Below, one piece after another: positions 1 to 64,000 of a stretch of DNA of 64,000 bases; position 1 is the stretch's first letter; every line of letters begins with the position of its first letter. A program made the translations under genes and the position numbers. The notes below the pieces were generated by a model. That model had not been told where the DNA came from. It ran no database searches and saw only the letters and a program-made list of their open reading frames with translations. The DNA is from a virus. Location: UHGV virus genome UHGV-0218015. The stretch is one strand, 5' to 3'.

Positions 1-1470
1 ATGGTCATGTCGTCGTTCCGTATTCCTGGCGACTCAAGGCCGATCTCAAGACCGATTAACTTGCCATTCATTCGTCGTGGTGGGTTGATGAACTATTACG
101 GGACAACGTACCACGTTGCGCCTGTTATTCATCAGCCGGGTATCTGTCGTGAGCATGGTGGGGTGTTTGTTAATTTTGACTTTAAACGTAAAGCGTCACT
201 AAAATTCTGTAAGCACCCGGTACGTATTTTAGTGAATGGGAAGAAAGAAGAGTTGTTCTTGCCCGGAACAAACAATTTGTTTAAAGCCAAAAACGCCACA
301 CATCCTGATACGGACGAGAAACCGTTAATGTACTGGTTATTCGGACGTTATGGATTTAAGGAAGCCATCAAACGTTATACTGGTGTGGATGTAGAGATAT
401 ATCCTGCATTCAAAGTACCTGAAATCGATCTCGATAAAAAAGTAGTAATCGGTTCAGGTGAACCTAAGCATAATCGGGCGATTATGTACGTAGTGACGGT
501 TCCTGCAGAGGCTTTACCGAATCTCGATAAAGCGGGATGGGATCAAAACGAACACTTATTACTCGTAGCGATTTCTGCATTCTTTAAAGCAGCGCACTAT
601 TATTGCGGAAAACAAGCGATTAAAAACGGCAACGTTGTTCCTTTACCGCCGTTGTTTACCGCTATTAATGAACTTGCAATGGAGGACGATGTTGTAAACC
701 TGAATTCCTCCGCAATTTGGCGGGAGATTTTGGGGAGAAGTATTGTTGGACTTAAACCGTCTGATATTGAACTGGCACACAGCATGACGAAACACTATAC
801 GGAGTGTGAACGCTACGTTAACTCAACATTCCGTGGCGAGTTAATGATGTCAGATCCCGATATCCCGGACGATATGGATATGTTTGATTTCTTCTGGTAC
901 GCGACGAAGTTGATGGTGAGAACGCGCCTCACGAAACAAGGCGATATTCCGTCAATGTATGGAAAACGTCTGACCGTAACAGATTACCTGTTATTAGGTG
1001 AGCGTGGTTTTACACCTACCATTGCTGCGATTCGTTTTCACTTGGGACAAACGGAGAATAGAACACCGGAGTCTTGTGCGAACATGATACGCAGTGCGTT
1101 GAATAAAGACATTGTAACCAGCCTGGTATTGCGGAACATTACCGGTAACGGCGGTGTAAGTTATTTCAACGCTTCTACAGAGTCTATGGTGCTGGGGGTT
1201 TCAACCCATGCTATCAGCCAGACAGAAACAGAATCAAAACGTAGCAGCAAGGGCGGTAAGACGGTTAACCTTAACGACCGGACAAAACATGCCTCTGCAT
1301 CTCATCTGGAATGTGGTAACGTGTATTACATTCCGAAATCATCACCGTTCAAATCGGGCATTCTCAATCCGTATATGAAGACGAATACCCAACTGGTGAT
1401 GGTACGTAATCCAAAACTCAACGACTTGATCCAAGCAACCGAAGAAGACATTGCGAAGATTGGCCGTTAA
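1..1470 (+). CDS. hypothetical protein (489 aa); ORF starts at window position 1, upstream extension cannot be excluded
   Basis: Long ORF in + strand gene array, followed after 40 nt by next gene with AGGAG RBS; no recognisable motif. Confidence 0.5.
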   Translation: MVMSSFRIPGDSRPISRPINLPFIRRGGLMNYYGTTYHVAPVIHQPGICREHGGVFVNFDFKRKASLKFCKHPVRILVNGKKEELFLPGTNNLFKAKNATHPDTDEKPLMYWLFGRYGFKEAIKRYTGVDVEIYPAFKVPEIDLDKKVVIGSGEPKHNRAIMYVVTVPAEALPNLDKAGWDQNEHLLLVAISAFFKAAHYYCGKQAIKNGNVVPLPPLFTAINELAMEDDVVNLNSSAIWREILGRSIVGLKPSDIELAHSMTKHYTECERYVNSTFRGELMMSDPDIPDDMDMFDFFWYATKLMVRTRLTKQGDIPSMYGKRLTVTDYLLLGERGFTPTIAAIRFHLGQTENRTPESCANMIRSALNKDIVTSLVLRNITGNGGVSYFNASTESMVLGVSTHAISQTETESKRSSKGGKTVNLNDRTKHASASHLECGNVYYIPKSSPFKSGILNPYMKTNTQLVMVRNPKLNDLIQATEEDIAKIGR

Positions 1471-1509
1471 CGAATTAAATTATAGAAAAGACGTAACAGG
1501 AGTATAATA

Positions 1510-3150
1510 ATGGCAACTGTCAATAAAGACGCAATTCGTAACCACATCTATAGCACAATCTCTAGTGGCCGCGACGAACTTTTATCATACCTTTGTAATC
1601 AAGCACGTGCTGCCGGAATGAATGACGACAAATACATGGATAATGCTGTTACCGTCGCCACGTGGTTTGTATACAACCGTCGTCCAGATAACGAAACTGC
1701 ATCGGCGATTCTGGCAACATTTAAATCGACGCTGTATAGTGACTTACTGGGGCGTGGTATGCAGCCATTGGACCCGCGTATTCACAGCCAGCTGGAACAG
1801 GAATTCCGTACGGCGAATCAGTATGCGGTACAAGCTAAACAGCTTATGGGACATTCGAGCTCTTTCGCTGGCCCAACAATGCCCGCTTCGCCGAGCTTAG
1901 CGATGCCCGCGTCTAGCTTTACAGGCAGTGGCCACGGTAGCCCACGACCAGCAACAGCGGTAGAAGGGGGTTCTATCCCAATGTCAACTTACGATCCGCG
2001 CACAGCGGAACAGAAGCAAACAGCGCAACCGCAAGGTAACTTCGGTCAGCCTGCACAACAACCAGTGCAACAGGCACAGCTACAACCGACTGTTTCGCAC
2101 TCTATGGTGGAAGCTAACAAGCCGCGTGAGCTCGACGAGAAAACCATCGAAGAACTTGTCGAACGTTACAATAAACCTATCATCGATCATTTCCGGGTAG
2201 AAATTGTGGAAGACTATTTAGATCACGAACTTAGAGAACAGATTAAGAAAAACATTCTTACGCCAAAAGAACTCAACGAACGCATCAAAAATTCACCGTA
2301 TTCAAGCCACCGCAATTGGTCTGAAAAGGTTGACGAAATCATCGATAATAAAGACATCGATTATTGCGTCTATGATGAAGCGGACGTGATGGTGAAAACC
2401 GAAAGCGAGTATAAATTGTTCCCGATGGTAAGTACGGACTCGAGCAAAACTTACCTTCAAGAATTTTATACCGCCACCCGTCAGGCAATTGATGGTATTG
2501 AAGACATTCGCGATATTGACGATCCGGAAGAGATGCTGAAGAATACTATCGAAATGGTGTTCCACATCCGTAAAATGTCTGAATGCCTACTGCAATATTT
2601 CAATAGCCAGGCTGAGGAGCCAGAAACGTTGAAACAAAGCTGTGTGGAGTTCTGTCAGCAGTTTAACGCAACACTCACTGTTTTGGTTCACAACGCTATT
2701 TCTGTTGCGACAAACTACGGTAAAGGTATCCCAGGTACGAAATTTGTGCAATTCGATTGCAACTTAAGCGATCTCGAATATTTCCGTGACACTCTGTTCC
2801 CGCGCACCATCGGTGAAAATGGCGTAACCACGGCTGCGGATTTCTTCCGCGAACTGTGCTTGCTGGTCGCACGTTCTGTTCGTAAGCTACATTTCCGTCT
2901 GAAATCTAACGATCATGCTATTGAAATTTGCCGCGTAACGTACACCATTCAGCTGCCTGCGGATTATCCGTCTGCGAAAGGACGCAATATCGTAGAGATT
3001 TCCTCATTCGGTAATGCGTTTGAACCTATCGTCGGTATCTATGAAGCAATTAACCAACGCGCACCTGAAGCTATTGTGAAGCTGGCTACGCCGTCGGCAT
3101 CGTACACGCTGCTTAGCAATGGTGAAATTACCGCGCCGGTGCGTTACTAA
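1510..3150 (+). CDS. hypothetical protein (546 aa) with central Ala/Pro/Ser/Gln-rich low-complexity linker
   Basis: ATG preceded by AGGAG RBS (1497-1501); long ORF; disordered segment MPASPSLAMPASS...QPAQQPVQQAQLQ. Confidence 0.6.
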   Translation: MATVNKDAIRNHIYSTISSGRDELLSYLCNQARAAGMNDDKYMDNAVTVATWFVYNRRPDNETASAILATFKSTLYSDLLGRGMQPLDPRIHSQLEQEFRTANQYAVQAKQLMGHSSSFAGPTMPASPSLAMPASSFTGSGHGSPRPATAVEGGSIPMSTYDPRTAEQKQTAQPQGNFGQPAQQPVQQAQLQPTVSHSMVEANKPRELDEKTIEELVERYNKPIIDHFRVEIVEDYLDHELREQIKKNILTPKELNERIKNSPYSSHRNWSEKVDEIIDNKDIDYCVYDEADVMVKTESEYKLFPMVSTDSSKTYLQEFYTATRQAIDGIEDIRDIDDPEEMLKNTIEMVFHIRKMSECLLQYFNSQAEEPETLKQSCVEFCQQFNATLTVLVHNAISVATNYGKGIPGTKFVQFDCNLSDLEYFRDTLFPRTIGENGVTTAADFFRELCLLVARSVRKLHFRLKSNDHAIEICRVTYTIQLPADYPSAKGRNIVEISSFGNAFEPIVGIYEAINQRAPEAIVKLATPSASYTLLSNGEITAPVRY

Positions 3151-3194
3151 GGGGCTTCGTGCCCCCTAATCTATAGACACCACAGGACAGTATC

Positions 3195-3443
3195 ATGGCA
3201 GCCTATGTTGATTATAGTAAAACAAAAATTGAGTTAAAGGAGATTGATACCGCCGCTCGTTTAAAACAACAACTTAATCTGGAGTTATACCAACTCCAAG
3301 TTCGGATACATGAACGCGAACAGCTCATTGAAAAACGCCCAATTTTCATTGACGAACGCCAAGTGAAACTGATCACTGCGGAACTGGAGGTAATGGCCGC
3401 AGAGAAATTGTTGTTAGAAGAACGCATTGCCGCTATTGTTTAA
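3195..3443 (+). CDS. small coiled-coil-like protein (82 aa)
   Basis: ORF ends just before hairpin terminator at 3455-3487; heptad-like Leu/Glu/Lys-rich sequence. Confidence 0.45.
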   Translation: MAAYVDYSKTKIELKEIDTAARLKQQLNLELYQLQVRIHEREQLIEKRPIFIDERQVKLITAELEVMAAEKLLLEERIAAIV

Positions 3444-3454
3444 TCGCCCCCACA

Positions 3455-3487
3455 GGAGAGCTTCGGCTCTCCTCCTTTATTTTTATT
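3455..3487 (+). terminator. rho-independent terminator
   Basis: Stem GGAGAGC / loop TTCG / GCTCTCC followed by TCCTTTATTTTTATT. Confidence 0.7.
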
Positions 3488-3531
3488 CCCCAATTTATTA
3501 TAGCCGCCCACTATAGTGAGGGAATGAGGAA

Positions 3532-3831
3532 ATGATTAAATATGTTGTTATTAATGTAAACTACGAACGTAGTCCACGTTTTCGCTTCGAATTACCTGAA
3601 ACCGAAGCAACCATGGAGTTTAATCGCTATTTATTAGAACATTCAAACACCAAAATCAATCACGGTAGATACTGGCTTATCTACTACAATGCCCGTAATG
3701 AATTACTGAAAGCAGTTGAGAAATCAGGTCAGTCGGAGCTGTTAGCGAAACTGATGGCGTACGATAACGATCCCTTAGCAATAGGAGTTATGTTAGACCT
3801 TGTTATTAAGAAAGATGAAATAGCGTGGTGA
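3532..3831 (+). CDS. hypothetical protein (99 aa)
   Basis: ATG with GAGGAA RBS; ORF ends before bidirectional terminator. Confidence 0.5.
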   Translation: MIKYVVINVNYERSPRFRFELPETEATMEFNRYLLEHSNTKINHGRYWLIYYNARNELLKAVEKSGQSELLAKLMAYDNDPLAIGVMLDLVIKKDEIAW

Positions 3832-3890
3832 AAAAAGAAAAGCTACTCCGACCCCAGAAGGGTCGGAGTAAGCTCGAATTATTTTTTTTT
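3831..3890. terminator. bidirectional terminator between convergent genes
   Basis: Stem CTCCGACCC / loop CAGAA / GGGTCGGAG flanked by an A-run (3830-3845) and a T-run (3882-3890). Confidence 0.7.
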
Positions 3891-3895
3891 GCTAT

Positions 3896-6613
3896 TTAGA
3901 GAGTTTCGTCGGTGTTGTCGTCTGTACCGGTATCCGTCTCGTCCGTGTCTTCAGCAGAAACGTCTTCTTCCGATGTCGTATCGGTTTCCGTCGTTTCTTC
4001 ATCAGACATGTCCAAGTCTTCATCACCACCCAGATCGTCACCACCTAAGTCCTCATCACCACCTAAGCCGCCGTCGTCTTCAGACCCGCCACCAAAGTCG
4101 CTACCCCCGCCGAAGTTATTGGCGTCCTCAGGATTCAAATCAGCCGCTTTTGCTAAGGTTTCAACTTTACCTGTTGCACGCTTAGCTAACTGAATCAACG
4201 TTTTAGATGCTGATGCGATTTCATCAGAAATCATCTTGACGTTTTCGCCACGTTTATCTTCGTCGTAGATCAAATCAAACAGATCGGTTTCTATGCCCTG
4301 ATTGCGTAGCCAGTTACGCGTATAGAACGATTTAATCATCGTCTTGAGATCATCAGGCTGCATTTCGATACCTTCATTCTGAAGCATATTTGAAATGTCG
4401 TCGGTAACAACCAGATCCGCCAGTTTCTCAATGAACTCATAGCGTTTGTCGAACAGATCCGCTTGTGAAGAAGAAGCTGATGTGTCTGGTGGTGGTAAGG
4501 TGACTTTCATGCCATTGATGAACTTCGCCAGATACTCTGACGTTTGCTTGGTCAAGTCTTCACTTGTTACGTTAGGATTTTGATTGCGAATATATTCAAC
4601 GATAATACGAATCAATTCTGCTTGTAACTTAGGAGAGGCTTGCAAACTGTTTGTCACGTAGCGTGTTAACGGCGTAGACAGGATTTCTTGTTTCTTCACG
4701 ATTTGCTGAGTCACCAGCAGTGACTTGGAATAAATCTGCGAAGCAAATTCCAGGTTTTCTGGTGTCAAAACAAGATCCGGGTCTACACACGCGATGTGGC
4801 AAGTACGACGGAGTAAGTTTTCATCGATTTGCTGATCGGGCACTTTATACTCAGGCGTTGTGTCCGAAACTGACACTTTATGACTGGCGTAGTATTCGTT
4901 ACCCGTCACGTTAAATGCAATCCCGGCATTAGCCCCCATTGACCAGGCATCGTTGATATCGCCCCACATCGGTAAACGACGATTATAGGAGTTGAGGATA
5001 TCCGATTTAACTTGGTCAACTGTTTTCTGACCGTTCATATCGTCCGGCGATAACTCAATGTCATATTGCATGTGACGCGCTGAGTTCAACACTGAAGAGT
5101 TCATTGTTGCGAACAACAGCGCCATCCTGACCGTGGAGATGATAAAGGAACGTTCGGTAATAGACACCCCGATACCATCTTCGTTAAAGTCGGTTGCAAA
5201 GTAGCATAAGTTATTAACCGGGATATAGACAACCTGTGTGTGACGTTTTGCGAGGTGACGTGCCAGTAGAATACGACCGAAGGTTTCGGTAATTTTCATG
5301 CTGATTTCGGCACCACCCAACGCTTGACTTAAAGCGCGGGTAAATTCGTTCTCAGCAATCTCGCTGCAACGTGCACTTAAACGGTTGGCGATTTCAGGCG
5401 TTATACGAGAGGTATTACCCAAGCCTAAATTAGAGCGGTTGATAATACTGTCTGTCATGCCGTCGTTATTAAGGTAGTTCATAAAGTTCGCGTCCCCGTA
5501 AAGTGAGGAACGTGAGTTGATGAAGTTACCCATATCGTCAATAATGGTCAGAAACCCAATAGGGTTACGAACGTCGTCACCAATAACCAACGGGGCGGTA
5601 GACTCAGCAGGGAGTAAACATTCGAAATAGTCGATCTGGTTGTTTTCATCCATCGAAATAATCGGGATGTTACCATAAAGCTGAGTTTTTGGTGTACTTT
5701 TGTACGCTTCGTTCAGATCACCTAAGTTGATGAAGCCTTTTTCAGCTGCATCACGCTGACGATCGTTAAACTGTTGATTAACTTCATACGGCGCAGCACC
5801 TGTCGGTGTGGCAGGCTTTTCATATGCGGCTTGCTCTAATTGGCCGTAGAGACCAGTACGAGCGTTCTCATGCGCGATTCGACGATAAGCATGGGGCAGT
5901 AACGTGATACGTGGGTTGTCGGTAATCGAGATGTCCATTTCGAACTTATCTGAGAACATCTTATCATGGTTACTGAAATTGATTTTCAGTGATTGTGGTC
6001 CTTTAACAGGTCCACGGACACGACTCAGAATAGATTCCACACCTACGCGTTGCCCGTCATCTTGCGAGTTGATTGGGCCGAGAATACCGAGTTGTTCTTC
6101 GAAATACGCGGCTTGAGAACGACGCATGGATTCGGTAGCGATTTTGGTGTCTAAACCGAACAGCTGGTCAAATCCATTGTCCGAGATTATCATCACTGGA
6201 CTTGCGCCTTTTGTTTTTAACGCGTCGTAAATCCACTGATATAATTTCTTAGGTAATTGACGTACGTTATCATGATAATCACGCGTTGGTGTCAGTAAGT
6301 CATTACGTAAGTCAATTGGAATGTCTGCGATGTTGTCGTAAATCAACGTGGTGTTGATTAAGTCTTTTGTCGACAGCAAGCTCGAAGTTGCAATGGTAAC
6401 AATCGTTTCGAGTTCAGGTAACGCATCAAAGATACGTTCCGCATTTTTGATAGTACGAATACGCGAACTTACAATTCCTGCAAGTTCCTGACGTGTTGGC
6501 GTAGAACCACCCTCGCTACGCGTACCGCGTTGTTGCTGGGGTGCTGGGCCCGTAGTTTTACGAAGAATTGCAGCTACGGCGGGGTCGCCCGTTAATTTAC
6601 TAATATCGTCCAT
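3896..6613 (-). CDS. large hypothetical protein (905 aa) with highly acidic Gly/Asp/Glu/Thr-rich C-terminal tail; possible virion or portal-like protein
   Basis: Long - strand ORF with GGAGA RBS 5 nt upstream of ATG; C-terminal GGDEDLGGDDLGGDEDL...TDETDTGTDD low-complexity tail. Confidence 0.6.
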   Translation of the reverse strand: MDDISKLTGDPAVAAILRKTTGPAPQQQRGTRSEGGSTPTRQELAGIVSSRIRTIKNAERIFDALPELETIVTIATSSLLSTKDLINTTLIYDNIADIPIDLRNDLLTPTRDYHDNVRQLPKKLYQWIYDALKTKGASPVMIISDNGFDQLFGLDTKIATESMRRSQAAYFEEQLGILGPINSQDDGQRVGVESILSRVRGPVKGPQSLKINFSNHDKMFSDKFEMDISITDNPRITLLPHAYRRIAHENARTGLYGQLEQAAYEKPATPTGAAPYEVNQQFNDRQRDAAEKGFINLGDLNEAYKSTPKTQLYGNIPIISMDENNQIDYFECLLPAESTAPLVIGDDVRNPIGFLTIIDDMGNFINSRSSLYGDANFMNYLNNDGMTDSIINRSNLGLGNTSRITPEIANRLSARCSEIAENEFTRALSQALGGAEISMKITETFGRILLARHLAKRHTQVVYIPVNNLCYFATDFNEDGIGVSITERSFIISTVRMALLFATMNSSVLNSARHMQYDIELSPDDMNGQKTVDQVKSDILNSYNRRLPMWGDINDAWSMGANAGIAFNVTGNEYYASHKVSVSDTTPEYKVPDQQIDENLLRRTCHIACVDPDLVLTPENLEFASQIYSKSLLVTQQIVKKQEILSTPLTRYVTNSLQASPKLQAELIRIIVEYIRNQNPNVTSEDLTKQTSEYLAKFINGMKVTLPPPDTSASSSQADLFDKRYEFIEKLADLVVTDDISNMLQNEGIEMQPDDLKTMIKSFYTRNWLRNQGIETDLFDLIYDEDKRGENVKMISDEIASASKTLIQLAKRATGKVETLAKAADLNPEDANNFGGGSDFGGGSEDDGGLGGDEDLGGDDLGGDEDLDMSDEETTETDTTSEEDVSAEDTDETDTGTDDNTDETL

Positions 6614-6624
6614 TGGGGTCTCCG

Positions 6625-8808
6625 ATGCAGAGATTTAACATATTTCGTGATCAGAACATCACGTTGGCGAAATCGCTGATTATTAAATCAGAATCAATCG
6701 CACAACAGATGAATCTGGCAATAACCGAGAACGGCGGTTTCGTTTCCGATAACCGTAGTACGTGGCGATACTACCTGCATTTAGCAGGACAACGTCACGA
6801 AATGGATAAACCCATTTACATAACGTCGCTCGACACGCAAGAGCAGATAGAATTAACGACAGCCAACCTGTCCCGTCATAAAAAGACCTCTAACGTTTTT
6901 CGTTCGAATGCTGAGTACATCGAGGCGTTGATCGCAAGTTATCCCGAATACGCGATTTATATTCGCGGCGTCTTTACGCCAATCGATTTAAAATACGCTT
7001 TACGTGTAGACGATTGTTCTATTTTGTATTACGACAGCTCGTTAGTAGAATCGCAAGAGACGTCATTGATTAGCCGACTGGAAGCGAGAATTCGTGCGGC
7101 ACATGTCCGTTACATGGCTGAGGGTTGGAAGGTCCACAACGATGCGTTTGTGTTAGCTTTCTATTGCATGTTGTTTCCTCAGTTACCAGGCATAATTGGT
7201 TATATACGTTCTTCTTTACAGCATACGACAGAAACGCACTCTTTCTTCGTTACCGAATTTTTAGCTTCGCATCAGGAACTGCATGAGTTTATGCCGTATC
7301 TGACTCAGAAACAAAAATTCATTCTTTATCGGAATATCCGATACTGGGAACGCAATTCAGGGAAAGAGGAGATCTTCGATTGGCAAATCGATGCGCTATT
7401 GACAGGTTGGGGAATGCCTGCGGTTGGGTATAATGTTGCACAGCAGATTCACGAACCGAAAGATAACGATGATAATTCCTTAACACCGTTACCTATCGGC
7501 TATCAGCAATCTTTAAACTACACAGAGAAAGACTCTGGACGCGATTTGGATATTGTTGCCACTACGGACATAATCCAAAAAGAGGTGGGGTTAGCGTATA
7601 ATAACCCGGCGTACGAACCGGAGTATCAAGAAGACTTAGACACCCGACTGAGTCTGACACAATACCCCAACTTAACGACGAAACTCGTAGAAGTCACCGC
7701 TGTTGACCCAGAAGCTATTGAGCGTTTTGAATACACACATAACCTCTTTAATGAATGGGTGCATTTGGTCGCGAAGGGAAAATACAGCATCTACCACGAG
7801 ATTCTTAACCCGACCAACGGCGACACGTTAAAAATGAGTTCGAAAGAGCTGTTGGCGTTGTTTTTGTACGCGGCGTATAAAGGCTACTCTGATGTCGCTC
7901 TTGAAGAAATCCCGGTATTTAACGTTTTTGATGTTTTGATTAAACGATGGGTTTCGTTCGATGAAATGGAACAACATCTTATCCCGAGTTGGGAACACCG
8001 TTTCGACGCACTGATTAACTACTACACCGATACCCACACCGAGGTAGTCGGAACCATTCTCAGTGCCGATGAACTTTACGATACGGTTAATGAAATTATT
8101 TTGCAGAAGCGCCGTCGTTGGCGTTACAGCCAAAACCGCCGTAAAATTCCCGACCGTGCAGCGGGCCTAATGTTGTTCGATTACCATTATCGCGATTACC
8201 GATGTGATTTAAAGTTAAAGTATCGTAACTACGATGAGTTCTTTAAGACCTTCGGTTTAGACTACACACTGGTCTCCGCAGAGACGTGGCAAGATATCGC
8301 AACTGATGCATTGAACACCGCAACAAACCTCGAAACGCGTGCAACTATTTCGCAATCTGAAATACAGCGTGCGATGGTTCGATTGATGACCAAGCTTTCG
8401 TCGTATACCGTACATTTTGCTGCGCGGATGGGGTCAGATTCTTACGACGTTATGGACCCGCTTTGTCCAATCTTAGGGGATATCCCTATGAGTGGGGAGG
8501 GTACAGTTACCATCATTGAACCTCTCTTAGGCGTACAGTCAGTTACGCGACATCAACACATGACGACGGACAAAGTGCTTCCCGCAGCGCCGGTGATTAA
8601 AGAGCTGTCCATGCCGCAACACATCAAACTACGGATGAACATTTACATGGGTATCCGTGTGAGAGTGAATCAGCAAGTCGTGGTGAATATTAATGAACCG
8701 ACCACCGGGGTTGTTAAGGTCAAGTCTTCACTTGACGACTGGGCGTTAAGCGAACAGGTGAAAATTAACGATCTCGAAGGGTTTACGTTAGACCAGCTAC
8801 CTAAGTGA
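6625..8808 (+). CDS. hypothetical protein (about 727 aa; ORF track start 6613 is TTG, ATG at 6625 preferred)
   Basis: Long ORF; ATG 6625 preceded by GGGG at 6615-6618; start lies within 12 nt of the divergent 905-aa gene start. Confidence 0.55.
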   Translation: MQRFNIFRDQNITLAKSLIIKSESIAQQMNLAITENGGFVSDNRSTWRYYLHLAGQRHEMDKPIYITSLDTQEQIELTTANLSRHKKTSNVFRSNAEYIEALIASYPEYAIYIRGVFTPIDLKYALRVDDCSILYYDSSLVESQETSLISRLEARIRAAHVRYMAEGWKVHNDAFVLAFYCMLFPQLPGIIGYIRSSLQHTTETHSFFVTEFLASHQELHEFMPYLTQKQKFILYRNIRYWERNSGKEEIFDWQIDALLTGWGMPAVGYNVAQQIHEPKDNDDNSLTPLPIGYQQSLNYTEKDSGRDLDIVATTDIIQKEVGLAYNNPAYEPEYQEDLDTRLSLTQYPNLTTKLVEVTAVDPEAIERFEYTHNLFNEWVHLVAKGKYSIYHEILNPTNGDTLKMSSKELLALFLYAAYKGYSDVALEEIPVFNVFDVLIKRWVSFDEMEQHLIPSWEHRFDALINYYTDTHTEVVGTILSADELYDTVNEIILQKRRRWRYSQNRRKIPDRAAGLMLFDYHYRDYRCDLKLKYRNYDEFFKTFGLDYTLVSAETWQDIATDALNTATNLETRATISQSEIQRAMVRLMTKLSSYTVHFAARMGSDSYDVMDPLCPILGDIPMSGEGTVTIIEPLLGVQSVTRHQHMTTDKVLPAAPVIKELSMPQHIKLRMNIYMGIRVRVNQQVVVNINEPTTGVVKVKSSLDDWALSEQVKINDLEGFTLDQLPK

Positions 8809-8815
8809 GAGAACC

Positions 8816-9343
8816 ATGGCATATCGTGTCGATTTAACGAAAGCACCTAAACAAATTTTAGTAGACCGGATTAACTACGTATTTAGTCTATCCTATACTG
8901 CTGATAACATCGAGTTTAACGCAAACGGCGTTCAACCACTAACTTTAGCAGAACGCCAACGTTACGGACTAGAATCAAAGGTTGCTGCCGTCTTCCGTAA
9001 CGGCGTTGTCGGTAACCAGGAATTCATTTTAACTCGCGTTGATTTGGCAACGTTCTTGGCCGATGAACCGGTGAGTGTACCGAAAGGCGCAGTAACGTCC
9101 AGCGAAGAGTTGGCTGATTATATCGTCGCACAAACAGGGCTCGACCTGCGTGCCGACGACATTATGATTGAGCCGATTTCAGAGGAACTGGATTCTTATG
9201 ATGTTCGTCTCGTCCCGAATCATTTGTCTTTTAAAGGAACGATTCCGGTCGTATTTACTGATTCCACTCCACGCAAATTGGCGTCTCTTGTGACGAAATT
9301 GGCGTTGGATGGGTTCCGCCCAGGAGAATTAATCAATGTCTAA
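8816..9343 (+). CDS. hypothetical protein (175 aa)
   Basis: ORF 8 nt after previous stop, same-strand array. Confidence 0.5.
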   Translation: MAYRVDLTKAPKQILVDRINYVFSLSYTADNIEFNANGVQPLTLAERQRYGLESKVAAVFRNGVVGNQEFILTRVDLATFLADEPVSVPKGAVTSSEELADYIVAQTGLDLRADDIMIEPISEELDSYDVRLVPNHLSFKGTIPVVFTDSTPRKLASLVTKLALDGFRPGELINV

Positions 9344-10223
9344 TGTCAAAGTTTACGACGGTAAACTCTCGACGGTAACGCTTAATGCGATGCGTTTAGC
9401 TACCGCATTAATTACCGGTGCTGACGTGCAATACCCACAAAAATCCACACTGAATGAGTTCTATAAACTCATGCAAACGCCAGTGCCGGATGGTAAAGCG
9501 CGTCCTCATTTGCAGTACATGGCAATTGGCAACCGTGGTCATATGGTCGACACCTCTGATGTGGTGGCTGACGTTGTACCTGTAGGTAAAGAACCTATTG
9601 CTTCCGGGATGTTTTCCCGCGTTCCGTTTGTCCTGCGTACAAAAGACAATGATCTGTCTGACGAACAGCGTAAGAAATACGCCTTCCGTACTCTGGAAAC
9701 CATCAATAAACGTCAGTATTGGGCGTATTACTTAAAACGTATCGACATGCGTGCTGTAAAAACGTCAGACTACGATATCAAGCGTGAGAACGGCGTTGAG
9801 ACGGTCGAAGACTTTGTGTACACAGACACGGAATTAAACCCCGTGCCGAAAGTATTGCCGGATTACGATTACGATGACGATGGTACTGTCGCAATTCCAG
9901 ACGGACGTTATGTCGAATCTGGTGCTGACCTGGTTATTCCGTGGACAGACTTTGATGTTCAGGAATACATGCACGTAACGAGCATTATGCGTGGTAGTCC
10001 GCGTAGTTCAATTATCTCTGAACTGGCACTCTGTTCTGGGTTAGACCAGGTAGCGTCCGGGGATTCTGCAGCTGGGTCTAAATTCAGCTATAACGAGGCG
10101 ATTGGGGTCCAGGCGCTGTACTATATTTCGATGTTTACCAACCTGGCACAGACGAATGACAAACTGTCTTTGACCATTCGCATCGGACAACCTGCGCCGT
10201 TCTTCCTGGGGACAGCTAACTGA
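9336..10223 (+). CDS. hypothetical protein (295 aa)
   Basis: ORF overlaps upstream stop by 8 nt (translational coupling). Confidence 0.5.
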   Translation: MSNVKVYDGKLSTVTLNAMRLATALITGADVQYPQKSTLNEFYKLMQTPVPDGKARPHLQYMAIGNRGHMVDTSDVVADVVPVGKEPIASGMFSRVPFVLRTKDNDLSDEQRKKYAFRTLETINKRQYWAYYLKRIDMRAVKTSDYDIKRENGVETVEDFVYTDTELNPVPKVLPDYDYDDDGTVAIPDGRYVESGADLVIPWTDFDVQEYMHVTSIMRGSPRSSIISELALCSGLDQVASGDSAAGSKFSYNEAIGVQALYYISMFTNLAQTNDKLSLTIRIGQPAPFFLGTAN

Positions 10224-10867
10224 TGTTGATACCCGAGCCGAGACTTCCAGATAAGATGGTAAGAATCGCGGCAATAGACCCCGGTACGAGCCATCTTGGT
10301 ATGGCAGTATTGGATTGGGAATACGGCAGCGATCAAGCCGAAGTGGTTTGGGCTGATACCATGCATGTATTAGACCCAACGCATCCAAATGCGTTCGCAG
10401 AGTGTGTCGGTAAACGTGACGATCGTTTAGTTAAGCTCGAAGCTTGTTACCGTGAATTTCTTCGGATTGCCTGCCCAACTTTCGTTGCAACTGAGACACC
10501 GTTCATGCGGAGAGCAAAACTCTCCGCTTATGAATCTGGCGTCGAACTACAATTAATGTTGCGACGTACTTTGTGGGATATTTACCCGGAGAAAATTTTA
10601 CACGGCTTCAATCCTATCATTGTAAAATCATTCGTTGGGGTGGAGGCGAAGGGGACGGATAAAACCGATATGTTTCGGGCCGTGACCAAGCTCTACCATG
10701 ATCATGCTTTGTTTGATATTACAACGTTAGATGAGCACAGCATTGATGCTGTGGCGGTGGGAAATATTTTCGTCAGGGTAAATCTGTTAAACTTAAACAG
10801 CTTGCTACCGCCTAAACAAAAGTCGACTAAGACCTCCAGGCGGAGAAGGCGTCGGAGAAAACGTTAA
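10223..10867 (+). CDS. putative RuvC-like Holliday junction resolvase (RNase H fold) with poly-Arg C-terminus
   Basis: RIAAIDPGTSHLGMAV matches the RuvC N-terminal catalytic Asp motif (IDPG); internal ATE and C-terminal DEHSIDAVAVG motifs; tail SRRRRRRRKR. Confidence 0.5.
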   Translation: MLIPEPRLPDKMVRIAAIDPGTSHLGMAVLDWEYGSDQAEVVWADTMHVLDPTHPNAFAECVGKRDDRLVKLEACYREFLRIACPTFVATETPFMRRAKLSAYESGVELQLMLRRTLWDIYPEKILHGFNPIIVKSFVGVEAKGTDKTDMFRAVTKLYHDHALFDITTLDEHSIDAVAVGNIFVRVNLLNLNSLLPPKQKSTKTSRRRRRRRKR

Positions 10868-11445
10868 TGGAACCAAGCACACAAGCACTACCCACTGAAA
10901 TACTTGACTTGCTGATTCAAGCTGGAAACAAAAAGTTAAGTAAAGAACAATCTGAACAGTTAACGAAACTCTTGAAAGCGGCGTATGGGGATGAAGTCGA
11001 TGTTGACGTTACCCGTTCGGGAACAAAGATTCTTTCCGACTTACGACCGACGTTAATTGATAATTTAGGCAAACTATCAGAACAATTCCATCAGCAGGCA
11101 ACTGATGCTGTGGAATCTCTCGGGGATGAGGTTAGTAAAGAAACCATGCTAACCTTATGGCCGAAATTAGCCGCTTCCCAGAAGTTCATTATTGCCATTC
11201 TGACGTTGGCGACGGTTATTGTAACGGGGTTCCTGGGTTACGACACACATCAGCATTTTCCAGAAGACAGTCTAGATGTTCTGATTGTGACGTTGGTACC
11301 GTTCTTTGCATTGGTTGTTTTTGCGACTTGGCCGATTAAAACGTTGGCTTATAAGTCTCTTGAGATAGCCACAAAAGTTGTTGAGAAGAAGCTTGAGAAA
11401 TCAGGCCAGCTTAAGTCGAAGACAGAAAGCCCAACAACGAAATAA
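10867..11445 (+). CDS. putative membrane protein (192 aa)
   Basis: Two hydrophobic segments (FIIAILTLATVIVTGFLGY, LIVTLVPFFALVVFATW). Confidence 0.5.
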   Translation: MEPSTQALPTEILDLLIQAGNKKLSKEQSEQLTKLLKAAYGDEVDVDVTRSGTKILSDLRPTLIDNLGKLSEQFHQQATDAVESLGDEVSKETMLTLWPKLAASQKFIIAILTLATVIVTGFLGYDTHQHFPEDSLDVLIVTLVPFFALVVFATWPIKTLAYKSLEIATKVVEKKLEKSGQLKSKTESPTTK

Positions 11446-11450
11446 TATTA

Positions 11451-11489
11451 ACCTCTACCTTCGGGTAGAGGTTACTTCTTTTTATTTTT
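11451..11489 (+). terminator. rho-independent terminator
   Basis: Stem ACCTCTACC / TTCG / GGTAGAGGT followed by TACTTCTTTTTATTTTT. Confidence 0.75.
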
Positions 11490-11526
11490 ACAATTTTTAA
11501 ACATAGTGTGAGACTTAAAAGAAGGA

Positions 11527-12189
11527 GTGTTAATTGTGGAACCGTTACGCTTAATGACCAGAACGTTGCTGATACCTATTCAGGAGCTGAAGGTTGGACC
11601 GTTGGTCGCCTCTAATGGGGAAATTGTTGATTTCGTTAAAGACGAAAAAATTGTTACGACCGCTTTTCAAGAGACGGTCCATCGCTATTATCGTGCAGTG
11701 CCTTTATCCGGCAGTTTAGATTGTCCGGGTGTGGAGGGGAGTACGTCTGCGTTAATAGCGGAGCACTTAGAAAAGAAAGGGTTTGGGGTTGGGAAGGGAC
11801 AGGTTTTTGTAGACGCTGTCGAATTGAACGAGTATCAGAACGACCTAAGACTTCAGATAAGGAGATTACTCACCCGCTATGGTATTTTCTCGATTAATTG
11901 TAAGTTTGACGACGTTCGGATGTTAGACCACGGTTTTACTACCGCCCTTAAAATCTGTCGCGGTAAAAGATTCATTCAGTTTGTTTGGTGGGTGCCGACC
12001 CTACGTGGTGAGAGAAAAACGGTGGAAGGGTTGTACGGTTGGGCTTTATGGAGCGAAGTTCCAGTAACGAAACTCGATGCAATTATTCCACAACATCGAA
12101 ACGTCCCACTTAGCAGTTTATTTACTTCTGGTGGGAACACCACGTGGGATGAATTTGTTAAAAATGTTTTATCGATAGGGGAACAATAA
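11527..12189 (+). CDS. hypothetical protein (about 217-220 aa; likely GTG start at 11536 after AAGGAG)
   Basis: ORF after terminator; AAGGAG at 11517-11522. Confidence 0.45.
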   Translation: MLIVEPLRLMTRTLLIPIQELKVGPLVASNGEIVDFVKDEKIVTTAFQETVHRYYRAVPLSGSLDCPGVEGSTSALIAEHLEKKGFGVGKGQVFVDAVELNEYQNDLRLQIRRLLTRYGIFSINCKFDDVRMLDHGFTTALKICRGKRFIQFVWWVPTLRGERKTVEGLYGWALWSEVPVTKLDAIIPQHRNVPLSSLFTSGGNTTWDEFVKNVLSIGEQ

Positions 12190-12665
12190 TGCAACCGTTA
12201 AATATTACCGAAGACAAAATCTCTGCTAAATTTCCTGAATTGTGCGAATATGTGAAAGACTTAAATTCGATTCGTGAAACGCCGGTTAGAATCACTTTGG
12301 CCGTTGAAGACGATATTACACATGGGGTTGCAATCTGGGAACCGGGGAATCTTATTTATCTGGTGGTGGCCGAGGGTTCTCGTCGCAGTGGTGTAGGTTC
12401 CTTTTTACTGAAATATGTTCAACTCAATTCAGATCGTCAAATGGTGATGTGTCGTGTTCATCCCTCAAACATCGACGGTCTATGTTTCTTTTCCAAAAAA
12501 GGCTTCCAAATAGACCGATGGTTTATTGCCAGTGACTCCCGTCGGTATTTTCGTATGACGAACAGTAACATTGATTCGTCATACACCCCGCCAGAAGAAG
12601 GATATTTGGTGGATTTTATTGAAAACACCCCCATCTTTCTCTCTGTTGCGGATAAGATTTATTAG
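12189..12665 (+). CDS. hypothetical protein, possible GNAT-like acetyltransferase (158 aa)
   Basis: Segment VVAEGSRRSGVGSFLL resembles the GNAT motif A acetyl-CoA loop (R-x-x-G-x-G); weak. Confidence 0.35.
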   Translation: MQPLNITEDKISAKFPELCEYVKDLNSIRETPVRITLAVEDDITHGVAIWEPGNLIYLVVAEGSRRSGVGSFLLKYVQLNSDRQMVMCRVHPSNIDGLCFFSKKGFQIDRWFIASDSRRYFRMTNSNIDSSYTPPEEGYLVDFIENTPIFLSVADKIY

Positions 12666-12684
12666 AAATGGTTGAGAGCCCAAA

Positions 12685-13161
12685 ATGATTCGTGTCGAAT
12701 ATGAGACGCGGTGCTTGGAAGGCAATAAAGCAAAAGTGTTACGTTGCGTTGAAGTTATCCCCGCTCACGAGATTGACTTGCGTACAGGTCGTGTTCGGGG
12801 TGTTCCTGTAACGATAATAGAACATAATCCTTGTTCGCAATTTAAAGAGAAGGCAACTCCAGTAGTACGTTCTCGGCGACGAGAGGACTTTTCTGATCTC
12901 CGCAAATCTTTTACACGGCACTACCGACGTAGTAAATGGAAAGCGCTGGTATTAATTTTAGTGGATGATTTTATTAAAGACTTGGTTTGGGAGGAGGTGC
13001 TAAAAGAGCGCGGTTTTACACCCAAGCCATTCTCGTATCACTGGGAACGTTTCAAAAAGAAATATCGCGAAGCGTTATGGTTTTCGCCGAACACGCGGAA
13101 CATGATTCCGCGCTTAGAGTCGAAACCATGGCTACGCGAACATCTTGATGAGGTATACTGA
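12685..13161 (+). CDS. hypothetical protein (158 aa)
   Basis: ORF in compact array. Confidence 0.45.
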   Translation: MIRVEYETRCLEGNKAKVLRCVEVIPAHEIDLRTGRVRGVPVTIIEHNPCSQFKEKATPVVRSRRREDFSDLRKSFTRHYRRSKWKALVLILVDDFIKDLVWEEVLKERGFTPKPFSYHWERFKKKYREALWFSPNTRNMIPRLESKPWLREHLDEVY

Positions 13162-13553
13162 TGAAAAGATCTGTTATTACCCTTTTTCTAACGTTACTTT
13201 CATTTTCCGCGATAGCGGAATTTAAACCGCACGATATTAGTCGTTTTGAACCTACGGTGCCAGGGGATAAACCTGTCGTATTTAAATCTACCGACCAACC
13301 AGTCGTTGCGGTTCAAAACGATGAGTTTGCCACGGTAAATTATGGCAAAACCGAACTGTGCCCAGCGGGTGGCTACTATTTGGTAAATATCAAACGACGT
13401 ACATATCAGTTTGTTGATCCTGGAAGCTGTTCTGCCGGTGTAAAGGTAATGTTAGAAACTGTACCCTATGTAAATAAAAGTATTAAAATACAACGTTTAA
13501 CTTTTTATGTCGGTGATGAGATCACCGCACGCTACCCGTTATACGGGTATTAG
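13161..13553 (+). CDS. putative secreted protein with N-terminal signal peptide (130 aa)
   Basis: MKRSVITLFLTLLSFSAIAEF: basic N-region, hydrophobic core, AIA-E cleavage-like site. Confidence 0.5.
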   Translation: MKRSVITLFLTLLSFSAIAEFKPHDISRFEPTVPGDKPVVFKSTDQPVVAVQNDEFATVNYGKTELCPAGGYYLVNIKRRTYQFVDPGSCSAGVKVMLETVPYVNKSIKIQRLTFYVGDEITARYPLYGY

Positions 13554-13576
13554 TGATTAACCCCCGCGGAGTTTGT

Positions 13577-14215
13577 ATGTCTTTTGTAATTGATTTTGAA
13601 GTTGGTCATAGACAGAACTTACTCAACCTCGTCAGCTACTGTAATAACGGCAGTGTACGTAAAAAGCTTTCGGCTGAGAAAGTGGATGTTTCTTTAATGG
13701 GTGCACCCACACCGGAAGGTCGGTATCGGGTAAAGTTAACTAACCGCAACGATATTAACGACGCGGTGATGGTATCTTACACAAAACTTCAACTAAACGA
13801 CTTTCTTGAGATTCCCGGTAAGTATCTGGATTGGTTCGATTTCGAAAACGGCCAACCGAAAAATTACGATAAATGGGCAAAGTCCGCGAAAGCGTCAGTA
13901 GAGAAGATGTGTCAAGATCGTGGTATGATTTTGTCACGTGCATGGGACACTGGCTCGCAGTGCCATGTTGAGTATGATGACGATCTTGAGCGCTATGCGG
14001 TAGTTTACGAATGTGATTCGTTTATTTATAGCGCACGAAATCGTTTTATTCTACCGCTTCATATTGGGCAAATTATTACGAATAAAACCCTTGACGGACT
14101 TAACTACAACAACGAACTGGATAAGCGCCCTTTAGCTGACTTAGATGGTGAGTTGGATGTCTGGATGGGTAAAGCGTTACTCGAAACTGCCGTTTTAAGT
14201 AGTTTAGAAGAGTGA
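13577..14215 (+). CDS. hypothetical protein (about 212 aa; ATG 13577 preferred over track start 13553)
   Basis: GCGGAG RBS 6 nt upstream of ATG at 13577; ORF ends before terminator. Confidence 0.45.
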   Translation: MSFVIDFEVGHRQNLLNLVSYCNNGSVRKKLSAEKVDVSLMGAPTPEGRYRVKLTNRNDINDAVMVSYTKLQLNDFLEIPGKYLDWFDFENGQPKNYDKWAKSAKASVEKMCQDRGMILSRAWDTGSQCHVEYDDDLERYAVVYECDSFIYSARNRFILPLHIGQIITNKTLDGLNYNNELDKRPLADLDGELDVWMGKALLETAVLSSLEE

Positions 14216-14228
14216 TATCGTCAACGAT

Positions 14229-14272
14229 AGGAGAGAACCTTTTCGGGGTTCTCTCCTGCTTTCTTTTTTTTT
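14229..14272 (+). terminator. rho-independent terminator
   Basis: Stem AGGAGAGAACC / loop / GGTTCTCTCCT followed by GCTTTCTTTTTTTTT. Confidence 0.75.
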
Positions 14273-14302
14273 CACTTCACAACTTCAGTATGGAGGTGAC
14301 AA

Positions 14303-14851
14303 ATGTATAAAATCGCTATTATTGGTTCTCGAGAAACGCCCGAAGACACGATGCAAGAAATGTTGGACGTGTTGCAACGCGGGTTCAAAATTCTTCGTAA
14401 TAAACAGCACAAAATCGAAACCCGTTCGGGTGGTTGTTATAAAGGGCCAGACCAATTACAGTTTATGTTAGCGCGTACTGAACCAGGTCCACATATTTGC
14501 TATTTGCCCGACGATCGTAAGTTGTGGTTACGTAAGTTACATCCGAATGTTGACTTTCGCGTTATCCCTCAAGACATTCGTTATCGTGGGATTGTGGCAT
14601 CGCTTCACCCTAATCCCGATAAGCTATCGGATATAGCTTGGGCTTTGCATGGACGAAACTTAAATATTGTATCCGGTGACGCTTTAGACAACCCCGTAGA
14701 TGCGGTCTATTATTACGCTGAACACGATAAAAAGGGAAATCCAAAAGGTGGTACAGCAATGGGTGTCCGCTATGCGCAGTCACTGAACATCCCTTGCTAT
14801 TATCATGTTACGGATGCATCTAAGTGGTTAGAAGACCTACGCTTATTATGA
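14303..14851 (+). CDS. hypothetical protein (182 aa), possible Rossmann-like SLOG/DprA-type domain
   Basis: N-terminal KIAIIGSRETP resembles the GSR nucleotide-binding loop of DprA/SLOG folds; weak. Confidence 0.35.
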   Translation: MYKIAIIGSRETPEDTMQEMLDVLQRGFKILRNKQHKIETRSGGCYKGPDQLQFMLARTEPGPHICYLPDDRKLWLRKLHPNVDFRVIPQDIRYRGIVASLHPNPDKLSDIAWALHGRNLNIVSGDALDNPVDAVYYYAEHDKKGNPKGGTAMGVRYAQSLNIPCYYHVTDASKWLEDLRLL

Positions 14852-14901
14852 AGTTAGTCAGGGCGGGCTTCTCCCCGCTTTAGCTTAAAATGGGGTAAAG
14901 G

Positions 14902-16035
14902 ATGTCAACATTAGATTCCGATTTAGAAGTCCTTTGCGATGACTACGATCGATTGGTCGCGTTAGAGTCGCTTAATGTTAAAGACAATTATCCGGCGATT
15001 GTCGCTATCCGAAAACGGTGGGTTTTAGACGATGTGCAGGTTGCGCTAGAGTCTGCAGCGATGATGGAACGCGCGCAATTTGTTGCGGACACTGAGCCTT
15101 ACGCAGGAGTAGGTAAAGCGGTCGCACGCGCGACCGGCAGAGCGGTTAAAGGGGCTAGTCGTGTTGCTGGAAAGGCAGCGGTAGCGGGGGCTAAGGCAAC
15201 TGGAAACTTCGCAGGTAAGCATTCTAAGCAACTTGCGTTACGTTTTGTCGACTTCGCGGAAGCCGCCGGTAAAGAAGTCATAAAGGAATTAAAAGAAGCG
15301 ACGTCTAAAGCGACGACTTTAGAACGCAAACTGCAAAAGTTAACCGCAAAGCTAAGTTTACTCGGCATCAAGGACACGTTAAAGCCTGTCGACTGCGACA
15401 CGGGAAGTTGGACAACCAAAGTTTGTTTAGAAGACAAGCCTAACGTAAAAGCATGTATTGAATTCAGTAAGAACCTGAGCGCAATGGATGCGATGGTCAA
15501 CGAGTATACCGTTAAAACACGCACTATTATCGGTAAGAGCAAGAAAGTTACCGAGAGCGGTTTGGAGAAAGTGGGTCGGTCGACGAACTGGGCGATTAAA
15601 CGAAGCGCAGGACTGTTCGGTATTATTGATCCGTTTAAAACGGTGAAAGCGTATCCGTGGCCTGGTAACGTGGTGGTCGTTGAACACGACAACGGTAAGA
15701 TTGAGTGGGCGATTGCCCGCGATGGTGATTTTGGCCACACAATCAAATCTCTGAACTTGCACGAAATCGGTTCAGCTCTAGACGCTGTTAGAAACATTAT
15801 CCGAGCGTTACGTCAGCGTGGTACGAAACGACGTAGTGTTGGTTATACCGGTATTTACGATGAAGTTCAGCGAATGAAAAAAGAGCTGAAATCGTTAGAT
15901 GGCCGTGAGTTACGCGATGCTACTGTCCGGTATAAAAACGCGCTGCGTTTAGAAGATGCCTTTACTACTTCGTTGGTGCGTGTTGCGGAGGGCTTACTGG
16001 AATGGTGCAGGTTGTCGCTGATTGAGGTTAAATAA
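14902..16035 (+). CDS. hypothetical protein (377 aa) with Ala/Lys/Gly-rich segment
   Basis: Long ORF; GGTAAAGGATG context. Confidence 0.5.
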   Translation: MSTLDSDLEVLCDDYDRLVALESLNVKDNYPAIVAIRKRWVLDDVQVALESAAMMERAQFVADTEPYAGVGKAVARATGRAVKGASRVAGKAAVAGAKATGNFAGKHSKQLALRFVDFAEAAGKEVIKELKEATSKATTLERKLQKLTAKLSLLGIKDTLKPVDCDTGSWTTKVCLEDKPNVKACIEFSKNLSAMDAMVNEYTVKTRTIIGKSKKVTESGLEKVGRSTNWAIKRSAGLFGIIDPFKTVKAYPWPGNVVVVEHDNGKIEWAIARDGDFGHTIKSLNLHEIGSALDAVRNIIRALRQRGTKRRSVGYTGIYDEVQRMKKELKSLDGRELRDATVRYKNALRLEDAFTTSLVRVAEGLLEWCRLSLIEVK

Positions 16036-16502
16036 TGCGTATTACTATTATTCTCAAACCCGACAGTAAATACGGAAAGTTATACGGCGACCAGGTACTC
16101 AAACTGCACAACATGCTGTTCGCAGAAGAGAAAGTGCGTATTAGTCAGTTAACCGGACGTGACACGTTCAACCCCATCGAACGTTTAGAAGAGATTTGGC
16201 CTCAAGATTATCTCTGTGCGTGTGCGGTGGACGACAACGAACAGCTTCTGGGATTTATGACGTTCTCAATGGGTTCTTGCTCAAAGGACACGTTTGTTTA
16301 CATCGGGAATTACTATGTGGTTCCTGAAGCACGCTCTCAAGGGGTAGGCCGTGCGCTTATGGACAAAGTCCGTGAATACGGAAAGTCCAAAGGCTGTGGT
16401 TGGATGAGTCTGGATGTGTTAGACAACAACGTTAAAGCTATCTCCTTGTATGAGAAGATGGGATTCCGTACCGAATGCAGGGAAATGATAAAGGAAATCT
16501 AA
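16035..16502 (+). CDS. GNAT family N-acetyltransferase (155 aa)
   Basis: VVPEARSQGVGRALM (motif A R/Q-x-x-G-x-G/A) and LYEKMGF (motif B) typical of GNAT. Confidence 0.6.
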   Translation: MRITIILKPDSKYGKLYGDQVLKLHNMLFAEEKVRISQLTGRDTFNPIERLEEIWPQDYLCACAVDDNEQLLGFMTFSMGSCSKDTFVYIGNYYVVPEARSQGVGRALMDKVREYGKSKGCGWMSLDVLDNNVKAISLYEKMGFRTECREMIKEI

Positions 16503-16503
16503 A

Positions 16504-17136
16504 ATGGCTGCAAGATTAGTACCGTTTCATGACGGGTCTAGATATACTTTTGGTGTAGAGCGTTACGCTGTGGGTTTTCGTCCTGGTTGGAGAGTGGTAC
16601 GAATCGATAAAGCGTGTTGGTGTTTACCGACCGGCATTTTTGATTACTTTACACCTGAAGCTTTAACGCGGTTTGTTTCTCTGGGTTCACCCACTCAACG
16701 TGCGGCGTGGGAAAAGAATATTCGTTGTCGTTATTTGGGTAAAACACGAAACGCGACAGTCCGTGGCGTTTATCACGTAAGAAGTCGTTGGTTACACGTC
16801 GAGCCGACACACCCACGATGTGCAGTCACACCCTTTAATGGGGAGTATAAAGGTCAGGTATACACAGGATTGCATTTTGCTTTTCCAGACAACCCCGATC
16901 TTAATTACTTTTTAGCCACCCAGAAAAACGTTACGTTGTCTACGTTCTATAAATACCTTTTGTTCTATCCTGCGTATGTCGTTGCAGAATATGAACACAA
17001 AGCATTTCCCCTACCTTACGGTAGAGACAGGAGATTAGCAGGATGTTCTATCGAGAACTTCAGCAATACACCGACGCTCTCCGAAAAGCGACCATCGATG
17101 CAGACAACAACCTCAGAGATGTCGTTAGCGCTATAG
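16504..17136 (+). CDS. hypothetical protein (210 aa); 3' end overlaps next ORF
   Basis: ORF 1 nt after previous stop; the last 94 nt overlap ORF 17043..17414 in another frame. Confidence 0.4.
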   Translation: MAARLVPFHDGSRYTFGVERYAVGFRPGWRVVRIDKACWCLPTGIFDYFTPEALTRFVSLGSPTQRAAWEKNIRCRYLGKTRNATVRGVYHVRSRWLHVEPTHPRCAVTPFNGEYKGQVYTGLHFAFPDNPDLNYFLATQKNVTLSTFYKYLLFYPAYVVAEYEHKAFPLPYGRDRRLAGCSIENFSNTPTLSEKRPSMQTTTSEMSLAL

Positions 17137-17414
17137 AACAGTGTTCGGATGTATTGTATGCGGAAACGATTGAATCGCCAACTCACGACGGTGTGAAATC
17201 GCTCCAGCTACACGTTTGTAGTAAACACGGTAGTCTGTCGTTAAACTTCCGTGTAGGTTTAGATTATTACATGGTTCGTAAGAGCTATTTAAGTTGTGAT
17301 GGCGACCTCTATCCGGTTGTCTGGAACAACGATTATTCTAAGTTTGTTTATCCGCTTGAAGAACACCGACGCACGGTTTACGAATTTGTGAAAGCTGTTC
17401 TTGAGGGGTTCTAA
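17043..17414 (+). CDS. hypothetical protein (123 aa)
   Basis: ATG preceded by GGAGATTAGCAGG; ORF ends 14 nt before next gene. Confidence 0.45.
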   Translation: MFYRELQQYTDALRKATIDADNNLRDVVSAIEQCSDVLYAETIESPTHDGVKSLQLHVCSKHGSLSLNFRVGLDYYMVRKSYLSCDGDLYPVVWNNDYSKFVYPLEEHRRTVYEFVKAVLEGF

Positions 17415-17428
17415 GAGAGGGCCTTGTA

Positions 17429-18034
17429 ATGTCAGAGATGATTCTCGATTCATTACTATTGATTACAGTATCGTATATCAACAAAACAGGCAAGTTGCCT
17501 AAACGTGGCGTTACTATCGAACGTGACGGGTTTAAACACCGCTATCCCTTAACGAAAATTTTGGATTTAGCTGCACGTTTAGCCAAGATGCGTCGACCGA
17601 ATAGCGAAGCGGCTCCGAAATACGTATTGCTGGTTTTACAACGCGCGATTTCTGAGGTGCGACGTAAACGTCGCCGTGCTGCGTTTCGATTTTATCCAAA
17701 CTCGACGCAACAAGTGGTGGGGGAATACAGCAATATGGTCGTTGATCTTCGTGCAGGTCGGAGTAATGTAACTGGGTTGGCGTATAACCGCCTTAAACGC
17801 ATTCTGGACGACAGTGATGCTTTAACCACACCGCAAGAGGGGCAAGCAGCTCTAACGCTTCTACGTGACGCTGAGCTCGTTATTGTGGACACCGCCGTGC
17901 AGGCAGCAAGAATGCAACATTATCTTGCTAAACAAGGGTTAGTCTTGCTGTGCGTAACTTCTGCACAGGCTGCTAACCTCACCTCACCGGAAACGTCAGA
18001 AGTGTGGAGTGGTCCGATTGTTGACCACCAATAA
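17429..18034 (+). CDS. hypothetical protein (201 aa)
   Basis: ORF followed by terminator hairpin 18042-18078. Confidence 0.5.
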   Translation: MSEMILDSLLLITVSYINKTGKLPKRGVTIERDGFKHRYPLTKILDLAARLAKMRRPNSEAAPKYVLLVLQRAISEVRRKRRRAAFRFYPNSTQQVVGEYSNMVVDLRAGRSNVTGLAYNRLKRILDDSDALTTPQEGQAALTLLRDAELVIVDTAVQAARMQHYLAKQGLVLLCVTSAQAANLTSPETSEVWSGPIVDHQ

Positions 18035-18041
18035 AACCTTA

Positions 18042-18078
18042 CCCCTACTTAACGGTAGGGGCGGGTTTCTTTTTTATT
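18042..18078 (+). terminator. rho-independent terminator
   Basis: Stem CCCCTAC / TTAACG / GTAGGGG followed by CGGGTTTCTTTTTTATT. Confidence 0.7.
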
Positions 18079-18083
18079 GTAAA

Positions 18084-18126
18084 TTATTACAACTGTTACC
18101 CTCATTGTGAGAAGTTTCACTTAACG
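18084..18126 (+). promoter_or_regulatory. degenerate copy of the conserved promoter-like motif plus hairpin
   Basis: ATTATTACAACTGTTACCCTCATTGTGAGAAGTTTCACTTAACG shares TTAC...GTGAGA...CACTTAACG with the 42262 copy. Confidence 0.3.
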
Positions 18127-18148
18127 TGCGTAAAAAGGTAAAACTATA

Positions 18149-18772
18149 ATGCTTAAGACAGTGTCTATTGATGGTCCTGACTTTTCTGGGAAATCAACGT
18201 TGTGTAAAATGGTAAAAGCGATGTTGGAATCCGCCGGATTAAAAGTTTGCGTTCGGAACCATCCGACATCTGAAACCGAGGCGGGCATTCGTGCACGCAG
18301 TTTGGTTGTACAGTCTGCTTCGAATACAAAAATTGCTGAAGCGATGTGTGATGATTTCCTTCACACGTTGGACCACGTTGTTGATGAATACGATGTTGTT
18401 ATTTTCGATCGCTTCTGTCCTTCAACGATTGTTTATCAGGGGACAGATGGTAAGGACGTGGTTTTCCAACGTAAGCTAACTCGTCATTTCCACACTCCTG
18501 ACCTTTATGTTTGGACAGATGTTGATTACCCAACAGCGTTAGCGCGATTTAAGAAACGTGTAGAAGAACAAGGTAAGAATTGGGATGATGAGGTACTTAC
18601 AGTTAAGTATCTAAAGGACAACCAATGTTGGGATGGTTTACGTGACCATTATCGATTCGCGCACCACATCCTAACAGAAGGCGGTTGTCTTCACACGTTA
18701 TTACCGGTAACGCAGAATGACGATTACCGTTTGAAAGCCGCAGAGATTGTTACGCACATTTTAGCGAACTAA
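18149..18772 (+). CDS. thymidylate kinase-like dNMP kinase (P-loop)
   Basis: Walker A SIDGPDFSGKST; DRFCPSTIVYQG and PDLYVWTDVD...ARFKKR parallel Tmk DRH..S..AYQG and lid regions (recalled alignment, not computed). Confidence 0.6.
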   Translation: MLKTVSIDGPDFSGKSTLCKMVKAMLESAGLKVCVRNHPTSETEAGIRARSLVVQSASNTKIAEAMCDDFLHTLDHVVDEYDVVIFDRFCPSTIVYQGTDGKDVVFQRKLTRHFHTPDLYVWTDVDYPTALARFKKRVEEQGKNWDDEVLTVKYLKDNQCWDGLRDHYRFAHHILTEGGCLHTLLPVTQNDDYRLKAAEIVTHILAN

Positions 18773-18779
18773 CCGCTTA

Positions 18780-18816
18780 GGTACCACCCAACGGTGGTAC
18801 CTATATTTTATTTTTT
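18780..18816 (+). terminator. rho-independent terminator
   Basis: Stem GGTACCACC / CAAC / GGTGGTACC followed by TATATTTTATTTTTT. Confidence 0.8.
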
Positions 18817-18860
18817 CTCAGATATATATTACTTAGGTGAGAGTTACAATTAACTCTTTA
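18815..18860 (+). promoter_or_regulatory. conserved phage promoter-like motif with downstream hairpin (copy 1)
   Basis: TTTTCTCAGATATATATTACTTAGGTGAGAG followed by hairpin GAGAGTTA-CAAT-TAACTCTT; near-identical motif at 37886 and 42258. Confidence 0.55.
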
Positions 18861-18891
18861 CACCGACTTGTTAACCTAAAGGAGTATTACC

Positions 18892-19251
18892 GTGGCTTAC
18901 AATCACAATTCCATCGTTCTGGCAAAACGTAAATTTGGCCTTCATTTGTCTTACGTAGTTTGTCATTTGACCACGAAAGACATTACCCAGCGTGAGCTTG
19001 CCCAGCTTGCGAAAGTTTCACAACCCGTTATCTCATCTATTAAGAACGAACGCGTAGAACGTTTAAGCTTGCCGATTATGATGAAAGTTGCTGATGCGAT
19101 TCGTCTGAAATATCAGATTAGTTTTAATTCCGTTAAGGGTCGTTGCTCAGTAACCGTTCACGTAGAGTCCGCATTGGACTACGTTGCAAACACGTCCATT
19201 AAACGTACCAAGAAGAATGTGCGTTTTATCACTAACACTGTAACACACTAA
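18892..19251 (+). CDS. helix-turn-helix (XRE/Cro-like) transcriptional regulator (119 aa), GTG start
   Basis: ITQRELAQLAKVSQPVISSIKN matches the HTH_XRE pattern; GGAGTATTACC-GTG RBS context. Confidence 0.5.
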   Translation: MAYNHNSIVLAKRKFGLHLSYVVCHLTTKDITQRELAQLAKVSQPVISSIKNERVERLSLPIMMKVADAIRLKYQISFNSVKGRCSVTVHVESALDYVANTSIKRTKKNVRFITNTVTH

Positions 19252-19272
19252 TCAACCTGAAGGAGTAATATC

Positions 19273-19929
19273 ATGGCACCGAAAACTAAAGAAACTGTAA
19301 AGAACGAGACTAAAGCCAACGAAGTTCAACCGGCTGCGAAGGTTGAACTTTTACCCTGCGTTAATGAAATAATTGGGGTGAAATTCTTAACTTTTAATCC
19401 GTATACTGACCTGGTTTTCGATTTTTATCAAGACCAGCCTTTCAACTTATTCACACTTGTCTGCACTTATAATGGCGACATTTTGGCGGTTGCGCCTGGC
19501 CTTAATAGAGACAAGTTACTTACAGGTACGGTTATTACTGAAATTCTCCTGCGGTTAATGCATAAGTTTGAAGGGCCTGAACTTGACAAAATCGGTGTTA
19601 AGTTAGCTGACCTACTAGTCAATGCTGCCGACTGGTTGAGTTTTAACCCTTCTATCTATTTCCATTTCAATACAAATATTCTTCACGCCGTAACAGACGA
19701 TGGTAAAAAGTATCGCATCTTAATTAAGGGTGGGGTGCAACAACCTTTGTTCTCTAGACAAAACTGCCATATTAAGTTTTCGCCTGACTTGGTAGAAGTT
19801 TACGGCCAGCGAGTAGCGACTGGCCACTACGAGGTCCATCTCAGATTTTTCAATTACCTGTATGAAAAATTAGGGAAAGCTGGCATGACACCCAATCTTG
19901 CTTTCACAAGCTCTGCCCCTTTTGCGTGA
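19273..19929 (+). CDS. hypothetical protein (218 aa)
   Basis: GAAGGAGTAATATC-ATG RBS; ORF followed by terminator. Confidence 0.5.
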   Translation: MAPKTKETVKNETKANEVQPAAKVELLPCVNEIIGVKFLTFNPYTDLVFDFYQDQPFNLFTLVCTYNGDILAVAPGLNRDKLLTGTVITEILLRLMHKFEGPELDKIGVKLADLLVNAADWLSFNPSIYFHFNTNILHAVTDDGKKYRILIKGGVQQPLFSRQNCHIKFSPDLVEVYGQRVATGHYEVHLRFFNYLYEKLGKAGMTPNLAFTSSAPFA

Positions 19930-19941
19930 TGTTTAATAATT

Positions 19942-19975
19942 GGGGAACTTCGGTTCCCCTTTCTTTTTTGTTTTT
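19942..19975 (+). terminator. rho-independent terminator
   Basis: Stem GGGGAAC / TTCG / GTTCCCC followed by TTTCTTTTTTGTTTTT. Confidence 0.8.
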
Positions 19976-20023
19976 ACAGCTTTAGCGTATTGTTTTGAGA
20001 CGACCTTTTAAGGAGTAATTAAC

Positions 20024-21022
20024 ATGGCTTTTAGGAAGACTATAGAACGTACCGCCACGGATTTAACAGTAGGTCGGTTAGCACGTAGAGATATTCGCAA
20101 CCCTCAACTTCAGGCTTGTTTATCTGGCCCTAACGGTGCGGTGATTCGTGAGGCGTTGTGCAATAGTGAACTGAATACGTTCTCTTTACAAAAAGGAAAA
20201 ACAATTCAAGGGTTTATCATCACAAAACACATTTACGGCGATCCAACGTTACACTGCTTGTATATGCATGAAATTGTACCAGGTTGTTTGAACAAACTGA
20301 ACCTACTACTGGTACTCGACTACACCGGTTTTACGTATCTTAATCGAATCGCCAGTGGTGTAGAAGAAATCTCTGAGCTTAATGACTTAGGATTTAGACA
20401 CACCCACACCACATACCGTTTAGGTACACGCTCGTTATTGGATATCGCTCTACCAACGAACGTGAAGAACATCTCTGGTGATTTTTATAAAGAGTTAACC
20501 GCTGCACAACGAGAACAGCTTATGTTGCTTTTAGGCGCGAGCGTAGTTGAAAACATCAACGCTGACCCTGTGGGCCGCTCACGACAAATCATGCCACAAG
20601 TCGAAACGTTGGTGGAGTTAGTACGTCACGTCAACCACCACACCTATGTTTGGATGGACGGCAACGATGTTGTGGGCGTGGTGCAAGTTAAATTGCGTAA
20701 TCTTAACGAGTGTGAATTAAAAGCCATTGCGGTAAGTGAAACACATCGGGGGCGTGGTATCGGACGGACTTTGTTATACCGTGCTCTGCAGATTGCATCG
20801 ACAACAGCGGCACCATTGGAGATAGGGTGTTTCAATAACAACCCTGCATTTAGACACCTGGTCGTCGAATTATTTAAATTTCGGTCCTACGAGTACGAAT
20901 TTGTTTTAGTGCGCGACGATGACGTCGTCAGTTGGGAGCGTCGGAAAAATCGTGTCGAGCTGGTGTTAGGCGACGAAGTATCATCGTTACAAGGCGGATA
21001 TAATGCGGAAACCAATTATTAA
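20024..21022 (+). CDS. protein with C-terminal GNAT acetyltransferase domain (332 aa)
   Basis: C-terminal IAVSETHRGRGIGRTLLYRAL (GNAT motif A); AAGGAGTAATTAAC-ATG RBS. Confidence 0.5.
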   Translation: MAFRKTIERTATDLTVGRLARRDIRNPQLQACLSGPNGAVIREALCNSELNTFSLQKGKTIQGFIITKHIYGDPTLHCLYMHEIVPGCLNKLNLLLVLDYTGFTYLNRIASGVEEISELNDLGFRHTHTTYRLGTRSLLDIALPTNVKNISGDFYKELTAAQREQLMLLLGASVVENINADPVGRSRQIMPQVETLVELVRHVNHHTYVWMDGNDVVGVVQVKLRNLNECELKAIAVSETHRGRGIGRTLLYRALQIASTTAAPLEIGCFNNNPAFRHLVVELFKFRSYEYEFVLVRDDDVVSWERRKNRVELVLGDEVSSLQGGYNAETNY

Positions 21023-21818
21023 GTGGATGGGTGGGAAAACACGTGTTTTAGGGGAATTACAAAAGGTCTTGCCTAAACGTACAACCTTTGTAGAACCGTT
21101 TGTGGGTGCAGGGTCTGTTTTCCTAAATACGAATTACAGCCGGTATATTTTATCGGATTCTAACCCTGATTTGATACGCTTACTTTGTGTTGCGCGTGAA
21201 CAGCCTGAAGAACTGATCGCTGCGTCGCAGCCGTTGTTCTTAGACGGTAATACTACTGTAAAGTATATGGAGCGTCGTGAGCTGTTTAATAGCGGTAAAT
21301 CGATGTCAGAAGTTGAGCGTGCTGCGATGTTTTTATACTTAATGCGTCACGGTTATAACGGTATGTGTCGCTATAACAGTAGCGGTGGGTTCAATGTTCC
21401 GTTTGGACGTTACCCGAATGGGGTTTATTATCCATTAGAAGAAATTCGTGACTGGGCTAAACGTTGTGCGGAAGTTGATTATCTGGAAATTGTTTGTGAG
21501 GACTTTCGTTCTGTATTAGCACGGACACCTGAGGATGCTGTGATTTATGCTGATCCTCCGTATATTCCGTTATCGGATACTGCGAAACATGCGCAATACC
21601 ACCGTAAAGAATTCTCACAAACGGATCATCGTGAATTGGCCAAGTTACTACAGCAGCAGGTGGAACGTGGCAACAGTGTCGTGTTGTCAAATGCAGACAC
21701 CCTACTCACCCGAGAAATTTATTACGGTTTTGAGTGGCGCAGTATTGAGGTTGGTCGCTATATGGGTGCGTCTGGCGCTACTCGGAAAACGGTGACTGAA
21801 TTACTGGGAGTGCTCTAA
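21003..21818 (+). CDS. dam: DNA adenine methyltransferase (Dam family, GATC N6-adenine MTase)
   Basis: KWMGGK, EPFVGAGSVFLNT (SAM-binding FxGxG), YNGMCRYN, NVPFGRY and DPPY catalytic motif, collinear with E. coli/T4 Dam. Confidence 0.9.
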   Translation: MRKPIIKWMGGKTRVLGELQKVLPKRTTFVEPFVGAGSVFLNTNYSRYILSDSNPDLIRLLCVAREQPEELIAASQPLFLDGNTTVKYMERRELFNSGKSMSEVERAAMFLYLMRHGYNGMCRYNSSGGFNVPFGRYPNGVYYPLEEIRDWAKRCAEVDYLEIVCEDFRSVLARTPEDAVIYADPPYIPLSDTAKHAQYHRKEFSQTDHRELAKLLQQQVERGNSVVLSNADTLLTREIYYGFEWRSIEVGRYMGASGATRKTVTELLGVL

Positions 21819-22591
21819 TGCGTATAGTGGATATTGACGATTATCGTAATGACCATTTAGCAATTGGTGTGGGTGGTAGAATAGTTTCGCTAACCCGTCT
21901 ACGAAAAGGGTTGATAGAAAAAGACATCATTCGCGAATCTGAAGATCCGACCTTTATCATTCTTTCGAACACGAATCAGCTGCAATGTGTCTTCTCCGGT
22001 CGCGCCGATGGTAAGATTTTCTACATGTCGGCAATCGTTGTGTTTGCGAAGAAGAAAATTAATTTCGCACAACTCAAACGTTTGTTAAATGTAGAGGTGT
22101 TTGATGTCACATACCCTGCCAATGACCTAAAACGTCGCGATCAGTTAATGGCGTTCTTGCGTATGCAGCCGTCGTTCATCGATTATGAGCTGACGTTTAC
22201 TGAAAAACCTGAAGTTCGCACCGATTTGCCTGATGTAGATGATATTGAATCTCTAACGTTAGAAGAAACGTTTACGATCACTAAGGTGGTTAATGTCAGC
22301 TTGGATACGCGCTGCCTGGAATTGTTAGCGATTGGTGCAGCAGAAGGTTTGTGCTGCCGTAAAGATGGTAAAGTTGAAGGTATCTTAGTCTATTCGAAAA
22401 TCAACGAAAAGACGTTTGCCACCGAAGGTTTCTTCTATAACGATTGTACTTACGGGAATGCGCTCTTGACCACGTACTACCGTATTGCGTATTTAAAGGG
22501 CGCAACCGTGCGTCTTACTTTTCCATATTCAGCACCTCCATCGATGCCTGGTGTTGAGGCAGAAGCATTAACTGGTCATTTTATCTTTTAA
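21818..22591 (+). CDS. hypothetical protein (257 aa)
   Basis: ATG overlaps dam stop (ATGA coupling). Confidence 0.5.
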   Translation: MRIVDIDDYRNDHLAIGVGGRIVSLTRLRKGLIEKDIIRESEDPTFIILSNTNQLQCVFSGRADGKIFYMSAIVVFAKKKINFAQLKRLLNVEVFDVTYPANDLKRRDQLMAFLRMQPSFIDYELTFTEKPEVRTDLPDVDDIESLTLEETFTITKVVNVSLDTRCLELLAIGAAEGLCCRKDGKVEGILVYSKINEKTFATEGFFYNDCTYGNALLTTYYRIAYLKGATVRLTFPYSAPPSMPGVEAEALTGHFIF

Positions 22592-22600
22592 GGACATTGA

Positions 22601-22828
22601 ATGGAAATCAAACGTATTGTAACCAAAGACAAAAAGATTGCTTATGTTGCAGGTGATAACGAGTTCTCGGCGGTTATTAATGCTGAGAACGTGCTGATTA
22701 TCGGTTATCCAGGTAAAGATATTACTCGCAGTCATCAACGTGTGATTGACAAACTTATCGCCAAAGCAAAAGCGCGTGATGGTGTTGGTTCAGCACAAAC
22801 CCATACCGGGTTAACGTTGGTACTCTAG
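22601..22828 (+). CDS. hypothetical protein (75 aa)
   Basis: Short ORF in array. Confidence 0.4.
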   Translation: MEIKRIVTKDKKIAYVAGDNEFSAVINAENVLIIGYPGKDITRSHQRVIDKLIAKAKARDGVGSAQTHTGLTLVL

Positions 22829-22866
22829 CCAGCAGGTAATATGACCTCTTAACTGGAGACTTAGAG

Positions 22867-23373
22867 ATGAAAGAGACTCTGGATTTTAATCAGCTGGAGC
22901 AGCACGATTTTGATCTCGGTGTTCGCGACTTAGAAGCTGACTACGAAACACGTTGTAAAGAATTCTTTAATCGCTACGGGCAATTGATTACCGGGGCATC
23001 TGAAGACACAGAATTCTCGTTAGACGATTTCGAAAAGATTCTGTCTTGCTTTATCACAGACAGCTTAGCGAAACAGGCATTGCTGGTAGAACAGAACCTG
23101 CAAATGGTGGAGCCTACAGATGCTCACGCTGTGCTAAAAGAATCCATTATTCCGAACGACGAAATTATGGATGCGGTAGCAGGTATTCGTGGTACGTTCG
23201 ACGCAGCCGTGGAAGACTATGCCGAACAGCTTCGTGAGTCTGGGCTAACGTTGTGTGCGCCTGCGGGCGAACAGTTACCTTCTGAAGAAGAAACGGAAGA
23301 AGCACGTAATCGCTTAGCGCGTTATGTGATTACTTCTGTGTTAGTAGACGATCGCGAAGAAAACGTACTGTAA
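22867..23373 (+). CDS. hypothetical acidic protein (168 aa)
   Basis: ORF followed by terminator 23379-23416. Confidence 0.5.
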   Translation: MKETLDFNQLEQHDFDLGVRDLEADYETRCKEFFNRYGQLITGASEDTEFSLDDFEKILSCFITDSLAKQALLVEQNLQMVEPTDAHAVLKESIIPNDEIMDAVAGIRGTFDAAVEDYAEQLRESGLTLCAPAGEQLPSEEETEEARNRLARYVITSVLVDDREENVL

Positions 23374-23378
23374 ACCTT

Positions 23379-23416
23379 CCCTCTCTCCGTTTGGAGAGAG
23401 GGAGTATTTATTTTTA
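23379..23416 (+). terminator. rho-independent terminator
   Basis: Stem CCCTCTCTCC / GTTT / GGAGAGAGGG followed by AGTATTTATTTTT. Confidence 0.8.
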
Positions 23417-23471
23417 CGCTTTCGTGTCTAATTATGCACACGTAAACAAAATTAATTGAGGAACAGCTTAA

Positions 23472-23789
23472 ATGTGGTTAAGTGCGATTCACCGTGATTT
23501 ACCAAAACAAGAAATGGTATTTACCGTTGGGGAACCAGCAACTGTAGTAGGTGTTGCTAAGTTCGAAAGGGTGGAAGAAGGTCAATTCGTCGTAGTAGAC
23601 GACAACGAGAACGAATTCATGTTGTTCCACCCTGAGGTCGATACCTCTGAAATCTGTGAGGGTTCTCTTTTGTTATCCTGGCAAATCCCTGAAACTAAAG
23701 AATGGAAATGGTGTGTTGCTAAACCGACAAATGAAGCCGGAACCGCATACGTGTTTGGGGAAATCTATGTCGAACCAAAACCACACTAA
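23472..23789 (+). CDS. hypothetical protein (105 aa)
   Basis: ORF with GAGGAACAGCTTAA-ATG context. Confidence 0.45.
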   Translation: MWLSAIHRDLPKQEMVFTVGEPATVVGVAKFERVEEGQFVVVDDNENEFMLFHPEVDTSEICEGSLLLSWQIPETKEWKWCVAKPTNEAGTAYVFGEIYVEPKPH

Positions 23790-24075
23790 TACCGACGAAA
23801 CGAATTTACAGCGCTTGCAACGGACACTAACTGCACCGCTAGGTGGTGAGGTTCACGAACGTTGGGTAATTGGGAGGGTGGTAGAAATTGACTATCCTCA
23901 GGATCAGTTACTGTTAAAAAACTGCTCAACGAACGTGCCTTTCACGTTACCGCGCACTGTGTTCCGCCTTACACCCAACGTTGATGAAATACTGACTATT
24001 GACAGGAAACTTCTATCGATAGAACTTCAGCATTTCCCGCTGCCTGGTAAGTCGGTTAATATTGCGCTATGTTAA
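23767..24075 (+). CDS. hypothetical protein (about 102 aa; ATG 23767 preferred over track start 23656)
   Basis: ATG at 23767 overlaps the end of the previous gene; the track ORF from 23656 lies inside the previous gene in another frame. Confidence 0.4.
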   Translation: MSNQNHTNTDETNLQRLQRTLTAPLGGEVHERWVIGRVVEIDYPQDQLLLKNCSTNVPFTLPRTVFRLTPNVDEILTIDRKLLSIELQHFPLPGKSVNIALC

Positions 24076-24089
24076 TGGCTGTCTAAAAA

Positions 24090-24130
24090 ATTTAAGATAT
24101 ATTTCATCTATGTGAGAATTCTCACTTAAC
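24090..24130 (+). promoter_or_regulatory. variant copy of the conserved promoter-like motif plus hairpin
   Basis: AAGATATATTTCATCTATGTGAGAATTCTCACTTAAC: perfect palindrome GTGAGAA/TTCTCAC, 20 nt upstream of gene 24149. Confidence 0.45.
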
Positions 24131-24148
24131 TAAATGGAGTAATCTAAA

Positions 24149-24418
24149 ATGGCTAAGATCTATATTGTTGAAAAACGTGCAGGTAATGTACTTTCTTATT
24201 ACGAAGAAGGTAAACCTGAGAAAATCAAAACACTCAAACTCGACGGTTTCAATGTGAAGAGTTTACGTAAGGGCGTGAAGATTACCTTTAAAGGTCTGGT
24301 TCGCGCAGGTAACTTACAGATTGTTAAGGACGATGGTACGATGGTTGCATTAGCACCTGTCAGTGCTGCGAAAACGACAGCAGGTCGTGGCTGCTACGGT
24401 AGCAGTCGTAAGATTTAA
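24149..24418 (+). CDS. hypothetical basic protein (89 aa)
   Basis: TAAATGGAGTAATCTAAA-ATG; ORF followed by terminator. Confidence 0.5.
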   Translation: MAKIYIVEKRAGNVLSYYEEGKPEKIKTLKLDGFNVKSLRKGVKITFKGLVRAGNLQIVKDDGTMVALAPVSAAKTTAGRGCYGSSRKI

Positions 24419-24426
24419 GCAGTGCC

Positions 24427-24466
24427 CCTCTCTCCTAACGGAGAGAGGGTACTTTTATTTTTCTTC
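24427..24466 (+). terminator. rho-independent terminator (same stem sequence as 23379)
   Basis: Stem CCCTCTCTCC / TAAC / GGAGAGAGGG followed by TACTTTTATTTTTCTT. Confidence 0.8.
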
Positions 24467-24475
24467 GAGGTGTAT

Positions 24476-24965
24476 GATGACAACAGTTTTAGTAACAAAC
24501 GATTACATTTTAGCTGACCGACTTGTGGATTATGGTGGCACGGTTAAAGAATTGCCCAAACTGCACAAACACAAAAACAAGTTTGTTTTCTACACGGGAG
24601 AACTTGTACTGGACACCGAATTTTGGAAAATATCGATTACCGCTGCTATAGAAGAATATTTAGACGAGGATAAACGTCAGAAAGTTGAGCCCTTGCTTGC
24701 AGATCTTTTCGAAAAAGAGCGAATATTCGATCAAATAGTCATTTTTACGGTTAGAGAAACACATTGGCTGACATTAGTGGCAGATAAGTTTAAAACGTTT
24801 GTGATAAATAAAAATGCGGTTTGGGCAACGGGTTCTGGTGGAGGATTTGCGCGGGCTGCTTGGGCAACTGGAATATCAGAAAAGAAAATTATGCCATTGG
24901 TAGGTTCTATTGATCCGTCTAGCTCGACCACTTACGACTTGTTTTACAGGAAGGGTTTACGATGA
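24476..24965 (+). CDS. hypothetical protein (about 163 aa; ATG 24476 preferred because the track ORF from 24363 spans the terminator)
   Basis: ATGATG at 24476 after CGAGGTGT; upstream part of the track ORF overlaps gene 24149..24418 and the terminator. Confidence 0.45.
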
Positions 24966-25483
24966 AGATAAATGCGGTTTTAATCGGCGATGAAATATTC
25001 GTGAATACAAAAACACAATATTTGTATTACGAAGGTATTACCGTAATAGACGATTATTACGGTAAGTACGGTTGGTGGATTCCGTCCCCTAACTCTTTAC
25101 GATTAGAAGATGCATTAACCGCCGAAAAGAACAAATTGGATACCGATTGGACTTATATCAGTTCCGTAATTGACGCCAGTGGCCGAATTAAAGATGTCTA
25201 CTGGACTAAGGAGTCAGGTTGGCGCGTTACGCTACATCATCCCGCACCGGTAAGACTGCTGTACGACCACTCGGACAGTTCTGAATTAGCGTTTACCATT
25301 GAGACGCTCTCGCTACGTAAAGATTTAGATAACGTGGGTAAAGGGAAGTGGTCGATTGAACGTGTAGAGGAAATTCTTAGTCACTTTAAAGCCAACAACA
25401 AATTTAAACGTTGGTGTACATTACCTGAGCTAGTAGAGGAGTTGAAAAAGCGGGACTGCAAGCCGTTACCTTTTAACCCGTAG
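24962..25483 (+). CDS. hypothetical protein (173 aa)
   Basis: ATGA start/stop overlap with upstream gene. Confidence 0.5.
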   Translation: MKINAVLIGDEIFVNTKTQYLYYEGITVIDDYYGKYGWWIPSPNSLRLEDALTAEKNKLDTDWTYISSVIDASGRIKDVYWTKESGWRVTLHHPAPVRLLYDHSDSSELAFTIETLSLRKDLDNVGKGKWSIERVEEILSHFKANNKFKRWCTLPELVEELKKRDCKPLPFNP

Positions 25484-25528
25484 TCTTTTTTACAACTGTG
25501 GCTATTTTAATGATTAGGAGAAAAGAAA

Positions 25529-25993
25529 ATGAAATGTTTTGAATCTAAAGAAATTGTTGAGTTGTTTAAGCAGCGTGAGAAAACCGCTTTCCGTGACCTG
25601 TACGATTCTGACTATCGTCCTCTGTTTGCGGTATTAATGCGACTGGATAAAGAACCCGAAGTCGCGTTAGCAGAAGTCCAACACCACCACGTCAGTTTCG
25701 TATTAACCGAAAACATGAGCCGGTGGGTAGATGCTATGCTGATCCGTATTGGGCTCTTGGAAACGCCACACCGTTGGGAAGTGGTTATTCAGAAATCATT
25801 ATTCCCACGGGAAGACATTTTCAACAAATATCGTCCGAAACAGTATTACAACCACGACGGGTCGCCGAAACGTGCTTTCCTGGCACCGCAACACTTCGTA
25901 ACCTATGTAACGTTGCGTTACAAAGACACCGTGGTGCCGTTTGACACCTACCTGGAGATGCGTGAGATAATTTTAGGGAAGAATCCGATATGA
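25529..25993 (+). CDS. hypothetical protein (154 aa)
   Basis: TAGGAGAAAAGAAA-ATG RBS. Confidence 0.5.
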   Translation: MKCFESKEIVELFKQREKTAFRDLYDSDYRPLFAVLMRLDKEPEVALAEVQHHHVSFVLTENMSRWVDAMLIRIGLLETPHRWEVVIQKSLFPREDIFNKYRPKQYYNHDGSPKRAFLAPQHFVTYVTLRYKDTVVPFDTYLEMREIILGKNPI

Positions 25994-26472
25994 TTCAATT
26001 TTCTGTTGACGCAGAAAGATTGGCGTCATTTAAAGACCGTGCTCAGTTTGCAGTTAAAAACGGCTATATTGAAAAAGGTGTTCGTGATACCTGTAAACTA
26101 ATCAACGACCATCCGCATCTGGCGACAATGTGGAGTTGTGAAGGCCACGGTATGTATTCTAAATCGCCAGGAAACTTGCATATTGTTTTTGCAACAGATG
26201 GTATCGGAAGCCAGCTTCCAATGCAGGTTATGTCCGAACTTGCAAAGTCGGATTTACCTAATTTTTGGAATCTTAGTTTGTGTCGTCTTTATATACCGGA
26301 CGCATACACGGATTTGGTATATCTTGAACCTGATTACGGGCTAAACACCGACGACACGTCTTACTGGTCTTGGAAAATCGGATACATGTGCTTGATTAAT
26401 CGTCCAGTATTAATTGAGGCACGACAGGCTCTTTATAAAGCATTTCACACAGTATTAGTTGAGAATAAATAA
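25990..26472 (+). CDS. hypothetical protein (160 aa)
   Basis: 4-nt start/stop overlap with upstream gene. Confidence 0.5.
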   Translation: MIQFSVDAERLASFKDRAQFAVKNGYIEKGVRDTCKLINDHPHLATMWSCEGHGMYSKSPGNLHIVFATDGIGSQLPMQVMSELAKSDLPNFWNLSLCRLYIPDAYTDLVYLEPDYGLNTDDTSYWSWKIGYMCLINRPVLIEARQALYKAFHTVLVENK

Positions 26473-27164
26473 TGGCTACCAAACAAAAGAAACCTCGTAA
26501 CAAAAAGTATAACCCGAAAGCGGCTGCTAACCGTACCGCGCACACCATTGCTGAAAATGCGTTAAACCGCATTACTTTCGTCGGTAGCTCTATTCGTCCT
26601 ATCGGCCCGTACGCGGGCCGTGGTTTCCAGTTTACAACGTCACCGCGTATGCGCATGGCAGCGACTGATATGTTAATCGGTGGTTTGTTTGACGAACCGC
26701 GTAACTGGAAACTTTGGGTTGCGCATCTGTACGAAACAGATAACGGTGTACAAGCAGAAACCATCGTTGCAACGCTTGACGACTACACGTTAAGTGATTT
26801 CTGCCAACATGGTGACAAAATCATTAAATCGCTACGTGAGACAGAAGAAAACTACTTCGGTTATGCTTTTGTTGCTGCACCTAACGAACGTTATGATTTC
26901 GACCAGGGAGAAGAACGCTTACTGGAAAACTTCATGCATTCTGGGCTGTTAGACAAATCCCTACACCTACCTGAAGAAGAACTGATGGTTACGCGTAAGG
27001 ATATGGTAACGTTGCTGTTAGCCGATCGTGGTCGTTTTGATGTTACCGAATCCCATGTACGTAAAGTGCAGAAACTTGTGGATAAGGTAGACGAAACTGA
27101 TCTGGACACTAACGAAGTCGCAACCCGTATTCAATCGGTGGTCAATCAGGAAGAGGATTACTAA
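26472..27164 (+). CDS. hypothetical protein (230 aa), basic N-terminus
   Basis: ORF coupled to upstream stop. Confidence 0.5.
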   Translation: MATKQKKPRNKKYNPKAAANRTAHTIAENALNRITFVGSSIRPIGPYAGRGFQFTTSPRMRMAATDMLIGGLFDEPRNWKLWVAHLYETDNGVQAETIVATLDDYTLSDFCQHGDKIIKSLRETEENYFGYAFVAAPNERYDFDQGEERLLENFMHSGLLDKSLHLPEEELMVTRKDMVTLLLADRGRFDVTESHVRKVQKLVDKVDETDLDTNEVATRIQSVVNQEEDY

Positions 27165-27166
27165 AC

Positions 27167-27697
27167 GTGATAGCGCGACTTGTGAGTTGGTTTAAGCAAC
27201 GTCGTGCAAAGGCGGTCGAATGGCCGCCTATTACGCATGACGAGAAAGTGGCTCTTTTTTTGGGATATAACAAAGACTTGGGGAGATTAGGCGAGTTAAT
27301 GCACTTAACGGAACGCCAGGTTTTTGCTAAGATTTCGAGCACCGAGTTGCGTAAAGAAGTAATTCCCCACCTATCCTTTTTAGGGCAGGTTTATGCAAAG
27401 ACGACAGAGGAATTTTTATCAACCCAAGGTAGCGAACGGCCACATATTCGGTTTTCCGTCGTAGGTGAACCTGATACGGTAGGTGAAATCGATTTTAAGA
27501 TGCTGTATCGCAGAATAAAAGATGATGGGTTTATACATGTTAAACGATTATCAAAAACTTCTGTGGTGATTTATCATCGCGCTGATCAGGATTTGTTAGG
27601 GTGTGTTATAAGGCTAACAAATTTACATAGTTTTTACGTTGACTTACTTACAGAGTTTTATCCAGAACCTTGGTGTTTTATAGATGAAAATAAATGA
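27167..27697 (+). CDS. hypothetical protein (176 aa), GTG start
   Basis: GTG 2 nt after previous stop. Confidence 0.45.
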   Translation: MIARLVSWFKQRRAKAVEWPPITHDEKVALFLGYNKDLGRLGELMHLTERQVFAKISSTELRKEVIPHLSFLGQVYAKTTEEFLSTQGSERPHIRFSVVGEPDTVGEIDFKMLYRRIKDDGFIHVKRLSKTSVVIYHRADQDLLGCVIRLTNLHSFYVDLLTEFYPEPWCFIDENK

Positions 27698-27896
27698 CGG
27701 ATATATCATATCAGCAATTGTTTCGACTACACTGATTGTAGCGATGTTGATGTTCTACGTTAAGACGTCTGACGAATCACGTAGAGACTCCCTTTATCGT
27801 GAATGTATGTCAGACACTACTGTAGATAATCCACGTTACGCTGAATTAGTAATGGCGTGTACGGAATACGCTAATCGAATGGGAGGAGGGAAATGA
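27684..27896 (+). CDS. small single-pass membrane protein (70 aa), paralog of next gene
   Basis: TM segment IISAIVSTTLIVAMLMFYV; shares Y-x-x-C...A-C pattern with 27893..28090. Confidence 0.45.
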   Translation: MKINDGYIISAIVSTTLIVAMLMFYVKTSDESRRDSLYRECMSDTTVDNPRYAELVMACTEYANRMGGGK

Positions 27897-28090
27897 AAAT
27901 TTGGTTACCGATTCTAGTATTTATCCTTATCGCAGGGGCACTCGCAAGTGCTGAGTTAGACAACCGTACTTTAGAAACGAAACGTGAGTTGTATCAGGAC
28001 TGTATAAAGGATTATACTCCAGGTACAGAGCTTCATGCACAGGCTGTAAGAAGCTGTGCGTTGATGGCTGAAACGCAGACTCGTTCCTAA
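27893..28090 (+). CDS. small single-pass membrane protein (65 aa), paralog of previous gene
   Basis: TM segment IWLPILVFILIAGALASA; YQDCIKD...SCALMAE parallels YRECMSD...ACTEYA. Confidence 0.45.
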   Translation: MKIWLPILVFILIAGALASAELDNRTLETKRELYQDCIKDYTPGTELHAQAVRSCALMAETQTRS

Positions 28091-28464
28091 TGCGTATCTG
28101 GACGCTACAACTCGCTAAGTGGCGGTTAGCTAAGCAGAAAGGATTTCACGCGGTGGATATCACCGTGAAGTCAGGGCGAAAGGAACTCGCCCCCGACTGG
28201 GATTTCCTAATGGCGTATAAAAATTCTGCCCAAGACGCTGCCGCTGAGCGTGAATACACGATAAAGTATTTGTACAAACTCGAACGACTGTTAGATGCCG
28301 ATGCCGAAGTTTTAGTGTCGTTACTCAGACACGAAGACCTGGTTTTGATGTGTTATTGTCCTGCAGGTAAGTTTTGTCATCGTCACCTACTGGCGAACAA
28401 ACTTCAAGAAGTGGGAATGACGTTCGGTATCGATGTTGAGTTATGTGGAGAACTAACGGTCTGA
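28090..28464 (+). CDS. hypothetical protein (124 aa) with C-Y-C...C-H-R motif
   Basis: ORF coupled to upstream stop; MCYCPAGKFCHRHLL Cys/His cluster. Confidence 0.45.
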   Translation: MRIWTLQLAKWRLAKQKGFHAVDITVKSGRKELAPDWDFLMAYKNSAQDAAAEREYTIKYLYKLERLLDADAEVLVSLLRHEDLVLMCYCPAGKFCHRHLLANKLQEVGMTFGIDVELCGELTV

Positions 28465-28490
28465 TTTGATATTTAGCTGTAAAATGACTG

Positions 28491-28538
28491 TCTACCGCCC
28501 GATTCTATGGGCGGTAGATGTTTTTTATTTTTTTTTGA
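28491..28538 (+). terminator. rho-independent terminator
   Basis: Stem TCTACCGCCC / GATTCTAT / GGGCGGTAGA followed by TGTTTTTTATTTTTTTTT. Confidence 0.8.
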
Positions 28539-28552
28539 TCTGGGAGGCTATA

Positions 28553-29113
28553 GTGGCCACATACGTACCTGATTTAAGTCTGTCCTCAGCCGAATTGGTG
28601 GTCGCTTTAATCAACCACGATAACGGTTCACGGTTGTCTCTAAGCGAAATTCGTATTAGCAACACTATGGCAAACCTGTCCCCGACTACGTCGCGTCGTA
28701 ACACACTGACAGAGATTACAAAAATCAGGAAACCTGATGGTGCTTCTGTAGTTGTTTATTACGACCGCTTGGATGCGGACAAAGTGTTAGCGTCCGAACC
28801 TATTTTGATTTCGTTAGATGGTACCGAAGACAACCTTCGTGACATTTTAGGTGTTGTAAATGAATTCTGCGGAACGAACTTACAACCCGAGGATTTACAT
28901 GCTTCAGATATCACTTTAGGTAACGATCCTATTGCTGTCAACGTTGCTGACGATTCTCCAGCGTGGGTGAATGCGTTTATGGTGACGTTATTTGATAAAA
29001 CTGAACGGGCATTAGCAAACGAAGAAGATGCAATCTTCTGTATTGGTGACGATGCTGTTCTTACATTTGAGGTTCCAGATGGAGACTCCGCTGAAGAAAA
29101 CCCGGCTACATGA
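28553..29113 (+). CDS. tail-fibre-associated accessory protein (about 186 aa; GTG start after GGGAGG), paralog of 35204..35716
   Basis: VATYVPDLSLSSAELVVALINHDNG...VVYYDRL parallels MEKFTPDLSLTSLNMVISLVNHD...QIYYNRL; sits directly upstream of the fibre gene. Confidence 0.5.
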   Translation: MATYVPDLSLSSAELVVALINHDNGSRLSLSEIRISNTMANLSPTTSRRNTLTEITKIRKPDGASVVVYYDRLDADKVLASEPILISLDGTEDNLRDILGVVNEFCGTNLQPEDLHASDITLGNDPIAVNVADDSPAWVNAFMVTLFDKTERALANEEDAIFCIGDDAVLTFEVPDGDSAEENPAT

Positions 29114-29318
29114 ACTTGACGGTTTTTCTGGTAATGGAGGCCAAAGCAAACGTTTATCAAGACTTAGTAAACCCAGATCATGAGAACGCGGAGTTGGGCA
29201 TCACTTTCACGTTAGAAGATGATGGATTAAAACCAGTATAATAATCCGCTTATAAAAATGTTGGGGGAGGTGTTTTACCTTCCCAGATCTTTTAGCTCCA
29301 GATAGAGAATTAAATATC

Positions 29319-32300
29319 ATGGCTAAAGCGGTAAAGAAAATACGTTTACACGACTTACATCCGTACACCGGGGATATCGGTGAAGGCGTTTTACTTTTTT
29401 CGAAAGACGAAAAAGATTATAAGTTACCAGTCCGCGAGATCGTTGCGGACATTGACACCGTCAGAAGTGCGGTTGCTGATGCACAAACGGCTGCGGCCAA
29501 ATCACAACAGTCCGCAACAGAAGCTACGAAAGCTAAAGATTTAGCAGAAACAGCGAAGCAACAGACCACCACTTTAGCTTCCACAGTTAATGAGCAAGCG
29601 GGAACCGTCGCCACTAAAACTGCGGAGGTTAACAAAAAACACGCTGAAGTTTTAGCAGCGAAAACTGCCGTAGATACTGTTTCACAATCAGTAAATGAGA
29701 AGGCTCAAGCTGTCGCCGCAAGCGAACAATCTGTGACAGCTGTAGCGGCTGATGTAACTAAGAAAGCAGAAACGGTTACGCAACGGGCCGGACAGGTTCA
29801 ACAGACCGCTACCAGTATCGCAAATACTGCGGCTTCAATTGAGGCCAGTAAGGGCGCGGTGGAGAAGGTTGCTGCGCAGGTTACGAAAGATAAAGAAAGC
29901 TCAGAAGGCGCAGCTACACGCTCGGAGTCAGCCGCTCTGCGTGCGGAGAAAATCGCTGCACAGGGTTTAGTTGACGCTAGTACGACCGGTAAAGGTATCG
30001 TTAAACTTAACAATACCCTGACTAGCGAATCCGTGACGGAGGCTGCCACACCGTCCACGGTTAAACAGCTGAACGACGAATTACAGTTAAAAGCCGATAA
30101 ACATTCGCCGAATTTTACGGGTAACCCGACATCACCAACGCCTCCAAAGGACTCGAATGACACGAGCATCTCCACAACGGCCTGGGTGCGTGCTGCTATC
30201 GCGGAATTGGTTGGTTCTTCACCTGAGACGTTAGATACCTTAGCGGAATTAGCTACGGCGTTAGGTAATGACCCTAACTTCGCAACAACGATTACTGAGA
30301 AACTTGCACAGAAGCAACCTATCAGTCCACTACTTACTGCTATTGCCGCAGTCACAACCGCAGCAAACAAGCTCCCTTATTTCACTGGCACTAATAAAGT
30401 CGGGTTAACTGACTTTACAGAAACCGCCAGAACCTTGTTAGCAAAAGGGACAACTGCGGATATCATCAATTTCTTGGGATTAAAAGCCACTGTAGATAAA
30501 GCGAACTCTGCGTTACAGAAAAACTCTAACGGTGCTGATATCCCCAATAAAGAAACCTTTGCTCGCAATATTGGTCTATCTCCTGATACCTATCTGCGTT
30601 TCCGTGGTGAAATGCCCGCAGATGCTGATATTAACACATTTGCTCCAGATGCCAATTACACAGGAACATGGTCCAAGTCGACATCAACAAACGCATCGAT
30701 AGCAAAACACTTCCCGGAAGACGGTGCGGTAGGTTATCTAGAAGTGTATAAAGCGGGCAACTACAGTGGAGCGCAACGTTTTACCTGCCGTAATGGTAAC
30801 GTGTACAACCGCATGTTGTCAGCCGCGTGGAACGGAACTAATGGCCCGTGGTCACCGTGGAGAATGGTAACTACAGGTGTACGCCCGTTATCTACATCGA
30901 TCGATCTGAACTCCTTAGGCGGCGCTGAGCACATGGGTAACTGGCGTAACTCGTCCAGTTCGTTAGCGGTGTTCGACAGACATTATCCTGAAGAGGGCGG
31001 TAATGCGCAAGGCGTATTAGAAGTCATGGAAGGCGGTCTTTATGGACGTTTACAACGTTACACCACTCGTCGTGGTACGATGTATGTCCGTGGTTTGACT
31101 GCGACTTGGGATTCGTCTAATCCGCAGTGGGAAGATTGGATTCAGGTTGGGTATCAGGTAGACGGTGCCTACTATAAGGGTAGCTTTAACGACTTAACTA
31201 AACCGGGTCGCTTTAGTGTTACCGGCGAGGCTACAGACGGTCCGTTAACAGACTCTGCTGGCGCAACCTTGCTAGGCGTTTGCGAAGTTACCTTACGCTT
31301 AGACGGTTCAGGTGTTGAACAAAATTATACCACATACGGTACAGGCGCAACTTCGAAAGGTCGCAAGTTCCAACGAATTCGTACAGGAAATGCCTGGAGC
31401 GAATGGCGAGAGATTTTCACATCCTATTCACTCCCGTTGGCTTTAGGGATCGGTGGGGTTGCTGCTAAGGTAGATCCGTTAGACTGGCAAACCTTCGACT
31501 TCGTTCCTGGCCAGATGATAAGTACACCATTGAATACCATGAAAAACATTCCTGCGGGAATGGATTGGGGTGTTATCGACGGTAACTTGGTTACTATTCT
31601 TGTAGGGGCGTCGGAGGACACCGGTACTGGCCGGAGTATGTTGGTCTGGCGTGGTACAGTGTCTACTGCTAACTATCGCTTCTTTGCTGTTCGCGTCGCT
31701 GGTGAAAAGGGTAAACGTACTATTACTAGCCGCCAGATGCCCGTATTGAATGCAGCGCATACGTGGGCAGAAAAACAGACCTTTGCAAAAGGGTTATCAG
31801 GTGAGTTAACAGGCAATGCTGCTACGGCAACGAAACTGAAAACAGCCCGTTTAATCGGCGGTGTAAGTTTCGACGGTAGCGGAGACATTAGCCTCCCTGG
31901 TGTAAACCAACAGGGTAATCAAAACACCTCTGGGAACGCGGGAACCGCAACCAAATTACAAACGGCTCGAAACATCAACGGTGTGAAATTTGATGGGTCT
32001 AGAGACATCAATATCAACACGTTGGTAGGACGTGGACGTGTTACTGCACTGACTGGATCAAACAAAGGTACACCCGGTATTCAGATGTACGAAGTTTACA
32101 ATAACGGTTATCCAACCGCTTATGGTAACTTACTGCATTTGGGCGGTTCTGCTGCGCTAGGCGAAGGGGAACTGTTAATCGGATGGTCGGGGACGAGCGG
32201 TGCGCACGCACCCGTTTATATTCGTAGTCGACGTGATACTGCTGATGCGCCGTGGTCAGATTGGGCACAAGTTTATACTGCCCGTGATAGCATTCCTGGT

Positions 32301-33758
32301 GTAAATGCCACAGGTAATCAGGATACTACCGGCAACGCCGCTACCGCGACGAAACTGAAAACCGCTCGCAGGATCGGAGGCGTTAGCTTTGACGGTACAG
32401 GTGATATCAATTTACCGGGCGTTAACCAGCAAGGCAACCAGAATACGACAGGTAATGCAGCGACCGCTACTAAGTTACAAACCGCACGTAAGATCGGCGG
32501 TGTGGTGTTCGATGGGACAAAAGACGTTAATCTTCCTGGTGTAAACCAAACCGGTAACCAATCGACTACGGGGAATGCGGCGACAGCGACTAAGCTACAG
32601 ACTGCTCGAAATATAGGTGGCGTAGCTTTTGATGGTACTAAAGACATCAGTTTACCTGGAGTAAACCAAACAGGGAATCAGTCGACCACCGGAAACGCAG
32701 CCACGGCAACAAAGTTGCAAACCGCAAGAACCATCAATGGTATTGCGTTTGATGGCACTAGAAATATATCGTTAGGGCCAGCCGAAATAGGTTGTCCGGC
32801 ATCACCTAGTGGTTGGTTAGAAACTGGCGCTAATGGCGGTGCAATAACTACAGCACAGCTAGTGACGTTATTGAAAAATAACGGCGCATTTACCACAAGA
32901 TCGTGGGTTGCTCGCTGTGCGTGGGCTTATGCCGCCAGTGCGTCCATACCTCACAGCGAGACGGGTTGTGGTGTCATTCCGTTAGCTGGGGCCGTTATAG
33001 AAGTCATTAGTAACGGCAACAGCACAAACAACTACACGATCCGTATAACGACCGCCACAACGACGAGCGTCGGCGGAGCACTCACTAATGCGGAGTTTAT
33101 CTACGTATTTAACGGCGATGGATACTCACCAGGCTGGCGTCGTGCTTACAATACGAGAAACAAGCCAACTGCTGCGGAAGTGGGCGCGTTACCGTCAGGG
33201 GGCGGTACTGTAGGCGGTGATTTAACCGTTAATGGTAAATTGGCCACTAAATACCCTGATTTTCGAATCGCTTACGGTACCTACGGTTTTATTTTACGTA
33301 ACGACGGTGCCAATACCTATTTCTTAGTAACCGACGCCGGACAAGCCGCAGCGGGTTCCTGGAACGGATTACGCCCGTTGTCTTTTAATAATTCTAACGG
33401 CCAAGTAAACTTTGGACATAACGTTACTGGCAACGGTAACGGTTCGTTTAACGACGTACAGATTCGTTCTGACCGTCGTAACAAACGTAATCTGGTGAAG
33501 CTGGATAAAGCTTTGGATCGGTTAGAGTTACTAACCGGTTATTTGTACGAAATTCAGCATCCTGATGACGGTTGGCAGACTTCTGTAGGTCTAATTGCTC
33601 AGGACGCATTAGAAGCGTTACCTGAACTTGTGTCAGAGGACGACGATGCCATTTCAGGCGAAAAACGTTTACGTCTAAATTACAATGGCGTTATTGCGCT
33701 GTTAGTAGAGGGTATGAAGTCTCTTCGCCGAGAGCTTAAAGAACTCAAGGGGAATTAA
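29319..33758 (+). CDS. long tail fibre protein (1479 aa) with tandem fibre repeats and C-terminal intramolecular chaperone (peptidase S74) domain
   Basis: About six 38-aa repeats GNAATATKLxTAR-IGGV-FDG--DI-LPGVNQ-GNQ; C-terminal SDRRNKRNL...GLIAQDALEALPELV...LNYNGVIALLVEGMKSLRRELKELK matches the S74 autoproteolytic chaperone of endosialidase-type fibres. Confidence 0.85.
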   Translation: MAKAVKKIRLHDLHPYTGDIGEGVLLFSKDEKDYKLPVREIVADIDTVRSAVADAQTAAAKSQQSATEATKAKDLAETAKQQTTTLASTVNEQAGTVATKTAEVNKKHAEVLAAKTAVDTVSQSVNEKAQAVAASEQSVTAVAADVTKKAETVTQRAGQVQQTATSIANTAASIEASKGAVEKVAAQVTKDKESSEGAATRSESAALRAEKIAAQGLVDASTTGKGIVKLNNTLTSESVTEAATPSTVKQLNDELQLKADKHSPNFTGNPTSPTPPKDSNDTSISTTAWVRAAIAELVGSSPETLDTLAELATALGNDPNFATTITEKLAQKQPISPLLTAIAAVTTAANKLPYFTGTNKVGLTDFTETARTLLAKGTTADIINFLGLKATVDKANSALQKNSNGADIPNKETFARNIGLSPDTYLRFRGEMPADADINTFAPDANYTGTWSKSTSTNASIAKHFPEDGAVGYLEVYKAGNYSGAQRFTCRNGNVYNRMLSAAWNGTNGPWSPWRMVTTGVRPLSTSIDLNSLGGAEHMGNWRNSSSSLAVFDRHYPEEGGNAQGVLEVMEGGLYGRLQRYTTRRGTMYVRGLTATWDSSNPQWEDWIQVGYQVDGAYYKGSFNDLTKPGRFSVTGEATDGPLTDSAGATLLGVCEVTLRLDGSGVEQNYTTYGTGATSKGRKFQRIRTGNAWSEWREIFTSYSLPLALGIGGVAAKVDPLDWQTFDFVPGQMISTPLNTMKNIPAGMDWGVIDGNLVTILVGASEDTGTGRSMLVWRGTVSTANYRFFAVRVAGEKGKRTITSRQMPVLNAAHTWAEKQTFAKGLSGELTGNAATATKLKTARLIGGVSFDGSGDISLPGVNQQGNQNTSGNAGTATKLQTARNINGVKFDGSRDININTLVGRGRVTALTGSNKGTPGIQMYEVYNNGYPTAYGNLLHLGGSAALGEGELLIGWSGTSGAHAPVYIRSRRDTADAPWSDWAQVYTARDSIPGVNATGNQDTTGNAATATKLKTARRIGGVSFDGTGDINLPGVNQQGNQNTTGNAATATKLQTARKIGGVVFDGTKDVNLPGVNQTGNQSTTGNAATATKLQTARNIGGVAFDGTKDISLPGVNQTGNQSTTGNAATATKLQTARTINGIAFDGTRNISLGPAEIGCPASPSGWLETGANGGAITTAQLVTLLKNNGAFTTRSWVARCAWAYAASASIPHSETGCGVIPLAGAVIEVISNGNSTNNYTIRITTATTTSVGGALTNAEFIYVFNGDGYSPGWRRAYNTRNKPTAAEVGALPSGGGTVGGDLTVNGKLATKYPDFRIAYGTYGFILRNDGANTYFLVTDAGQAAAGSWNGLRPLSFNNSNGQVNFGHNVTGNGNGSFNDVQIRSDRRNKRNLVKLDKALDRLELLTGYLYEIQHPDDGWQTSVGLIAQDALEALPELVSEDDDAISGEKRLRLNYNGVIALLVEGMKSLRRELKELKGN
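31790..32770 (+). repeat. in-frame tandem coding repeats (about 114 nt units, about 6 copies) inside the tail fibre gene
   Basis: Repeated ACGAAACTGAAAAC/ACTAAGTTACAAACCGC... units encoding NAATATKLQTAR-GGV-FDG. Confidence 0.8.
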
Positions 33759-33762
33759 AGAT

Positions 33763-33790
33763 AGGGGGAGTAATCCCCCTAATTTAGTTT
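33763..33790 (+). terminator. putative terminator hairpin (weak T-run)
   Basis: Stem AGGGGGA / GTAA / TCCCCCT followed by AATTTAGTTT. Confidence 0.4.
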
Positions 33791-33799
33791 GGAGGATTT

Positions 33800-34345
33800 A
33801 TGGGGGTAGCATCCGGCTGGGTTGGAAGCTCAGCAAAGGCAGTAACCGGTCAGGAGTGGATGAGTGTGGCAGGTAATAAGCTTAAACTGAGCACGCCATT
33901 TAACATGTCGCAGATGGTCGGGCGTAGCGTAGAGGATCTTAAACTCGTTGTAGGCCGATCAACCTATGTTGTTTTGGTGCAGGCTACGAACACGCAGTGG
34001 GTTCCTATTACAAATACGTATGGGGGGTATTCGAACAACTCTACAACAACGGGTGCTGGTTCTACAGTATCGAATCGTGTGCAAACACAAAATGCGGCCG
34101 GTTCGGTGTCAGGTTCGATCTTGGGTTGTAGCGTCACACATCTTAGCCAAGTACAAAATACTGGTATTATCTACATGGCCCTAACCAATGGACCAAATCA
34201 GAATATTACGCTTTCGTTTAACGGAACGAAGATTACTTTTCTACCGTACTCCTACAGTAACGGCGTCCGGCGCTATGAGGCTAAGACGGCAACCAACTGG
34301 TTATTTAATCAGAACGGTGCAACAATTTCAATAAGTGTAGTCTAA
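33800..34345 (+). CDS. tail-fibre-module protein (181 aa), paralog of 34599..35105; possible distal adhesin
   Basis: N-terminus MGVASGWVGSSAKAVTGQEWMSVAGNKLKLSTPFNMSQMVGRS shared with the downstream paralog. Confidence 0.5.
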   Translation: MGVASGWVGSSAKAVTGQEWMSVAGNKLKLSTPFNMSQMVGRSVEDLKLVVGRSTYVVLVQATNTQWVPITNTYGGYSNNSTTTGAGSTVSNRVQTQNAAGSVSGSILGCSVTHLSQVQNTGIIYMALTNGPNQNITLSFNGTKITFLPYSYSNGVRRYEAKTATNWLFNQNGATISISVV

Positions 34346-34355
34346 GGACAGAAAG

Positions 34356-34586
34356 ATGTTAAGAAAAGTTTTACTGGGTTTCGCATTGCTTACAGTAAGT
34401 GGATGTCAACAACTACCCGAACCTGTATGTTACGGCACAGCTAAGCTGGGTAATGAAGAGACTACGATCAATATTTTCGACGTAAAAAAGCAGGGCAGAT
34501 ACACACTTTATAAAGCTGATCATCATTATAATTGGCGTTGGGTTGGGCGTGGTGCTTTCGATTCAATAACATGTAGAAAATCTTAA
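34356..34586 (+). CDS. small lipoprotein (76 aa), candidate Llp-like superinfection-exclusion or receptor-blocking lipoprotein
   Basis: Signal peptide with lipobox LTVSGC (MLRKVLLGFALLTVSG-C); located inside the fibre module. Confidence 0.55.
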   Translation: MLRKVLLGFALLTVSGCQQLPEPVCYGTAKLGNEETTINIFDVKKQGRYTLYKADHHYNWRWVGRGAFDSITCRKS

Positions 34587-34598
34587 CAGGAGATCGCG

Positions 34599-35105
34599 AT
34601 GGGGGGGGTAACCGGTTCGTGGGTCGGTTCTTCGGCCAAGAACGAAACGGGCGAACAATGGATGAGCGCTGCTGGTAGTAAATTAGGATTGGGTAGACCT
34701 TTTATGATGAGTCAAATGGTGGGACGATCTATGGGCTGTAAAATTGCAACCGCTGCATATAGCGATTCTTTAGGTAAGAAATGGGGCGCAGTAGGACCAA
34801 GCTGGCCGTTAAACCAGAAAAATCAGGGAACCATTCAAAACGCGGGTAACTGCGGGGTGGGAACTTTAGTAGGTATTGAGTTACAGTTAACGACGATAGT
34901 TGCCAACGCAAAGCCTACTTTAGCGGTTTACTTACAAGGAGGCAGAGCCTCTAACATTACCGTAAATTTAGGTGGTAACACCTGCGCGCTGGCCTATCAG
35001 CAGGTTATTAACGGACAGCATTATTACTGGACTAATAACATCAGCGCTGCGTTCCAAAACGTGATGAAATCGACAGGCGCACTGCGTGATTTGAGAATTA
35101 GCTAA
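34599..35105 (+). CDS. tail-fibre-module protein (168 aa), paralog of 33800..34345; start codon fused to a G8 tract
   Basis: MGGVTGSWVGSSAKNETGEQWMSAAGSKL...MSQMVGRS; ATG followed by GGGGGGG (34601-34608). Confidence 0.5.
   Translation: MGGVTGSWVGSSAKNETGEQWMSAAGSKLGLGRPFMMSQMVGRSMGCKIATAAYSDSLGKKWGAVGPSWPLNQKNQGTIQNAGNCGVGTLVGIELQLTTIVANAKPTLAVYLQGGRASNITVNLGGNTCALAYQQVINGQHYYWTNNISAAFQNVMKSTGALRDLRIS
34601..34608. repeat. G8 homopolymer inside the start of gene 34599
   Basis: ATGGGGGGGGTAACC read directly. Confidence 0.9.
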
Positions 35106-35139
35106 TTATTTTCAACTGAAAGCGGTTGAAAATAATCGT

Positions 35140-35149
35140 GGGGGGGGGG
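35140..35149. repeat. G10 homopolymer in the intergenic region upstream of gene 35204
   Basis: AATCGTGGGGGGGGGGTGAATG read directly. Confidence 0.9.
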
Positions 35150-35203
35150 TGAATGTTTTTTAGTCAATATTTTATGACCCCCAACCGTAGGAGGTAAACA
35201 TAC

Positions 35204-35716
35204 GTGGAAAAATTCACACCAGATTTATCACTAACTTCACTTAACATGGTTATTTCACTGGTTAACCATGACCTCCAACTTGACTTGCAAGAGAACGAGG
35301 TTGAAGTCAGTGACGTAAAAACCAGTGATGAAATGGATCGTGACTCCACTGCCATTGTAAAGATTAAACGTCCTGGAAACAGAACGTTGCAAATCTACTA
35401 CAACCGTTTAACCGCAGAGCGGTGGTTAAACCAACAACCTATTCTGGTAAAAGTAAGAGGTGAAGGGTTTAATGCACACGATCTTATCGAATCCGTCAAT
35501 GCCGTTTGTGGTGCTAACTTACAAACCGACGATTTAACCGACCAGTCGTTCACGGTAGGTAAAGACGCGGTAACGCTTAGCATCGCTCCGAATTCCATCG
35601 CTTATAAAGGACAGTTCTCCGTGGTGGTTTTCGGCCCAGATGAAACACCGTGTGGCATCGGTGATGATTCTGTCGTGTTGACGTTTGACAATAAAATCTT
35701 AACTTTTGGAGAGTAG
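35204..35716 (+). CDS. tail-fibre-associated accessory protein (170 aa, GTG start), paralog of 28553..29113
   Basis: TAGGAGGTAAACATAC-GTG RBS; sequence parallels the 28553 gene; directly upstream of the tailspike gene. Confidence 0.5.
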   Translation: MEKFTPDLSLTSLNMVISLVNHDLQLDLQENEVEVSDVKTSDEMDRDSTAIVKIKRPGNRTLQIYYNRLTAERWLNQQPILVKVRGEGFNAHDLIESVNAVCGANLQTDDLTDQSFTVGKDAVTLSIAPNSIAYKGQFSVVVFGPDETPCGIGDDSVVLTFDNKILTFGE

Positions 35717-35719
35717 TAG

Positions 35720-37840
35720 ATGAGTCAGCCAATTGGAAAGAAACGTATCCATGAACTCGACAATTTCTCTGGCGATCTCAAAGGTGCGTTAGTTCTTCTT
35801 TCTAAGGAAGAAAAAGAATATAAAATTGATATTGCAAAACTTCAGGGCACGACGGAGCCGGAGTATTACTTCGTGATTCCTATAGCCGGGCAATCTAATG
35901 CGATGAGTTATGGTGAAGGGTTGCCTCTACCGGCGACGTTGGACGCTCCCGATCCGCGAATTAAACAGATGGCGCGCCGTGCGAAGGTAACGCCTAATGG
36001 GGCTGATTGTAAATATAACGACGTCATTCCAGCGGATCACTGTCTGCACGACGTGCAAGATATGTCCAAATACTCGCATCCCAATGCCAATTTGAGCAAA
36101 GGTGAATACGGATGTGTGGGTCAAGGTCTACATATCGCGAAGCGTCTTCTCCCGTATATTCCTAAGAACGCCGGTATCTTACTAGTACCCTGCGCACGCG
36201 GCGGTTCTGCTTTCACGGGTGGTGCAGAAGGTACCTTCGATGAAGCCACAGGAGCCACTGAGTCGTCAATGCTATGGGGGGTGGAGAAACCGCTTTATAA
36301 AGATTTAGTTAGCCGGACCAAAAAAGCTCTAGAAGTTAATCCTAAAAATAAACTCTTGGCTGTAGTGTGGATGCAGGGAGAGTATGATCTGACTAAAGTA
36401 CAATACGCACAACAACCAGCGTTATTTAACGCAATGGTAGAGCGTTTCCGAACTGATCTCTCTGACCATCTCTCTCAGATGCCCGAGTACGACACCGCCG
36501 AAGTACCATGGATCTGCGGGGACACTACCTATTATTGGAAGGAAAAATATCCTGCCCAATATGAAACCGTATACGGTAATTATCGTAACAATGAACAAAA
36601 AAATATCTTTTTTGTTCCATTCATGTACGACGATAATGGCCAACGTGTACCGACTAATGATCCCACTGACGATCCTGATATCACTGGTGCGGCCTATTAC
36701 GGTGCTGCCTCCCGTACTGTTAAAAACTGGACGTCTGAAACAAGGAATAGCCATTTCAGTTCTTGGGCACGACGCGGTATTATCTCAGAGAGAATAGCTG
36801 CCGAGATATTATCAAGAACAGCGATTGGTGCAATGTTCCTGACGAAGAACGACACTAAGAGCTCCAAAGACAATAAGAATGTGGTAAGAAGCTATACCCC
36901 ATTAGTAGAGTCTGTGGGTTATAACGGACGTCGTGGGGATGGTTCCCTGAAAGGGCAAGGTTGGAACAATATCGTTGATTGTAACGTAACCGTGCAAGAT
37001 TCTGAGGATGGAAACGGGCATTTCGTCGAATTAAGAAAGGCTGTAAAGATGAAACCTTGGAATGTAACTAAGTCAATGACATCTGCTGCGGACATGATAC
37101 GTTACGGTGGACGTCTGACCGTTACTTTTAGACTAAAAGGTGATTTAGCAGCAGATCGTTTCGGATTAGGACTTTATTGGCGTATTTCCGCGTCCGACCT
37201 ACCTTCTGGTACTACATTTGCTGACGCTGGTGTGGCTGAGACGAACCCGTACCTAATGTCTTTTTTCTTACAGACCGACGCTACGAATCTTAATCTGATG
37301 CATCATAAAAAGCAAAATGCGAAATTAGGAACTTTTGGTGCGTACGATAATAACTGGCATACGCTTGAAATCATTTATCCTGGTGCCAATAAAACCACAG
37401 TCACACCTGTGCTGGACGGTACGAATGGTACTCCATTTGATCTGGCGAACAGTCCAGCTAAGACCGATTTGAACGAATTGGTTCTGACGGATATTACGAA
37501 AGTTACTGCCTATGATATCGATATTTCTAAGTTTGAGATCTCGGTCAATCGTGATTCTGGTAGCATAGTGTTATCTGAGGAAGATGTGTCGTCTTATGTG
37601 TATTTCCCACCCACCAACCGTGGCGGCCAACTTACTATTCCTGATCTAGAATATAGTGTGGGCAGAAATATTCAGATCGTGGCAAATAAGGCTGGTAAGA
37701 TCACCGTTAAACCGGAAAATTCAAACGTTCTCATCACTCCAAAGAGTGGGACAGAAGGTCTTGCCAAACCCATTGATACCAATGAAAGTATTACGCTAAT
37801 GCAGATTGGTTCCGATGGTAAAAGCTGGGTAGTTATTTAA
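35720..37840 (+). CDS. tailspike/tail fibre (706 aa) with putative SASA/SGNH-type carbohydrate esterase domain
   Basis: N-terminus MSQPIGKKRIHELDNFSGDLKGALVLLSKEEKEYK parallels the 1479-aa fibre N-terminus; FVIPIAGQSNAMSYGEG resembles the GQSN(M) active-site motif of sialate O-acetylesterase-like esterases. Confidence 0.6.
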   Translation: MSQPIGKKRIHELDNFSGDLKGALVLLSKEEKEYKIDIAKLQGTTEPEYYFVIPIAGQSNAMSYGEGLPLPATLDAPDPRIKQMARRAKVTPNGADCKYNDVIPADHCLHDVQDMSKYSHPNANLSKGEYGCVGQGLHIAKRLLPYIPKNAGILLVPCARGGSAFTGGAEGTFDEATGATESSMLWGVEKPLYKDLVSRTKKALEVNPKNKLLAVVWMQGEYDLTKVQYAQQPALFNAMVERFRTDLSDHLSQMPEYDTAEVPWICGDTTYYWKEKYPAQYETVYGNYRNNEQKNIFFVPFMYDDNGQRVPTNDPTDDPDITGAAYYGAASRTVKNWTSETRNSHFSSWARRGIISERIAAEILSRTAIGAMFLTKNDTKSSKDNKNVVRSYTPLVESVGYNGRRGDGSLKGQGWNNIVDCNVTVQDSEDGNGHFVELRKAVKMKPWNVTKSMTSAADMIRYGGRLTVTFRLKGDLAADRFGLGLYWRISASDLPSGTTFADAGVAETNPYLMSFFLQTDATNLNLMHHKKQNAKLGTFGAYDNNWHTLEIIYPGANKTTVTPVLDGTNGTPFDLANSPAKTDLNELVLTDITKVTAYDIDISKFEISVNRDSGSIVLSEEDVSSYVYFPPTNRGGQLTIPDLEYSVGRNIQIVANKAGKITVKPENSNVLITPKSGTEGLAKPIDTNESITLMQIGSDGKSWVVI

Positions 37841-37845
37841 TTTAA

Positions 37846-37889
37846 ACCGTAGGATGGACTTAGTCCATCCTACGGTTTTTATATTTTTT
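37846..37889 (+). terminator. rho-independent terminator
   Basis: Long palindromic stem CCGTAGGATGGAC...GTCCATCCTACGG followed by TTTTTATATTTTTT. Confidence 0.85.
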
Positions 37890-37936
37890 CTCAGATATAT
37901 ATTACCTAGGAGAGAGTGAAATTTACGTTCACTCCA
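37886..37936 (+). promoter_or_regulatory. conserved phage promoter-like motif with downstream hairpin (copy 2)
   Basis: TTTTCTCAGATATATATTACCTAGGAGAGAG followed by hairpin GAGTGAA-ATTTACG-TTCACTC (stem differs from copy 1 but pairing is preserved). Confidence 0.55.
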
Positions 37937-37963
37937 TTAGTTATAGCCGAAAAGGAGGATTAG

Positions 37964-38815
37964 ATGTCACACCCGTATTATCTCCCGCGCATTCTAGCAA
38001 ATAGGGACCCCAGTTATTACTACGAACAAACAAAGGGATTTGTTGAACGACTTTATATTCGTGAATTTAATACCGATGAAATGACAGATGGCCAGTATCT
38101 AGAGTATCTAAAAGACCTTTACGCTTTTTCAAAATCGAATAAAGGTAGGTTTGGACGTTACTCAGTCATTAGAGATGATGAATATCGTCATTTAGCTAAG
38201 CCTGTTACTTACCCTATTGTTACACGCGCCTATACATCGGATAGGCAATATATCGCTGAGCTAAAATTTCCATTGCGGATAGACGGGCCCCAAATTAGCG
38301 CTATAGAAGTAGAGATTCAACCAATTGCTGAAGACTATATTGAAGACTACTTCAAGAAAGCTAAAGACGTACTCGAGGAGGGTTTAAGCTACTCTGAAGA
38401 AGGAACGATCTGTCTTCTCTCGTTACTCACGAAGACTTATATCACAGCAAATTTCCGTATCTCCGATTCCAGTAACTACAATACACTTACCCCCTCTAAA
38501 ACAAAACCTGTTTATTGGGACGATCGGCTAGTCGACAGACAACGCTGGCTTACTATCTTAGATAGAGTAAAATTCGAGCCACCTAAACACACCGAAGACG
38601 ATTTTATTTTATTGCACAACTTCGAACCAATTTATATTCCAACGCATTTTGATCAAGCCTTACGTCATCGGTTGAAGTATGTGTTGGAATTACGGTACGG
38701 GAAGATAAATGGGCTGACCTGTTCTGGTGAATTGGGTGAAGAAGAACGCGAGAAGATAAAAATCGTGTATGATAAGTTGGTTGAAGATTACATTAAGAAG
38801 GAAGGGCAATTATGA
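37964..38815 (+). CDS. hypothetical protein (283 aa)
   Basis: AAAAGGAGGATTAG-ATG RBS downstream of promoter motif. Confidence 0.55.
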   Translation: MSHPYYLPRILANRDPSYYYEQTKGFVERLYIREFNTDEMTDGQYLEYLKDLYAFSKSNKGRFGRYSVIRDDEYRHLAKPVTYPIVTRAYTSDRQYIAELKFPLRIDGPQISAIEVEIQPIAEDYIEDYFKKAKDVLEEGLSYSEEGTICLLSLLTKTYITANFRISDSSNYNTLTPSKTKPVYWDDRLVDRQRWLTILDRVKFEPPKHTEDDFILLHNFEPIYIPTHFDQALRHRLKYVLELRYGKINGLTCSGELGEEEREKIKIVYDKLVEDYIKKEGQL

Positions 38816-39255
38816 AACCAAATACTACTAATGGCATTATGTTGCTTTGTGATTCTGAAACGTTAGCAAACCGTATTCGTGGTTTGATGCAAGTACGTTG
38901 GCAGCAGAAAGTTCTCGTGGATTACGATGCACCGTTTGTTCACATTACCTGGTTGCCAGAAGCTAGTGATTTCAAAGAACGTATAACCACGAGAAGAATT
39001 AAAGAATGGTTATCGGCAATCATTAATAAACAGATTACCGTTATCAATTTCCAACTTTTCGGTACCGCTGAAGAACATGAAATCTTGAAACAGTGTTTAA
39101 GAGACTTGGGTCTTTCCTCTTCTGTTCGTGGTAGCTGCTATACGGCTTACTTTATCGGTTCACTTGAACTGTTTAAGAATACACTAATGCTTCAACTAAA
39201 AGACGACTACAAACTTTTAGATAAAATCGATTTCGAATTCCCAGGCATGATTTAA
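38812..39255 (+). CDS. hypothetical protein (147 aa)
   Basis: ATGA overlap coupling. Confidence 0.5.
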   Translation: MKPNTTNGIMLLCDSETLANRIRGLMQVRWQQKVLVDYDAPFVHITWLPEASDFKERITTRRIKEWLSAIINKQITVINFQLFGTAEEHEILKQCLRDLGLSSSVRGSCYTAYFIGSLELFKNTLMLQLKDDYKLLDKIDFEFPGMI

Positions 39256-39266
39256 GGAACTATAAC

Positions 39267-40109
39267 ATGTTACGGTTCGAACTCACCGAAGAAGAAAAAG
39301 TCATCAGCAGGTTTAAGATCTCCCCTATCCCCACTGAAGAACAAATTAAGGAAATCGCTGAGTTACAAAAAACGTACACCTTTTACTATAAAGTTAAATC
39401 GGAATCGTTTAACATTTTCTGGGTAGAAGGTGATGTCGATTTTCCTAACAAACTCATTAGTGCGATTACGGATATTTTAGTACGATCTGTTGAGGTGTCT
39501 AAAGATCCAGAATTACACGATCAAATGACTTGTGGGCTAAAGGACAAGCCAACTACGAAAGGCAACGCTTACTACACAAAGGAGTTCCCACTTACCCCCA
39601 AACAAGCAGATAAAATTGGACCAATACTATACCATTTTTTCAGCGATAAATTCACGTATGTGATTGAAGACAACATGCTTAAAGTGAGCTATGAATATAC
39701 TGCTTATCGATCTCCTATAAATCAACTATTGAAAGATATAGAGGGCGAAAATATTCTGCTATTTACCGTTGAAAACATTACAGAAGCCGGTGCTGATGAG
39801 CTTATCAGTGTTGTGAAAGGTGAATACAAGCTCGCCGAAATAATGATTTATCAAAGCAGATATCTTAAAGGTGACTTGCATCTCCTGATCAAAAACGAAC
39901 CACGACTTCTTAAAACTTTGGAAACCCATGCGAAGAAAATTAAGAGAGACAGTGAATCTTTTAAACACGTTCTCGAGAAATACGAGAAAGAAGTCAGCGA
40001 ACGCCTTTCACGCCACCTTTTTGGGGAGTTCGAAAATCACATTGACAAATACGCCCAGTTGTTTGATAAGTTTTGTAACGAGATGAGAGAAATTCGAAAT
40101 CTCAAATAA
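39267..40109 (+). CDS. hypothetical protein (280 aa)
   Basis: AAGGAACTATAAC-ATG. Confidence 0.5.
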   Translation: MLRFELTEEEKVISRFKISPIPTEEQIKEIAELQKTYTFYYKVKSESFNIFWVEGDVDFPNKLISAITDILVRSVEVSKDPELHDQMTCGLKDKPTTKGNAYYTKEFPLTPKQADKIGPILYHFFSDKFTYVIEDNMLKVSYEYTAYRSPINQLLKDIEGENILLFTVENITEAGADELISVVKGEYKLAEIMIYQSRYLKGDLHLLIKNEPRLLKTLETHAKKIKRDSESFKHVLEKYEKEVSERLSRHLFGEFENHIDKYAQLFDKFCNEMREIRNLK

Positions 40110-40151
40110 CGAAGGCTTAATCACACCACCATTTACCTAAAGGAGCATTAA

Positions 40152-40667
40152 ATGTCAGTAAATATTAACATGAATCTTTATACTAAACGTGAACGTCAGA
40201 TTCTGGCGAATCAACCTGGTGTTACGACTATCGACGGTAAACCTATTGACCGTTTAAAAGTTATCGTTGCGCGAAATTGTCATGAACACGATTGGGACAT
40301 CACTTACTTCCGTTGTTGTTCGGTCGCAAACGCGCTTACTCAACTCTCTAACTACCACTCAGGACCGCTATTAAAAGACTGGGTTTGGTTAGTGCCTAGA
40401 ACACCCTCAGCAATTGAGTATCCCGCTGGACTAGTTTATATTCGACCTGTCGCTTATCCAGAGCGTCTGAAAGAATATCTTGAAGTTATCTGGAACCGTC
40501 CTCGTAAAGAGCTGGTGACGATTATTAATTTACTGCAGCAGATCGAAATCCCTGGCGTTTCGAATTTGAAACTCACGTCTCGCGATATTAACCAGGCTTA
40601 CTGGGAACTGGAGTGGACAGAACCGAAATTCGAAAACACTAACCGTATTTTCTTGCACCGGGGGTAA
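40152..40667 (+). CDS. hypothetical protein (171 aa)
   Basis: CCTAAAGGAGCATTAA-ATG conserved RBS context. Confidence 0.5.
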   Translation: MSVNINMNLYTKRERQILANQPGVTTIDGKPIDRLKVIVARNCHEHDWDITYFRCCSVANALTQLSNYHSGPLLKDWVWLVPRTPSAIEYPAGLVYIRPVAYPERLKEYLEVIWNRPRKELVTIINLLQQIEIPGVSNLKLTSRDINQAYWELEWTEPKFENTNRIFLHRG

Positions 40668-40669
40668 AA

Positions 40670-40951
40670 ATGTTAGATTGGTTGTTGGGTTTAATTAACT
40701 CACGTCAACAGGAGCTTTATAAAGAAAACACGCGATTACGGCAGGAGCTTAGTAACAATCGTCAAACCAAACGACAATTAATTCGGGTGGTAAAACAACA
40801 GGCGCGTTGTATACGTGATATCGATTATCAGTATCACCGTCTGAATACCTTAGACCCAACAACAAAAGCCCTCGGTGGAACAATCGGACACGCACGGAAA
40901 GTCAGTCACGATGCGTTAGTTCGATTAGATACAATAGAAGAGAAACTGTGA
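40670..40951 (+). CDS. hypothetical protein (93 aa)
   Basis: ORF coupled 2 nt after upstream stop. Confidence 0.45.
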   Translation: MLDWLLGLINSRQQELYKENTRLRQELSNNRQTKRQLIRVVKQQARCIRDIDYQYHRLNTLDPTTKALGGTIGHARKVSHDALVRLDTIEEKL

Positions 40952-40957
40952 TTAGCT

Positions 40958-40980
40958 CTCCCTCGGGAACACCGAGGGAG
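40958..40980 (+). promoter_or_regulatory. GC-rich stem-loop without T-run at intergenic junction (possible RNA processing or translational control element)
   Basis: Stem CTCCCTCGG / GAACA / CCGAGGGAG, 5 nt upstream of the GTG start of the next gene. Confidence 0.3.
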
Positions 40981-40985
40981 ATAAG

Positions 40986-41384
40986 GTGATTTACATGATA
41001 CGTTTATTTTACTTAAAAAGGCGTTTGTCATTAAAAGCCCAACTGTTTGTTAACGAGAAAGTTAAAAACTGGCTGTGCGGTAAAAGGGTACAATATGTCG
41101 TTAAAGAAGGCGACTGGTATACGGAGGTTGTGACTTCCCCTAACGGTGAACTTATAAACGTTACTATTCGTGACGTTATGGTTAAGGTTGGTAGGGGTGG
41201 CGGTCGGTTGTTTGAATCGGAAACTATAAGAGTCGCTGCTAAACAATTGAAAGATGGTCGAGTTTTATTCAATGTTACCGCCCAGAAATACTACGACAAT
41301 TTATTCGAGTGTCAACGAGCAATGGACAGAATGACCCGTGAGATGCGAAGAATGCACATTACGGAGATCACAATAGGAGTTTAA
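40986..41384 (+). CDS. hypothetical protein (132 aa)
   Basis: GTG start after AAGG; ATG at 40995 is an alternative. Confidence 0.45.
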   Translation: MIYMIRLFYLKRRLSLKAQLFVNEKVKNWLCGKRVQYVVKEGDWYTEVVTSPNGELINVTIRDVMVKVGRGGGRLFESETIRVAAKQLKDGRVLFNVTAQKYYDNLFECQRAMDRMTREMRRMHITEITIGV

Positions 41385-41695
41385 TGATGGAAAATAAAAT
41401 CGCGAACACATCGGCACCTGAGAACATTGTCAATTATATTCTCAGTGGCGGGTTATTAGAAGACAACAAAGAAACGTGCGATAAACTCGTTTCTCAACTA
41501 CTGCCTATTCGTTCAGAATACTGCGAAATCGTTATCTTAGGTTCCGAGTATTGTGTACGCTCTTACTGCCGACGTTTCGAAGCTTTACGCGTTCCACGTA
41601 CGTTAGGCGGCGTAATACTTTTAGTCTCTAACTTCCACAGTGCACACGTTCGTGTTGCAACCTGGATTGCAAACGGTGGCGATAATGGTTTTTAA
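41384..41695 (+). CDS. hypothetical protein (103 aa)
   Basis: ORF in array. Confidence 0.45.
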   Translation: MMENKIANTSAPENIVNYILSGGLLEDNKETCDKLVSQLLPIRSEYCEIVILGSEYCVRSYCRRFEALRVPRTLGGVILLVSNFHSAHVRVATWIANGGDNGF

Positions 41696-41981
41696 ACTAA
41701 TTCGACTATTTAAACGTAAGAAATGTCCTGTCTGCGAAATTAATGAAAAGATTATTGCTAAGCAAGACGAGCTAATCAAGCAACAAGATAAGTTGCTCAC
41801 TGAAATGGGCGAACGCTATTTTAAACTTTGTGCTATTACCGAACTGATTAGTGAAGGTGTGTTAACGAAAGACGGTGGGTTAGAGTTGGTCAAGAAGGCA
41901 ACGATTCACTGTCGCCCTGAAGTAGAAAAATATAAACTTGAAGTGAAACGTGAAATGTGGGAGATCATTAATGAAGCGTGA
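41685..41981 (+). CDS. hypothetical protein (about 98 aa; ATG 41685 preferred), C-P-V-C motif
   Basis: ATG at 41685 overlaps upstream stop; the track ORF from 41640 overlaps the previous gene by 56 nt. Confidence 0.4.
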   Translation: MVFKLIRLFKRKKCPVCEINEKIIAKQDELIKQQDKLLTEMGERYFKLCAITELISEGVLTKDGGLELVKKATIHCRPEVEKYKLEVKREMWEIINEA

Positions 41982-42252
41982 AACGGTTGTATTTCGTAGT
42001 AATGGTGATGTGGTTTTGTATCGTGGTAAGAAACGTATTCGTACGTTAGAATACCGAGAAGCAAAACGTTTCGTTGAAGAGTGTGCGTGGTTAATGCATT
42101 ACGAAGGGAACTATCGCGCCATCTTAGAAGCACCGCGTTTAGAACGTGCAGTTGCGCAGATGGCAATAGGTAATCCTAAGAACTGTTACCTGGCCCGTAA
42201 GCCCAAATACCTACAGCGTGTCTCGCTAGGCAGTTTTATTGCGGGTTTTTAA
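41950..42252 (+). CDS. hypothetical protein (100 aa)
   Basis: ORF overlapping upstream gene end. Confidence 0.4.
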   Translation: MKCGRSLMKRETVVFRSNGDVVLYRGKKRIRTLEYREAKRFVEECAWLMHYEGNYRAILEAPRLERAVAQMAIGNPKNCYLARKPKYLQRVSLGSFIAGF

Positions 42253-42257
42253 TAAAA

Positions 42258-42310
42258 ATATTTTCAGATATATATTACCTAGGTGAGAGTTCAGTTACTC
42301 TCACTTAACG
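42258..42310 (+). promoter_or_regulatory. conserved phage promoter-like motif with downstream hairpin (copy 3)
   Basis: ATTTTCAGATATATATTACCTAGGTGAGAG followed by hairpin GTGAGAG-TTCAGTTA-CTCTCAC, then CTTAACG. Confidence 0.55.
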
Positions 42311-42333
42311 AAACCATTTTAGGAGAATATACC

Positions 42334-42828
42334 ATGAACTTCACTAGACTTGATTACACTAACGAATTAGTCGACAAAGAAAAATACAAATTCACGATTG
42401 ACTTGGGTTACGGGCTGTGGGACGTAGAAAAAGATATTCTACACAAAGAATTCCGTGAGCAATTCGGTGCATTATTCTGCGCAGGATTCCGTAGAAATTC
42501 TATTGATATCGGTTATGGTGCAACACCGTATAGCGACGAAGAAATGTTTAAGCTGATAACACAGATTATCGGAACTCGTGTGGCTAAACGTTTTAATTAT
42601 TCTAACGAACTTGTTTCGAAAGAACATTACAAGTTCACTGTTAGACTACCTGTTCCTCTCTTTAAAGAAGATAAGAATAGACTCTATAAAGCCCTACAAA
42701 CCGAATTCGGTAAAACGCTCAAAGTAGGGTTCCGCAGTCGTAGTATCGATATCGGAATTAGCGTAGACGTGTGCAGTGACGATGACCTTTACGAATTAGT
42801 TTCGGAAGTTATCGGAAAACACCTCTAA
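42334..42828 (+). CDS. hypothetical protein (about 164 aa) built from an internal tandem duplication of an 80-aa module
   Basis: AGGAGAATATACC-ATG; halves NFTRLDYTNELVDKEKYKFTIDLG...GFRRNSIDIGYG and RFNYSNELVSKEHYKFTVRLP...GFRSRSIDIGIS align; the track start 42283 lies inside the promoter motif. Confidence 0.55.
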   Translation: MNFTRLDYTNELVDKEKYKFTIDLGYGLWDVEKDILHKEFREQFGALFCAGFRRNSIDIGYGATPYSDEEMFKLITQIIGTRVAKRFNYSNELVSKEHYKFTVRLPVPLFKEDKNRLYKALQTEFGKTLKVGFRSRSIDIGISVDVCSDDDLYELVSEVIGKHL

Positions 42829-42872
42829 GCGTAAATTAACGCTTCAGCTTGTAAAACCAAAAGGAAAATAAA

Positions 42873-43649
42873 ATGAAAACTATCGAGTTTAAGAATAGTA
42901 GTCTTTGGGCATACACGCACATCATTACGAGTTTCCTGAAAAACGTTACTCCACATCTTGCTTATCAGATTTATGGGAATGAGCTCACTATCGGTGGTTT
43001 TAACGAGGATGAATTAAAACGAGCAAAAGAGTTCATTGACGATGTTCTTCGTGGTGAAGCAACGTGTTTAGTTGCATGTTACGTTGCTAAAGACAAAGGA
43101 AGATTAAACGTCATGGCAATTTTCAGATCGTTCTCCGAAAAAGTATACGAAGTTGAGAAGATTAGTCATACCGTTTATATTGTTTACTTTAAACGTTCGG
43201 CGGAGAAAAACGCTGATAAAATTCTGGAGTATTTCGACTGTAACCCGGGGGAAGGTATGGATGTCTATACGCTCGGTTACGATGGGGTACCTCACCGGAA
43301 TAACCTTATTCGCATTGACGAACCTTTTTCAGTCAATGACGATTCCTCGCCTATAGAGATGGTTCTGGTACACAAAGATCGATTCGCGCATTACGATTCT
43401 GATACTATTCAACGTGTCCTGAACAACGTTAATATTCAGTTTTCACAAACCGAGCACTTAGTACGTGCATGTCTTAGGTCTAATGGCACAACATCATTTT
43501 TCTTCGAACGTCAAACTGTTTGGCATACTTATCTGGCTCTGATGGAAGAACTTGATAGGATCGAGCCAGTTCAGGTTGGTGCAAATTGCTTATATTGGAT
43601 AAAAACAAAAGGGTTCATGAATGAAAACGCTCAATTCAGATTTGCGTGA
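42873..43649 (+). CDS. hypothetical protein (258 aa)
   Basis: CCAAAAGGAAAATAAA-ATG RBS. Confidence 0.5.
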   Translation: MKTIEFKNSSLWAYTHIITSFLKNVTPHLAYQIYGNELTIGGFNEDELKRAKEFIDDVLRGEATCLVACYVAKDKGRLNVMAIFRSFSEKVYEVEKISHTVYIVYFKRSAEKNADKILEYFDCNPGEGMDVYTLGYDGVPHRNNLIRIDEPFSVNDDSSPIEMVLVHKDRFAHYDSDTIQRVLNNVNIQFSQTEHLVRACLRSNGTTSFFFERQTVWHTYLALMEELDRIEPVQVGANCLYWIKTKGFMNENAQFRFA

Positions 43650-44049
43650 TTACATCCGTCAGTACCCAGCCAGTATTCCTGTACTGGCGTCGCTTACGCT
43701 TTCAGGTACTGACGTTAACATCTTAACGGTGGAACAGTTCCACGAGATAATAAAAACCGCTTATAACTCCATTACCGCAACGTCAGTACGTAAACGTTGC
43801 GATTATCCCGACGGGGATTTCGGCACCGAGATGTTTACAGATTATGCGGTTGCGTTTCTGTTAGGGCGACACTGCCTCGATAAACTTAACACTGCTGTAG
43901 AAGGGGAAACAGTGACGGAAATAGTCAACGCTTGGCAGCAACGTATTCTGAGCGACGCTTACTGCCGACAGGCGTTAAAACGAATGTCCACAACGGCGAT
44001 TACAAACGACCAGCGTGCTTTAGAGTTCTTTAAGCACAATTACAGCTAA
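43621..44049 (+). CDS. hypothetical protein (142 aa), paralog of 44910..45341
   Basis: MKTLNSDLRDYIRQYPASIPVLASL parallels MFFVLNDEIRNYIRNNPIALGVLAGF. Confidence 0.5.
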   Translation: MKTLNSDLRDYIRQYPASIPVLASLTLSGTDVNILTVEQFHEIIKTAYNSITATSVRKRCDYPDGDFGTEMFTDYAVAFLLGRHCLDKLNTAVEGETVTEIVNAWQQRILSDAYCRQALKRMSTTAITNDQRALEFFKHNYS

Positions 44050-44071
44050 TTTACCAAAAGGAAAAAATGAC

Positions 44072-44833
44072 ATGTTTAATATCGAAATTACCCCGCTCGT
44101 TAAAACTGAAATCCGTCCGGTTCCTGAAGCACAGTTACTCGATCAACTTTATCGCATATTCCTGGATAAAGGTGTACATTTCCGTGTAGAGCAGGTCAAC
44201 GATGAAAGCATCGTATTCTACTGGACTCACTGCAACGATTATCTTTGCGACACTATTGCGAAAGAAATCGGTGAGTTACTCAACTCAGCAGAAGGTACCA
44301 CGAACACTCGGGTGGAAACGACCGAGACTGAACAACCGAAAGTAGAAGAACAGCAGAAAGACGAACCACACGTCCTCTGGTACGAAGGTAAGAAGATTAA
44401 GGAAATTAAAGAAGCGTTAGAGACCCTCTATCCCGACGATTTAGGCATTTATTCGGATAACGATAAGATCGTCGTTCGATTGAAGAAAGACGATCGTAAT
44501 CTCATGGAAGAAATTAGTTCTATCGCTGAGCTGATCGATAACGATGCCGTTCGACTTATTTCGATTCACGGTATCGGAAAAGATACCGCTGATGAACTCA
44601 TGCGTGTGGCTGTGCACGAACACAAGGAGAAAATTCGTCAATCCGTTTACAAAGGTGAAACACTCACCGTTTTGATCGACAACGATGTTGAGGTTTTCAA
44701 ATCATTAACGAACTTTTTGCGAATTGTTTCAACGGATTCTTATATCGAAAAAGCACGTGCCTTGGTTCTCGAAAAGCTTTTTAATATTTACAACAAAGAT
44801 TGCGATTGTCCTAATTGTCAAAAACGTCGTTAA
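44072..44833 (+). CDS. hypothetical protein (253 aa) with C-terminal CDCPNC zinc-ribbon-like motif
   Basis: ACCAAAAGGAAAAA-ATG; C-terminus NKDCDCPNCQKRR. Confidence 0.5.
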   Translation: MFNIEITPLVKTEIRPVPEAQLLDQLYRIFLDKGVHFRVEQVNDESIVFYWTHCNDYLCDTIAKEIGELLNSAEGTTNTRVETTETEQPKVEEQQKDEPHVLWYEGKKIKEIKEALETLYPDDLGIYSDNDKIVVRLKKDDRNLMEEISSIAELIDNDAVRLISIHGIGKDTADELMRVAVHEHKEKIRQSVYKGETLTVLIDNDVEVFKSLTNFLRIVSTDSYIEKARALVLEKLFNIYNKDCDCPNCQKRR

Positions 44834-44858
44834 TTAACGATATTCTAAATTCAACCAA

Positions 44859-44891
44859 GGGGTGGATTACCACCCCTCTATTATTGTATTT
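44859..44891 (+). terminator. rho-independent terminator
   Basis: Stem GGGGTGG / ATTA / CCACCCC followed by TCTATTATTGTATTT. Confidence 0.6.
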
Positions 44892-44909
44892 ACCTAAAGG
44901 AGTATTAAA

Positions 44910-45341
44910 ATGTTTTTCGTATTAAATGATGAAATCCGTAACTACATTCGTAACAATCCGATTGCTTTGGGCGTTCTAGCAGGTTTCTGTCGTCCAAATA
45001 CTGACTTCGATTTAGTTAAGTTAGAAGAATATCAGGAAATTGTGAATACTAACTACATGCACATCTGTAGCTGGGGTAAACGTCCTCGCGAAGAGTACCC
45101 TGTAGGTGAGTTAGGTGACACTATGCATCGTGACCAGAATCTGATGCACGAATTCGTTGAATACACACTGGAAAATCTTAACTATCCGCTTCTTGTCGAC
45201 ACTGTACCAGAAATGGTTGACGAATGGTTAAGTCGTGTTTACAATGACCCTACTGCCAACAAGTTACTGAGTCAGATGTCACAAACTTCTCGTGACATCG
45301 ACACTCGTACGCTGATGTACTTAGCACACAACGTTCGCTAA
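44910..45341 (+). CDS. hypothetical protein (143 aa), paralog of 43621..44049
   Basis: CCTAAAGGAGTATTAAA-ATG; paralogous N-terminus. Confidence 0.5.
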   Translation: MFFVLNDEIRNYIRNNPIALGVLAGFCRPNTDFDLVKLEEYQEIVNTNYMHICSWGKRPREEYPVGELGDTMHRDQNLMHEFVEYTLENLNYPLLVDTVPEMVDEWLSRVYNDPTANKLLSQMSQTSRDIDTRTLMYLAHNVR

Positions 45342-45348
45342 CCTTACT

Positions 45349-45402
45349 CCGCTATAGGCTTCGGTCTATAGCGGAATTAATTTTCTTTCCCTTTTCTTTT
45401 TT
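45349..45402 (+). terminator. rho-independent terminator
   Basis: Stem CCGCTATAG / GCTTCGGT / CTATAGCGG followed by a T-rich tract. Confidence 0.75.
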
Positions 45403-45508
45403 GTTATTTTGACGCTGCTTTACTTACCTTCTACTCGACTATTCCTATGCTGGCTGAGGGATGTAAAACGACCTCTTAAACCTTTTTTACTTATTGTGAG
45501 TTAACGCG

Positions 45509-46357
45509 ATGTCTCTTACGTCAAAACAGAAACTGCTAAAACTCATCAACACTGAAAACAATATTGTTCCGCCATTGACCTTCAGTGATGTTGATATCGG
45601 CGAACCTACTGGTACTGGGGTTGATACCCAGGTGGTTCTGACTTCTAAACTCAAAGGCGATGAGTCTACTACTTTAACGGTGACTTACCATCGTCGTAAT
45701 TTGCCCGAATACCTAACAGGTGAGTTGGTATTCGGTAACGACGGTGTTGTAACCGCCTCAGATTTGCTTAACGCAATCAACGCAAAATACGATTTAAATA
45801 TTCTGCCATCGGATATCGTTGATGCGAAAGTTGAAGGTAAAACCCACCAACTTACCGCTAACGAGAAATCTTACGAGTGGTGTGGCGAAGTGACGCTTAC
45901 GCTACGCGATCCTATTGATCTGGCTAAATTGCTACCTGTTACTCAATTAGAAAACCTGGTAGAGTATCCGTCCACTAAGAAAGGTAACGCTGCGGTTTAT
46001 TCTTACCCAATTGACTTCACCGCAGAAAAAGATTACCTTGATCCAATTACCATCAACGGCACCGTAGACTTAGTAGAGTTAGCTACTAAACTGACTAACG
46101 TTGTTGATGAGAAATGGGTAAGCGTACCTAAGAACGCTGCTAATAACTTGTTCGGTGCTAAGGTTATCTACGATGGCCCTACCGCAGGTTTCGAAGGCGC
46201 AAATGCGAAGTACACGCGTGTGCTGGTACTCGCCCTAAGCGGTATGTGTTCTAACCTGACCGGTAAACTGTTAATTCACTTTAACGGAACCGATCGTCCG
46301 AAGTCGAAGATTGAATTAGCCAAGACTAATTCGGTCTTACCGGGATTCTTAGATTAA
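45509..46357 (+). CDS. member 1 of a four-gene paralog family (282 aa), unknown function, possibly virion-associated
   Basis: N-terminus SKQKLLKLINTEN...LTFSDVDIGEPTG parallels 46371, 49515 and 50113 products. Confidence 0.55.
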   Translation: MSLTSKQKLLKLINTENNIVPPLTFSDVDIGEPTGTGVDTQVVLTSKLKGDESTTLTVTYHRRNLPEYLTGELVFGNDGVVTASDLLNAINAKYDLNILPSDIVDAKVEGKTHQLTANEKSYEWCGEVTLTLRDPIDLAKLLPVTQLENLVEYPSTKKGNAAVYSYPIDFTAEKDYLDPITINGTVDLVELATKLTNVVDEKWVSVPKNAANNLFGAKVIYDGPTAGFEGANAKYTRVLVLALSGMCSNLTGKLLIHFNGTDRPKSKIELAKTNSVLPGFLD

Positions 46358-46370
46358 GAGGATTACAGTA

Positions 46371-46847
46371 ATGACCAGTCAAGAAACTATTTTCGACCTT
46401 ATTAAAAAGGCTAACCCAGACGCCGAGCTCGACACCGCCAAAGTCACATTGGGTGAGCCCGTCGTAAGTACCGGTACGTACAACACCGAAATTACGGTTG
46501 TGCCGGTTAAAAATCTCGGTTATGTTAATAAGCAAACGTTCCAGTATAACCGCATTGATGCAGGTTTGTATTTCCTCAACGTATTGCCGAAACTGTTAGT
46601 TGAGACAGCAACCACGACTGCGGACCTGCTGCCTGTAATTAACGAGCAGTATGGCTTAACCCTTACCGAAGACGATGTGTGGGTAGAGCAGGTTGGTGCG
46701 TTGCCGCTAGACGGCAGTGCAATCGAGCACGGTATTTTCTTCCGCCCCGAGTGTCTAACCTGGGTCGGTGGTTTTACAGTGCGTGTTGCGCGTAAACCGT
46801 CTGTCGAGACACCGCCAGCTAAGCCATCGCGCGCTAAGAAGAAATAA
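46371..46847 (+). CDS. member 2 of paralog family (158 aa)
   Basis: TIFDLIKKANPDAELDTAKVTLGEPVV parallels family N-termini; GAGGATTACAGTA-ATG. Confidence 0.55.
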   Translation: MTSQETIFDLIKKANPDAELDTAKVTLGEPVVSTGTYNTEITVVPVKNLGYVNKQTFQYNRIDAGLYFLNVLPKLLVETATTTADLLPVINEQYGLTLTEDDVWVEQVGALPLDGSAIEHGIFFRPECLTWVGGFTVRVARKPSVETPPAKPSRAKKK

Positions 46848-46852
46848 CTACA

Positions 46853-46886
46853 GGGTGGGGTAATCCCACCCTCTTTTCTTTTTTTG
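46853..46886 (+). terminator. rho-independent terminator
   Basis: Stem GGGTGGG / GTAA / TCCCACCC followed by TCTTTTCTTTTTTT. Confidence 0.8.
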
Positions 46887-46909
46887 TGTAAAAAGAGGAG
46901 TTAAAGAAA

Positions 46910-47500
46910 ATGGCCGAACGTTGGACTAAAGAAGGTATTATTGAATCAAAAACAGATTTAGAGGGTGGGTACGTCAATGACCCTGACGATAAAGGTGGGG
47001 AAACCTGTCACGGGGTAACACTGACAACTGCACGCGAATACGGGTACAAAGGAAGAATGAAAGATCTGACCCGTGCGCAAGCGTTTGATATTTACGATCG
47101 TGGTTGGTGGAAGAAACTTAAACTCGATGAGATTTTCGCTATCTCGCCGATACTCGCCGACAGGATGTTTGATTTTGGTATTAACTCTGGTCGTGTTAAC
47201 TGTGTGAAATCGTTACAACGTATTCTCAACGTTTTAAATAACGAAGGGAAACTTTACGCAGATATTGACACCGATGGTGGTATGGGACCTAAAACACTAG
47301 GTGCTCTGAATGCTTATCTGAATTACCGTAAAGGCGAGGGATTAGGCATCTTAATCTTTGCGTTAATCTCACATCAGGTAACCTACTACACGGAAATCTC
47401 CGAAAAGCGTAAGAAGAATGAAAAATTCGCTTACGGCTGGTACGGACGCGTGTACAGGGAAATGCCGGATTATGTAGTGAAGGCGGGGTTAGTAAAATGA
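46910..47500 (+). CDS. endolysin, glycoside hydrolase family 108 (lysozyme-like) with C-terminal peptidoglycan-binding domain
   Basis: LEGGYVNDPDDKGGETCHGVT matches the GH108 catalytic-site signature; AGAGGAGTTAAAGAAA-ATG RBS. Confidence 0.8.
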   Translation: MAERWTKEGIIESKTDLEGGYVNDPDDKGGETCHGVTLTTAREYGYKGRMKDLTRAQAFDIYDRGWWKKLKLDEIFAISPILADRMFDFGINSGRVNCVKSLQRILNVLNNEGKLYADIDTDGGMGPKTLGALNAYLNYRKGEGLGILIFALISHQVTYYTEISEKRKKNEKFAYGWYGRVYREMPDYVVKAGLVK

Positions 47501-47601
47501 ATTGGTTTGCTAAACTCTTAGCACTATTGTGGAAAGCGTTAACGTCTGGACGGAAACGTAAAGACGAAAAGCGTGGGTACGAATTTTTCTGGTTTCTATA
47601 A
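47497..47601 (+). CDS. small hydrophobic peptide (34 aa), candidate lysis accessory (holin-like or spanin-like) protein; not in ORF track
   Basis: ATG overlaps endolysin stop (ATGA); MNWFAKLLALLWKALTSGRKRKDEKRGYEFFWFL, amphipathic N-terminus and basic C-terminus. Confidence 0.3.
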   Translation: MNWFAKLLALLWKALTSGRKRKDEKRGYEFFWFL

Positions 47602-47616
47602 GGGAAGGTGTGGGTA

Positions 47617-48282
47617 ATGGAGAAGCTTCAATATAAACGTTTAGACAATAAGTGGTTTGTATTAACGGAGGATTACCATTATCCGTTTACGTTACGCGAG
47701 ATTTATCACGACCACGTACACTTAGACCGTGCGGTTTATTTAACGGGTGTATTGCCTGACACGCAACTGTGGTTAACAGCACCGAAAGGGTTCGTTACCG
47801 ATTTAGCGTCAATTCCTGATCACCTCCAGGGAATTTTCCATCCTGACGGACCGTGGGCACCTGCGGCCTGTATTCACGACTTACTCTATCAAAAATGCAA
47901 CACGGAGCGTAGCTATCCCATGACACCGGGTGGTAACGTTTCGCGTTTCATCGATAAAGAGTTCTCTGACTTAACTTTCCTGCGTATTATGCAGTCGTTG
48001 GAAATCTCGCCTTATATCTGCCAAACATTTTATAAGGCCGTTGTTGAATTCGGCTGGGATGCCTACGTAGATCCTAATGCAAAGCCATCCTACAGCACTA
48101 ACGCGTTTCGTACGTTAGATTACAATCGAAACTATTTATTCGTTCGCGAGTTTAAGGAACCTGCAATCCCTGACCACGAACGTATTGATATCACCACAGA
48201 TTGTCCCGTTAATGTCAAATACCTGAACATCAAACGGGCTTTTCTGTCTGGGAGGGAAGATGTTTCATCCAAATCCGAGTAA
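47617..48282 (+). CDS. hypothetical protein (about 221 aa; ATG 47617 preferred over track start 47608)
   Basis: AGGGAAGG RBS before ATG 47617. Confidence 0.5.
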   Translation: MEKLQYKRLDNKWFVLTEDYHYPFTLREIYHDHVHLDRAVYLTGVLPDTQLWLTAPKGFVTDLASIPDHLQGIFHPDGPWAPAACIHDLLYQKCNTERSYPMTPGGNVSRFIDKEFSDLTFLRIMQSLEISPYICQTFYKAVVEFGWDAYVDPNAKPSYSTNAFRTLDYNRNYLFVREFKEPAIPDHERIDITTDCPVNVKYLNIKRAFLSGREDVSSKSE

Positions 48283-48775
48283 CTTTAAACTCAGAGAGTT
48301 AGTACCACAGTCCTATATTGCCAAATACGGCGATTCCGCAATTCGGTTTATGAATCCGTTGTTAATGATCTCCCTACAACAGATTCGTAATCGTTTCGGC
48401 AGAATGGTGATTAACTCAACTGCCGCACAACAGCGCGGACTAAGAACCTTAGATTTCTTTATTAATCAAGAAAAGCCTAAGGGTGGTAGTTATAAACAAC
48501 GTGCGTTGCAGCTTTACGCCGATTCAGGAAGTCAACACAAATTCGGTAACGCCATTGATGCAACGTTGTTGGATAGCACCGTAAAACAGGTTCACGACTA
48601 TATCGCTGCTAACCCTGACGAGTTTCCGTTCATTCACTTTATTGAATGTGACATCAGTTGGTTGCACATTGACGTTCGTAACCAGCCTAACATTACTTTC
48701 TGGTCACCAAATCGTGGTACTGTGAAAGTTGTTAAGCAAAAACCAATCGATTGGAGCGCCTTAGTCGAGATTTAA
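48260..48775 (+). CDS. putative peptidase M15-family cell-wall hydrolase (171 aa)
   Basis: SQHKFGNAIDA (H-x-x-G-x-A-x-D zinc-binding motif) and downstream WLHID histidine typical of M15 peptidases. Confidence 0.5.
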   Translation: MFHPNPSNFKLRELVPQSYIAKYGDSAIRFMNPLLMISLQQIRNRFGRMVINSTAAQQRGLRTLDFFINQEKPKGGSYKQRALQLYADSGSQHKFGNAIDATLLDSTVKQVHDYIAANPDEFPFIHFIECDISWLHIDVRNQPNITFWSPNRGTVKVVKQKPIDWSALVEI

Positions 48776-48860
48776 CTATTTCTAAGGTGTTTATACCTTA
48801 TTTTGTATAAAGACGCTCAGAATGCGTTTTACGCACGATTTGGCGGTTAAAATGAATATA

Positions 48861-48895
48861 CCCTACTCCCGATAAGGAGTAGGGTAGTTTTTATT
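48861..48895. terminator. terminator hairpin between convergent genes
   Basis: Stem CCCTACTCC / CGATAA / GGAGTAGGG followed by TAGTTTTTATT. Confidence 0.7.
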
Positions 48896-49382
48896 GTTCC
48901 GCAGGATGGAGCATTGTTCCAGTGTCAGACGCTACACCTTCTTTACAGTGGAAGAAAGTAATGCCTTTACCATCACCCGTTTTATATTCTAAAGTAGAAT
49001 ACGCAAACGTTGGCGTTTTTGAAAGTAAGCCATTTACACGATAGTAACGTTGTCCTGTGATAGGATCAATATTCCCATTAACTTTACCTAATAAATCTTT
49101 ATAAAGTTGCGGCGACTCAATCTTGCCGTTTGGCCAAGTGGCTACCCAGTTAGCACCAGTATCGAGTACAGTTACTGACCCTAGCATTATATTAGTCGAG
49201 CTGACGACAGGTTTGTAATTTGCAAAATCTTGCTCTGCACCCATACAGGTGTAAATAACCATATCATGTGGCTCCACCGGCACAGTCGAGAATTGGCCGT
49301 TACCATTCGGTTGTAAGGCACATCCTGCCAATGAAAAAACACCAACCATAACGATAAGAAAACGTTTTATCATACTCTTCAC
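48891..49382 (-). CDS. lipoprotein (163 aa), isolated - strand gene in a + strand region (moron-like)
   Basis: Signal peptide plus lipobox: MKSMIKRFLIVMVGVFSLAG-C; own upstream intergenic region (49383-49514) and downstream terminator. Confidence 0.7.
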   Translation of the reverse strand: MKSMIKRFLIVMVGVFSLAGCALQPNGNGQFSTVPVEPHDMVIYTCMGAEQDFANYKPVVSSTNIMLGSVTVLDTGANWVATWPNGKIESPQLYKDLLGKVNGNIDPITGQRYYRVNGLLSKTPTFAYSTLEYKTGDGKGITFFHCKEGVASDTGTMLHPAEQ

Positions 49383-49514
49383 CTTTTATAAAAAAGTTAA
49401 AGTTAATTAATTTTACAAGCAACCCTTCTGCCGCCTGTCATAACTATTAACACCGCTTCTATAATCCGAACAATACTATGCAAACCACCCATACTACTTA
49501 CGAGGTAAAAAACA

Positions 49515-50045
49515 ATGGCTAAAACTTTTCAACAGCAGCTTATCGAACTTATTAACACTAAAAACAGCTCTCTGAGCTCCGCTCTCACCGTAGCTGATGT
49601 TGACTTTAGTGCTGTCGCTGACTTCACCGGAGAAGCTGGCCGCAACACTAAAATTACTCTGACCGCCAAGGCAGAAAGCCAGAACTTCAAAGGCGAGAAA
49701 GAATTCCACTATACTCGTCTTTCCTGCGACATCGTTGGTGAAGTTGAAGTAACTGCACCTACTACCGATTTCGATTCACCAACGAAAATCCTGGCAAAAG
49801 TTAACGCAGCCATGGCTGAGAAAGGGTACACCGATGACGAGTTCGGTGAAAACGACCTGCAAACTATTTCCCGTGAAGAAGAAGGCAAAACCATTTACGT
49901 AGTAACTGTTGTGGCTGGACACCTGAAGTTCCTGCCAGGTACTGTTGCAACGTATAAAGTTACTCCTCCGGCTATTGAGAAAGTAGTATTGAACGGTTTG
50001 GAAGGTGAACTGGATGGCTTCACCGCACCAGCGCCTAAAGAGTAA
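49515..50045 (+). CDS. member 3 of paralog family (176 aa)
   Basis: FQQQLIELINTKNSSLSSALTVADVDF...NTKITLTAKAESQNFKGEKEFHYTRL parallels 50113 product. Confidence 0.55.
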   Translation: MAKTFQQQLIELINTKNSSLSSALTVADVDFSAVADFTGEAGRNTKITLTAKAESQNFKGEKEFHYTRLSCDIVGEVEVTAPTTDFDSPTKILAKVNAAMAEKGYTDDEFGENDLQTISREEEGKTIYVVTVVAGHLKFLPGTVATYKVTPPAIEKVVLNGLEGELDGFTAPAPKE

Positions 50046-50052
50046 TTGATTC

Positions 50053-50090
50053 GGGGGGGGGTGGTAACCTCCCCCGATATTTCTTTAACT
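50053..50090 (+). terminator. terminator-like hairpin containing a G9 tract
   Basis: GGGGGGGGGTGGTAACCTCCCCC hairpin followed by GATATTTCTTTAACTTTCATTTT. Confidence 0.5.
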
Positions 50091-50112
50091 TTCATTTTAA
50101 GGATTTAAGATA

Positions 50113-50643
50113 ATGGCAGCTACTAACCAGATGATGTTAGTTGCGCTTTATAATGCTGCTAACACAGAGCTACCGCATCAGGTCACTGATAAAGAGGTAA
50201 CTTTTGGTCAACCTGTCGCTCTTGAAAAGGGCGATAAAAATACCAAAGTTACCATGACCGCACGTACAGAGTCTGAAAATTTTAAAGGCGCAATCGAACT
50301 GCATTACGATCGTCTGGAACCTGGCGTTATCGGACGCATTGAGGTAACGGACGATTTGGCTCTCTGGACTGGAGAAAACGAACTACGCGACCGATTACAG
50401 TTCTACATCAATAAAGTAAAACCTGACGACTCTATCGCGCCTGGTGACGTTGAGTACACCACCGAAGACCAGAAAGACGAACACGATAGCGTCACTCTGC
50501 GTACGGTAACTTGTACCGTTACTGAAAAGAACCTCCGTTATAAACCGGGTGTAATGGCAACTTTCGTAATTACGCCGAAAGTTGTTGATAATCGTATTGA
50601 CCTGGCCACCACCGACGGTGAACTTGACGGCTTTACTGCTTAA
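50113..50643 (+). CDS. member 4 of paralog family (176 aa)
   Basis: NQMMLVALYNAANTELPHQVTDKEVTF...NTKVTMTARTESENFKGAIELHYDRL. Confidence 0.55.
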   Translation: MAATNQMMLVALYNAANTELPHQVTDKEVTFGQPVALEKGDKNTKVTMTARTESENFKGAIELHYDRLEPGVIGRIEVTDDLALWTGENELRDRLQFYINKVKPDDSIAPGDVEYTTEDQKDEHDSVTLRTVTCTVTEKNLRYKPGVMATFVITPKVVDNRIDLATTDGELDGFTA

Positions 50644-50667
50644 TCGCTAAGTCAACTACTACAACAA

Positions 50668-50720
50668 AAAATAATAAGTTTACCTACCTCCTTTACGGAG
50701 GTAGGTACTTTTTTATTTTA
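50668..50720. terminator. bidirectional terminator between convergent + and - gene blocks
   Basis: Stem TACCTACCTCC / TTTAC / GGAGGTAGGTA flanked by an A-run upstream and TTTTTTATTTTA downstream. Confidence 0.8.
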
Positions 50721-51387
50721 TCCCCATTTCCAAAGCGTACGCTCGGATGGTATCATAATCACGCCGCTCGGCTAAAAGCCGAAGCTCTTTTTTCTGCTCG
50801 GTTTTCTGCCCATGCAATTTCTGATCACGTTTCACAATCGCTGCCATCAGTTCTTTGCATTGTTCCAACGTGAACGGTTCTATTCGTGCATTCGACGTAT
50901 CCAACCAATATTCCGGGGCGGTTTCAGACTGAATATACTGACTTAACATCTGTCGCGATGCGTCGTCTGTTTGGAAATAACACCCATTTAACTTAATGGG
51001 TGCATAACGCTGTTCCTCATAAAGACGTTCCATCTCTATCATGATTTTCTGAACATCTTGATAGATATAACGTGCAGTTGATCGAACGTTGTTTCGTATT
51101 TCTTCTAAATCAATCTCAAGAACATCAGCGATAAATTCTTTCGCTTTCTGTAGAGTGAAATTAGCCTCAATCTCCGACATATCGTAACTACGCATCTGTT
51201 CGATTGCGGCCTTATCTTCCAACCCATCGATTAATTTGTAGTGTAGAAGCGCACAAAAACCCGCACGACCACGATCCTCGTTGCCAATTCGTTCCATGTA
51301 ATTACCGTGGCGATCGATTGGAAGCCCTCGTGAGAAATAACGTTGACGTATTTCCTCTTTCGTTAAGCCTTCGTCAATAACAGACAT
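50713..51387 (-). CDS. hypothetical protein (224 aa), last gene of the rSAM/Cys-rich operon
   Basis: - strand ORF overlapping upstream gene by 25 nt; ends at bidirectional terminator. Confidence 0.5.
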   Translation of the reverse strand: MSVIDEGLTKEEIRQRYFSRGLPIDRHGNYMERIGNEDRGRAGFCALLHYKLIDGLEDKAAIEQMRSYDMSEIEANFTLQKAKEFIADVLEIDLEEIRNNVRSTARYIYQDVQKIMIEMERLYEEQRYAPIKLNGCYFQTDDASRQMLSQYIQSETAPEYWLDTSNARIEPFTLEQCKELMAAIVKRDQKLHGQKTEQKKELRLLAERRDYDTIRAYALEMGIK

Positions 51388-51935
51388 TCATCTTCTCCTT
51401 TAACTAAACCTAGCTCAATTAACAATTCAAAATCGATTTGGCGAAATTTGTTATCAAAACCAGAATCCCAATCGATGTGTAATCCTTGTCGTTCTTCATC
51501 GGTAAGTTCAGGATAAATTAAATCATGGAACGCTTCACGTTCCTCGTAAAATCCATCGATAGTAGAATCTGGATTCCGCATTGCGTAAATCGTGATGCCC
51601 GGAAAGGATAATCCTAATGCTGTTATAGATTCGACGCTTGGTTCTTGCAAGGCCCTGCGTAATAGCACGATTTTATGTCGTGGAAAATCTAGTACACGTT
51701 GTTCAAACCCAGGATTCCGTTTCTCAATTTCTGTAACTGAAAGATCGGTGAGTTCTGTGCAATACATTGGGATAACTACAGTTACTCCGTGGCGAATTAA
51801 TAATCGTTTAACATCGTCAGTGAAGTCTTCACCATTAATTTGCACATAACAACCAAACAATTTTGTAGTTTCTAAAAATTTTTCCAGAAAACGGAATTTA
51901 CGCTTCGTAATATTGTGGATCAGAATTGGCTTCAT
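51363..51935 (-). CDS. hypothetical protein (190 aa) in rSAM/Cys-rich operon
   Basis: - strand ORF overlapping the SPASM rSAM gene end by 38 nt. Confidence 0.5.
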   Translation of the reverse strand: MKPILIHNITKRKFRFLEKFLETTKLFGCYVQINGEDFTDDVKRLLIRHGVTVVIPMYCTELTDLSVTEIEKRNPGFEQRVLDFPRHKIVLLRRALQEPSVESITALGLSFPGITIYAMRNPDSTIDGFYEEREAFHDLIYPELTDEERQGLHIDWDSGFDNKFRQIDFELLIELGLVKGEDECLLLTKA

Positions 51936-53220
51936 CTTTGGTTTCTCTCAATTGTTTTTCTTTCTGGGTACGTTCACGTACGCAACGAGGGCAATAACAC
52001 ATGCTATTGTCATGAAAATCTTTCACTGACGTCGTGCCCATTTTCTGTTTCCAATATTCCGCAACCATCAACTTTGCAGTTGTCCAGCCGCATTGACGGC
52101 GTTCAGCGTGATAAGCTTTGCGATCTTCTAGCGTCCCTTCTCCATTCTCGTAAGATGCAGCCGCACAACTACCACAAGCGTGCTTCATTGGACAACCTAA
52201 ACAGGTTTCAGGATAGTTGGTGTATTGCGTCTGAATCTCTTCCAGCAATTTCCCGTCATCTAAGCTAACGAATTCCCGGCCAACTAATTCAAATACGGCA
52301 GAACGTGATGTTACGGTTGACATGAAACGGTTACAACCGAAGATCTTACGATCAAATCCTAAGCAGGTCATGTGTGTTAACGTACCGCAGAACGGGCGTA
52401 AACGTTCTGGATTCAAACGTACAGTATCGTTATACAATAACTGATCACGCCAGTTTGGTTCCCAGATAGTATCAAAATCTAACCCGTCTGGAATGATGTG
52501 CGACAAAGTGTTACGTGGGTTGGTGTGTAAGCCCTTCTCAACCCAATAATCAACCACGTCCATCATCTGCAATGCGATTGAAGTAGCCATGCTCCGTGGC
52601 ATAATGTCTTCGAAGGTTACGTTGCCAGAAATAGTTCCGCCGCCAGTAATATCAATTAATGATTTCATTCCAGCAGCATAGAACGGTAACGTTTCCAACG
52701 TAAAGGTCGCTTTTACACCAAGTTCTGCAATACCGACTTCTTTTAAGTAGTTATAGCCCCGCACAGCGGCCTCGTAAGATCCTTCACGAGTTGTTGTAAA
52801 AATCCGGTACTTATCGTGCGATTCGGGCAATCCATCAATAGACACGCCGATAGAAAGCCTGTCTTTCCAACGTTCAATAATTTCTCTATTCAAAGGTCTA
52901 TCTAACAACGTTCCGTTAGTAGAGATGCTAAACATAAACGGCCGATTATGTTTTTCGCATAACTCTTCTGCGGTTTCAAATGCCGCCTTTAATAGTTTAG
53001 GCTGCATAAACGGCTCACCACCGATGATATCGATAACGACCTCGATGTTTGTCAGATCTTTATCTCGTTCAAAACAAGCGTGTAGAAAATCAACAATATC
53101 CGCCGCTTTGTTATTACGGGGATACTTACGTTCGTAACAATACTCACAGTCCAAGTTACACGATAAATTTGTAACAATTTGATAAGTCAGTTGTTTTGGA
53201 TAACTATTTTCTTGACTCAT
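51898..53220 (-). CDS. radical SAM enzyme with C-terminal SPASM-like auxiliary Cys cluster domain (440 aa), putative peptide-modifying maturase
   Basis: N-terminal CNLDCEYC (C-x3-C-x2-C), GGEP SAM-binding motif, C-terminal CGTLTHMTC...GC and CLGCPMKHACGSC (C-x2-C-x5-C-x2-C) clusters. Confidence 0.8.
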   Translation of the reverse strand: MSQENSYPKQLTYQIVTNLSCNLDCEYCYERKYPRNNKAADIVDFLHACFERDKDLTNIEVVIDIIGGEPFMQPKLLKAAFETAEELCEKHNRPFMFSISTNGTLLDRPLNREIIERWKDRLSIGVSIDGLPESHDKYRIFTTTREGSYEAAVRGYNYLKEVGIAELGVKATFTLETLPFYAAGMKSLIDITGGGTISGNVTFEDIMPRSMATSIALQMMDVVDYWVEKGLHTNPRNTLSHIIPDGLDFDTIWEPNWRDQLLYNDTVRLNPERLRPFCGTLTHMTCLGFDRKIFGCNRFMSTVTSRSAVFELVGREFVSLDDGKLLEEIQTQYTNYPETCLGCPMKHACGSCAAASYENGEGTLEDRKAYHAERRQCGWTTAKLMVAEYWKQKMGTTSVKDFHDNSMCYCPRCVRERTQKEKQLRETKDEANSDPQYYEA

Positions 53221-54142
53221 TTTCCGCCCCTCTATTACGCTCTGCCATCACTACACGACGAATGTACTCGTAAGCTTCTACACCTATTGAGGAGGCTAGT
53301 TGGTTACACCCTGCTTTTGTAGTTATTGGTACATTTTTAAGTTGGTTTTCTTCCCCGTCCGCGTCTATCCTGAGACTTTCGCTACAGACATTACAAGCAT
53401 GATCGAAGAATCTGTTTACAATAAAACCGCAGTCTCTAGAATTTAGAACGTTTAATCTTTCTATATTCTCCTGAATTCTAAAATACCCGTAAATAAAGTT
53501 CATAACGTGATCGGGAGATAACGGTTTTGGCATGTTTTTATCTAGTAATAAGGACATGGAACGAAAACCGTAATGATAGATAGCAGTATGTAATTGAATG
53601 ATATCTTCATGCCATCTTTTGTTGGATAAATTCTCCCTCGTAACAACAGCCCAAGTGTTAACATTATTCAAGCTGTAAATTACTTCTAACGCTTCATGAC
53701 AATTATCATCAATAAAGCGCTTAAAAGGCCGTTCGGAAAGATTAAACCCATCGATGCTAACATATATAGCATCGAATTGTTTTAACAACGGTAGATGCGA
53801 TTTACGCATTTTTAAACCGTTCGTGAACATCTGGTGTTTGAGTTCAGGACGGATCGTTTTTAATTCGTCGACAAACGCCTCAATCTTTCGAGTTGCCAGT
53901 AGCGGTTCACCGCCAGTCCACTGAATTTCAGTAATGGTTGGGTTAGACGCCAACGCTTTCAAAATTCGTTCACGTTGAAACTCTCGCGGAGAATCTTCAC
54001 GATGCATGTAATAGGCTCCGCCGCAGAAGCTACAGTCCAGATTACATTTGGATGTAGCAACTACGGACAATACGGTGGGTTTATTGTATAAACGATTCGA
54101 TAACCTTGGCTCTACGTCGGTTGTCATTGCAGGTGAGTCCAT
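53204..54142 (-). CDS. radical SAM enzyme (312 aa), paralog of 56177..57091
   Basis: SKCNLDCSFCGG (C-x3-C-x2-C), QWTGGEPLL; C-terminal C-x12-C-x2-C; three nucleotide-identical patches with the paralog. Confidence 0.8.
   Translation of the reverse strand: MDSPAMTTDVEPRLSNRLYNKPTVLSVVATSKCNLDCSFCGGAYYMHREDSPREFQRERILKALASNPTITEIQWTGGEPLLATRKIEAFVDELKTIRPELKHQMFTNGLKMRKSHLPLLKQFDAIYVSIDGFNLSERPFKRFIDDNCHEALEVIYSLNNVNTWAVVTRENLSNKRWHEDIIQLHTAIYHYGFRSMSLLLDKNMPKPLSPDHVMNFIYGYFRIQENIERLNVLNSRDCGFIVNRFFDHACNVCSESLRIDADGEENQLKNVPITTKAGCNQLASSIGVEAYEYIRRVVMAERNRGAENESRK
53457..53539. repeat. 83-nt patch 100% identical to 56421..56503 (between radical SAM paralogs)
   Basis: CTTTCTATATTCTCCTGAATTCTAAAATACCCGTAAATAAAGTTCATAACGTGATCGGGAGATAACGGTTTTGGCATGTTTTT present in both genes; further identical patches 53782..53818 = 56747..56783 and 54002..54055 = 56966..57019. 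Confidence 0.85.
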
Positions 54143-54149
54143 CTATTTT

Positions 54150-55037
54150 TTAAATATAGCCAATGGATAACAAAGGATCGTCGTAAGCGTTAACTCCAGG
54201 TTTTAATACAAACGGTGAATTGTAAGCCTCAATAATACGATTAAGGTCTTTATAACGCACGTTTAAACGTTCTAGATCCGCTAACGTTACGTTACGTTCC
54301 AATACCGCCGACACTGCCGCTTTTTCTTCATCAGTTAACGTGACTTTCGTCATTAAGAAACTAACAAGTTTCGCTAAATCTGCTTCCGATGACGGATGTT
54401 CACCAATACGTGTTTGAATTAAATGCTGCATCCATGGTTTACGAATACGTTTTGTGATTTCATGTTCATCTGTAAGGGCAACCCATACTGAACGTTCACG
54501 ATCCCACATAAATTTGTAACTGTACGCCATCAGATCTGCTAAACAGTTGATGCCAAGTTCCTCGTAACCTTCTATTTCAATATACGGTTCAGTATCAACA
54601 TAGTTTTTTGTTTCTACAGGAACCAGGGCATAAAAGTACGGGAATGAACCAAGATAGTCTGGAGACCACCAACGTCGTGCTACAGGCTTCGCATTCAACT
54701 CTTTAAATGGCGTAAAGAACAATTCCAAATCTACAGAATTATTCAGAATACCGTCACTAAAGAAATATTTACCGTCAACCAATTTACCGCGTAAATCTGA
54801 ATCACCGGTAAACACCACTACGCTTTCTGCTGTCAGATCGCGTATTTTAAAAGTGTTTTCTACTGAATAGTTATTGCGATCGGTAAAAAAACGACCACGC
54901 ACTTTGGGCCATTCGCCAGGTAACTGGGTTAACAAACGAACTTTATCTTCCAAATGAGCGCGTATTGAATCGGGGGAAGAAATATGAAGTGGGTGGTTGA
55001 AAATTGTTTTATAGGCTAAATGCAAATCGTTTTTCAT
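54150..55037 (-). CDS. hypothetical protein (295 aa) in rSAM/Cys-rich operon
   Basis: - strand ORF, 7 nt downstream gap to rSAM gene. Confidence 0.5.
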   Translation of the reverse strand: MKNDLHLAYKTIFNHPLHISSPDSIRAHLEDKVRLLTQLPGEWPKVRGRFFTDRNNYSVENTFKIRDLTAESVVVFTGDSDLRGKLVDGKYFFSDGILNNSVDLELFFTPFKELNAKPVARRWWSPDYLGSFPYFYALVPVETKNYVDTEPYIEIEGYEELGINCLADLMAYSYKFMWDRERSVWVALTDEHEITKRIRKPWMQHLIQTRIGEHPSSEADLAKLVSFLMTKVTLTDEEKAAVSAVLERNVTLADLERLNVRYKDLNRIIEAYNSPFVLKPGVNAYDDPLLSIGYI

Positions 55038-55049
55038 TGATTACTCCAA

Positions 55050-55568
55050 TTATTTTACGGTCAATCTGACGTTCAAGGTATAGAACCCGCCACGCCATTG
55101 CCTGCCGGTAACTTCAAATTCTGCAGTAAAGCCGTTTGATTTACTCGGTTGCTGCTTAATCGCCATGCTTCCGCCGGAATTACTTAATACTTCTAATGAG
55201 ATAGAAGCAGAAGATGCATTACCGATAGAGTCTATCTTAAAACTAGCCGCGTCTGTAAAATTAACAGTGATACCATTACCCATTGCAACTTGAGGGTAGG
55301 CGTAGGACTTTCCAGACAGTAACGATTTAAAGACCCTTATCGGTTTCTCTCTACCGGTTGACGTTACGCATTGAATAAAGACAGCCCCAGTAGAGAAATT
55401 GATACGAACAGTATCTTTAGCGTGTAGCTTAGACTCAACATAAACAACGGCTTTGTTGTCGTAGGTTGGTCTTGAAGGGGTTGGCGTAGAACCACCGCTA
55501 GAGGGCTTACTTACCCCCCCCCGCCCCCTTACTACAGCTACCGCTGCACGACCAACTACATCCGCCAT
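55050..55568 (-). CDS. hypothetical protein (172 aa) with Gly/Ser/Pro-rich N-terminal linker; 5' end overlaps Cys-rich peptide gene C across a G-homopolymer
   Basis: Only in-frame ATG is at 55568, 62 nt inside gene C; N-terminal codons span GGGGGCGGGGGGGGG (C9-G-C5 on + strand, 55514-55528). Confidence 0.4.
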   Translation of the reverse strand: MADVVGRAAVAVVRGRGGVSKPSSGGSTPTPSRPTYDNKAVVYVESKLHAKDTVRINFSTGAVFIQCVTSTGREKPIRVFKSLLSGKSYAYPQVAMGNGITVNFTDAASFKIDSIGNASSASISLEVLSNSGGSMAIKQQPSKSNGFTAEFEVTGRQWRGGFYTLNVRLTVK

Positions 55569-55716
55569 TACAATTATAATGACTTAAAGGTAATCCTGCG
55601 AGATTGTTGGTTGAGGAAACCGTTCCTTGGTTTGCAATATAGTTGTTTGCATTAGCGGTGGTGATATATCCCTCCGCCGTTACTAATCTGTCGCGTATGT
55701 TTTTAAGACTTATCAT
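55507..55716 (-). CDS. Cys-rich peptide C (69 aa): conserved leader plus short C-x-x-x repeat core; putative RiPP precursor
   Basis: MISLKNIRDRL leader; core HYNCNGGCSWSCSGSCSK parallels peptides A and B; starts 3 nt after the stop of peptide B. Confidence 0.55.
   Translation of the reverse strand: MISLKNIRDRLVTAEGYITTANANNYIANQGTVSSTNNLAGLPLSHYNCNGGCSWSCSGSCSKGAGGGK
55514..55528. repeat. homopolymeric tract C9-G-C5 (+ strand) at the junction of peptide C and the 172-aa ORF
   Basis: TTACCCCCCCCCGCCCCCTT read directly from sequence. Confidence 0.9.
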
Positions 55717-55719
55717 TTC

Positions 55720-56118
55720 TTATCTTCCAGTACACGATTGCTGACATCCGCCTCGACATGAACCTGAACATGTTCCGGTGCAACTACTTGAACAACCGCC
55801 CGAGCAATTACCTGTGCACCCTCCTGAGCAGGTACTGCTACAACCTGTGCAACCTGTACTACATCCTGAAACACAGTTCGCTGAACAGGAAGAACCGCAG
55901 CCGCCGGAGGCGTTGCCGGTACAGCCGCCCGAACAACTTGAGCACGTCCAGCTACAGCTACCTCCACAGTCATAGTGATTTCTCGGCTGTCCTCCAAACA
56001 GATCGCTATTATTAGTGGCTTTACCACGAATATAGTTCTGCACCGCACCTGTATTTTTTAATGCAGTAGAGTCTATGTTATCTAGCCGGGCCTTTAAAGA
56101 AGATAAACCAATCGCCAT
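55720..56118 (-). CDS. Cys-rich peptide B (132 aa): about 50-aa leader plus (C-x-x-x)n core with about 21 Cys; putative RiPP precursor
   Basis: Leader LSSLKARLDNID...; core DCGGSCSWTCSSCSGGCTGN...CSGGCSSSCTGTCSGSCRGGCQQSCTGR with Cys at nearly every fourth position. Confidence 0.65.
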   Translation of the reverse strand: MAIGLSSLKARLDNIDSTALKNTGAVQNYIRGKATNNSDLFGGQPRNHYDCGGSCSWTCSSCSGGCTGNASGGCGSSCSANCVSGCSTGCTGCSSTCSGGCTGNCSGGCSSSCTGTCSGSCRGGCQQSCTGR

Positions 56119-56176
56119 TTTAATACCTACTGGTTTAGTGCCCCCTAGGACACATTATAATTCACTTTCTGTAAAA

Positions 56177-57091
56177 TTATCGTAGTTTTTCTGAGACTCT
56201 ATTCTTAGCCCCTACCACACGACGTATATAGTCGTAAGCATCTAATCCAACCTTTCTGGCCAAGTCACTACAGCCGTGTTGCGTTACGATTTCAACGTTC
56301 TTTACTTGGTTCTGGGCACCGTCAGACTCAATGCGAAAACAACGACTACATGTGTTACAGGGTTCATCAAATAACGCATTTAGCGTAAACGCACATTCAC
56401 TTCGATTGGACGAATTCAGTCTTTCTATATTCTCCTGAATTCTAAAATACCCGTAAATAAAGTTCATAACGTGATCGGGAGATAACGGTTTTGGCATGTT
56501 TTTGTCCAAAACCAGCGACATCTCACAAAAACCATAATGGTAAATGTGGTTATGTAACGCAATTATATCTTCGTACCAACGTTTATCCCCAATACGCTCG
56601 CGTGTCAAAACCGCCCAAGTACGAATATTTTTCAATTCGTAAATTGTCTCCAAAACCTCGTATTGTTTTTCTTCGATAATCCGCATGAACGGACGCTCTG
56701 ATTCTTTGAATCCATCCATGCTAAAAAAGATACTATCAAAACCCTTTAACAACGGTAGATGCGATTTACGCATTTTTAAACCATTGGTATACAGGTAATG
56801 TTCGCAACGAGGATACTTCTCCCTTATCTCTTCTATAAGGGTATCAATTTTACGCGTGGCAAGTAATGGTTCGCCCCCTGACCATTGGATATTTGTGATA
56901 GTCGGGTTATTTTCCAGCGCCTCGATAATACTTTCCTTTTGTACTTCTGCGGTTGTATCCTCTCTATGCATGTAATAGGCTCCGCCGCAGAAGCTACAGT
57001 CCAGATTACATTTGGATGTTGTAATCACGTTTAACGTTCTCGGATTACTGTAAAGCTTATCGGATACCGTCGGTCTAGTAAGTTCTTCCAT
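56177..57091 (-). CDS. radical SAM enzyme (304 aa), paralog of 53204..54142
   Basis: SKCNLDCSFCGG, QWSGGEPLL; shares identical nucleotide patches and PKPLSPDHVMNFIYGYFRIQENIERLN with the paralog. Confidence 0.8.
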   Translation of the reverse strand: MEELTRPTVSDKLYSNPRTLNVITTSKCNLDCSFCGGAYYMHREDTTAEVQKESIIEALENNPTITNIQWSGGEPLLATRKIDTLIEEIREKYPRCEHYLYTNGLKMRKSHLPLLKGFDSIFFSMDGFKESERPFMRIIEEKQYEVLETIYELKNIRTWAVLTRERIGDKRWYEDIIALHNHIYHYGFCEMSLVLDKNMPKPLSPDHVMNFIYGYFRIQENIERLNSSNRSECAFTLNALFDEPCNTCSRCFRIESDGAQNQVKNVEIVTQHGCSDLARKVGLDAYDYIRRVVGAKNRVSEKLR

Positions 57092-57110
57092 TCGAATTGA
57101 TCCTTATTTT

Positions 57111-57506
57111 TTATGGGTTAGAACAACCACCTGCACAAGAACCACTACACCCCGAGGAACAACGTCCAGCACATCCCCCACTACAAGTCCCACTACATCC
57201 TGAACAACCACCCGAACACGTTCCGCTACAACCACTGCATTGATTACCACACGCAGAGGAACAGCTTCCTACGCACACCGATGTACATGTACCTGAACAA
57301 CTCGTACAACCATGCGTACAACCGTTTGAGCATGTCCAGCTACAGCTACCTCCACAATCTAATCGACCGGGTGTCCAACCTGAAAATGAATCAGCAGCGT
57401 TATGTGCTTTCGACGCAACTTGCGGATCAACACGTGGGCCAGTTGCCATTTGGTTCTCTACGTTGGTGATTCGGTCACGCACATTTTTAACACTGATCGC
57501 CATCAC
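57111..57506 (-). CDS. Cys-rich peptide A (131 aa; ATG at 57503 likely start): leader plus (C-x-x-x)n core with about 23 Cys; putative RiPP precursor
   Basis: Leader MAISVKNVRDRITNVENQ; core DCGGSCSWTCSNGCTHGCTSCSGTC...CSGGCAGRCSSGCSGSCAGGCSNP; AAGGA RBS. Confidence 0.65.
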   Translation of the reverse strand: MMAISVKNVRDRITNVENQMATGPRVDPQVASKAHNAADSFSGWTPGRLDCGGSCSWTCSNGCTHGCTSCSGTCTSVCVGSCSSACGNQCSGCSGTCSGGCSGCSGTCSGGCAGRCSSGCSGSCAGGCSNP

Positions 57507-57515
57507 GTATCCTTA

Positions 57516-57560
57516 AAATAAAAAAGAATGGAGGACTACGTCCATAAACATAGTTCCTCC
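57516..57560 (-). terminator. putative rho-independent terminator or attenuator (- strand) between fibre genes and the Cys-rich/rSAM cluster
   Basis: On - strand: GGAGGAACT...AGTCCTCC hairpin followed by ATTCTTTTTTATTTT. Confidence 0.5.
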
Positions 57561-57570
57561 TGTAATTAAA

Positions 57571-58770
57571 TTATTTCGTACCTGCTTCTGCCTGAACGTC
57601 ATCACGGGACGTCAGGTTAGCGTTAACGTGTACTGAAGCCTGAACCACACCACCGTATTTCTTGTGGAGATAACCTGTGTGTGGGTTATCTGCCGCAATA
57701 TGGTTTTGTAGGTTCTGATTCGCCTGACTGATTGCGTTCGTGTTATTCGCAACCTGTTGTTTAAGCGCATCCAAGTTTTGTTGCAGATTATCAATTTTCT
57801 GATCGGTCTCATTACCCCGCTGTTCTAACGCAGCAATGCGCTGAATCGCTTGGTTGAGTTTGGTGTTCAGATCGTTGATATTTTTCTGTAACTGTAACAC
57901 TAACGAGTTTAGGTTCGCCAGCGCCAGTGCCATTTTCTGATAGTTTTGTGCAACGACGTTAAGTTGGTCGTTCCACGCTTCCAGAGATTTGACAACAGCA
58001 TCAATACGTTTTCCTAACGCTTCGTCCGCTTTCTTCAATGCATTGATATCGGCAATCGTTGCATCAATGGCTGTCTGAACACTGCGAATTAAAGCGCGGA
58101 TCTCCGTTTCCGTTAACCCGTTAACCTGATGAATATCCAGATGGTGGACATTACCAGTAGAGTTAATGTGCGCGTTCAGCGCGTCCAGGAAATCGTTTTT
58201 CAGGCTATCGAGAATCGCTTTGATGTTCTCAAGCTGTACAGCATCACCCGCAGTTATCGCATCTTTAATGCCAGCGAGCACTGTAATGATATATTCGAAG
58301 CCGTAAATATCACCGACGTCTTTATACGTTGGTGCTGAAGGAAACGTGTCCGGCACATTTCGCAAGTCTTTAAAGCCAACAGTTCGATTATCGAGTTTCA
58401 ACTCGGCAATCGCTTGCTCAATCGCGGTCACATTTGCAGACTGAGGACCACCAACTACTTGCGCCGATACCGTGATATCGGTCGGAATCGCGGTGTTCGT
58501 TACAACAACCGCCATTACCACTTCCCGGTTCTTCGTCAATTTCTCATAAGCCGGGTGTGCAAAAATCAGTTCATAGTCCGTTCCACGCTCATATGTCGCT
58601 CCAGGTCGATTGGCAACCCGCAAGCGGAACGTATCGGCATAAAACGGACCATCAGGGAAAGCAAACGCACGGTTAACTTTGCCTGTACCTAACGTAATCT
58701 GACGCTCCACGGCGTTAGAGGTTAGGGTTCCCGTTAAATCTAAAGGGTATTGGTATACAATGGAGGCCAT
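57571..58770 (-). CDS. fibre-like structural protein with long C-terminal coiled coil (about 399 aa from ATG 58770; track ORF extends to 58896)
   Basis: AAGGAGAG RBS 6 nt upstream of ATG 58770; N-terminal FPDGPFY motif shared with the 1728-aa protein; heptad-rich region (LEQRGNETDQKIDNLQQNLDALKQQV). Confidence 0.6.
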   Translation of the reverse strand: MASIVYQYPLDLTGTLTSNAVERQITLGTGKVNRAFAFPDGPFYADTFRLRVANRPGATYERGTDYELIFAHPAYEKLTKNREVVMAVVVTNTAIPTDITVSAQVVGGPQSANVTAIEQAIAELKLDNRTVGFKDLRNVPDTFPSAPTYKDVGDIYGFEYIITVLAGIKDAITAGDAVQLENIKAILDSLKNDFLDALNAHINSTGNVHHLDIHQVNGLTETEIRALIRSVQTAIDATIADINALKKADEALGKRIDAVVKSLEAWNDQLNVVAQNYQKMALALANLNSLVLQLQKNINDLNTKLNQAIQRIAALEQRGNETDQKIDNLQQNLDALKQQVANNTNAISQANQNLQNHIAADNPHTGYLHKKYGGVVQASVHVNANLTSRDDVQAEAGTK

Positions 58771-58810
58771 GGCCACTCTCCTTAATCCGAGACGTCCTTG
58801 TCTCGTGGCG

Positions 58811-61800
58811 TTAAGATGTAAACATAAGATTGAACTGGAGTTTATCGATATCGCGAGTTTGTGCTGGGTTAACCGCATCGTACGTGGTTGCCACATAGAC
58901 CGTTAACGTGCCGTCAGAATACGCGGTTTTCACCGGTGGTGTAGTCCCTGTCTGTCCATCAGTTACAATGACGACAGGTTGAGCCGGGAGTTGACGAAAC
59001 TGACTCTTAACCGCTTTATAGACCAAACCAGATTGTGCCGCTTGCTCTGTGGCGGTGTACACGATAAACGGTGTGTCGATATCTGTCTGTTTAATGACAG
59101 TGTTCGTCTCAACGTCAATCAGCTGAACAGCACCAAATTTGGTCCGGTAACTATCGTATTCATTTTTTGGAATGACAAACGTAGCATGAAGGCGGACTTC
59201 GGCGGCTGGCTTAAATCCCGCGTGTTCTTTTTCCAGGTAACTGTTAGCAGTTAGCGTTACTGTCTGTTCAGTCATCGTACCGCCAGACTGATTTAGCCCG
59301 TAACGAACTTGAGTTATACCTGTCGGGGCCGCAAGCCTGATTTTCAGTCTACGATTAGCAGTACCAGGATCGCCAGGTACTTTAACACGCAGACTCAATG
59401 CCAGATATGCATACTCGCCAGTAGTCGGTTTCGTATACGCGCCCAACCACTTCATGTTCGCGGTTGCTGCTTGTTTGTTCTCAGAAGCAGTAGCCGCTGC
59501 AACGTTCGCAGCAACCGCTTTCTGCCAGAACTGGTCAGCGCAGTTCTCATACGCCACCCTGCTGATACTTTTATAACCTGAATAGGTTTCCTGTACCGGC
59601 AACCTGGAACGTGTTGTAATCCCGGACAACGTATTCCATTTCTGACCATCGACATACCCAGCACCCTTGCTCGCAGATGCTGTAACGACTTTAACGGGTT
59701 TATTAACCAGCGTTAATAGTGGGCCAGTTTTCCTGTCGAATGCCTGCGCCACATCGTGTTGATCAACAATCGATGCATGATTTTCCAGCTCTTTTACGCG
59801 ACCTAACCGTTTTACTTTATCGATACTGATATCCGTAATACGGTTCGAATCAGTGGTTACAGTCCCAACAAACAGTCTCGACGAGGTATCAGCTAACTGC
59901 TCTAAACCGATGCGGTATTGGGCAGTAGAACCGACCACTTCAGCATAAACGTAGAACGTCTGGTTAGCATGATTAGTCGGGAATTCATCGCTTAAATCAA
60001 CGGACCATCTTGGAACGGTATATCTTTTATTTCCAAAACTTAACTCGGTTTCCTCCGTCAGATAGAAATTCCAACCGCTCTGTGTTTGTACGCCGCCAAT
60101 AATAATCTTATCGATAACAGTATATTTTTTGTTAAACAAATCAGAGATTCTATACTGTTCGCCACCGAGATACAACTCGTTTAAATCTTCCGAGTTACAA
60201 GTCAATAGCGCGATGCCCGAGAGATCGGGTATATAGACTTCAGATGTATTATTCAGCTTATACGTATAGCCCCACGCCCGATGAATTTCGCCGGTAAACC
60301 ATTCGCCTTTTTTAGTCAAGTTTATCCCAAAAGCAAAAGAAATCTCTGATCCTACAAGATTCCCACCAACCAGGTTATGTATTGAGAATCTGAACTTTTG
60401 TCCGTCTTGCGAATAAAGGAAAACTTGACCGGAGCGTTGTTTAAGTTCACCATTAAAAGCTGTGGGTGAGAGATTAATGGCGTTACTGGCCACTTTTTCC
60501 CTGAACGTCATCATTCTCGCTTCCGAACTAACGAACCTTATGACCCCGTTGGTTATAGTCGGTTTTACCTGAAAGAAGTAAAAAGCAAACTTATTTACCC
60601 CGTCAGTGTCTTTATAGATAAGACTCACTATCGCGATACAAAGCGGACCACCAGACATCGTTTGACCAAGCACCCAAAAGGACAAACTGTAGTTGTTCTT
60701 TTTGGTCTTAGCTACGCTAATCCGCTCATAGGCGTTGCCGTTAGATGCCCCGGAGAACTGGCTGGACTGAACAATATTAGTCAGCTTCGCCCATTCTGCC
60801 GCATCGATAGACAACCGATCACTACCCACCGTAGTGGTACCGTAAACAACTGTACACGGTTTACTTTCGGCACCGATAAAATAAGCCCCTTCTAGTAGGC
60901 CGTTCGGTATTTCTGGCGTAACAACCAGCGGTATATTTGTCAATATGCCGTATTCGTTCGCTGTTTTTTCAACACGGCGGGATGTTGGTCCAAAACCACC
61001 GTATCCAGGATAACCATAGGTCGTATTTTTATCATATTCGGCTTCAATGAAATAAGCCGATTTTTGATGTTTAAGCCATACTTTGTTTGTTCCTGGGAAG
61101 AACAATGGGAAGGTCATAGACGGTTTCCACACCGAACCCACCACAGGGTTTATCCGATTTTCAAACGTAGATTGCCCCTCATACCCCACACTCAACTTAA
61201 CATAGTCCAGATAACTAACTCCTTCTGGGAGTTTCTGGTAATGGAGAGATGGTGCGAGTTGTTTTTCTGTCGAACAGCAGCAAGAATAAACCATATCACC
61301 GACACAGATTCTATTGTCGGCCATATAGCCAGAACTTCGAGTAGCCCATTTCCATTTCAGCTCTATTTTTGTTCCGTCTTTTAAGTAACAACCTGTAGTA
61401 TCGATTTTGATTGGGAAGACGTTAGTTGTCTCTAACCCAACCTCCCCGGTTAATAGGTCAAGACGATAAGCACCATTCCATGGCCCGAATGTGGTACCTT
61501 TCGTTGAAGAAAAACCAAGACAAACACCAGACACGCCGACGGTTAACAAGTGACCGTCCTTAACAACGGGCGTTATCCATCTTGACGACCCTCTAGTTAA
61601 TTGTAAGTTCACTGTCCACAACGCTTTGCCTTCCGCAGTGAAGTAGGCAAGACGCTTCGTATTCGGATTATCTACATCGAACGCGCCAGGTTCAACCAAA
61701 TCGGCACACTTACCGATTTTTCGTGTAGACCTTAAATCAACCTGTTCAAACCGATCGGTTTTATTAAGCCGCAATAAGCCAACACGGAACATGGGTTGTG

Positions 61801-63997
61801 GGGTATCCTTAATGTAGTCCACCAGAGTATTGTTTTTCAGATCGGCCATTAGCATCGTACGCAAAACATAGACGCCGTTATCGGCTATGACCACACGATC
61901 CATGAACATATTCGGCACAAATTCCCATGTTGTTTCTGAAACAAATTCTGAGAAAGTTACCAACCTGACATCGGTATGTTTGGTGTAATCCATTGAACCG
62001 TTCAGTTTAACTAAATAATAATTATTGTCGCTGCCCTTCGCTATAAATGCTTCGGTACCAGTAACGGTAATTTCTTTTAGTTCCACCCCCGGATAATTCG
62101 TCTCTAACCCTTTCGGCTTATAACGGAAAGTTGTTTTGTAAATTTCACCGAGACTTTTGTCGTTTTTTAACCCAGCAACAGCGTAATAAATACCCTCAGT
62201 TCCCGGAAGGGCGGATTTAGAGCTAATTAAAGCATAAAGCTTACCTTGTTGTACCCCTATAACCATCTGGAGCGCATCCATGTTTTTACCATAACCTTCG
62301 TAATTACCCATCGACAAGATCGGCAATATCGAATTGTTGGTATATTTGCTCCCGGCCGTTGTCCATGAGGGCAAGAGGGTATTCAGTTTATCAGAGACCT
62401 TCTTAATCTCTTTTGCGAACAGCCACCCTTGGCGTGATGTGACGGCTTTATCATTCGTGGTATCAATCGCATCCCACAGCTGTAAGATACCGTCCACTGT
62501 TGCGCTACCAATCGGGACATTATCCAAATCAGCGGTAGTGTGCGTGTGTACCTTCAAACTTTTATTTTTCAGCACGTTCGCTAATGCTTTTGTTACCGGT
62601 TTAGCGATGGGTGTGGTGTTATTCATCTTATCGATACCGAAATCGGCCTTCGTTAAGGTTAACACCATGTTGTCGCCTGTCTTAACAAACCCTTTACCGT
62701 TAACCGTGTAGTCGTCGTCAACGTACAAGTCCAACCGGTTTTTTAACTCGGTCACAGCCTTTTGGGAAATAGCAGTGCCTAGCGCTACAGAGGTTGCGAT
62801 ATTCGTAATCGAAAACACCCCATAAACCGACTCGGTTGCTGTGGGAATATTCGCGTTCAACGTTAGTGGGTTAGACTGCTTCGCTGTACCGTACGGTTTT
62901 ACGGTATCTGACGATTTGAAATAGGCATTCGCTTCAAGTAACGTTACAGACGTCAGGTACATGTTCACCATTTCTGGTGTAACGAGATACACAGAGTTAT
63001 AGACCGGTGCTAATACATCCTGTTCTGACCCAGAGTGTACCCAAAGCGTATTCAGACCCGCACTGAACTCAACCGCTAAACCGGATTCGTTGTTGTCCTG
63101 GTCTGCTTTAATCACTAACGGCTGCGGTGAGGTAATTAACCACTTATCACCACGGATGCTGATGATGTGTCCGCCCGGCGTTTTAAACGTTAATTCATTA
63201 CCGTTCGTGGTGCCCCAACGACCGTAAACGGTACCGAGGGCTTCACCCATTAGCTGTTCAACGTCTGATTGCTCAATGCCCGCCGAACCCATCAGCGTAG
63301 CCAGTTGGTCAATTGTCAACCCAAACGCTTTTGTAGCGTCAACAGCACGTCCTAAAACCGGAAGGGCCCCAACGTCATTGGTCGTATACTGGTGAGCGTT
63401 AGGATTAAGGTGGTGTTGGTATAGTTCTTCATCGAAAATCTTTTTACCGTTCTCGTAAATCAGGTTAGTGACTTCGGTGAAGGCCGCATCTAACTCTGTT
63501 GAACGCTGAACGATTTTCTTACGGATATCGTTCAACGCTTTAACGACCTCGTCCCTCAGAATAGCTTCTTCTAAGTTAGCAGGGGGGTCGATTGGTTGAA
63601 TAACCGGCGCGTACGCCATTAACTCCGACCAGTCCACGTTACGCGGGTCTTTCAGGTCAGTACGAACTAAGAACTTCCCGATTTCAGATTGCGGTACACG
63701 ATACTGCCGTGCTACCCCTAAAATCTCATATTCGATTTCTGTTGCAGTAAGCAACATAAACCCGCCATAAATCTGATCTTGTTCAGCTTCTGCGAGTTCT
63801 TTAAAGTAATAGCCTAAATAGTAGTCCAACCCCTCAATCAGAGTACGACGTCCGTTAGGCGCGGTATCGTCGGCTACTGTGAGTTTTAATCCGATACGAT
63901 AAAAAGGTCCTTCAGGCGGAATGACCACGTTAAATCGGTTAGGGTACGTCGTTGTGCTTAGCGTACCGTTAAACTGCGCCGCGTCTTCTCTCGGCAT
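58811..63997 (-). CDS. very large tail fibre or baseplate-like structural protein (1728 aa); start is 3 nt from window edge so N-terminus may be incomplete
   Basis: 5.2-kb ORF, Gly/Thr/Tyr/Asn-rich; N-terminal PPEGPFY...GLDYYLGYYFKEL parallels the N-terminus of the 57571 protein. Confidence 0.6.
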   Translation of the reverse strand: MPREDAAQFNGTLSTTTYPNRFNVVIPPEGPFYRIGLKLTVADDTAPNGRRTLIEGLDYYLGYYFKELAEAEQDQIYGGFMLLTATEIEYEILGVARQYRVPQSEIGKFLVRTDLKDPRNVDWSELMAYAPVIQPIDPPANLEEAILRDEVVKALNDIRKKIVQRSTELDAAFTEVTNLIYENGKKIFDEELYQHHLNPNAHQYTTNDVGALPVLGRAVDATKAFGLTIDQLATLMGSAGIEQSDVEQLMGEALGTVYGRWGTTNGNELTFKTPGGHIISIRGDKWLITSPQPLVIKADQDNNESGLAVEFSAGLNTLWVHSGSEQDVLAPVYNSVYLVTPEMVNMYLTSVTLLEANAYFKSSDTVKPYGTAKQSNPLTLNANIPTATESVYGVFSITNIATSVALGTAISQKAVTELKNRLDLYVDDDYTVNGKGFVKTGDNMVLTLTKADFGIDKMNNTTPIAKPVTKALANVLKNKSLKVHTHTTADLDNVPIGSATVDGILQLWDAIDTTNDKAVTSRQGWLFAKEIKKVSDKLNTLLPSWTTAGSKYTNNSILPILSMGNYEGYGKNMDALQMVIGVQQGKLYALISSKSALPGTEGIYYAVAGLKNDKSLGEIYKTTFRYKPKGLETNYPGVELKEITVTGTEAFIAKGSDNNYYLVKLNGSMDYTKHTDVRLVTFSEFVSETTWEFVPNMFMDRVVIADNGVYVLRTMLMADLKNNTLVDYIKDTPQPMFRVGLLRLNKTDRFEQVDLRSTRKIGKCADLVEPGAFDVDNPNTKRLAYFTAEGKALWTVNLQLTRGSSRWITPVVKDGHLLTVGVSGVCLGFSSTKGTTFGPWNGAYRLDLLTGEVGLETTNVFPIKIDTTGCYLKDGTKIELKWKWATRSSGYMADNRICVGDMVYSCCCSTEKQLAPSLHYQKLPEGVSYLDYVKLSVGYEGQSTFENRINPVVGSVWKPSMTFPLFFPGTNKVWLKHQKSAYFIEAEYDKNTTYGYPGYGGFGPTSRRVEKTANEYGILTNIPLVVTPEIPNGLLEGAYFIGAESKPCTVVYGTTTVGSDRLSIDAAEWAKLTNIVQSSQFSGASNGNAYERISVAKTKKNNYSLSFWVLGQTMSGGPLCIAIVSLIYKDTDGVNKFAFYFFQVKPTITNGVIRFVSSEARMMTFREKVASNAINLSPTAFNGELKQRSGQVFLYSQDGQKFRFSIHNLVGGNLVGSEISFAFGINLTKKGEWFTGEIHRAWGYTYKLNNTSEVYIPDLSGIALLTCNSEDLNELYLGGEQYRISDLFNKKYTVIDKIIIGGVQTQSGWNFYLTEETELSFGNKRYTVPRWSVDLSDEFPTNHANQTFYVYAEVVGSTAQYRIGLEQLADTSSRLFVGTVTTDSNRITDISIDKVKRLGRVKELENHASIVDQHDVAQAFDRKTGPLLTLVNKPVKVVTASASKGAGYVDGQKWNTLSGITTRSRLPVQETYSGYKSISRVAYENCADQFWQKAVAANVAAATASENKQAATANMKWLGAYTKPTTGEYAYLALSLRVKVPGDPGTANRRLKIRLAAPTGITQVRYGLNQSGGTMTEQTVTLTANSYLEKEHAGFKPAAEVRLHATFVIPKNEYDSYRTKFGAVQLIDVETNTVIKQTDIDTPFIVYTATEQAAQSGLVYKAVKSQFRQLPAQPVVIVTDGQTGTTPPVKTAYSDGTLTVYVATTYDAVNPAQTRDIDKLQFNLMFTS

Positions 63998-64000
63998 CGT

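What the first reader, a model, noticed from the sequence alone, without database searches (positions are those of the whole stretch)
45509..50643. Four-member paralog family in two tandem pairs flanking the lysis and lipoprotein genes
Genes 45509, 46371, 49515 and 50113 encode related 158-282-aa proteins (conserved N-terminal L(I/L)xL(I/Y)Nxxxxxxxxxxx(V/L)T(F/L)...(D/G)xNTK(I/V)T(L/M)TA(K/R)xES(Q/E)NFKG). All have strong RBSs and terminators, consistent with abundant, possibly virion-decorating or host-interaction proteins that have diversified by duplication.
Basis: seen in the sequence. Interest (0 to 1): 0.4.

Follow-up and report, generated by a model that had tools for sequence, protein, structure and literature searches.

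The report
Jumbo-phage DUF7941 virion filament proteins
The four related genes are real and belong to an already described family (Pfam DUF7941) of abundant virion proteins of nucleus-forming jumbo phages, recently proposed to chain head-to-tail into filaments on the baseplate rim; the window holds seven members, not four, so this is an ordinary new example of a known kind.

Summary
The four ORFs exist as described, and all pass the Pfam gathering score for DUF7941 (180, 105, 46 and 37 bits against a cut-off of 27). Only the second pair (49515/50113) is a true tandem duplicate (34% identity). The first pair (45509/46371) consists of two old, distinct lineages.

The family is larger than reported. 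Three more members lie at 8816, 28553 and 35204, each next to baseplate or tail-fibre genes.

The window comes from an SPN3US-like chimallivirus with exact local synteny. The family is SPN3US "paralog family B". 49515/50113 are co-orthologues of gp160, one of the most abundant SPN3US virion proteins.

A 2026 Goslar preprint proposes head-to-tail DUF7941 filaments. I add three points:
- A conserved LxGF linker or C-terminal peptide. It is absent from 46371 and present twice in 45509.
- Natural 2-3-module fusions with that peptide at each junction.
- A similar peptide at the N-termini of the neighbouring fibres.

Location on the virion is unresolved in the literature: head by SPN3US proteomics, baseplate by phiKZ cryo-EM. 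Verdict: new member of a known kind, low to moderate interest.

The parts
45509..46357 (+). Full-length DUF7941 protein (282 aa). Layout: N-terminal module ~1-135; linker ~136-165 with a variant motif (IDLAKLLPVTQLENLVEYP); C-terminal domain to ~259; then an extra 23-aa tail ending KIELAKTNSVLPGFLD, a second copy of the linker motif. Orthologue of SPN3US gp138.
   Evidence: Pfam PF25613 180.3 bits, positions 5-275 of 276. 44% identity to the SPN3US 115393-116190 product. The C-terminal half matches PDB 9xqd PHIKZ127, E 4e-7. In the AF2 model the N-terminal module has pLDDT ~75-89, and the C-terminal domain is below 50. Motifs.
46371..46847 (+). N-terminal module only (158 aa). It lacks the LxGF linker motif and ends in a basic Pro/Lys tail (KPSVETPPAKPSRAKKK). 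Best match is the N-terminal half of SPN3US gp141. Probably co-transcribed with 45509 (13-nt gap).
   Evidence: Pfam PF25613 104.7 bits, HMM positions 7-155 only. 38% identity to SPN3US gp141 residues 7-162. C-terminus read. RBS AAGAGGA.
49515..50045 (+). Single-module DUF7941 protein (176 aa) of the gp160/PHROG 4862 subfamily, with a C-terminal KVVLNGLEGELDGFTAPAPKE peptide.
50113..50643 (+). Tandem duplicate of 49515 (176 aa, 34% identity), ending RIDLATTDGELDGFTA.
   Evidence: BLASTP E 1e-25. Pfam 37.0 bits; phrog_4862 E 5.5e-35. 39.2% identity to SPN3US gp160. Both copies are kept in related ~224-kb contigs.
8816..9343 (+). Fifth family member (175 aa), ending KLALDGFRPGELINV. It lies between homologues of phiKZ baseplate wedge gp128 (6613-8808) and of the rim-band protein gp139 (9336-10223, start overlapping its stop). 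It is the likely counterpart of baseplate-bound phiKZ gp127 and SPN3US gp83.
   Evidence: Pfam 51.1 bits; phrog_2935 E 2e-48. Neighbours: PHIKZ128 E 1.8e-82 and PHIKZ139 E 2.6e-34. Goslar gp32 30% identity, E 1e-41.
28553..29113 (+). Sixth family member (186 aa from GTG 28553; the mechanical ORF starts at TTG 28466). Orthologue of SPN3US gp122. It sits directly upstream of tail-fibre genes.
   Evidence: Pfam 64.4 bits. 46% identity to the SPN3US 105819-106352 product. RBS GGGAGG lies 5 nt before the GTG, a terminator-like hairpin lies upstream, and the N-terminus then matches gp122.
35204..35716 (+). Seventh family member (170 aa), a paralogue of 28553 (34% identity). It ends 3 nt before the 706-aa SASA-esterase/DUF6645 fibre-like gene.
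   Evidence: Pfam 51.6 bits. BLASTP vs 28466 E 2e-30. RBS AGGAGG.
46852..46872 (+). Terminator-like hairpin plus T-run after the first pair.
   Evidence: Terminator-like sites in the region: 18 found against 5.6 +/- 2.5 in shuffles.
50051..50077 (+). Terminator-like hairpin between 49515 and 50113.
50681..50707 (.). Bidirectional terminator-like hairpin shared by 50113 and the convergent DUF4376 gene.
46910..49382 (.). Genes between the two pairs (context, not family members): GH108 + PG_binding_3 endolysin (46910-47500 +); DUF1353 (47608-48282 +); homologue of SPN3US gp158 (48260-48775 +); lipobox ORF (48891-49382 -).
   Evidence: Same order in SPN3US and in related contigs. 77.8% identity to gp158.
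35720..37840 (+). Fibre or tailspike-like protein. Its N-terminus (GKKRIHELDNFSGD...EKEYK) carries an ELDxF peptide resembling the DUF7941 linker. It is a candidate cargo of the adaptor encoded at 35204.
   Evidence: Pfam SASA + DUF6645. N-terminal motif shared with 29319-33758, with SPN3US gp123 and with a relic ORF. Same gene junction in 25 phage records.
29079..29183 (+). 34-codon relic ORF (METPLKKTRLHELDGFSGNGG...) overlapping the end of 28553-29113. It looks like the remnant 5' end of a displaced fibre gene.
   Evidence: Three-frame translation and motif scan.

Best explanation
The four genes, and three more in the window, encode DUF7941 proteins. This is the virion-protein family of nucleus-forming jumbo phages (Chimalliviridae) known as SPN3US 'paralog family B'.

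Each protein has a ~140-residue N-terminal globular module followed by a short conserved linker peptide. The family consensus for the linker is ...L(S/A)x6-7 LDGF(T/V)YP.

Most likely mechanism: the linker of one subunit (plus the C-terminal domain, where present) binds the N-terminal module of the next. The subunits then string head-to-tail into flexible filaments rooted at the outer rim of the baseplate.

Under this model the window's parts would work as follows.
- 8816 lies beside the gp128 and gp139 homologues and is the rim-bound starter, like phiKZ gp127.
- 49515 and 50113 (gp160/gp23-like, module plus linker) are the bulk chain subunits.
- 45509 (module, linker, C-terminal domain, second linker) is a gp22-like subunit that could bind two partners.
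- 46371 (module without linker) can be bound but cannot extend the chain, so it would act as a cap.
- 28553 and 35204 are adaptors for the fibre genes that follow them.

Shown here: family membership; the fold match to phiKZ gp127; synteny; the conserved linker; natural multi-module fusions.

Taken from papers on homologues: abundance in virions; filament formation by Goslar gp22; the position of gp127 on the baseplate.

Inferred: the role assigned to each window gene; binding of the linker in trans; filament formation in this phage.
For: Family membership.
- All seven ORFs pass the Pfam PF25613 gathering score.
- An independent 178-module HMM gives E 1e-25 to 1e-38 for these seven only.
- hhalign between subfamilies gives 97.2% probability, E 2.8e-11.

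Fold.
- The AF2 model of 49515 has pLDDT 93.1.
- 52 BFVD matches (E <= 1e-3) were found; every named hit among the 50 listed is a jumbo-phage protein, mostly annotated virion or tail-fibre protein.
- The 45509 model shows the same order of secondary-structure elements.

Genomic context.
- The window encodes homologues of phiKZ gp128, gp129 and gp139.
- It is collinear with SPN3US from the array through the endolysin to the radical-SAM genes.
- Goslar gp22 and gp23 also sit beside a GH108-type lysin.

Literature.
- One gp127 per star lobe sits at the end of the gp139 band (PMC13250141).
- Goslar gp22 and gp23 are at ~580 and ~2140 copies. gp22 forms filaments in negative stain. AF3 predicts head-to-tail dimers (preprint).
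- SPN3US gp160 and gp141 are highly abundant, with the mapping checked by exact mass.

Linker.
- The C-terminal GELDGF is the most conserved stretch of the tail in 37 gp160-like sequences.
- hhalign aligns it with the linker between the N- and C-terminal domains of full-length members.
- It is part of the family consensus.

Natural fusions.
- A profile search of 1.84 billion representatives found 2302 family members at E <= 1e-3.
- Of the top 148 hits, 60 matched the profile in two or more stretches with a period of ~165-175 aa. Two of these 60 are the Mycoplasma proteins later set aside as composition-biased.
- Pfam confirmed 2-3 modules in the five phage-type proteins tested, and L[DTAE]GF appeared at junctions in five of the six sequences read.
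- Separate genes here are fused elsewhere, which argues for direct end-to-end contact.

Adaptors.
- The gp122-like gene is followed, with overlapping or abutting stop and start, by a fibre gene with a conserved N-terminus in 25 phage records.
Against: - SPN3US proteomics found family B proteins in DNA-filled tailless particles and therefore called them head proteins, possibly ejected (PMC5105663 and PMC5694885). The Goslar preprint does not discuss this.
- No DUF7941 density was seen on the Goslar baseplate. Only one copy per star lobe is modelled in phiKZ.
- Trans-binding of the linker rests on AlphaFold 3 predictions by others. I could not run a multimer prediction.
- My monomer model places the tail with pLDDT 73-88, so cis-packing is not excluded.
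- The C-terminal domain of 45509 was not modelled with confidence.
- Abundance and virion presence are untested for this phage.
- The role assigned to each gene is inference from sequence features alone.
Confidence: 0.6

Rival explanations
1. They are head-associated proteins, packaged with or attached to the capsid and possibly ejected into the host, as proposed for SPN3US paralog family B. They would not be baseplate filaments.
For: All family B members were detected in purified tailless, DNA-filled particles of an SPN3US gp64 mutant, whereas known tail proteins were absent. gp141 and gp160 were labelled 'Head ejection?'. 49515/50113 and 46371 are the counterparts of gp160 and gp141.
Against: [quoted passage not shown] Three of the seven window members sit beside baseplate or fibre genes. 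Many relatives fuse the module to fibre, glycosidase or LRR domains. None of the SPN3US family B members is listed among the eight proteins cleaved by the prohead protease. Self-assembling filaments could co-purify with heads in CsCl gradients (inference from the in-vitro filaments of gp22).
Confidence: 0.2
2. They are low-copy structural or adaptor pieces of the peripheral baseplate that link fibres to the rim. They would not form long polymers.
For: phiKZ shows only one gp127 per star lobe. gp122-like members are paired with fibre genes. 8816 is embedded among baseplate genes.
Against: Very high copy numbers of gp22/gp23 in Goslar, and high spectral counts of gp141/gp160 in SPN3US. gp22 forms filaments in vitro. 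Proteins with 2-3 tandem modules are frequent.
Confidence: 0.15
3. They are capsid decoration proteins or lysis accessory proteins. The first comes from the reader's word 'virion-decorating', the second from the position beside the lysis genes.
For: Only the neighbourhood of the endolysin and the high abundance of homologues.
Against: The papers read on the phiKZ and Goslar virions place no DUF7941 protein on the capsid. The only modelled one, gp127, is in the baseplate rim, and in Goslar the DUF7941 proteins are listed among the unmodelled ones. The four proteins show no signal peptide or membrane segment (sequences; GRAVY -0.1 to -0.5). The same gene order is kept in SPN3US, where the homologues are virion components.
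Confidence: 0.03

Closest known systems
Goslar gp22 / gp23 (DUF7941 proteins; bioRxiv 10.64898/2026.04.21.720040)
   Same: An adjacent pair of one full-length protein (module, linker, C-terminal domain) and one short protein, next to a GH108-type lysin. 45509 matches gp22 (E 3e-12). 49515 and 50113 match gp23 best among the Goslar proteins (E 3e-7 and 1e-8). gp23 also ends with an ...NVADGF... peptide.
   Different: Identity is low (about 22-35%). In Goslar the two genes are divergently oriented. Here the short partner of the full-length protein (46371) lacks the linker peptide, while the gp23-like genes form a separate duplicated pair 2.7 kb downstream. 45509 carries an extra C-terminal LPGF tail.
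SPN3US paralog family B (gp83, gp122, gp138-154, gp160; PMC5694885, PMC5105663)
   Same: Exact synteny. 45509 is 44% identical to gp138. 46371 matches the N-terminal half of gp141 (38%). 49515 and 50113 are 48% and 39% identical to gp160. 28553 is 46% identical to gp122. 8816 is the lone member beside baseplate genes.
   Different: SPN3US has 17-18 array genes (about 20 kb) where this phage has two (1.3 kb). It has one gp160 gene where this phage has two. The array difference (~18.6 kb) is of the same order as the genome-size difference (240.4 kb against about 224.6 kb). The SPN3US authors assigned the family to the head.
phiKZ gp126 / gp127 (PDB 9XQD; PMC13250141)
   Different: About 20% identity. 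The preprint lists only three DUF7941 proteins for phiKZ. Only residues 1-150 of gp127 are modelled, so the linker contact has not been seen experimentally.

Membership tests
Pfam PF25613 DUF7941 (SPN3US paralog family B) | Sequence match to the family profile above the curated gathering score (27 bits) | tested here: met
   The four genes score 180.3, 104.7, 46.3 and 37.0 bits. The three extra members score 51.1, 64.4 and 51.6 bits.
Pfam PF25613 DUF7941 (SPN3US paralog family B) | N-terminal globular module with the fold of phiKZ gp127 residues 1-150 | tested here: met
Pfam PF25613 DUF7941 (SPN3US paralog family B) | Linker peptide after the module (family consensus LDGF(T/V)YP), said to dock on the next protomer | tested here: inconclusive
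   The motif is present in 49515, 50113 and 8816. It occurs twice, in variant form, in 45509. It is degenerate (LTF) in 28553 and 35204, and absent in 46371. Docking itself could not be tested.
Pfam PF25613 DUF7941 (SPN3US paralog family B) | Encoded by a chimallivirus (phiKZ-like nucleus-forming jumbo phage) | tested here: met
   Best relatives are SPN3US-like phages; Seoulvirus belongs to Chimalliviridae. The window holds homologues of phiKZ gp128, gp129 and gp139.
Pfam PF25613 DUF7941 (SPN3US paralog family B) | Present in purified virions, some members at high copy number | not testable with these tools
   Known only for homologues in SPN3US and Goslar.
Goslar-type head-to-tail DUF7941 filament | Self-association into filaments through contact between linker/C-terminal domain and N-terminal module | not testable with these tools
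   No multimer prediction is available here. Indirect support: 2-3 modules in single polypeptides, confirmed by Pfam in the five phage-type proteins tested, with L[DTAE]GF at junctions in five of the six sequences read. The tail of 49515 is modelled at pLDDT 73-88.

The most novel reading that the evidence does not exclude
The short ELDGF-type peptide may be a general 'plug' for the DUF7941 N-terminal module 'socket'. The same peptide class would then do three jobs. It would extend filaments, as the C-termini of 49515, 50113, 8816 and 45509. It would attach interchangeable receptor-binding proteins, through the KKxRxHELDxFxGD N-termini of the fibres that follow the gp122-like adaptors 28553 and 35204. 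It might also root the chain on the wedge protein, since the gp128 homologue ends ...NDLEGFTLDQLPK. Members without a plug, such as 46371, would cap chains, and members with two, such as 45509, would branch them. This would be a modular plug-and-socket system for swapping host-range determinants in jumbo phages.
Probability: 0.2. Interest if true: 0.6.

Novelty: new member of a known kind. Interest (0 to 1): 0.3.

Why it matters
The family is one of the largest paralogue expansions known in any phage, and it accounts for thousands of protein copies per virion. Its role was proposed only in 2026, and its location is contradictory in the literature: head by SPN3US mutant proteomics, baseplate rim by phiKZ cryo-EM.

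This phage lineage carries a pared-down set. The window holds seven genes, with two where SPN3US has 17-18. Several distinct architectures are represented: module only; module plus linker; and full length with a second linker.

That makes it a simpler system for asking which parts are needed for chain start, extension, capping and fibre attachment. In itself the finding is an ordinary annotation: new members of a curated Pfam family.

Tried and rejected
- The AF2 model of 45509 was confident only for the N-terminal module. The alignment was too shallow for the C-terminal domain.
- Two top multi-copy hits of the profile search are Mycoplasma 'BspA family' surface proteins. Their scores are almost all composition bias (106-109 of 114-123 bits), and they have no Pfam DUF7941 hit. 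I therefore do not accept them as family members. 49515 also has a sub-threshold Spiralin hit (23.4 bits against a 25-bit cut-off). A paper reports DUF7941 in some Spiroplasma proteins via InterPro. The claim that the module is exclusive to chimalliviruses is thus doubtful but unresolved.
- ORF 13553-14215 was a weak eighth candidate (E 7e-4, two fragments). It has no Pfam hit and was rejected.
- Sigma-70-like promoter scans were no better than shuffles (10 found against 11.2 expected). A TATG motif seen upstream of 45509 and 49515 was not pursued.
- A lysis-related role was considered because of the neighbourhood. It was rejected for lack of membrane or signal features and because the homologues are virion proteins.

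Full report
**Observation.**

The four ORFs are present exactly as listed, all on the + strand.

Pairwise BLASTP shows the relationships are unequal:
- 49515 and 50113 are clear paralogues (34% identity end to end, E 1e-25).
- 45509 resembles 49515 only over about 80 N-terminal residues (E 2e-5).
- 46371 has no significant pairwise match to the other three.

Profiles remove the doubt.
- All four exceed the curated threshold of Pfam PF25613 (DUF7941), with 180, 105, 46 and 37 bits against 27.
- All four hit the PHROG 'virion structural protein' families 1037, 2935 or 3589. The second pair is best described by phrog_4862.
- A profile-profile comparison of 37 gp160-like sequences with 13 full-length members gives 97.2% probability and E 2.8e-11 over 161 columns.

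Terminator-like hairpins follow 46371, 49515 and 50113 but not 45509. That gene lies 13 nt from 46371 and has a weak RBS.

The genes between the pairs are as described:
- a GH108/PG_binding_3 endolysin;
- a DUF1353 protein;
- a protein matching PHROG 894, annotated 'endolysin';
- a minus-strand ORF with a lipobox.

**The family is larger than four.**

An HMM of the four picked up three more ORFs. All three pass the Pfam threshold:
- 8816-9343;
- 28466-29113, whose real start is GTG 28553 behind a GGGAGG RBS;
- 35204-35716.

A second, independent HMM built from 178 modules of unrelated representatives finds exactly these seven (E 1e-25 to 1e-38). A weak eighth candidate (13553-14215) has no Pfam hit and was rejected.

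**Whose genome is this?**

There is no close DNA relative in the phage collection. The proteins match SPN3US-like jumbo phages at 44-51% identity, and Seoulvirus is a genus of Chimalliviridae.

Gene order from the array through the endolysin, DUF1353, gp158, the minus-strand gene, gp160 and DUF4376 to the radical-SAM genes is identical to SPN3US.

The window also encodes homologues of three phiKZ baseplate proteins:
- gp128: E 2e-82;
- gp129: E 2e-41;
- gp139: E 3e-34.

Contigs of about 224 kb, from metagenome assemblies and assemblies of public sequencing runs, carry 84-98% identical orthologues in the same 2+2 layout. Homologues also carry names from Salmonella, Shigella and E. coli isolate assemblies.

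**What the family is.**

It is SPN3US 'paralog family B' (PMC5694885). I mapped the published gene numbers to coordinates by count and confirmed the mapping by exact mass: gp160 18.5 kDa, gp141 32.6 kDa, gp143 31.9 kDa.

The window genes correspond as follows:
- 45509 is the gp138 orthologue (44%).
- 46371 matches the N-terminal half of gp141 (38%).
- 49515 and 50113 are co-orthologues of gp160 (48% and 39%).
- 28553 is the gp122 orthologue (46%).

gp141 and gp160 are among the most abundant SPN3US virion proteins.

SPN3US has 17-18 array genes where this phage has two, and one gp160 gene where this phage has two. The first pair is therefore a remnant or minimal array of two old lineages. Only the second pair is a local duplication.

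**Structure.**

AlphaFold2 on a 37-sequence alignment gave a confident model of 49515 (pLDDT 93.1, pTM 0.78).
- Foldseek against the PDB found nothing.
- Foldseek against predicted viral structures returned 52 hits at E <= 1e-3. Every named hit among the 50 listed is a jumbo-phage protein, and several are 640-830 residues long or annotated as tail fibre.

The 45509 model is reliable only for the N-terminal module, which has the same order of helices and strands. Its C-terminal half matches gp127 by sequence (E 4e-7).

**Literature on mechanism.**

The phiKZ atlas places one gp127 per star lobe at the end of a band of gp139 dimers that starts at wedge protein gp128 (PMC13250141).

The Goslar preprint (10.64898/2026.04.21.720040) reports the following:
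- ten DUF7941 proteins in Goslar;
- about 580 copies of gp22 (module, linker, C-terminal domain) and about 2140 of gp23 (module, linker) per virion;
- filaments of purified gp22 in negative stain;
- AF3 head-to-tail dimers in which the linker of one protomer binds the N-terminal module of the next.

The authors propose a baseplate-anchored 'fiber cloud'. In Goslar, gp22 and gp23 lie next to a GH108-type lysin, as the first pair does here. gp23 is the best Goslar match of 49515 and 50113.

**What I can add.**

(a) The linker is a recognisable conserved peptide.
- In gp160-like proteins the C-terminal K..L....GELDGF is nearly invariant.
- hhalign aligns it with the linker between the N- and C-terminal domains of full-length members.
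- The family-wide consensus ends ...TTLDGFTYP.

(b) Its distribution among the window genes is informative.
- It is present in 49515, 50113 and 8816.
- It occurs twice in 45509: in the linker, and in an extra C-terminal tail that SPN3US gp138 lacks.
- It is absent in 46371.

(c) Natural fusions exist.
- A profile search of 1.84 billion cluster representatives found 2302 relatives.
- Of the best 148, 60 matched the profile in two or more stretches per polypeptide at a period of ~165-175 residues. Two of these are the rejected Mycoplasma hits.
- Pfam confirmed 2-3 modules in the five phage-type proteins tested, and L[DTAE]GF sits at junctions in five of the six sequences read.
- This is a Rosetta-stone type argument that separately encoded modules contact each other end to end.

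(d) The gp122-like members are followed directly by fibre genes.
- The fibre products begin KKxR(L/I)H(E/D)L(D/H)x(F/Y)xGD...EK(E/D)YK.
- The same junction occurs in 25 phage records.
- The ELDxF core resembles the linker peptide, and the gp128 homologue ends ...NDLEGFTLD.
- That these are docking peptides for the module is a hypothesis only.

**Unresolved conflict.**

SPN3US family B proteins were found in tailless, DNA-filled particles and were therefore assigned to the head. The Goslar preprint does not mention this.

I favour the baseplate-filament model for three reasons:
- the cryo-EM position of gp127;
- the fold match;
- the gene neighbourhoods of three window members.

Free filaments co-purifying with heads would reconcile the data, but that is inference.

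I give 0.6 to the filament model as a whole. Family membership as virion proteins I regard as close to certain (about 0.95).

**Verdict.**

The genes are new members of a curated, recently characterised family. Interest is low to moderate.

Noticed in passing
window 43621-44049 and 44910-45341 (+): Another paralogue pair just upstream of the finding: 142 and 143 aa, 33% identity, E 6e-27, both phrog_8484 of unknown function. They are separated by a 253-aa gene. In some related contigs the intervening region differs (a 373-aa gene).
   Followed up: partly
window 29319-35105 (+): T-even-type receptor-binding genes inside a chimallivirus. A 1479-aa fibre carries a T4 gp34 trimerisation domain and an S74 intramolecular chaperone. 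It is followed by two gp38-like adhesins (33800-34345, 34599-35105; Gp38_N 67-73 bits). SPN3US has a 156-aa plus a 1005-aa protein at this position, so the module looks exchanged.
   Followed up: partly
window 29079-29183 (+): A 34-codon ORF overlapping the end of the DUF7941 gene encodes METPLKKTRLHELDGFSGNGG... This is the conserved fibre N-terminus followed by an early stop. It is probably the remnant of the fibre gene displaced when the T-even-like fibre was acquired.
   Followed up: partly
window 28466-28552: The mechanical ORF start (TTG 28466) is almost certainly wrong. A terminator-like hairpin with a T-run (about 28487-28530) and a GGGAGG RBS precede GTG 28553. The product from that start then begins like SPN3US gp122.
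   Followed up: yes
window 48260-48775 (+): The 171-aa protein matching PHROG 894 (annotated 'endolysin') is 78% identical to SPN3US gp158. gp158 is reported as a low-copy virion protein absent from tailless particles. So this may be a tail-associated cell-wall enzyme rather than part of the lysis cassette. It is also the only stretch with DNA-level similarity (75%) to phages STsAS and SPAsTU.
   Followed up: partly
window 50713-51387 (-): The DUF4376 gene next to the second pair is far more divergent between close relatives (66% identity) than its neighbours (79-98%). 50113 (84%) and 49515 (91%) are also below the first pair (96-98%). This may be a local hotspot of host-range variation.
   Followed up: partly
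L001 (SPN3US 121518-131656): The SPN3US array contains a three-gene cassette repeated three times. Each cassette has a 470-498-aa DUF7941 protein ending NGELDGF/NGELNGF, then a ~330-aa protein, then a ~300-aa protein.
   Followed up: no
P0155, P0165 (Mycoplasma); window 49515-50045: The family profile hits repeats in Mycoplasma 'BspA family' surface proteins, but with almost all of the score flagged as bias and no Pfam DUF7941 hit. 49515 has a near-threshold Spiralin hit. A 2026 paper reports DUF7941 in Spiroplasma proteins. A distant link between the phage module and mollicute surface-protein repeats is possible but unproven.
   Followed up: partly
window 48891-49382 (-): Minus-strand ORF with a signal peptide and lipobox (…FSLAGC…), phrog_9559. 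It is conserved at the same position in SPN3US and relatives. Its role is unknown; a spanin or superinfection-exclusion role is a guess.
   Followed up: no
window 45440-45450 and 49474-49480: A TATG motif lies about 60 and 40 nt upstream of 45509 and 49515, in the two long intergenic regions. Neither 46371 nor 50113 has one. I recall TATG as a phiKZ late-promoter element, but I did not test this.
   Followed up: no

What the first reader, a model, noticed from the sequence alone, without database searches (positions are those of the whole stretch)
46910..48775. Lysis region with two different peptidoglycan hydrolases and a tiny overlapping membrane ORF
A GH108 muramidase-type endolysin (46910..47500) is followed by a 34-aa hydrophobic/basic ORF overlapping its stop (47497..47601), a 221-aa unknown protein, and a putative M15 metallopeptidase (48260..48775). 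No canonical holin is evident, so the small ORF or the paired single-TM genes at 27684..28090 may supply the membrane-disruption function.
Basis: partly seen in the sequence, partly recalled or inferred. Interest (0 to 1): 0.4.

Follow-up and report, generated by a model that had tools for sequence, protein, structure and literature searches.

The report
Jumbo-phage envelope-attack gene cassette
A giant Salmonella-type phage carries a compact four-gene unit encoding two different cell-wall-cutting enzymes, a tiny positively charged membrane-binding peptide and, unexpectedly, a phospholipase-like protein that in the closest studied relative is packed inside the virus head, so the unit is probably not only a lysis cassette.

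Summary

The four genes are translationally coupled and bounded by terminator hairpins. The window is a SPN3US-like nucleus-forming jumbo phage. Published SPN3US proteomics lists the DUF1353 ortholog gp157 as a low-copy head protein lost in ejection-protein mutants. I found no GH108 (gp156) row in the virion tables I could read.

So "lysis region" is only partly right. GH108 is the likely endolysin, and the PLA2-like protein probably acts, at least also, at entry. No holin lies in the cassette, and relatives have a spanin-like pair elsewhere.

The parts
46852..46872 (+). Intrinsic-terminator-like hairpin (AGGGTGGGGTAATCCCACCCT followed by a T-run) that closes the upstream DUF7941 gene and marks the 5' boundary of the cassette.
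   Evidence: Terminator scan; sequence read.
46910..47500 (+). GH108 muramidase with a C-terminal PG_binding_3 domain (TtsA/Sen1395 type). No signal peptide or TMD. Likely the soluble endolysin. Ortholog of SPN3US gp156.
   Evidence: Pfam, PHROG 315, PDB 6V40/6V3Z at ~1e-43, with identities confirmed in PMC6996933. 62% identical to SPN3US gp156. A search for '156' in the SPN3US virion tables returned no gp156 row.
47497..47601 (+). 34-aa cationic (+5) peptide MNWFAKLLALLWKALTSGRKRKDEKRGYEFFWFL: an N-terminal amphipathic helix, a basic cluster and an aromatic C-terminus. ATGA overlap with the GH108 stop codon.
   Evidence: pN/pS 0.09 in frame against 0.86-0.90 in the other frames across L004-L008. 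SPN3US has a positional homolog with the same ATGA overlap. The best SPLA3 genome-wide hit lies exactly after the GH108 stop. No TM window reaches threshold.
47617..48282 (+). DUF1353 protein (221 aa) with a group XIII/XIV-type PLA2-like core (H87, D88, D118), plus N- and C-terminal extensions specific to jumbo phages. Ortholog of SPN3US gp157.
48260..48775 (+). M15 (LAS-fold) zinc peptidase, 171 aa, overlapping the DUF1353 gene by 23 nt. Ortholog of SPN3US gp158.
   Evidence: 78% identical to SPN3US gp158. Trace and inconsistent virion detection.
48859..48886 (.). Bidirectional terminator-like hairpin (11-12 bp stem) between the M15 gene and the convergent lipoprotein gene. It marks the 3' boundary of the cassette.

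Best explanation
This is a terminator-bounded, translationally coupled four-gene cassette of a SPN3US-like (Chimalliviridae-type) jumbo phage. Each product targets a component of the Gram-negative envelope.

- A TtsA-type GH108 muramidase cuts the glycan strands.
- An M15 zinc peptidase cuts the peptide stems.
- A DUF1353 enzyme with a phospholipase-A2-like core attacks phospholipids.
- A 34-aa cationic amphipathic peptide binds membranes.

The products are probably deployed at both ends of the infection cycle.

GH108 has no export signal, and I found no row for its ortholog in the SPN3US virion tables. It is most likely the cytoplasmic endolysin, released late by a holin encoded elsewhere. 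The co-translated peptide most likely helps it reach or destabilise membranes.

The PLA2-like protein is, in the closest studied relative, packaged at a few copies in the head, and it is missing from particles that lack ejection proteins or vRNAP. It is therefore probably delivered into the next host with the DNA and acts on inner-membrane lipid at entry. It may act again at lysis.

The role of the M15 peptidase, accessory lysin or low-copy virion enzyme, is open.

Shown here: gene structure, family and fold assignments, conservation, selection and synteny. Shown by others: TtaP is a PLA2, and gp157 is in SPN3US virion heads. Inferred: enzymatic activity of these particular proteins, timing, and site of action.
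For: Identity of the parts.

Cassette architecture: ATGA overlap, 15-nt gap and 23-nt overlap between genes, with hairpins at 46852-46872 and 48859-48886.

Synteny: in every jumbo relative examined, DUF1353 sits beside a PG hydrolase. The window clade and SPN3US have GH108+DUF1353+M15. L100-L105 (241-248-kb phage contigs) have GH108+DUF1353. CR5, Phobos and EarlPhillipIV-like have DUF1353+M15 with the same gene overlap.

The GH108-DUF1353 linkage recurs outside jumbo phages. In L088/L089 the order is two 2-TMD proteins, GH108, a protein with a TMD and a lipobox, then an overlapping DUF1353. In L091, GH108 has a 29-aa TMD ORF overlapping its stop, and a lipoprotein sits just before DUF1353. The typhoid-toxin islet holds both ttsA and ttaP (PMC11525133).

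Virion data: SPN3US gp157 has 4 unique peptides, 9 spectra, SC/M 0.37 and the label 'Head'. It is listed as not identified in the 47(am1), 218(am101) and 244(am84) particles. No gp156 row was found. Gene numbering was verified by mass.

Peptide: purifying selection and a SPN3US homolog. Small membrane or amphipathic ORFs occupy the same slot in all jumbo relatives.
Against: No enzymatic activity has been shown for any of these four proteins.

The gp157 virion signal is weak (9 spectra). Absence from three mutant preparations could be stochastic non-detection of a low-abundance species.

I never aligned the window protein to TtaP, whose sequence I did not have. The mapping of H87/D88/D118 onto TtaP H70/D71/D85 rests on shared Pfam membership and motif order.

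The HMMER profile search of the PDB did not find a PLA2.

The GH108-DUF1353 linkage is not general: 0 of 80 bacterial and 0 of 65 small-phage DUF1353 loci have GH108 or this M15 within 5 kb.

DUF1353 gave no phiKZ hit and only a weak PhiPA3 hit (E 4e-4) among phage records, so it is probably not a core chimallivirus function.

The SPN3US infection time-course proteome (Weintraub 2019) could not be read, so expression timing is unverified.
Confidence: 0.5

Rival explanations
1. Pure lysis cassette. All four products act only at the end of infection. GH108 and M15 degrade peptidoglycan after holin triggering. The PLA2-like enzyme and the cationic peptide then destabilise the outer membrane, in the way mycobacteriophage LysB or the phiKT disruptin do. 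The virion detection of gp157 is adventitious.
For: L088/L089 place DUF1353 directly after a holin-holin-GH108-spanin-like run, overlapping it by 4 nt. Both hydrolase families carry PHROG 'endolysin' labels. TtsA-dependent toxin release needs outer-membrane perturbation by cationic peptides or bile salts, and TtaP was proposed to supply it. The peptide resembles phiKT gp28 in size class, charge and position next to the endolysin. gp158 and known non-structural proteins such as gp100 also appear at trace level in some virion preparations.
Against: gp157 was scored at 100% protein probability and labelled Head. gp156, encoded in the same gene cluster, did not turn up in the virion tables I searched. 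The Seoulvirus genome has a plausible separated i-/o-spanin pair at ~190 kb, so an alternative outer-membrane disruptor is not obviously needed. A ttaP deletion gave no secretion phenotype.
Confidence: 0.27
2. One reading: a holin-less cassette in which the 34-aa ORF (or the 27684-28090 pair) forms the inner-membrane lesion that releases the endolysins.
For: The position is right: directly coupled to the endolysin gene. The ORF is under selection. Relatives carry small single-TMD ORFs in the same slot: 30-52 aa in SPN3US and the L100-L105 phages, and a 29-aa TMD ORF in L091. PHROG annotation labels no holin anywhere in a Seoulvirus genome.
Against: The window's peptide has no hydrophobic stretch long enough to span a bilayer: two Lys lie within its 16-residue helix, and no KD window reaches 1.6. 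The 70/65-aa pair has no family hit, no Seoulvirus homolog and lies 19 kb away among structural genes. A conserved 2-TMD protein (10867-11445) exists as another, equally untested, candidate.
Confidence: 0.1
3. The middle gene is a non-enzymatic tail or fibre assembly chaperone, as current database annotations say, and the cassette merely interleaves lysins with morphogenesis genes.
For: The PHROG 1158 label is 'tail assembly chaperone'. Many GenBank records repeat it. In small phages DUF1353 often lies next to tail-fibre or J-type genes. The cassette is flanked by DUF7941 virion proteins.
Against: I found no experimental basis for the label. The only characterised family member is an enzyme. 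The His-Asp...Asp residues are invariant across 37 diverse sequences, including non-phage bacterial ones, which is what an active site would show. The model best matches a PLA2. Chaperones are normally not packaged in virions, yet gp157 is listed in the head.
Confidence: 0.05

Closest known systems
Salmonella phage SPN3US gp156-gp159 (Seoulvirus) and related Erwinia and Cronobacter jumbo phages
   Same: The gene order is the same: GH108, small ORF(s), DUF1353, M15, then a convergent lipoprotein. Amino-acid identities are 62%, 58%, 78% and 48%. The downstream radical-SAM genes are also shared.
   Different: The window's clade has a 116-nt GH108-DUF1353 interval holding only the 34-aa ORF, whereas SPN3US has 288 nt with two or three small ORFs. 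Upstream, the window has two DUF7941 paralogs instead of gp155. DNA identity is detectable over only ~410 bp.
Typhoid-toxin islet TtsA (muramidase) and TtaP (DUF1353 phospholipase A2) of Salmonella Typhi
   Same: The same two protein families are kept together. GH108+PG_binding_3 matches the TtsA structure at E 9e-44. DUF1353 carries the His-Asp...Asp motif. Neither has a secretion signal. Both systems need something to perturb the outer membrane.
   Different: In the islet the two genes belong to different transcription units (pltB/pltA/ttsA and cdtB-ttaP) and serve toxin export without lysis. TtaP is 125 aa. The phage protein is 221 aa, with extra N- and C-terminal modules and a ~15-residue insertion between the catalytic His and Asp.
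Group XIII/XIV secreted phospholipases A2 (Tuber borchii TbSP1, PDB 4AUP; Streptomyces violaceoruber, 1LWB)
   Different: No signal peptide and no propeptide. The disulfide cysteines of the secreted enzymes are reported not to be conserved in TtaP, and I did not check them in the window protein. Sequence-profile search alone does not connect the families.
phiKT gp28 'disruptin' (cationic antimicrobial-peptide-like lysis protein)
   Same: A small, strongly cationic product predicted to form an amphipathic helix, encoded next to the endolysin gene.
   Different: 34 aa and +5, against 56 aa and +7. No sequence similarity was claimed or found. phiKT lacks spanins, whereas a Seoulvirus relative has a spanin-like pair. 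The function is untested.
M15 (LAS) phage endolysins and bacterial DD-/LD-peptidases (Streptomyces albus DD-peptidase 1LBU, VanXYc, Ply500, T5 endolysin)
   Same: The fold and the H-x6-D...H zinc-ligand pattern. The PHROG 894 label is 'endolysin'.
   Different: This is a divergent subfamily: the window protein itself misses every Pfam M15 model. It has a helical N-terminal part of about 90 residues, and the bond it cleaves is unknown.

Membership tests
GH108 / TtsA-type N-acetylmuramidase | Glyco_hydro_108 catalytic domain scoring above the Pfam gathering score | tested here: met
   82.3 bits against a cut-off of 21.2, residues 17-94.
GH108 / TtsA-type N-acetylmuramidase | C-terminal PG_binding_3 substrate-binding domain | tested here: met
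   59 bits against a cut-off of 24.6, residues 98-180. Full-length alignment to the TtsA (6V40) and Sen1395 (6V3Z) chains.
GH108 / TtsA-type N-acetylmuramidase | Conserved N-terminal EGGY catalytic motif | tested here: met
   LEGGYVNDPDDKGG aligns with REGGYVDHPDDRGG of TtsA. That this motif holds the catalytic Glu is my own knowledge of the family.
GH108 / TtsA-type N-acetylmuramidase | Muramidase activity, and specificity for LD- versus DD-crosslinked peptidoglycan | not testable with these tools
   Needs a zymogram or muropeptide analysis.
Peptidase M15 (LAS fold) | Zinc-ligand motif H-x6-D plus a distal His | tested here: met
   H93, D100 and H136 (and D138, R62, E129) are invariant in 28 sequences.
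Peptidase M15 (LAS fold) | Hedgehog/DD-peptidase fold | tested here: met
Peptidase M15 (LAS fold) | Match of the protein itself to a curated M15 profile | tested here: not met
   No Pfam family at E<=1 for the window protein. 18 of 28 relatives hit PF08291 and 14 hit PF13539. Membership therefore rests on transitivity and on fold.
DUF1353 (PF07087) / TtaP-type phospholipase A2 | PF07087 domain above the gathering score | tested here: met
   53.6 bits against a cut-off of 22.5. All 112 of the 115 homologs with a precomputed domain carry PF07087.
DUF1353 (PF07087) / TtaP-type phospholipase A2 | Catalytic His with an adjacent Asp, plus a downstream Asp (TtaP H70/D71/D85) | tested here: inconclusive
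   H87, D88 and D118 are invariant across 37 sequences and occur in the right order. I did not align the protein directly to TtaP or to a PLA2 sequence.
DUF1353 (PF07087) / TtaP-type phospholipase A2 | PLA2-like helical core | tested here: met
DUF1353 (PF07087) / TtaP-type phospholipase A2 | sn-2 phospholipid hydrolysis | not testable with these tools
   Shown only for TtaP (PMC11525133).
Holin | At least one bilayer-spanning hydrophobic domain | tested here: not met
   For 47497-47601, no 19-residue window reaches KD 1.6, and two Lys lie within the helix.
Holin | Encoded next to the endolysin gene | tested here: met
   ATGA overlap with the GH108 gene.
Disruptin (phiKT gp28-like) | Small, highly cationic, amphipathic-helical product encoded next to the endolysin | tested here: met
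   34 aa, net +5, muH ~0.45 for residues 1-18. Compared with the gp28 description.
Disruptin (phiKT gp28-like) | Substitutes for spanins (spanin-less genome; complements Rz/Rz1) | tested here: inconclusive
   The window has no spanin pair, but it covers only 64 kb. Seoulvirus SPLA3 has a candidate pair at 190375-191373. Complementation cannot be tested here.
Two-component spanin (for the neighbouring lipoprotein 48891-49382) | Outer-membrane lipoprotein gene embedded in, overlapping or adjacent to an i-spanin gene on the same strand | tested here: not met
   The lipobox LAGC is present, but no same-strand TMD partner lies adjacent. The gene is convergent to the cassette.
Tail assembly chaperone (current database label of the DUF1353 gene) | Morphogenetic role with no enzymatic site, and not packaged in the virion | tested here: not met
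   Invariant His-Asp...Asp, a PLA2-like fold, and an ortholog found in purified virion heads.

The most novel reading that the evidence does not exclude
The DUF1353 protein is a virion-packaged phospholipase A2, carried in the head of a nucleus-forming jumbo phage and ejected with the genome. It hydrolyses inner-membrane phospholipid at the injection site and so helps to form, shape or later open the lipid early-phage-infection (EPI) vesicle. That would be a bacterial-virus counterpart of the parvovirus capsid PLA2. The GH108-DUF1353 gene pair would also be the phage ancestor of the TtsA-TtaP pair that Salmonella Typhi uses to export typhoid toxin.
Probability: 0.15. Interest if true: 0.85.

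Novelty: new variant of a known kind. Interest (0 to 1): 0.55.

Why it matters
How chimalliviruses get their DNA into a lipid vesicle and out again, and how they lyse the cell, are stated open questions in recent reviews and in the Goslar structure preprint. No phage-encoded lipid-active enzyme figures in those accounts.

A PLA2-like protein encoded beside the endolysin, and reported in the head of the genetic model SPN3US, gives a concrete candidate that amber-mutant or antisense methods can test.

It also corrects a widely propagated annotation ('tail assembly chaperone'). It supplies a phage context for the unexplained TtaP of the typhoid-toxin islet. And it offers a ready-made set of a muramidase, a peptidase, a putative lipase and a cationic peptide that could be tried for enzybiotic design against Gram-negative bacteria.

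Tried and rejected
1. Direct Pfam and PDB sequence searches with the 171-aa protein gave nothing useful: no Pfam hit, and an irrelevant Vasa helicase at E 0.64. The family alignment and the fold search were needed.

2. The HMMER profile of DUF1353 against the PDB returned only Notch ankyrin noise.

3. tblastn of the 34-aa peptide against all phage records found nothing. Homology to SPN3US was seen only by reading the syntenic interval.

4. I tested whether DUF1353 is generally a lysis-cassette gene. Neighbours of 21 small-phage clusters are a mix of tail-fibre/J genes and lysis genes. GH108 and this M15 are absent from 145 further DUF1353 loci. General linkage is rejected.

5. The statistic 'a small TM protein within three genes' gave 33/46 for M15, 14/21 for DUF1353 and 63/90 for background. 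It is uninformative with my crude gene caller, so I dropped it.

6. The Arash phage 'structural protein' label for a DUF1353 gene comes from a virion preparation that also contained many replication enzymes. I discounted it.

7. The SPN3US infection time-course proteome (PMC6384053) is not held.

8. The sigma-70 promoter scan found fewer sites than shuffles give. These phages use their own RNA polymerases, so I did not use it.

9. The lipoprotein 48891-49382 was considered as an o-spanin and rejected: it has no partner, is on the opposite strand and is 163 aa.
Full report
**What is there**

The window is a fragment of a jumbo phage related to Salmonella phage SPN3US (genus Seoulvirus, phiKZ-like). 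At DNA level only about 410 bp match Salmonella jumbo phages, at 75% identity. At protein level the region is collinear with SPN3US gp156-gp163, with identities of 62% (GH108), 58% (DUF1353), 78% (171-aa protein), 48% (lipoprotein) and 83% (radical-SAM protein). A 220.8-kb IMG/VR contig (L004) encodes identical GH108, 34-aa and 171-aa proteins and a 99.5% identical DUF1353 protein. Four further contigs encode proteins 90-99% identical in these four genes.

Two terminator-like hairpins bracket them, at 46852-46872 and 48859-48886; the second is bidirectional. Inside the bracket, four plus-strand genes are tightly coupled:
- GH108 and the 34-aa ORF share ATGA.
- The 34-aa ORF and the next gene are 15 nt apart, with a GGAAGGTG ribosome-binding site.
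- The last two genes overlap by 23 nt.

**The two peptidoglycan hydrolases**

46910-47500 carries Glyco_hydro_108 and PG_binding_3, both above Pfam's gathering scores. It matches PHROG 315 'endolysin'. It aligns over its whole length with two solved structures, 6V40 and 6V3Z, at about 1e-43. The eLife paper that deposited them identifies these as TtsA of S. Typhi and Sen1395 of S. Enteritidis. The protein has no hydrophobic N-terminus.

**The tiny ORF**

Among five close relatives, nucleotide differences in 47497-47601 are overwhelmingly synonymous in its own frame. pN/pS is 0.09 in frame, against 0.86-0.90 in the other two frames and 0.06-0.08 for the flanking genes.

SPN3US has, at the same position and with the same ATGA overlap, MKQNWFAALMKAIWRALVFAARRKRNDPPSNSA. 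The best match of the window's peptide anywhere in a Seoulvirus genome is exactly there. It is therefore a gene.

Its product has a net charge of +5. It has a 16-18-residue amphipathic helix with lysines on one face, then RKRKDEKR, then an aromatic tail. It does not reach a transmembrane hydropathy threshold.

Every jumbo relative has some small hydrophobic or amphipathic ORF between GH108 and DUF1353, but they are not all homologous:
- SPN3US has two or three.
- L100-L103 have one 38-52-aa ORF ending in a TMD.
- L104/L105 have another type.
- An unrelated metagenomic phage (L091) has a 29-aa TMD ORF overlapping its GH108 stop codon.

**The 'unknown' gene**

47617-48282 is a DUF1353 protein (PF07087, 1.8e-14). 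Databases label it 'tail assembly chaperone' through PHROG 1158.

The one characterised member of DUF1353 is TtaP, a 125-aa protein of the typhoid-toxin islet. HHpred linked TtaP to the PLA2s 1LWB and 4AUP. It has PLA2 activity in lysates, and the D85A mutant lacks that activity (PMC11525133).

The jumbo-phage proteins add about 45 N-terminal and 70 C-terminal residues to the core.

**Context and linkage**

In jumbo phages DUF1353 is the constant element and always has a PG hydrolase next to it. The combinations are GH108 and M15 (window clade, SPN3US), GH108 only (L100-L105, 241-248-kb phage contigs) or M15 only (CR5, Phobos, EarlPhillipIV-like).

Two of three arbitrary metagenomic DUF1353 contexts also contain GH108. 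One of them has the order 2-TMD, 2-TMD, GH108, TMD with lipobox, DUF1353. The typhoid-toxin islet holds both ttsA and ttaP, although in different transcription units.

The linkage is not general. None of 80 bacterial and 65 small-phage DUF1353 loci has GH108 or this M15 within 5 kb. Neighbours in small phages mix tail-fibre and lysis genes.

**Published experimental data on the orthologs**

Gene numbers were checked by mass: gp157 24.5 kDa, gp158 19.9 kDa, gp160 18.5 kDa.

Ali et al. 2017 detected 86 proteins in CsCl-purified SPN3US. gp157 is among them, with 4 unique peptides, 9 spectra and SC/M 0.37, in the range of the vRNAP subunit gp244, and is marked 'Head'. It is listed as a virion protein not identified in particles of the ejection-protein mutant 47(am1) or the vRNAP mutants 218(am101) and 244(am84).

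A search of the virion tables for 156 and 159 returned no gp156 or gp159 rows. gp158 gave 0 spectra in one preparation and 4-7 in the other two in the mutant comparison table. It gave 2-3 spectra in tailed particles but none in tailless particles in the 2016 study. The authors regard it as probably non-specific.

The flanking DUF7941 genes are SPN3US 'paralog family B' abundant head proteins. A 2026 Goslar preprint instead proposes that they form baseplate-anchored filaments.

**Holin and spanin**

Nothing in the cassette looks like a holin. A PHROG-annotated Seoulvirus genome has no gene labelled holin or spanin.

My own scan of that genome finds a plausible separated spanin pair: a 169-aa TMD plus coiled-coil protein followed by a 159-aa lipoprotein, at 190.4-191.4 kb. 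It also finds an SLT with a signal-like N-terminus at 185.5 kb. Neither lies within the window.

A conserved 192-aa protein with two C-terminal TMDs (10867-11445) is another untested candidate.

**Interpretation**

The best-supported reading is a co-expressed set of envelope-active products, not a canonical holin-endolysin-spanin cassette.

- GH108 is the likely endolysin. It is soluble and has no export signal, I found no virion-table row for its ortholog, and its family is typical of phage release.
- The 34-aa peptide is a membrane-active accessory. It may be disruptin-like, or a helper for endolysin access. In the window clade only, an A_AAA_TGA sequence at 47494-47500 would even allow a -1 slip that fuses the peptide to the endolysin, but SPN3US lacks that site.
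- The DUF1353 protein is probably a phospholipase. On the SPN3US data it is probably head-packaged, which points to a role at entry, possibly in addition to lysis.
- The M15 peptidase is either a second lysin with a different bond specificity or a low-copy virion enzyme.

**Novelty and score**

The two hydrolases are ordinary members of known families, and the locus is already present, poorly annotated, in dozens of sequenced jumbo phages. None of the five indexed papers that mention DUF1353 connects this gene to the PLA2 activity of TtaP or to the SPN3US virion data.

The new elements are a phage PLA2-like gene linked to a TtsA-type muramidase, evidence of head packaging in a nucleus-forming phage, and a selected cationic micro-ORF. 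Together they make this a new variant of a known kind of system, with a testable link to open questions about chimallivirus entry and lysis. Interest 0.55.

Noticed in passing
window 45509-46357, 46371-46847, 49515-50045, 50113-50643, 28466-29113: At least five DUF7941 paralogs surround the cassette. SPN3US proteomics calls this 'paralog family B' and labels its members abundant head proteins (possible ejection proteins). A 2026 Goslar preprint instead proposes that DUF7941 proteins form micron-long filaments anchored on the baseplate. The two placements conflict.
   Followed up: partly
window 48891-49382 (-): A 163-aa predicted lipoprotein (lipobox LAGC; PHROG 9559, unknown function) lies convergent to the cassette and shares its bidirectional terminator. 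It is conserved in SPN3US as gp159 (48% identity), for which I found no row in the virion tables. It has no adjacent i-spanin partner. It could be a superinfection-exclusion or receptor-masking lipoprotein.
   Followed up: partly
window 27684-27896 and 27893-28090 (+): Two overlapping genes encode weakly paralogous 70- and 65-aa proteins, each with one N-terminal TMD and a short two-cysteine C-terminal domain. They have no family hits and no homolog in Seoulvirus, so they are specific to the window's clade.
   Followed up: partly
window 10867-11445 (+): A 192-aa protein with about 100 soluble N-terminal residues and two C-terminal TMDs (PHROG 8722, unknown function; weak E 0.01 hit to a holin PHROG). 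It is 49% identical to a Seoulvirus protein encoded next to a RuvC-like resolvase gene. It is an untested holin candidate.
   Followed up: partly
L083-L087 (SPLA3 genome) 190375-190884 + 190894-191373; 185454-186176: The Seoulvirus genome has an unannotated candidate two-component spanin (a TMD plus coiled-coil protein followed by a lipoprotein with an LLTGC lipobox). It also has an SLT transglycosylase with a signal- or SAR-like N-terminus. Both lie beyond the region covered by the window.
   Followed up: partly
L001 8034-8324 (SPN3US 136033-136323) versus L100-L103: In SPN3US the GH108-DUF1353 interval holds ORFs in two frames. Together they resemble the single 50-52-aa L100/L103 ORF (PVPPVFPDVQ...DDDPP...TMD). 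This suggests a frameshifted or split small membrane gene, or a sequencing or annotation problem.
   Followed up: no
window 47492-47500: GTA AAA TGA at the end of the GH108 gene would let tRNA-Lys slip back by one base onto AAA and continue into the 34-aa ORF. That would give an endolysin with a C-terminal cationic amphipathic tail. The site is conserved in L004-L008 but not in SPN3US (GCAAATGA).
   Followed up: partly
window 43621-44049 and 44910-45341 (+): Two proteins of 142 and 143 aa look like paralogs: both N-termini read ...L(N/ND)(D/E)(L/I)R(D/N)YIR..P..., and both end in ...HNY(S)/HNVR. They flank a 253-aa acidic protein, just upstream of the DUF7941 block.
   Followed up: no
window 51898-53220 (-) and neighbours: A radical-SAM/SPASM-type gene (83% identical to the SPN3US protein) lies downstream on the minus strand, next to DUF4376-like and other small genes. 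In Seoulvirus it is followed by a second radical-SAM gene, but I did not check for that second gene in the window. This may be a peptide- or protein-modification module of unknown target.
   Followed up: no
L012, L015 (about 245-kb viral contigs): Homologs of the 171-aa M15-like protein (about 34% identity) occur in two 245-kb viral contigs (L012 has the genome length I recall for Vibrio phage KVP40) and in 98 Vibrio phage records. This divergent M15 subfamily is therefore widespread outside phiKZ-like phages.
   Followed up: no

What the first reader, a model, noticed from the sequence alone, without database searches (positions are those of the whole stretch)
48861..49514. Isolated reverse-strand lipoprotein gene with its own promoter region and terminator (moron-like insertion)
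The gene 48891..49382 is the only - strand gene in about 40 kb of + strand genes. It encodes a lipoprotein (MKSMIKRFLIVMVGVFSLAG-C) and is bracketed by a convergent terminator (48861..48895) and a 132-bp divergent intergenic region with a consensus TATAAT at 49460..49465. Autonomous expression units of this kind typically encode host-interaction or exclusion functions.
Basis: partly seen in the sequence, partly recalled or inferred. Interest (0 to 1): 0.5.

Follow-up and report, generated by a model that had tools for sequence, protein, structure and literature searches.

The report
Conserved jumbo-phage outer-membrane lipoprotein gene
The flagged gene is real and encodes a lipid-anchored beta-barrel protein of unknown function, but it is an old, conserved accessory gene of SPN3US-like giant phages with phage-type (not host-type) expression signals, not a recent "moron" insertion.

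Summary
A lone minus-strand gene (48891..49373; the true start is probably ATG 49373, not GTG 49382) encodes a 160-aa lipoprotein precursor (lipobox LAG|C, Ala at +2, so outer membrane). A strong bidirectional hairpin terminator (48859..48886) follows it and a 141-bp divergent intergenic region precedes it.

- The window comes from an SPN3US-like nucleus-forming jumbo phage.
- The gene (phrog_9559; SPN3US gp159) is under purifying selection and has ordinary GC content.
- It is a single-gene reverse unit in four genera. It is co-directional in Goslar and two metagenome lineages, and absent from Derbicusvirus.
- The cited TATAAT lies on the other strand and is at chance level.
- The conserved signal is an invariant TATGAC (49442..49437, minus strand) followed by a covarying 5' hairpin. 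This resembles the phiKZ non-virion RNA polymerase promoter.

The AlphaFold model is an 8-stranded beta-barrel with no significant sequence or fold family. An exhaustive search found only 16 clusters, and the members I identified are phage. SPN3US virion proteomics does not list gp159.

Function is unknown. My best guess is an envelope-level exclusion or protection factor (about 0.3). Rivals are a lysis accessory and a peptidoglycan-hydrolase inhibitor.

A genuine Cor exclusion lipoprotein sits elsewhere in the window, at 34356..34586.

The parts
48891..49373 (-). CDS for a 160-aa lipoprotein precursor. The mature protein is 143 aa, 15.5 kDa, pI 5.5. Member of phrog_9559; homologue of SPN3US gp159.
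   Evidence: ORF. phrog_9559 match, E 1.4e-65. 55 phage records by tblastn. omega 0.12 against relative L005. Start chosen from the homologue alignment and the Shine-Dalgarno position.
49320..49373 (-). Signal peptide (residues 1-17, MIKRFLIVMVGVFSLAG) plus the lipidated Cys18. The lipobox L-A-G-C is at 49331..49320. Ala at +2 predicts Lol-dependent sorting to the outer membrane.
   Evidence: Read directly from the sequence. The Cys is invariant in alignment A2. No member has Asp at +2.
49380..49385 (-). Shine-Dalgarno AAGGTG, 6 nt before ATG 49373.
   Evidence: Sequence. Purine-rich Shine-Dalgarno at the same place in relatives.
49437..49442 (-). Invariant TATGAC. Predicted phage-RNA-polymerase promoter core, with the transcription start at G 49439 (phiKZ-type TATG with G = +1).
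   Evidence: TATGAC is present 39-67 nt upstream of the start codon in all 12 SPN3US-like loci aligned (10 distinct phages plus two near-identical metagenome copies), while the flanks have diverged. The only TATGACAG in the window is here. phiKZ late promoters are defined by TATG with G = +1 (PMC4666361). Function here is inferred, not shown.
49415..49439 (-). Predicted 5'-terminal stem-loop of the lipoprotein mRNA. It starts at or next to +1.
   Evidence: RNAfold gives -11.4 kcal/mol in the window. An equivalent hairpin occurs in all 11 sequences tested, with different stem sequences (GACAG/CUGU, GACGA/UCGUC, GACAAU/AUUGUC, CCCG/CGGG). In 9 of 11, at most 2% of shuffles do as well.
49458..49466 (-). 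Upstream element GATTATAGA at about -27..-19. It aligns with AAAwTwACr in relatives and resembles the phiKZ middle-promoter motif AAanTTACc.
   Evidence: Anchored alignment and motif description in PMC4666361. Weak evidence: the bipartite pattern TTAC-N13-16-TATG is not enriched in the window (10 found, 10.3 expected).
48859..48886 (.). Bidirectional intrinsic terminator hairpin (12 bp). T-tracts follow on both strands. It ends both the lipoprotein transcript and the convergent DUF1353-M15 transcript.
   Evidence: Conserved, with compensatory changes, in relatives.
49477..49480 (+). TATG of the divergent promoter for the DUF7941 gene at 49515. Predicted transcription start at G 49480.
   Evidence: A TATG sits 28-34 nt before the divergent gene's start in all 12 loci aligned, with a T-rich upstream run in most of them.
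49515..50045 (+). Divergent partner gene: a 176-aa DUF7941 paralogue, homologue of the abundant SPN3US virion protein gp160. The pairing with the lipoprotein gene is kept in four genera.
   Evidence: Pfam and PHROG matches. Synteny. gp160 in virions and in tailless particles.

Best explanation
What it is (confidence about 0.85). A conserved, non-essential accessory gene of enterobacterial SPN3US-like nucleus-forming jumbo phages. It forms a one-gene transcription unit. Transcription is predicted to start at a phage-specific TATG-type promoter (start at G 49439) read by the phage's own RNA polymerase in middle or late infection. The mRNA carries a 5' stem-loop and ends at a strong bidirectional terminator.

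The product is exported by Sec, lipidated at Cys18 (Lgt, LspA, Lnt) and sorted by Lol to the outer membrane. There a short linker tethers a roughly 125-residue 8-stranded beta-barrel, which probably carries a Cys43-Cys143 disulfide (ATG numbering). The protein is not packaged into virions.

What it does (commitment, about 0.3). It acts on the envelope of the infected cell as an exclusion or protection factor. Through its invariant surface loop (SPQLYKDLLGK-x-DG) it would bind a conserved envelope component of Enterobacterales. That would block productive adsorption or DNA entry by further phages, or protect progeny from being wasted on cell debris. The idea is the same as T5 Llp or Cor, but with an unrelated fold and a target that is conserved across host genera rather than a variable receptor.

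Shown: gene, lipobox, conservation, synteny, terminator, fold model, absence from the virion proteome.
Inferred: promoter class, outer-membrane location, disulfide, function.
For: - Real gene and family: phrog_9559 E 1.4e-65; 55 jumbo-phage records; omega 0.12.
- Lipobox invariant, two further invariant Cys, and no Asp at +2.
- Single-gene unit in opposite orientation kept in Seoulvirus, Erskinevirus, Machinavirus and Wellingtonvirus, even though the neighbouring endolysin-DUF1353 block moves or inverts.
- TATGAC plus a covarying 5' hairpin is conserved across all SPN3US-like loci aligned. The phiKZ precedent is in PMC4666361.
- Terminator.
- AlphaFold2 model has mean pLDDT 82.7, above 90 in the core, and is an 8-strand barrel.
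- Not in the SPN3US virion mass-spectrometry table.
- For the exclusion reading: as far as I know, characterised lipoproteins of Gram-negative phages are mostly o-spanins or receptor blockers, and this one fails the spanin features.
- T5 llp is likewise a lone reverse-oriented gene among virion genes (my own knowledge).
- In Goslar the homologue lies directly after the tail-fibre and tail-fibre-assembly genes, the classic position of cor-type genes.
- It is dispensable at genus level.
Against: - The predicted promoter is of the TATG (middle/late) type. It is not the early-type element seen three times in the window, whereas classical exclusion genes are early.
- The mature domain is well conserved across phages of Salmonella, Erwinia, Proteus and E. 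coli. That is unlike receptor blockers, which track variable receptors.
- SPN3US is reported to use flagella as its receptor (PMC11428620).
- The window phage already carries a true Cor homologue inside its tail-fibre adhesin module.
- In the SPN3US-like genera the gene always lies within about 2 kb of the endolysin block, which favours a lysis link.
Confidence: 0.3

Rival explanations
1. Lysis accessory. This would be an outer-membrane lipoprotein made late that takes part in the last step of lysis. It would either replace or assist a spanin in disrupting the outer membrane, or control the timing of the neighbouring endolysin cassette.
For: - In Seoulvirus, Erskinevirus, Machinavirus and Wellingtonvirus and in the window, the gene lies 0-2 kb from a block made of a GH108 endolysin, a small membrane-active peptide and a DUF1353 gene.
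- In L016 it abuts the M15 and DUF1353 genes.
- The predicted promoter is not of the early type.
- The only other lipobox ORF in the 64 kb is the Cor homologue, so no obvious spanin pair lies in the window.
Against: - No adjacent, overlapping or embedded i-spanin-like gene. None of the neighbours has an N-terminal transmembrane segment.
- The protein is a well-folded barrel (core pLDDT above 90) with 6% Pro, unlike the short, largely unstructured o-spanins.
- No hit to any spanin or lysis family in Pfam at E <= 10 except a chance signal-peptide match to Lysis_col in one member.
- It is oriented against the lysis genes in Seoulvirus, Erskinevirus and Wellingtonvirus.
- Derbicusvirus lacks it.
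- In Goslar and in L017 no peptidoglycan hydrolase is annotated among the neighbouring genes.
Confidence: 0.22
2. Periplasmic inhibitor of a peptidoglycan hydrolase. This would be an MliC/PliC-like barrel working like T4 Spackle. It would neutralise the virion-borne wall-degrading enzyme of superinfecting sister phages, or restrain the phage's own endolysin.
For: - MliC is itself an outer-membrane lipoprotein (my own knowledge).
- The neighbours are a GH108 muramidase and an M15/LAS peptidase (motif SQHKFGNAID...HID).
- The SPN3US homologue of the M15 peptidase, gp158, is a low-copy, non-head virion protein (PMC5105663).
- A conserved loop would fit a conserved enzyme target.
Against: - No match to the Pfam MliC model even at E <= 10.
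- I did not see the MliC/PliC signature motifs, as I recall them (SxSGAxY, YxxxTKG), in the sequence.
- Presence and absence do not match. Derbicusvirus has the M15 peptidase but no lipoprotein. The Erskinevirus, Machinavirus and Wellingtonvirus loci examined carry the lipoprotein but no M15 gene, although PMC5105663 reports a gp158 homologue somewhere in phiEaH2.
- GH108 is not a C-type lysozyme.
Confidence: 0.12
3. One reading: a recently inserted moron, that is, a horizontally acquired cassette with a host-type sigma-70 promoter (TATAAT 49460) and terminator, dropped into a plus-strand operon.
For: - It has its own terminator and an opposite orientation.
- It is absent from one related genus.
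Against: - It is present at the same junction in at least five lineages with 39-90% identity, so it is old.
- Its composition is not deviant.
- No bacterial or non-jumbo-phage relatives were found in 1.84 billion representatives.
- The TATAAT is on the wrong strand, is not part of a scored sigma-70 site, and is not conserved.
- The genome encodes its own RNA polymerase machinery, by homology with SPN3US and phiKZ (PMC5105663; PMC4666361).
Confidence: 0.04

Closest known systems
T5 Llp (receptor-blocking lipoprotein) and its BF23/T5-like counterparts
   Same: A lipoprotein of a strictly lytic phage that is not part of the virion. It is encoded as a lone gene in the opposite orientation among virion genes. 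Its role is to protect the infected cell and the progeny.
   Different: Llp is about 60 aa when mature, lies next to the receptor-binding protein gene, is expressed early, and varies with the receptor (my own knowledge). The protein here is a 143-aa barrel with no detectable sequence or fold similarity. Its promoter is of the non-early type, and it is conserved across phages of different host genera.
Cor (phi80 / N15 / HK022 superinfection exclusion lipoprotein, phrog_1119)
   Same: An outer-membrane lipoprotein accessory gene. In Goslar the homologue sits after the tail-fibre genes, where cor genes sit.
   Different: No homology. The window already has a true Cor homologue at 34356..34586 (E 1.3e-25, 61% identity to Stx-phage Cor). 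The flagged gene is therefore not the phage's Cor.
o-spanins (Rz1 type)
   Same: A phage lipoprotein with an outer-membrane sorting signal, encoded near the endolysin.
   Different: There is no i-spanin partner gene. The protein is large and globular rather than short and proline-rich, it sits on the opposite strand, and it does not match any spanin family.
MliC/PliC lysozyme inhibitors and T4 Spackle
   Same: The 8-stranded barrel core superposes on PliC-family proteins at 2.5-2.7 A. MliC is an outer-membrane lipoprotein. Spackle shows that phages do export inhibitors of tail lysozymes.
phiKZ late/middle promoters read by the non-virion RNA polymerase
   Same: A TATG motif that is invariant across relatives, an upstream A/T-rich ...TTAC-like element at about -24, and divergent TATG promoters in one intergenic region.
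   Different: It has not been mapped experimentally in any SPN3US-like phage. The motif is too short to be statistically enriched within the window. The extended form TATGAC plus an immediate hairpin is specific to this gene.

Membership tests
Bacterial-type lipoprotein (Lgt/LspA substrate) | N-terminal signal peptide with a positively charged start, a hydrophobic core and a lipobox [LVI][ASTVI][GAS]C | tested here: met
   The sequence is MIKRFLIVMVGVFSLAG|C. The Cys is invariant in the 28-sequence alignment, and variants such as LASC, LTGC, LSGC, LGGC, LTAC and LIAC all fit the lipobox.
Bacterial-type lipoprotein (Lgt/LspA substrate) | Actual lipidation and outer-membrane localisation | not testable with these tools
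   Only the +2 rule can be applied. The +2 residue is Ala, Ser or Val and never Asp.
Moron (Juhala/Hendrix sense) | Present in some but not other closely related genomes, as an insertion between genes that are adjacent elsewhere | tested here: not met
   It is present in all 55 SPN3US-like and Goslar records and in metagenome lineages at the same junction. It is missing only from the genus Derbicusvirus, which is more simply explained as a loss.
Moron (Juhala/Hendrix sense) | Own promoter and terminator | tested here: met
   The terminator is strong and conserved. A conserved promoter-like TATGAC is present, but it is of the phage type and is predicted only.
Moron (Juhala/Hendrix sense) | Deviant nucleotide composition | tested here: not met
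   GC is 41.4% against 44.0 +/- 3.2% for windows of the same size.
o-spanin | Partner i-spanin gene adjacent, overlapping or embedding it | tested here: not met
   Both neighbours are on the other strand, and none has an N-terminal transmembrane segment.
o-spanin | Short, proline-rich, largely unstructured periplasmic part | tested here: not met
   The mature protein is 143 aa with 6.3% Pro, and the model is an 8-strand barrel with core pLDDT above 90.
Cor / Llp receptor-blocking lipoproteins | Sequence or fold membership | tested here: not met
Cor / Llp receptor-blocking lipoproteins | Gene adjacent to the receptor-binding or tail-fibre gene | tested here: inconclusive
   This holds in Goslar. 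In the window the tail-fibre and adhesin module is 14 kb away and carries its own Cor.
Cor / Llp receptor-blocking lipoproteins | Blocks adsorption or DNA entry when expressed | not testable with these tools
   Needs plating-efficiency and adsorption assays.
MliC/PliC lysozyme inhibitors (PF09864) | Match to the family HMM | tested here: not met
   No hit in any of 28 members at E <= 10. I also did not see the signature motifs as I recall them (SxSGAxY, YxxxTKG), but I did not run a formal motif search.
MliC/PliC lysozyme inhibitors (PF09864) | 8-stranded beta-barrel fold | tested here: met
phiKZ-type non-virion RNA polymerase promoter | TATG with transcription starting at the G | tested here: inconclusive
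   The motif is present and invariant across all SPN3US-like loci aligned. The start site is not measurable here, and the 4-mer is not enriched in the window's intergenic DNA (24 found, 21.4 expected).

The most novel reading that the evidence does not exclude
The protein founds a family of outer-membrane beta-barrel lipoproteins found so far only in jumbo phages, transcribed by the phage's own polymerase, that carries out an envelope function not yet described for nucleus-forming phages. One possibility is a Spackle-like, MliC-fold inhibitor of virion-borne wall hydrolases. Another is a spanin-independent outer-membrane lysis or lysis-timing factor. In either case it would act through the invariant SPQLYKDLLGK loop on a target common to Enterobacterales.
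Probability: 0.15. Interest if true: 0.6.

Novelty: new variant of a known kind. Interest (0 to 1): 0.38.

Why it matters
Very little is known about how nucleus-forming jumbo phages deal with the cell envelope, in exclusion, lysis or protection of progeny. This is a conserved, exported, non-virion protein of enterobacterial members of that group. It has no relatives outside the group and a clean, compact expression unit, which makes it an easy target for deletion and trans-expression tests.

The conserved TATGAC-plus-hairpin signal also gives a concrete, testable candidate promoter for SPN3US-like phages, whose promoters are, as far as I know, unmapped.

The practical correction is that the window's real 'exclusion moron' is the Cor homologue at 34356..34586, not this gene.

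Tried and rejected
- Family searches on the protein and its homologues gave nothing beyond phrog_9559. This covers Pfam at E <= 0.01 and at E <= 10 on all 28 family members, NCBIfam, PADLOC, and a PDB sequence profile search.
- The 'DUF2846' label on one GenBank homologue was not reproduced by Pfam.
- Word-based and exhaustive protein searches found no relative I could tie to a bacterial chromosome or a small phage. The two clusters with 'Salmonella' or 'Proteus' names include contigs of up to about 227 kb, which I take to be phage contigs inside bacterial assemblies.
- Foldseek against AFDB50 was unavailable. Foldseek against PDB gave no hit below 1e-3.
- I tested Goslar gp087 as a possible DUF1353 homologue, which would have linked the lipoprotein to DUF1353 over a long evolutionary distance. 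There was no similarity.
- I tested M15 peptidase co-occurrence as support for an inhibitor/partner model. The distributions do not match.
- I tried to show within-window enrichment of TATG and of TTAC-N13-16-TATG. Neither is enriched, so the promoter claim rests on conservation across phages and the phiKZ precedent.
- Rfam found no known RNA family in the window or in the two intergenic regions.
- The SPN3US time-course proteomics paper (PMC6384053) and the SPN3US genome announcement were not held. Expression timing of gp159 could therefore not be looked up.
- Literature searches found no paper on this family.
- I considered a fused-chain complex prediction but did not run it, because chimeric sequences are not accepted and unpaired alignments would not be informative.
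Full report
**1. What is in the sequence**

The region 48600..49800 contains a minus-strand ORF, 48891..49382. It is the only credible minus-strand gene between the 905-aa gene at 3896..6613 and the minus-strand block that begins at 50713. All other minus-strand ORFs of 90 aa or more in that span lie inside longer plus-strand genes. One example is 15099..15797, which sits inside the gene at 14902..16035, matched to an 'internal head protein' PHROG at E 1.9e-73.

The ATG six bases downstream (49373) gives MIKRFLIVMVGVFSLAG|C, and homologues start at that position. The product is 160 aa. The mature protein is 143 aa, 15.5 kDa, pI 5.5, with 6.3% Pro.

The lipobox Cys is invariant in a 28-sequence alignment, as are two further Cys (C46 and C146 in GTG numbering). 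One partial Proteus sequence lacks the lipobox Cys. The +2 residue is never Asp. By the Lol +2 rule (established knowledge) this predicts an outer-membrane lipoprotein. The two extra Cys suggest a periplasmic disulfide; this is an inference.

**2. The terminator**

The hairpin 48859..48886 starts 5 nt after the stop codon. It folds at -20.4 kcal/mol, z = -5.35, and none of 200 shuffles folds as well. T-rich runs follow it on both strands. It therefore also terminates the convergent plus-strand DUF1353-M15 transcript. An equivalent GC-rich hairpin with compensatory stem changes follows the homologous gene in all 12 related loci examined.

**3. Which phage this is**

- The lipoprotein matches phrog_9559 (unknown function, E 1.4e-65).
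- By tblastn it matches 55 phage records. All are jumbo phages of about 200-250 kb: Salmonella SPN3US-like phages, Erwinia phiEaH2, Asesino, Kwan, Huxley and others, Proteus phage 7, and more distantly E. coli phage Goslar at 33% identity.
- The closest relative (90% identity) lies on metagenome contigs of about 220-226 kb.
- Neighbouring genes match the SPN3US gene order: radical-SAM pair, DUF4376, DUF7941 paralogues, GH108 endolysin, DUF1353, M15 peptidase.
- SPN3US is classified in Seoulvirus, Chimalliviridae, and is reported to use flagella as its receptor (PMC11428620).

**4. Is it a moron-like insertion?**

No. The homologue (SPN3US gp159, phiEaH2 gp078, STsAS_134, Asesino gp174, ChrisDB gp174, Kwan gp173, Huxley gp164, Caitlin gp163) is present in Seoulvirus, Erskinevirus, Machinavirus and Wellingtonvirus. 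In each it is a single gene, divergent from a DUF7941 gene of about 175 aa and convergent with the next gene. This holds even though the adjacent endolysin / small-ORF / DUF1353 block changes side and strand between genera.

In more distant lineages the gene is co-directional with its neighbours:
- Goslar gp088 follows the tail-fibre and tail-fibre-assembly genes.
- In metagenome locus L016 it lies 13 nt after the DUF7941 array and is convergent with M15-DUF1353-radical SAM.
- In L017 and L018 it is co-directional.

Derbicusvirus (CR5, EarlPhillipIV) lacks it. There the M15 gene is followed directly by DUF7941 genes, and tblastn finds no copy.

GC content is unremarkable: 41.4% against 44.0 +/- 3.2%. 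Against the 90%-identical relative, dN/dS is 0.12, and most substitutions fall in the signal peptide.

The gene is therefore an old, vertically inherited accessory gene that one genus has lost. Its autonomy as a reverse-strand unit is a conserved property of the SPN3US-like clade.

**5. Promoter**

It is not part of any sigma-70-like site in the scan, which found fewer sites than shuffles (14 against 20.3). It is conserved only in the closest relatives.

When the divergent intergenic regions of 12 loci (10 distinct phages plus two near-identical metagenome copies) are anchored and aligned, two invariant features stand out against otherwise diverged sequence:

(a) TATGAC on the lipoprotein strand, 39-67 nt before the start codon. 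In the window this is T49442 to C49437.

(b) TATG on the other strand, 28-34 nt before the DUF7941 gene. In the window this is 49477..49480.

In phiKZ, late promoters of the non-virion RNA polymerase are defined by TATG with the G as +1. Every base of that motif is required in vitro. Middle promoters add AAanTTACc at about -24 (PMC4666361). The lipoprotein promoters of the relatives carry AAAwTwACr at about -27..-18, for example TTTTACAG in ChrisDB and AATTACG in STsAS.

Starting at the predicted +1, every sequence forms a hairpin whose stem sequence differs between genera (GACAG/CUGU, GACGA/UCGUC, GACAAU/AUUGUC, CCCG/CGGG). In 9 of 11 cases, at most 2% of shuffles do as well.

A clearly different, long, AT-rich element, TTTTC(T)CAGATATATATTACyTAGGwGAGAG, occurs three times in the window in front of other genes. 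It looks like the extended early-promoter type described for phiKZ-like phages (PMC11512511, and my own recollection of the phiKZ early consensus). The lipoprotein gene does not have it.

Caveats. TATG and the bipartite pattern are too short to be enriched within the window, and no transcription start has been mapped in this phage group. The promoter class, and hence middle/late timing, is an inference.

**6. The protein**

An AlphaFold2 model built on the 28-sequence alignment has mean pLDDT 82.7, pTM 0.70, and above 90 through residues 40-150. It shows a signal helix, a disordered linker and eight beta-strands.

- Foldseek against the PDB has no hit below 1e-3.
- In BFVD, apart from family members, there are weak matches to other uncharacterised phage 'lipoproteins' (Joad, Possum, Scapp, an RB49 protein).
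- Pfam at E <= 10 on all members, NCBIfam, PADLOC and a PDB sequence profile search give nothing.
- An exhaustive HMM search of 1.84 billion representative proteins finds only 16 clusters. The family appears confined to jumbo phages.
- The most conserved stretch is (E)SPQLYKDLLGK-x-DG, in a loop between strands. This is the likely functional site, by inference.
- SPN3US gp159 is absent from the virion mass-spectrometry table, which lists gp152-155, gp160 and gp167-171 (PMC5105663 Table S4). It therefore acts in the infected cell.

**7. Function**

Nothing here proves a function. Three readings fit the anatomy.

(i) Envelope exclusion or protection, in the manner of Llp or Cor.
- For: it is a non-virion lipoprotein of a lytic phage, in its own unit among virion genes, sited next to the tail fibre in Goslar, and dispensable.
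- Against: it has a non-early promoter type, it is conserved across host genera, the SPN3US receptor is flagella, and the same genome carries a true Cor.

(ii) Lysis accessory.
- For: it is always close to the endolysin cassette in SPN3US-like genera, the promoter is not of the early type, and no spanin pair is evident in the window.
- Against: there is no i-spanin partner, the protein is a globular barrel, it sits on the opposite strand, it is absent from Derbicusvirus, and no lysis gene is annotated beside it in Goslar or L017.

(iii) MliC- or Spackle-like inhibitor of a wall hydrolase.
- For: the closest superpositions are on PliC-family proteins, it neighbours GH108 and M15, and SPN3US gp158 (the M15 homologue) is a virion protein.
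- Against: the fold scores are generic, the MliC HMM does not match, and its distribution does not match that of M15.

I commit to (i) at about 0.3, with (ii) at about 0.22 and (iii) at about 0.12. The remainder is 'other envelope function'. One such option is binding of a hydrophobic ligand, as many of the calycin-like barrels among the fold hits do.

**8. Comparison with what is known, and novelty**

The gene belongs to an already catalogued but uncharacterised family: phrog_9559, with some UniProt entries called 'Lipoprotein'. It is not a member of the Llp, Cor, spanin, Bor or MliC families. As a kind of thing, a phage-encoded outer-membrane lipoprotein expressed from its own unit, it is familiar. 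What differs is the fold, the restriction to enterobacterial nucleus-forming phages, and the phage-polymerase-type promoter with a conserved 5' hairpin.

I rate it a new variant of a known kind, of moderate interest (0.38). The gene is ordinary in being a conserved hypothetical, but it is a tractable entry point to envelope biology in this phage family.

**9. By-products**

- A real Cor superinfection-exclusion lipoprotein (34356..34586, phrog_1119 E 1.3e-25, 61% identical to Stx-phage Cor) lies between two gp38-like adhesin genes downstream of the long tail fibre. No jumbo phage appears among the listed tblastn hits or in the organism summary.
- A 34-aa cationic amphipathic ORF is translationally coupled to the endolysin.
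- A conserved element of about 55 nt lies in the 3' UTR before the bidirectional terminator.
- The DUF7941 gene next door is hypervariable: 53% identity between phages whose flanking genes are 90-100% identical.

Noticed in passing
window 34356..34586 (+): An unannotated-size ORF of 76 aa with a lipobox (MLRKVLLGFALLTVSG|C) is a genuine Cor superinfection-exclusion lipoprotein. It matches phrog_1119 at E 1.3e-25 and is 61% identical to Stx-phage Cor and 40% to phi80, HK022 and N15 Cor. It sits between two gp38-like tail-fibre adhesin genes (33800..34345 and 34599..35105), downstream of the 1479-aa long tail fibre gene. No jumbo phage appears among the listed hits or in the organism summary of the 83 phage-database records. 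The identical protein occurs on many metagenome contigs of about 225 kb in the same context. This is the window's real moron-like exclusion gene.
   Followed up: yes
window 47497..47601 (+): A 34-aa cationic, amphipathic ORF (MNWFAKLLALLWKALTSGRKRKDEKRGYEFFWFL) overlaps the stop codon of the GH108 endolysin gene (ATGA). It is 100% identical in relative L005. Other genera carry a 34-50 aa peptide in the same slot, and the two I translated (Huxley, Kwan) each have a hydrophobic segment. It may be a holin-like or outer-membrane-disrupting lysis peptide.
   Followed up: partly
window 18822, 37895, 42268 (+), each about 30 nt: There are three copies of TTTTC(T)CAGATATATATTACyTAGGwGAGAG. Each lies just upstream of a plus-strand gene and is followed by a hairpin whose stem differs between copies. 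It looks like the extended AT-rich early-promoter type of phiKZ-like phages and is distinct from the TATG sites.
   Followed up: partly
window ~48805..48858 (+): A conserved stretch of about 55 nt with small stem-loops (…AAAGACGCTCAGAATGCGTTTTACGCAC…) lies in the 3' UTR of the DUF1353-M15 transcript, just before the bidirectional terminator. It is conserved in Seoulvirus, Erskinevirus and Wellingtonvirus and absent from Machinavirus and Derbicusvirus. There is no Rfam match. It could be a 3'-UTR-derived small RNA or a regulatory element.
   Followed up: partly
window 49515..50045 (+) and 50713..51387 (-): The DUF7941 gene divergent from the lipoprotein gene is only 53% identical to its counterpart in metagenome relative L005, and the DUF4376 gene is only 66% identical. 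The surrounding genes are 87-100% identical. These are local hypervariable or mosaic spots. In SPN3US the DUF7941 paralogues (gp138-155, gp160) stay with tailless particles, so they are head-associated.
   Followed up: partly
window 48260..48775 (+): The gene convergent with the lipoprotein gene is an M15/LAS-type peptidase (motif SQHKFGNAID…HID). Related genes are annotated as endolysins in Vibrio phages. Its SPN3US homologue, gp158, was reported as a low-copy virion protein that is not part of the head. The phage therefore carries a second, probably virion-borne, wall hydrolase beside the GH108 endolysin.
   Followed up: partly
P0002 / P0003 (homologue clusters): Close homologues are labelled as Salmonella Agona and Proteus mirabilis proteins. 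The P0002 cluster includes contigs of up to about 227 kb. This suggests whole jumbo-phage genomes travelling in bacterial isolate assemblies, either as a carrier state or as contamination.
   Followed up: no
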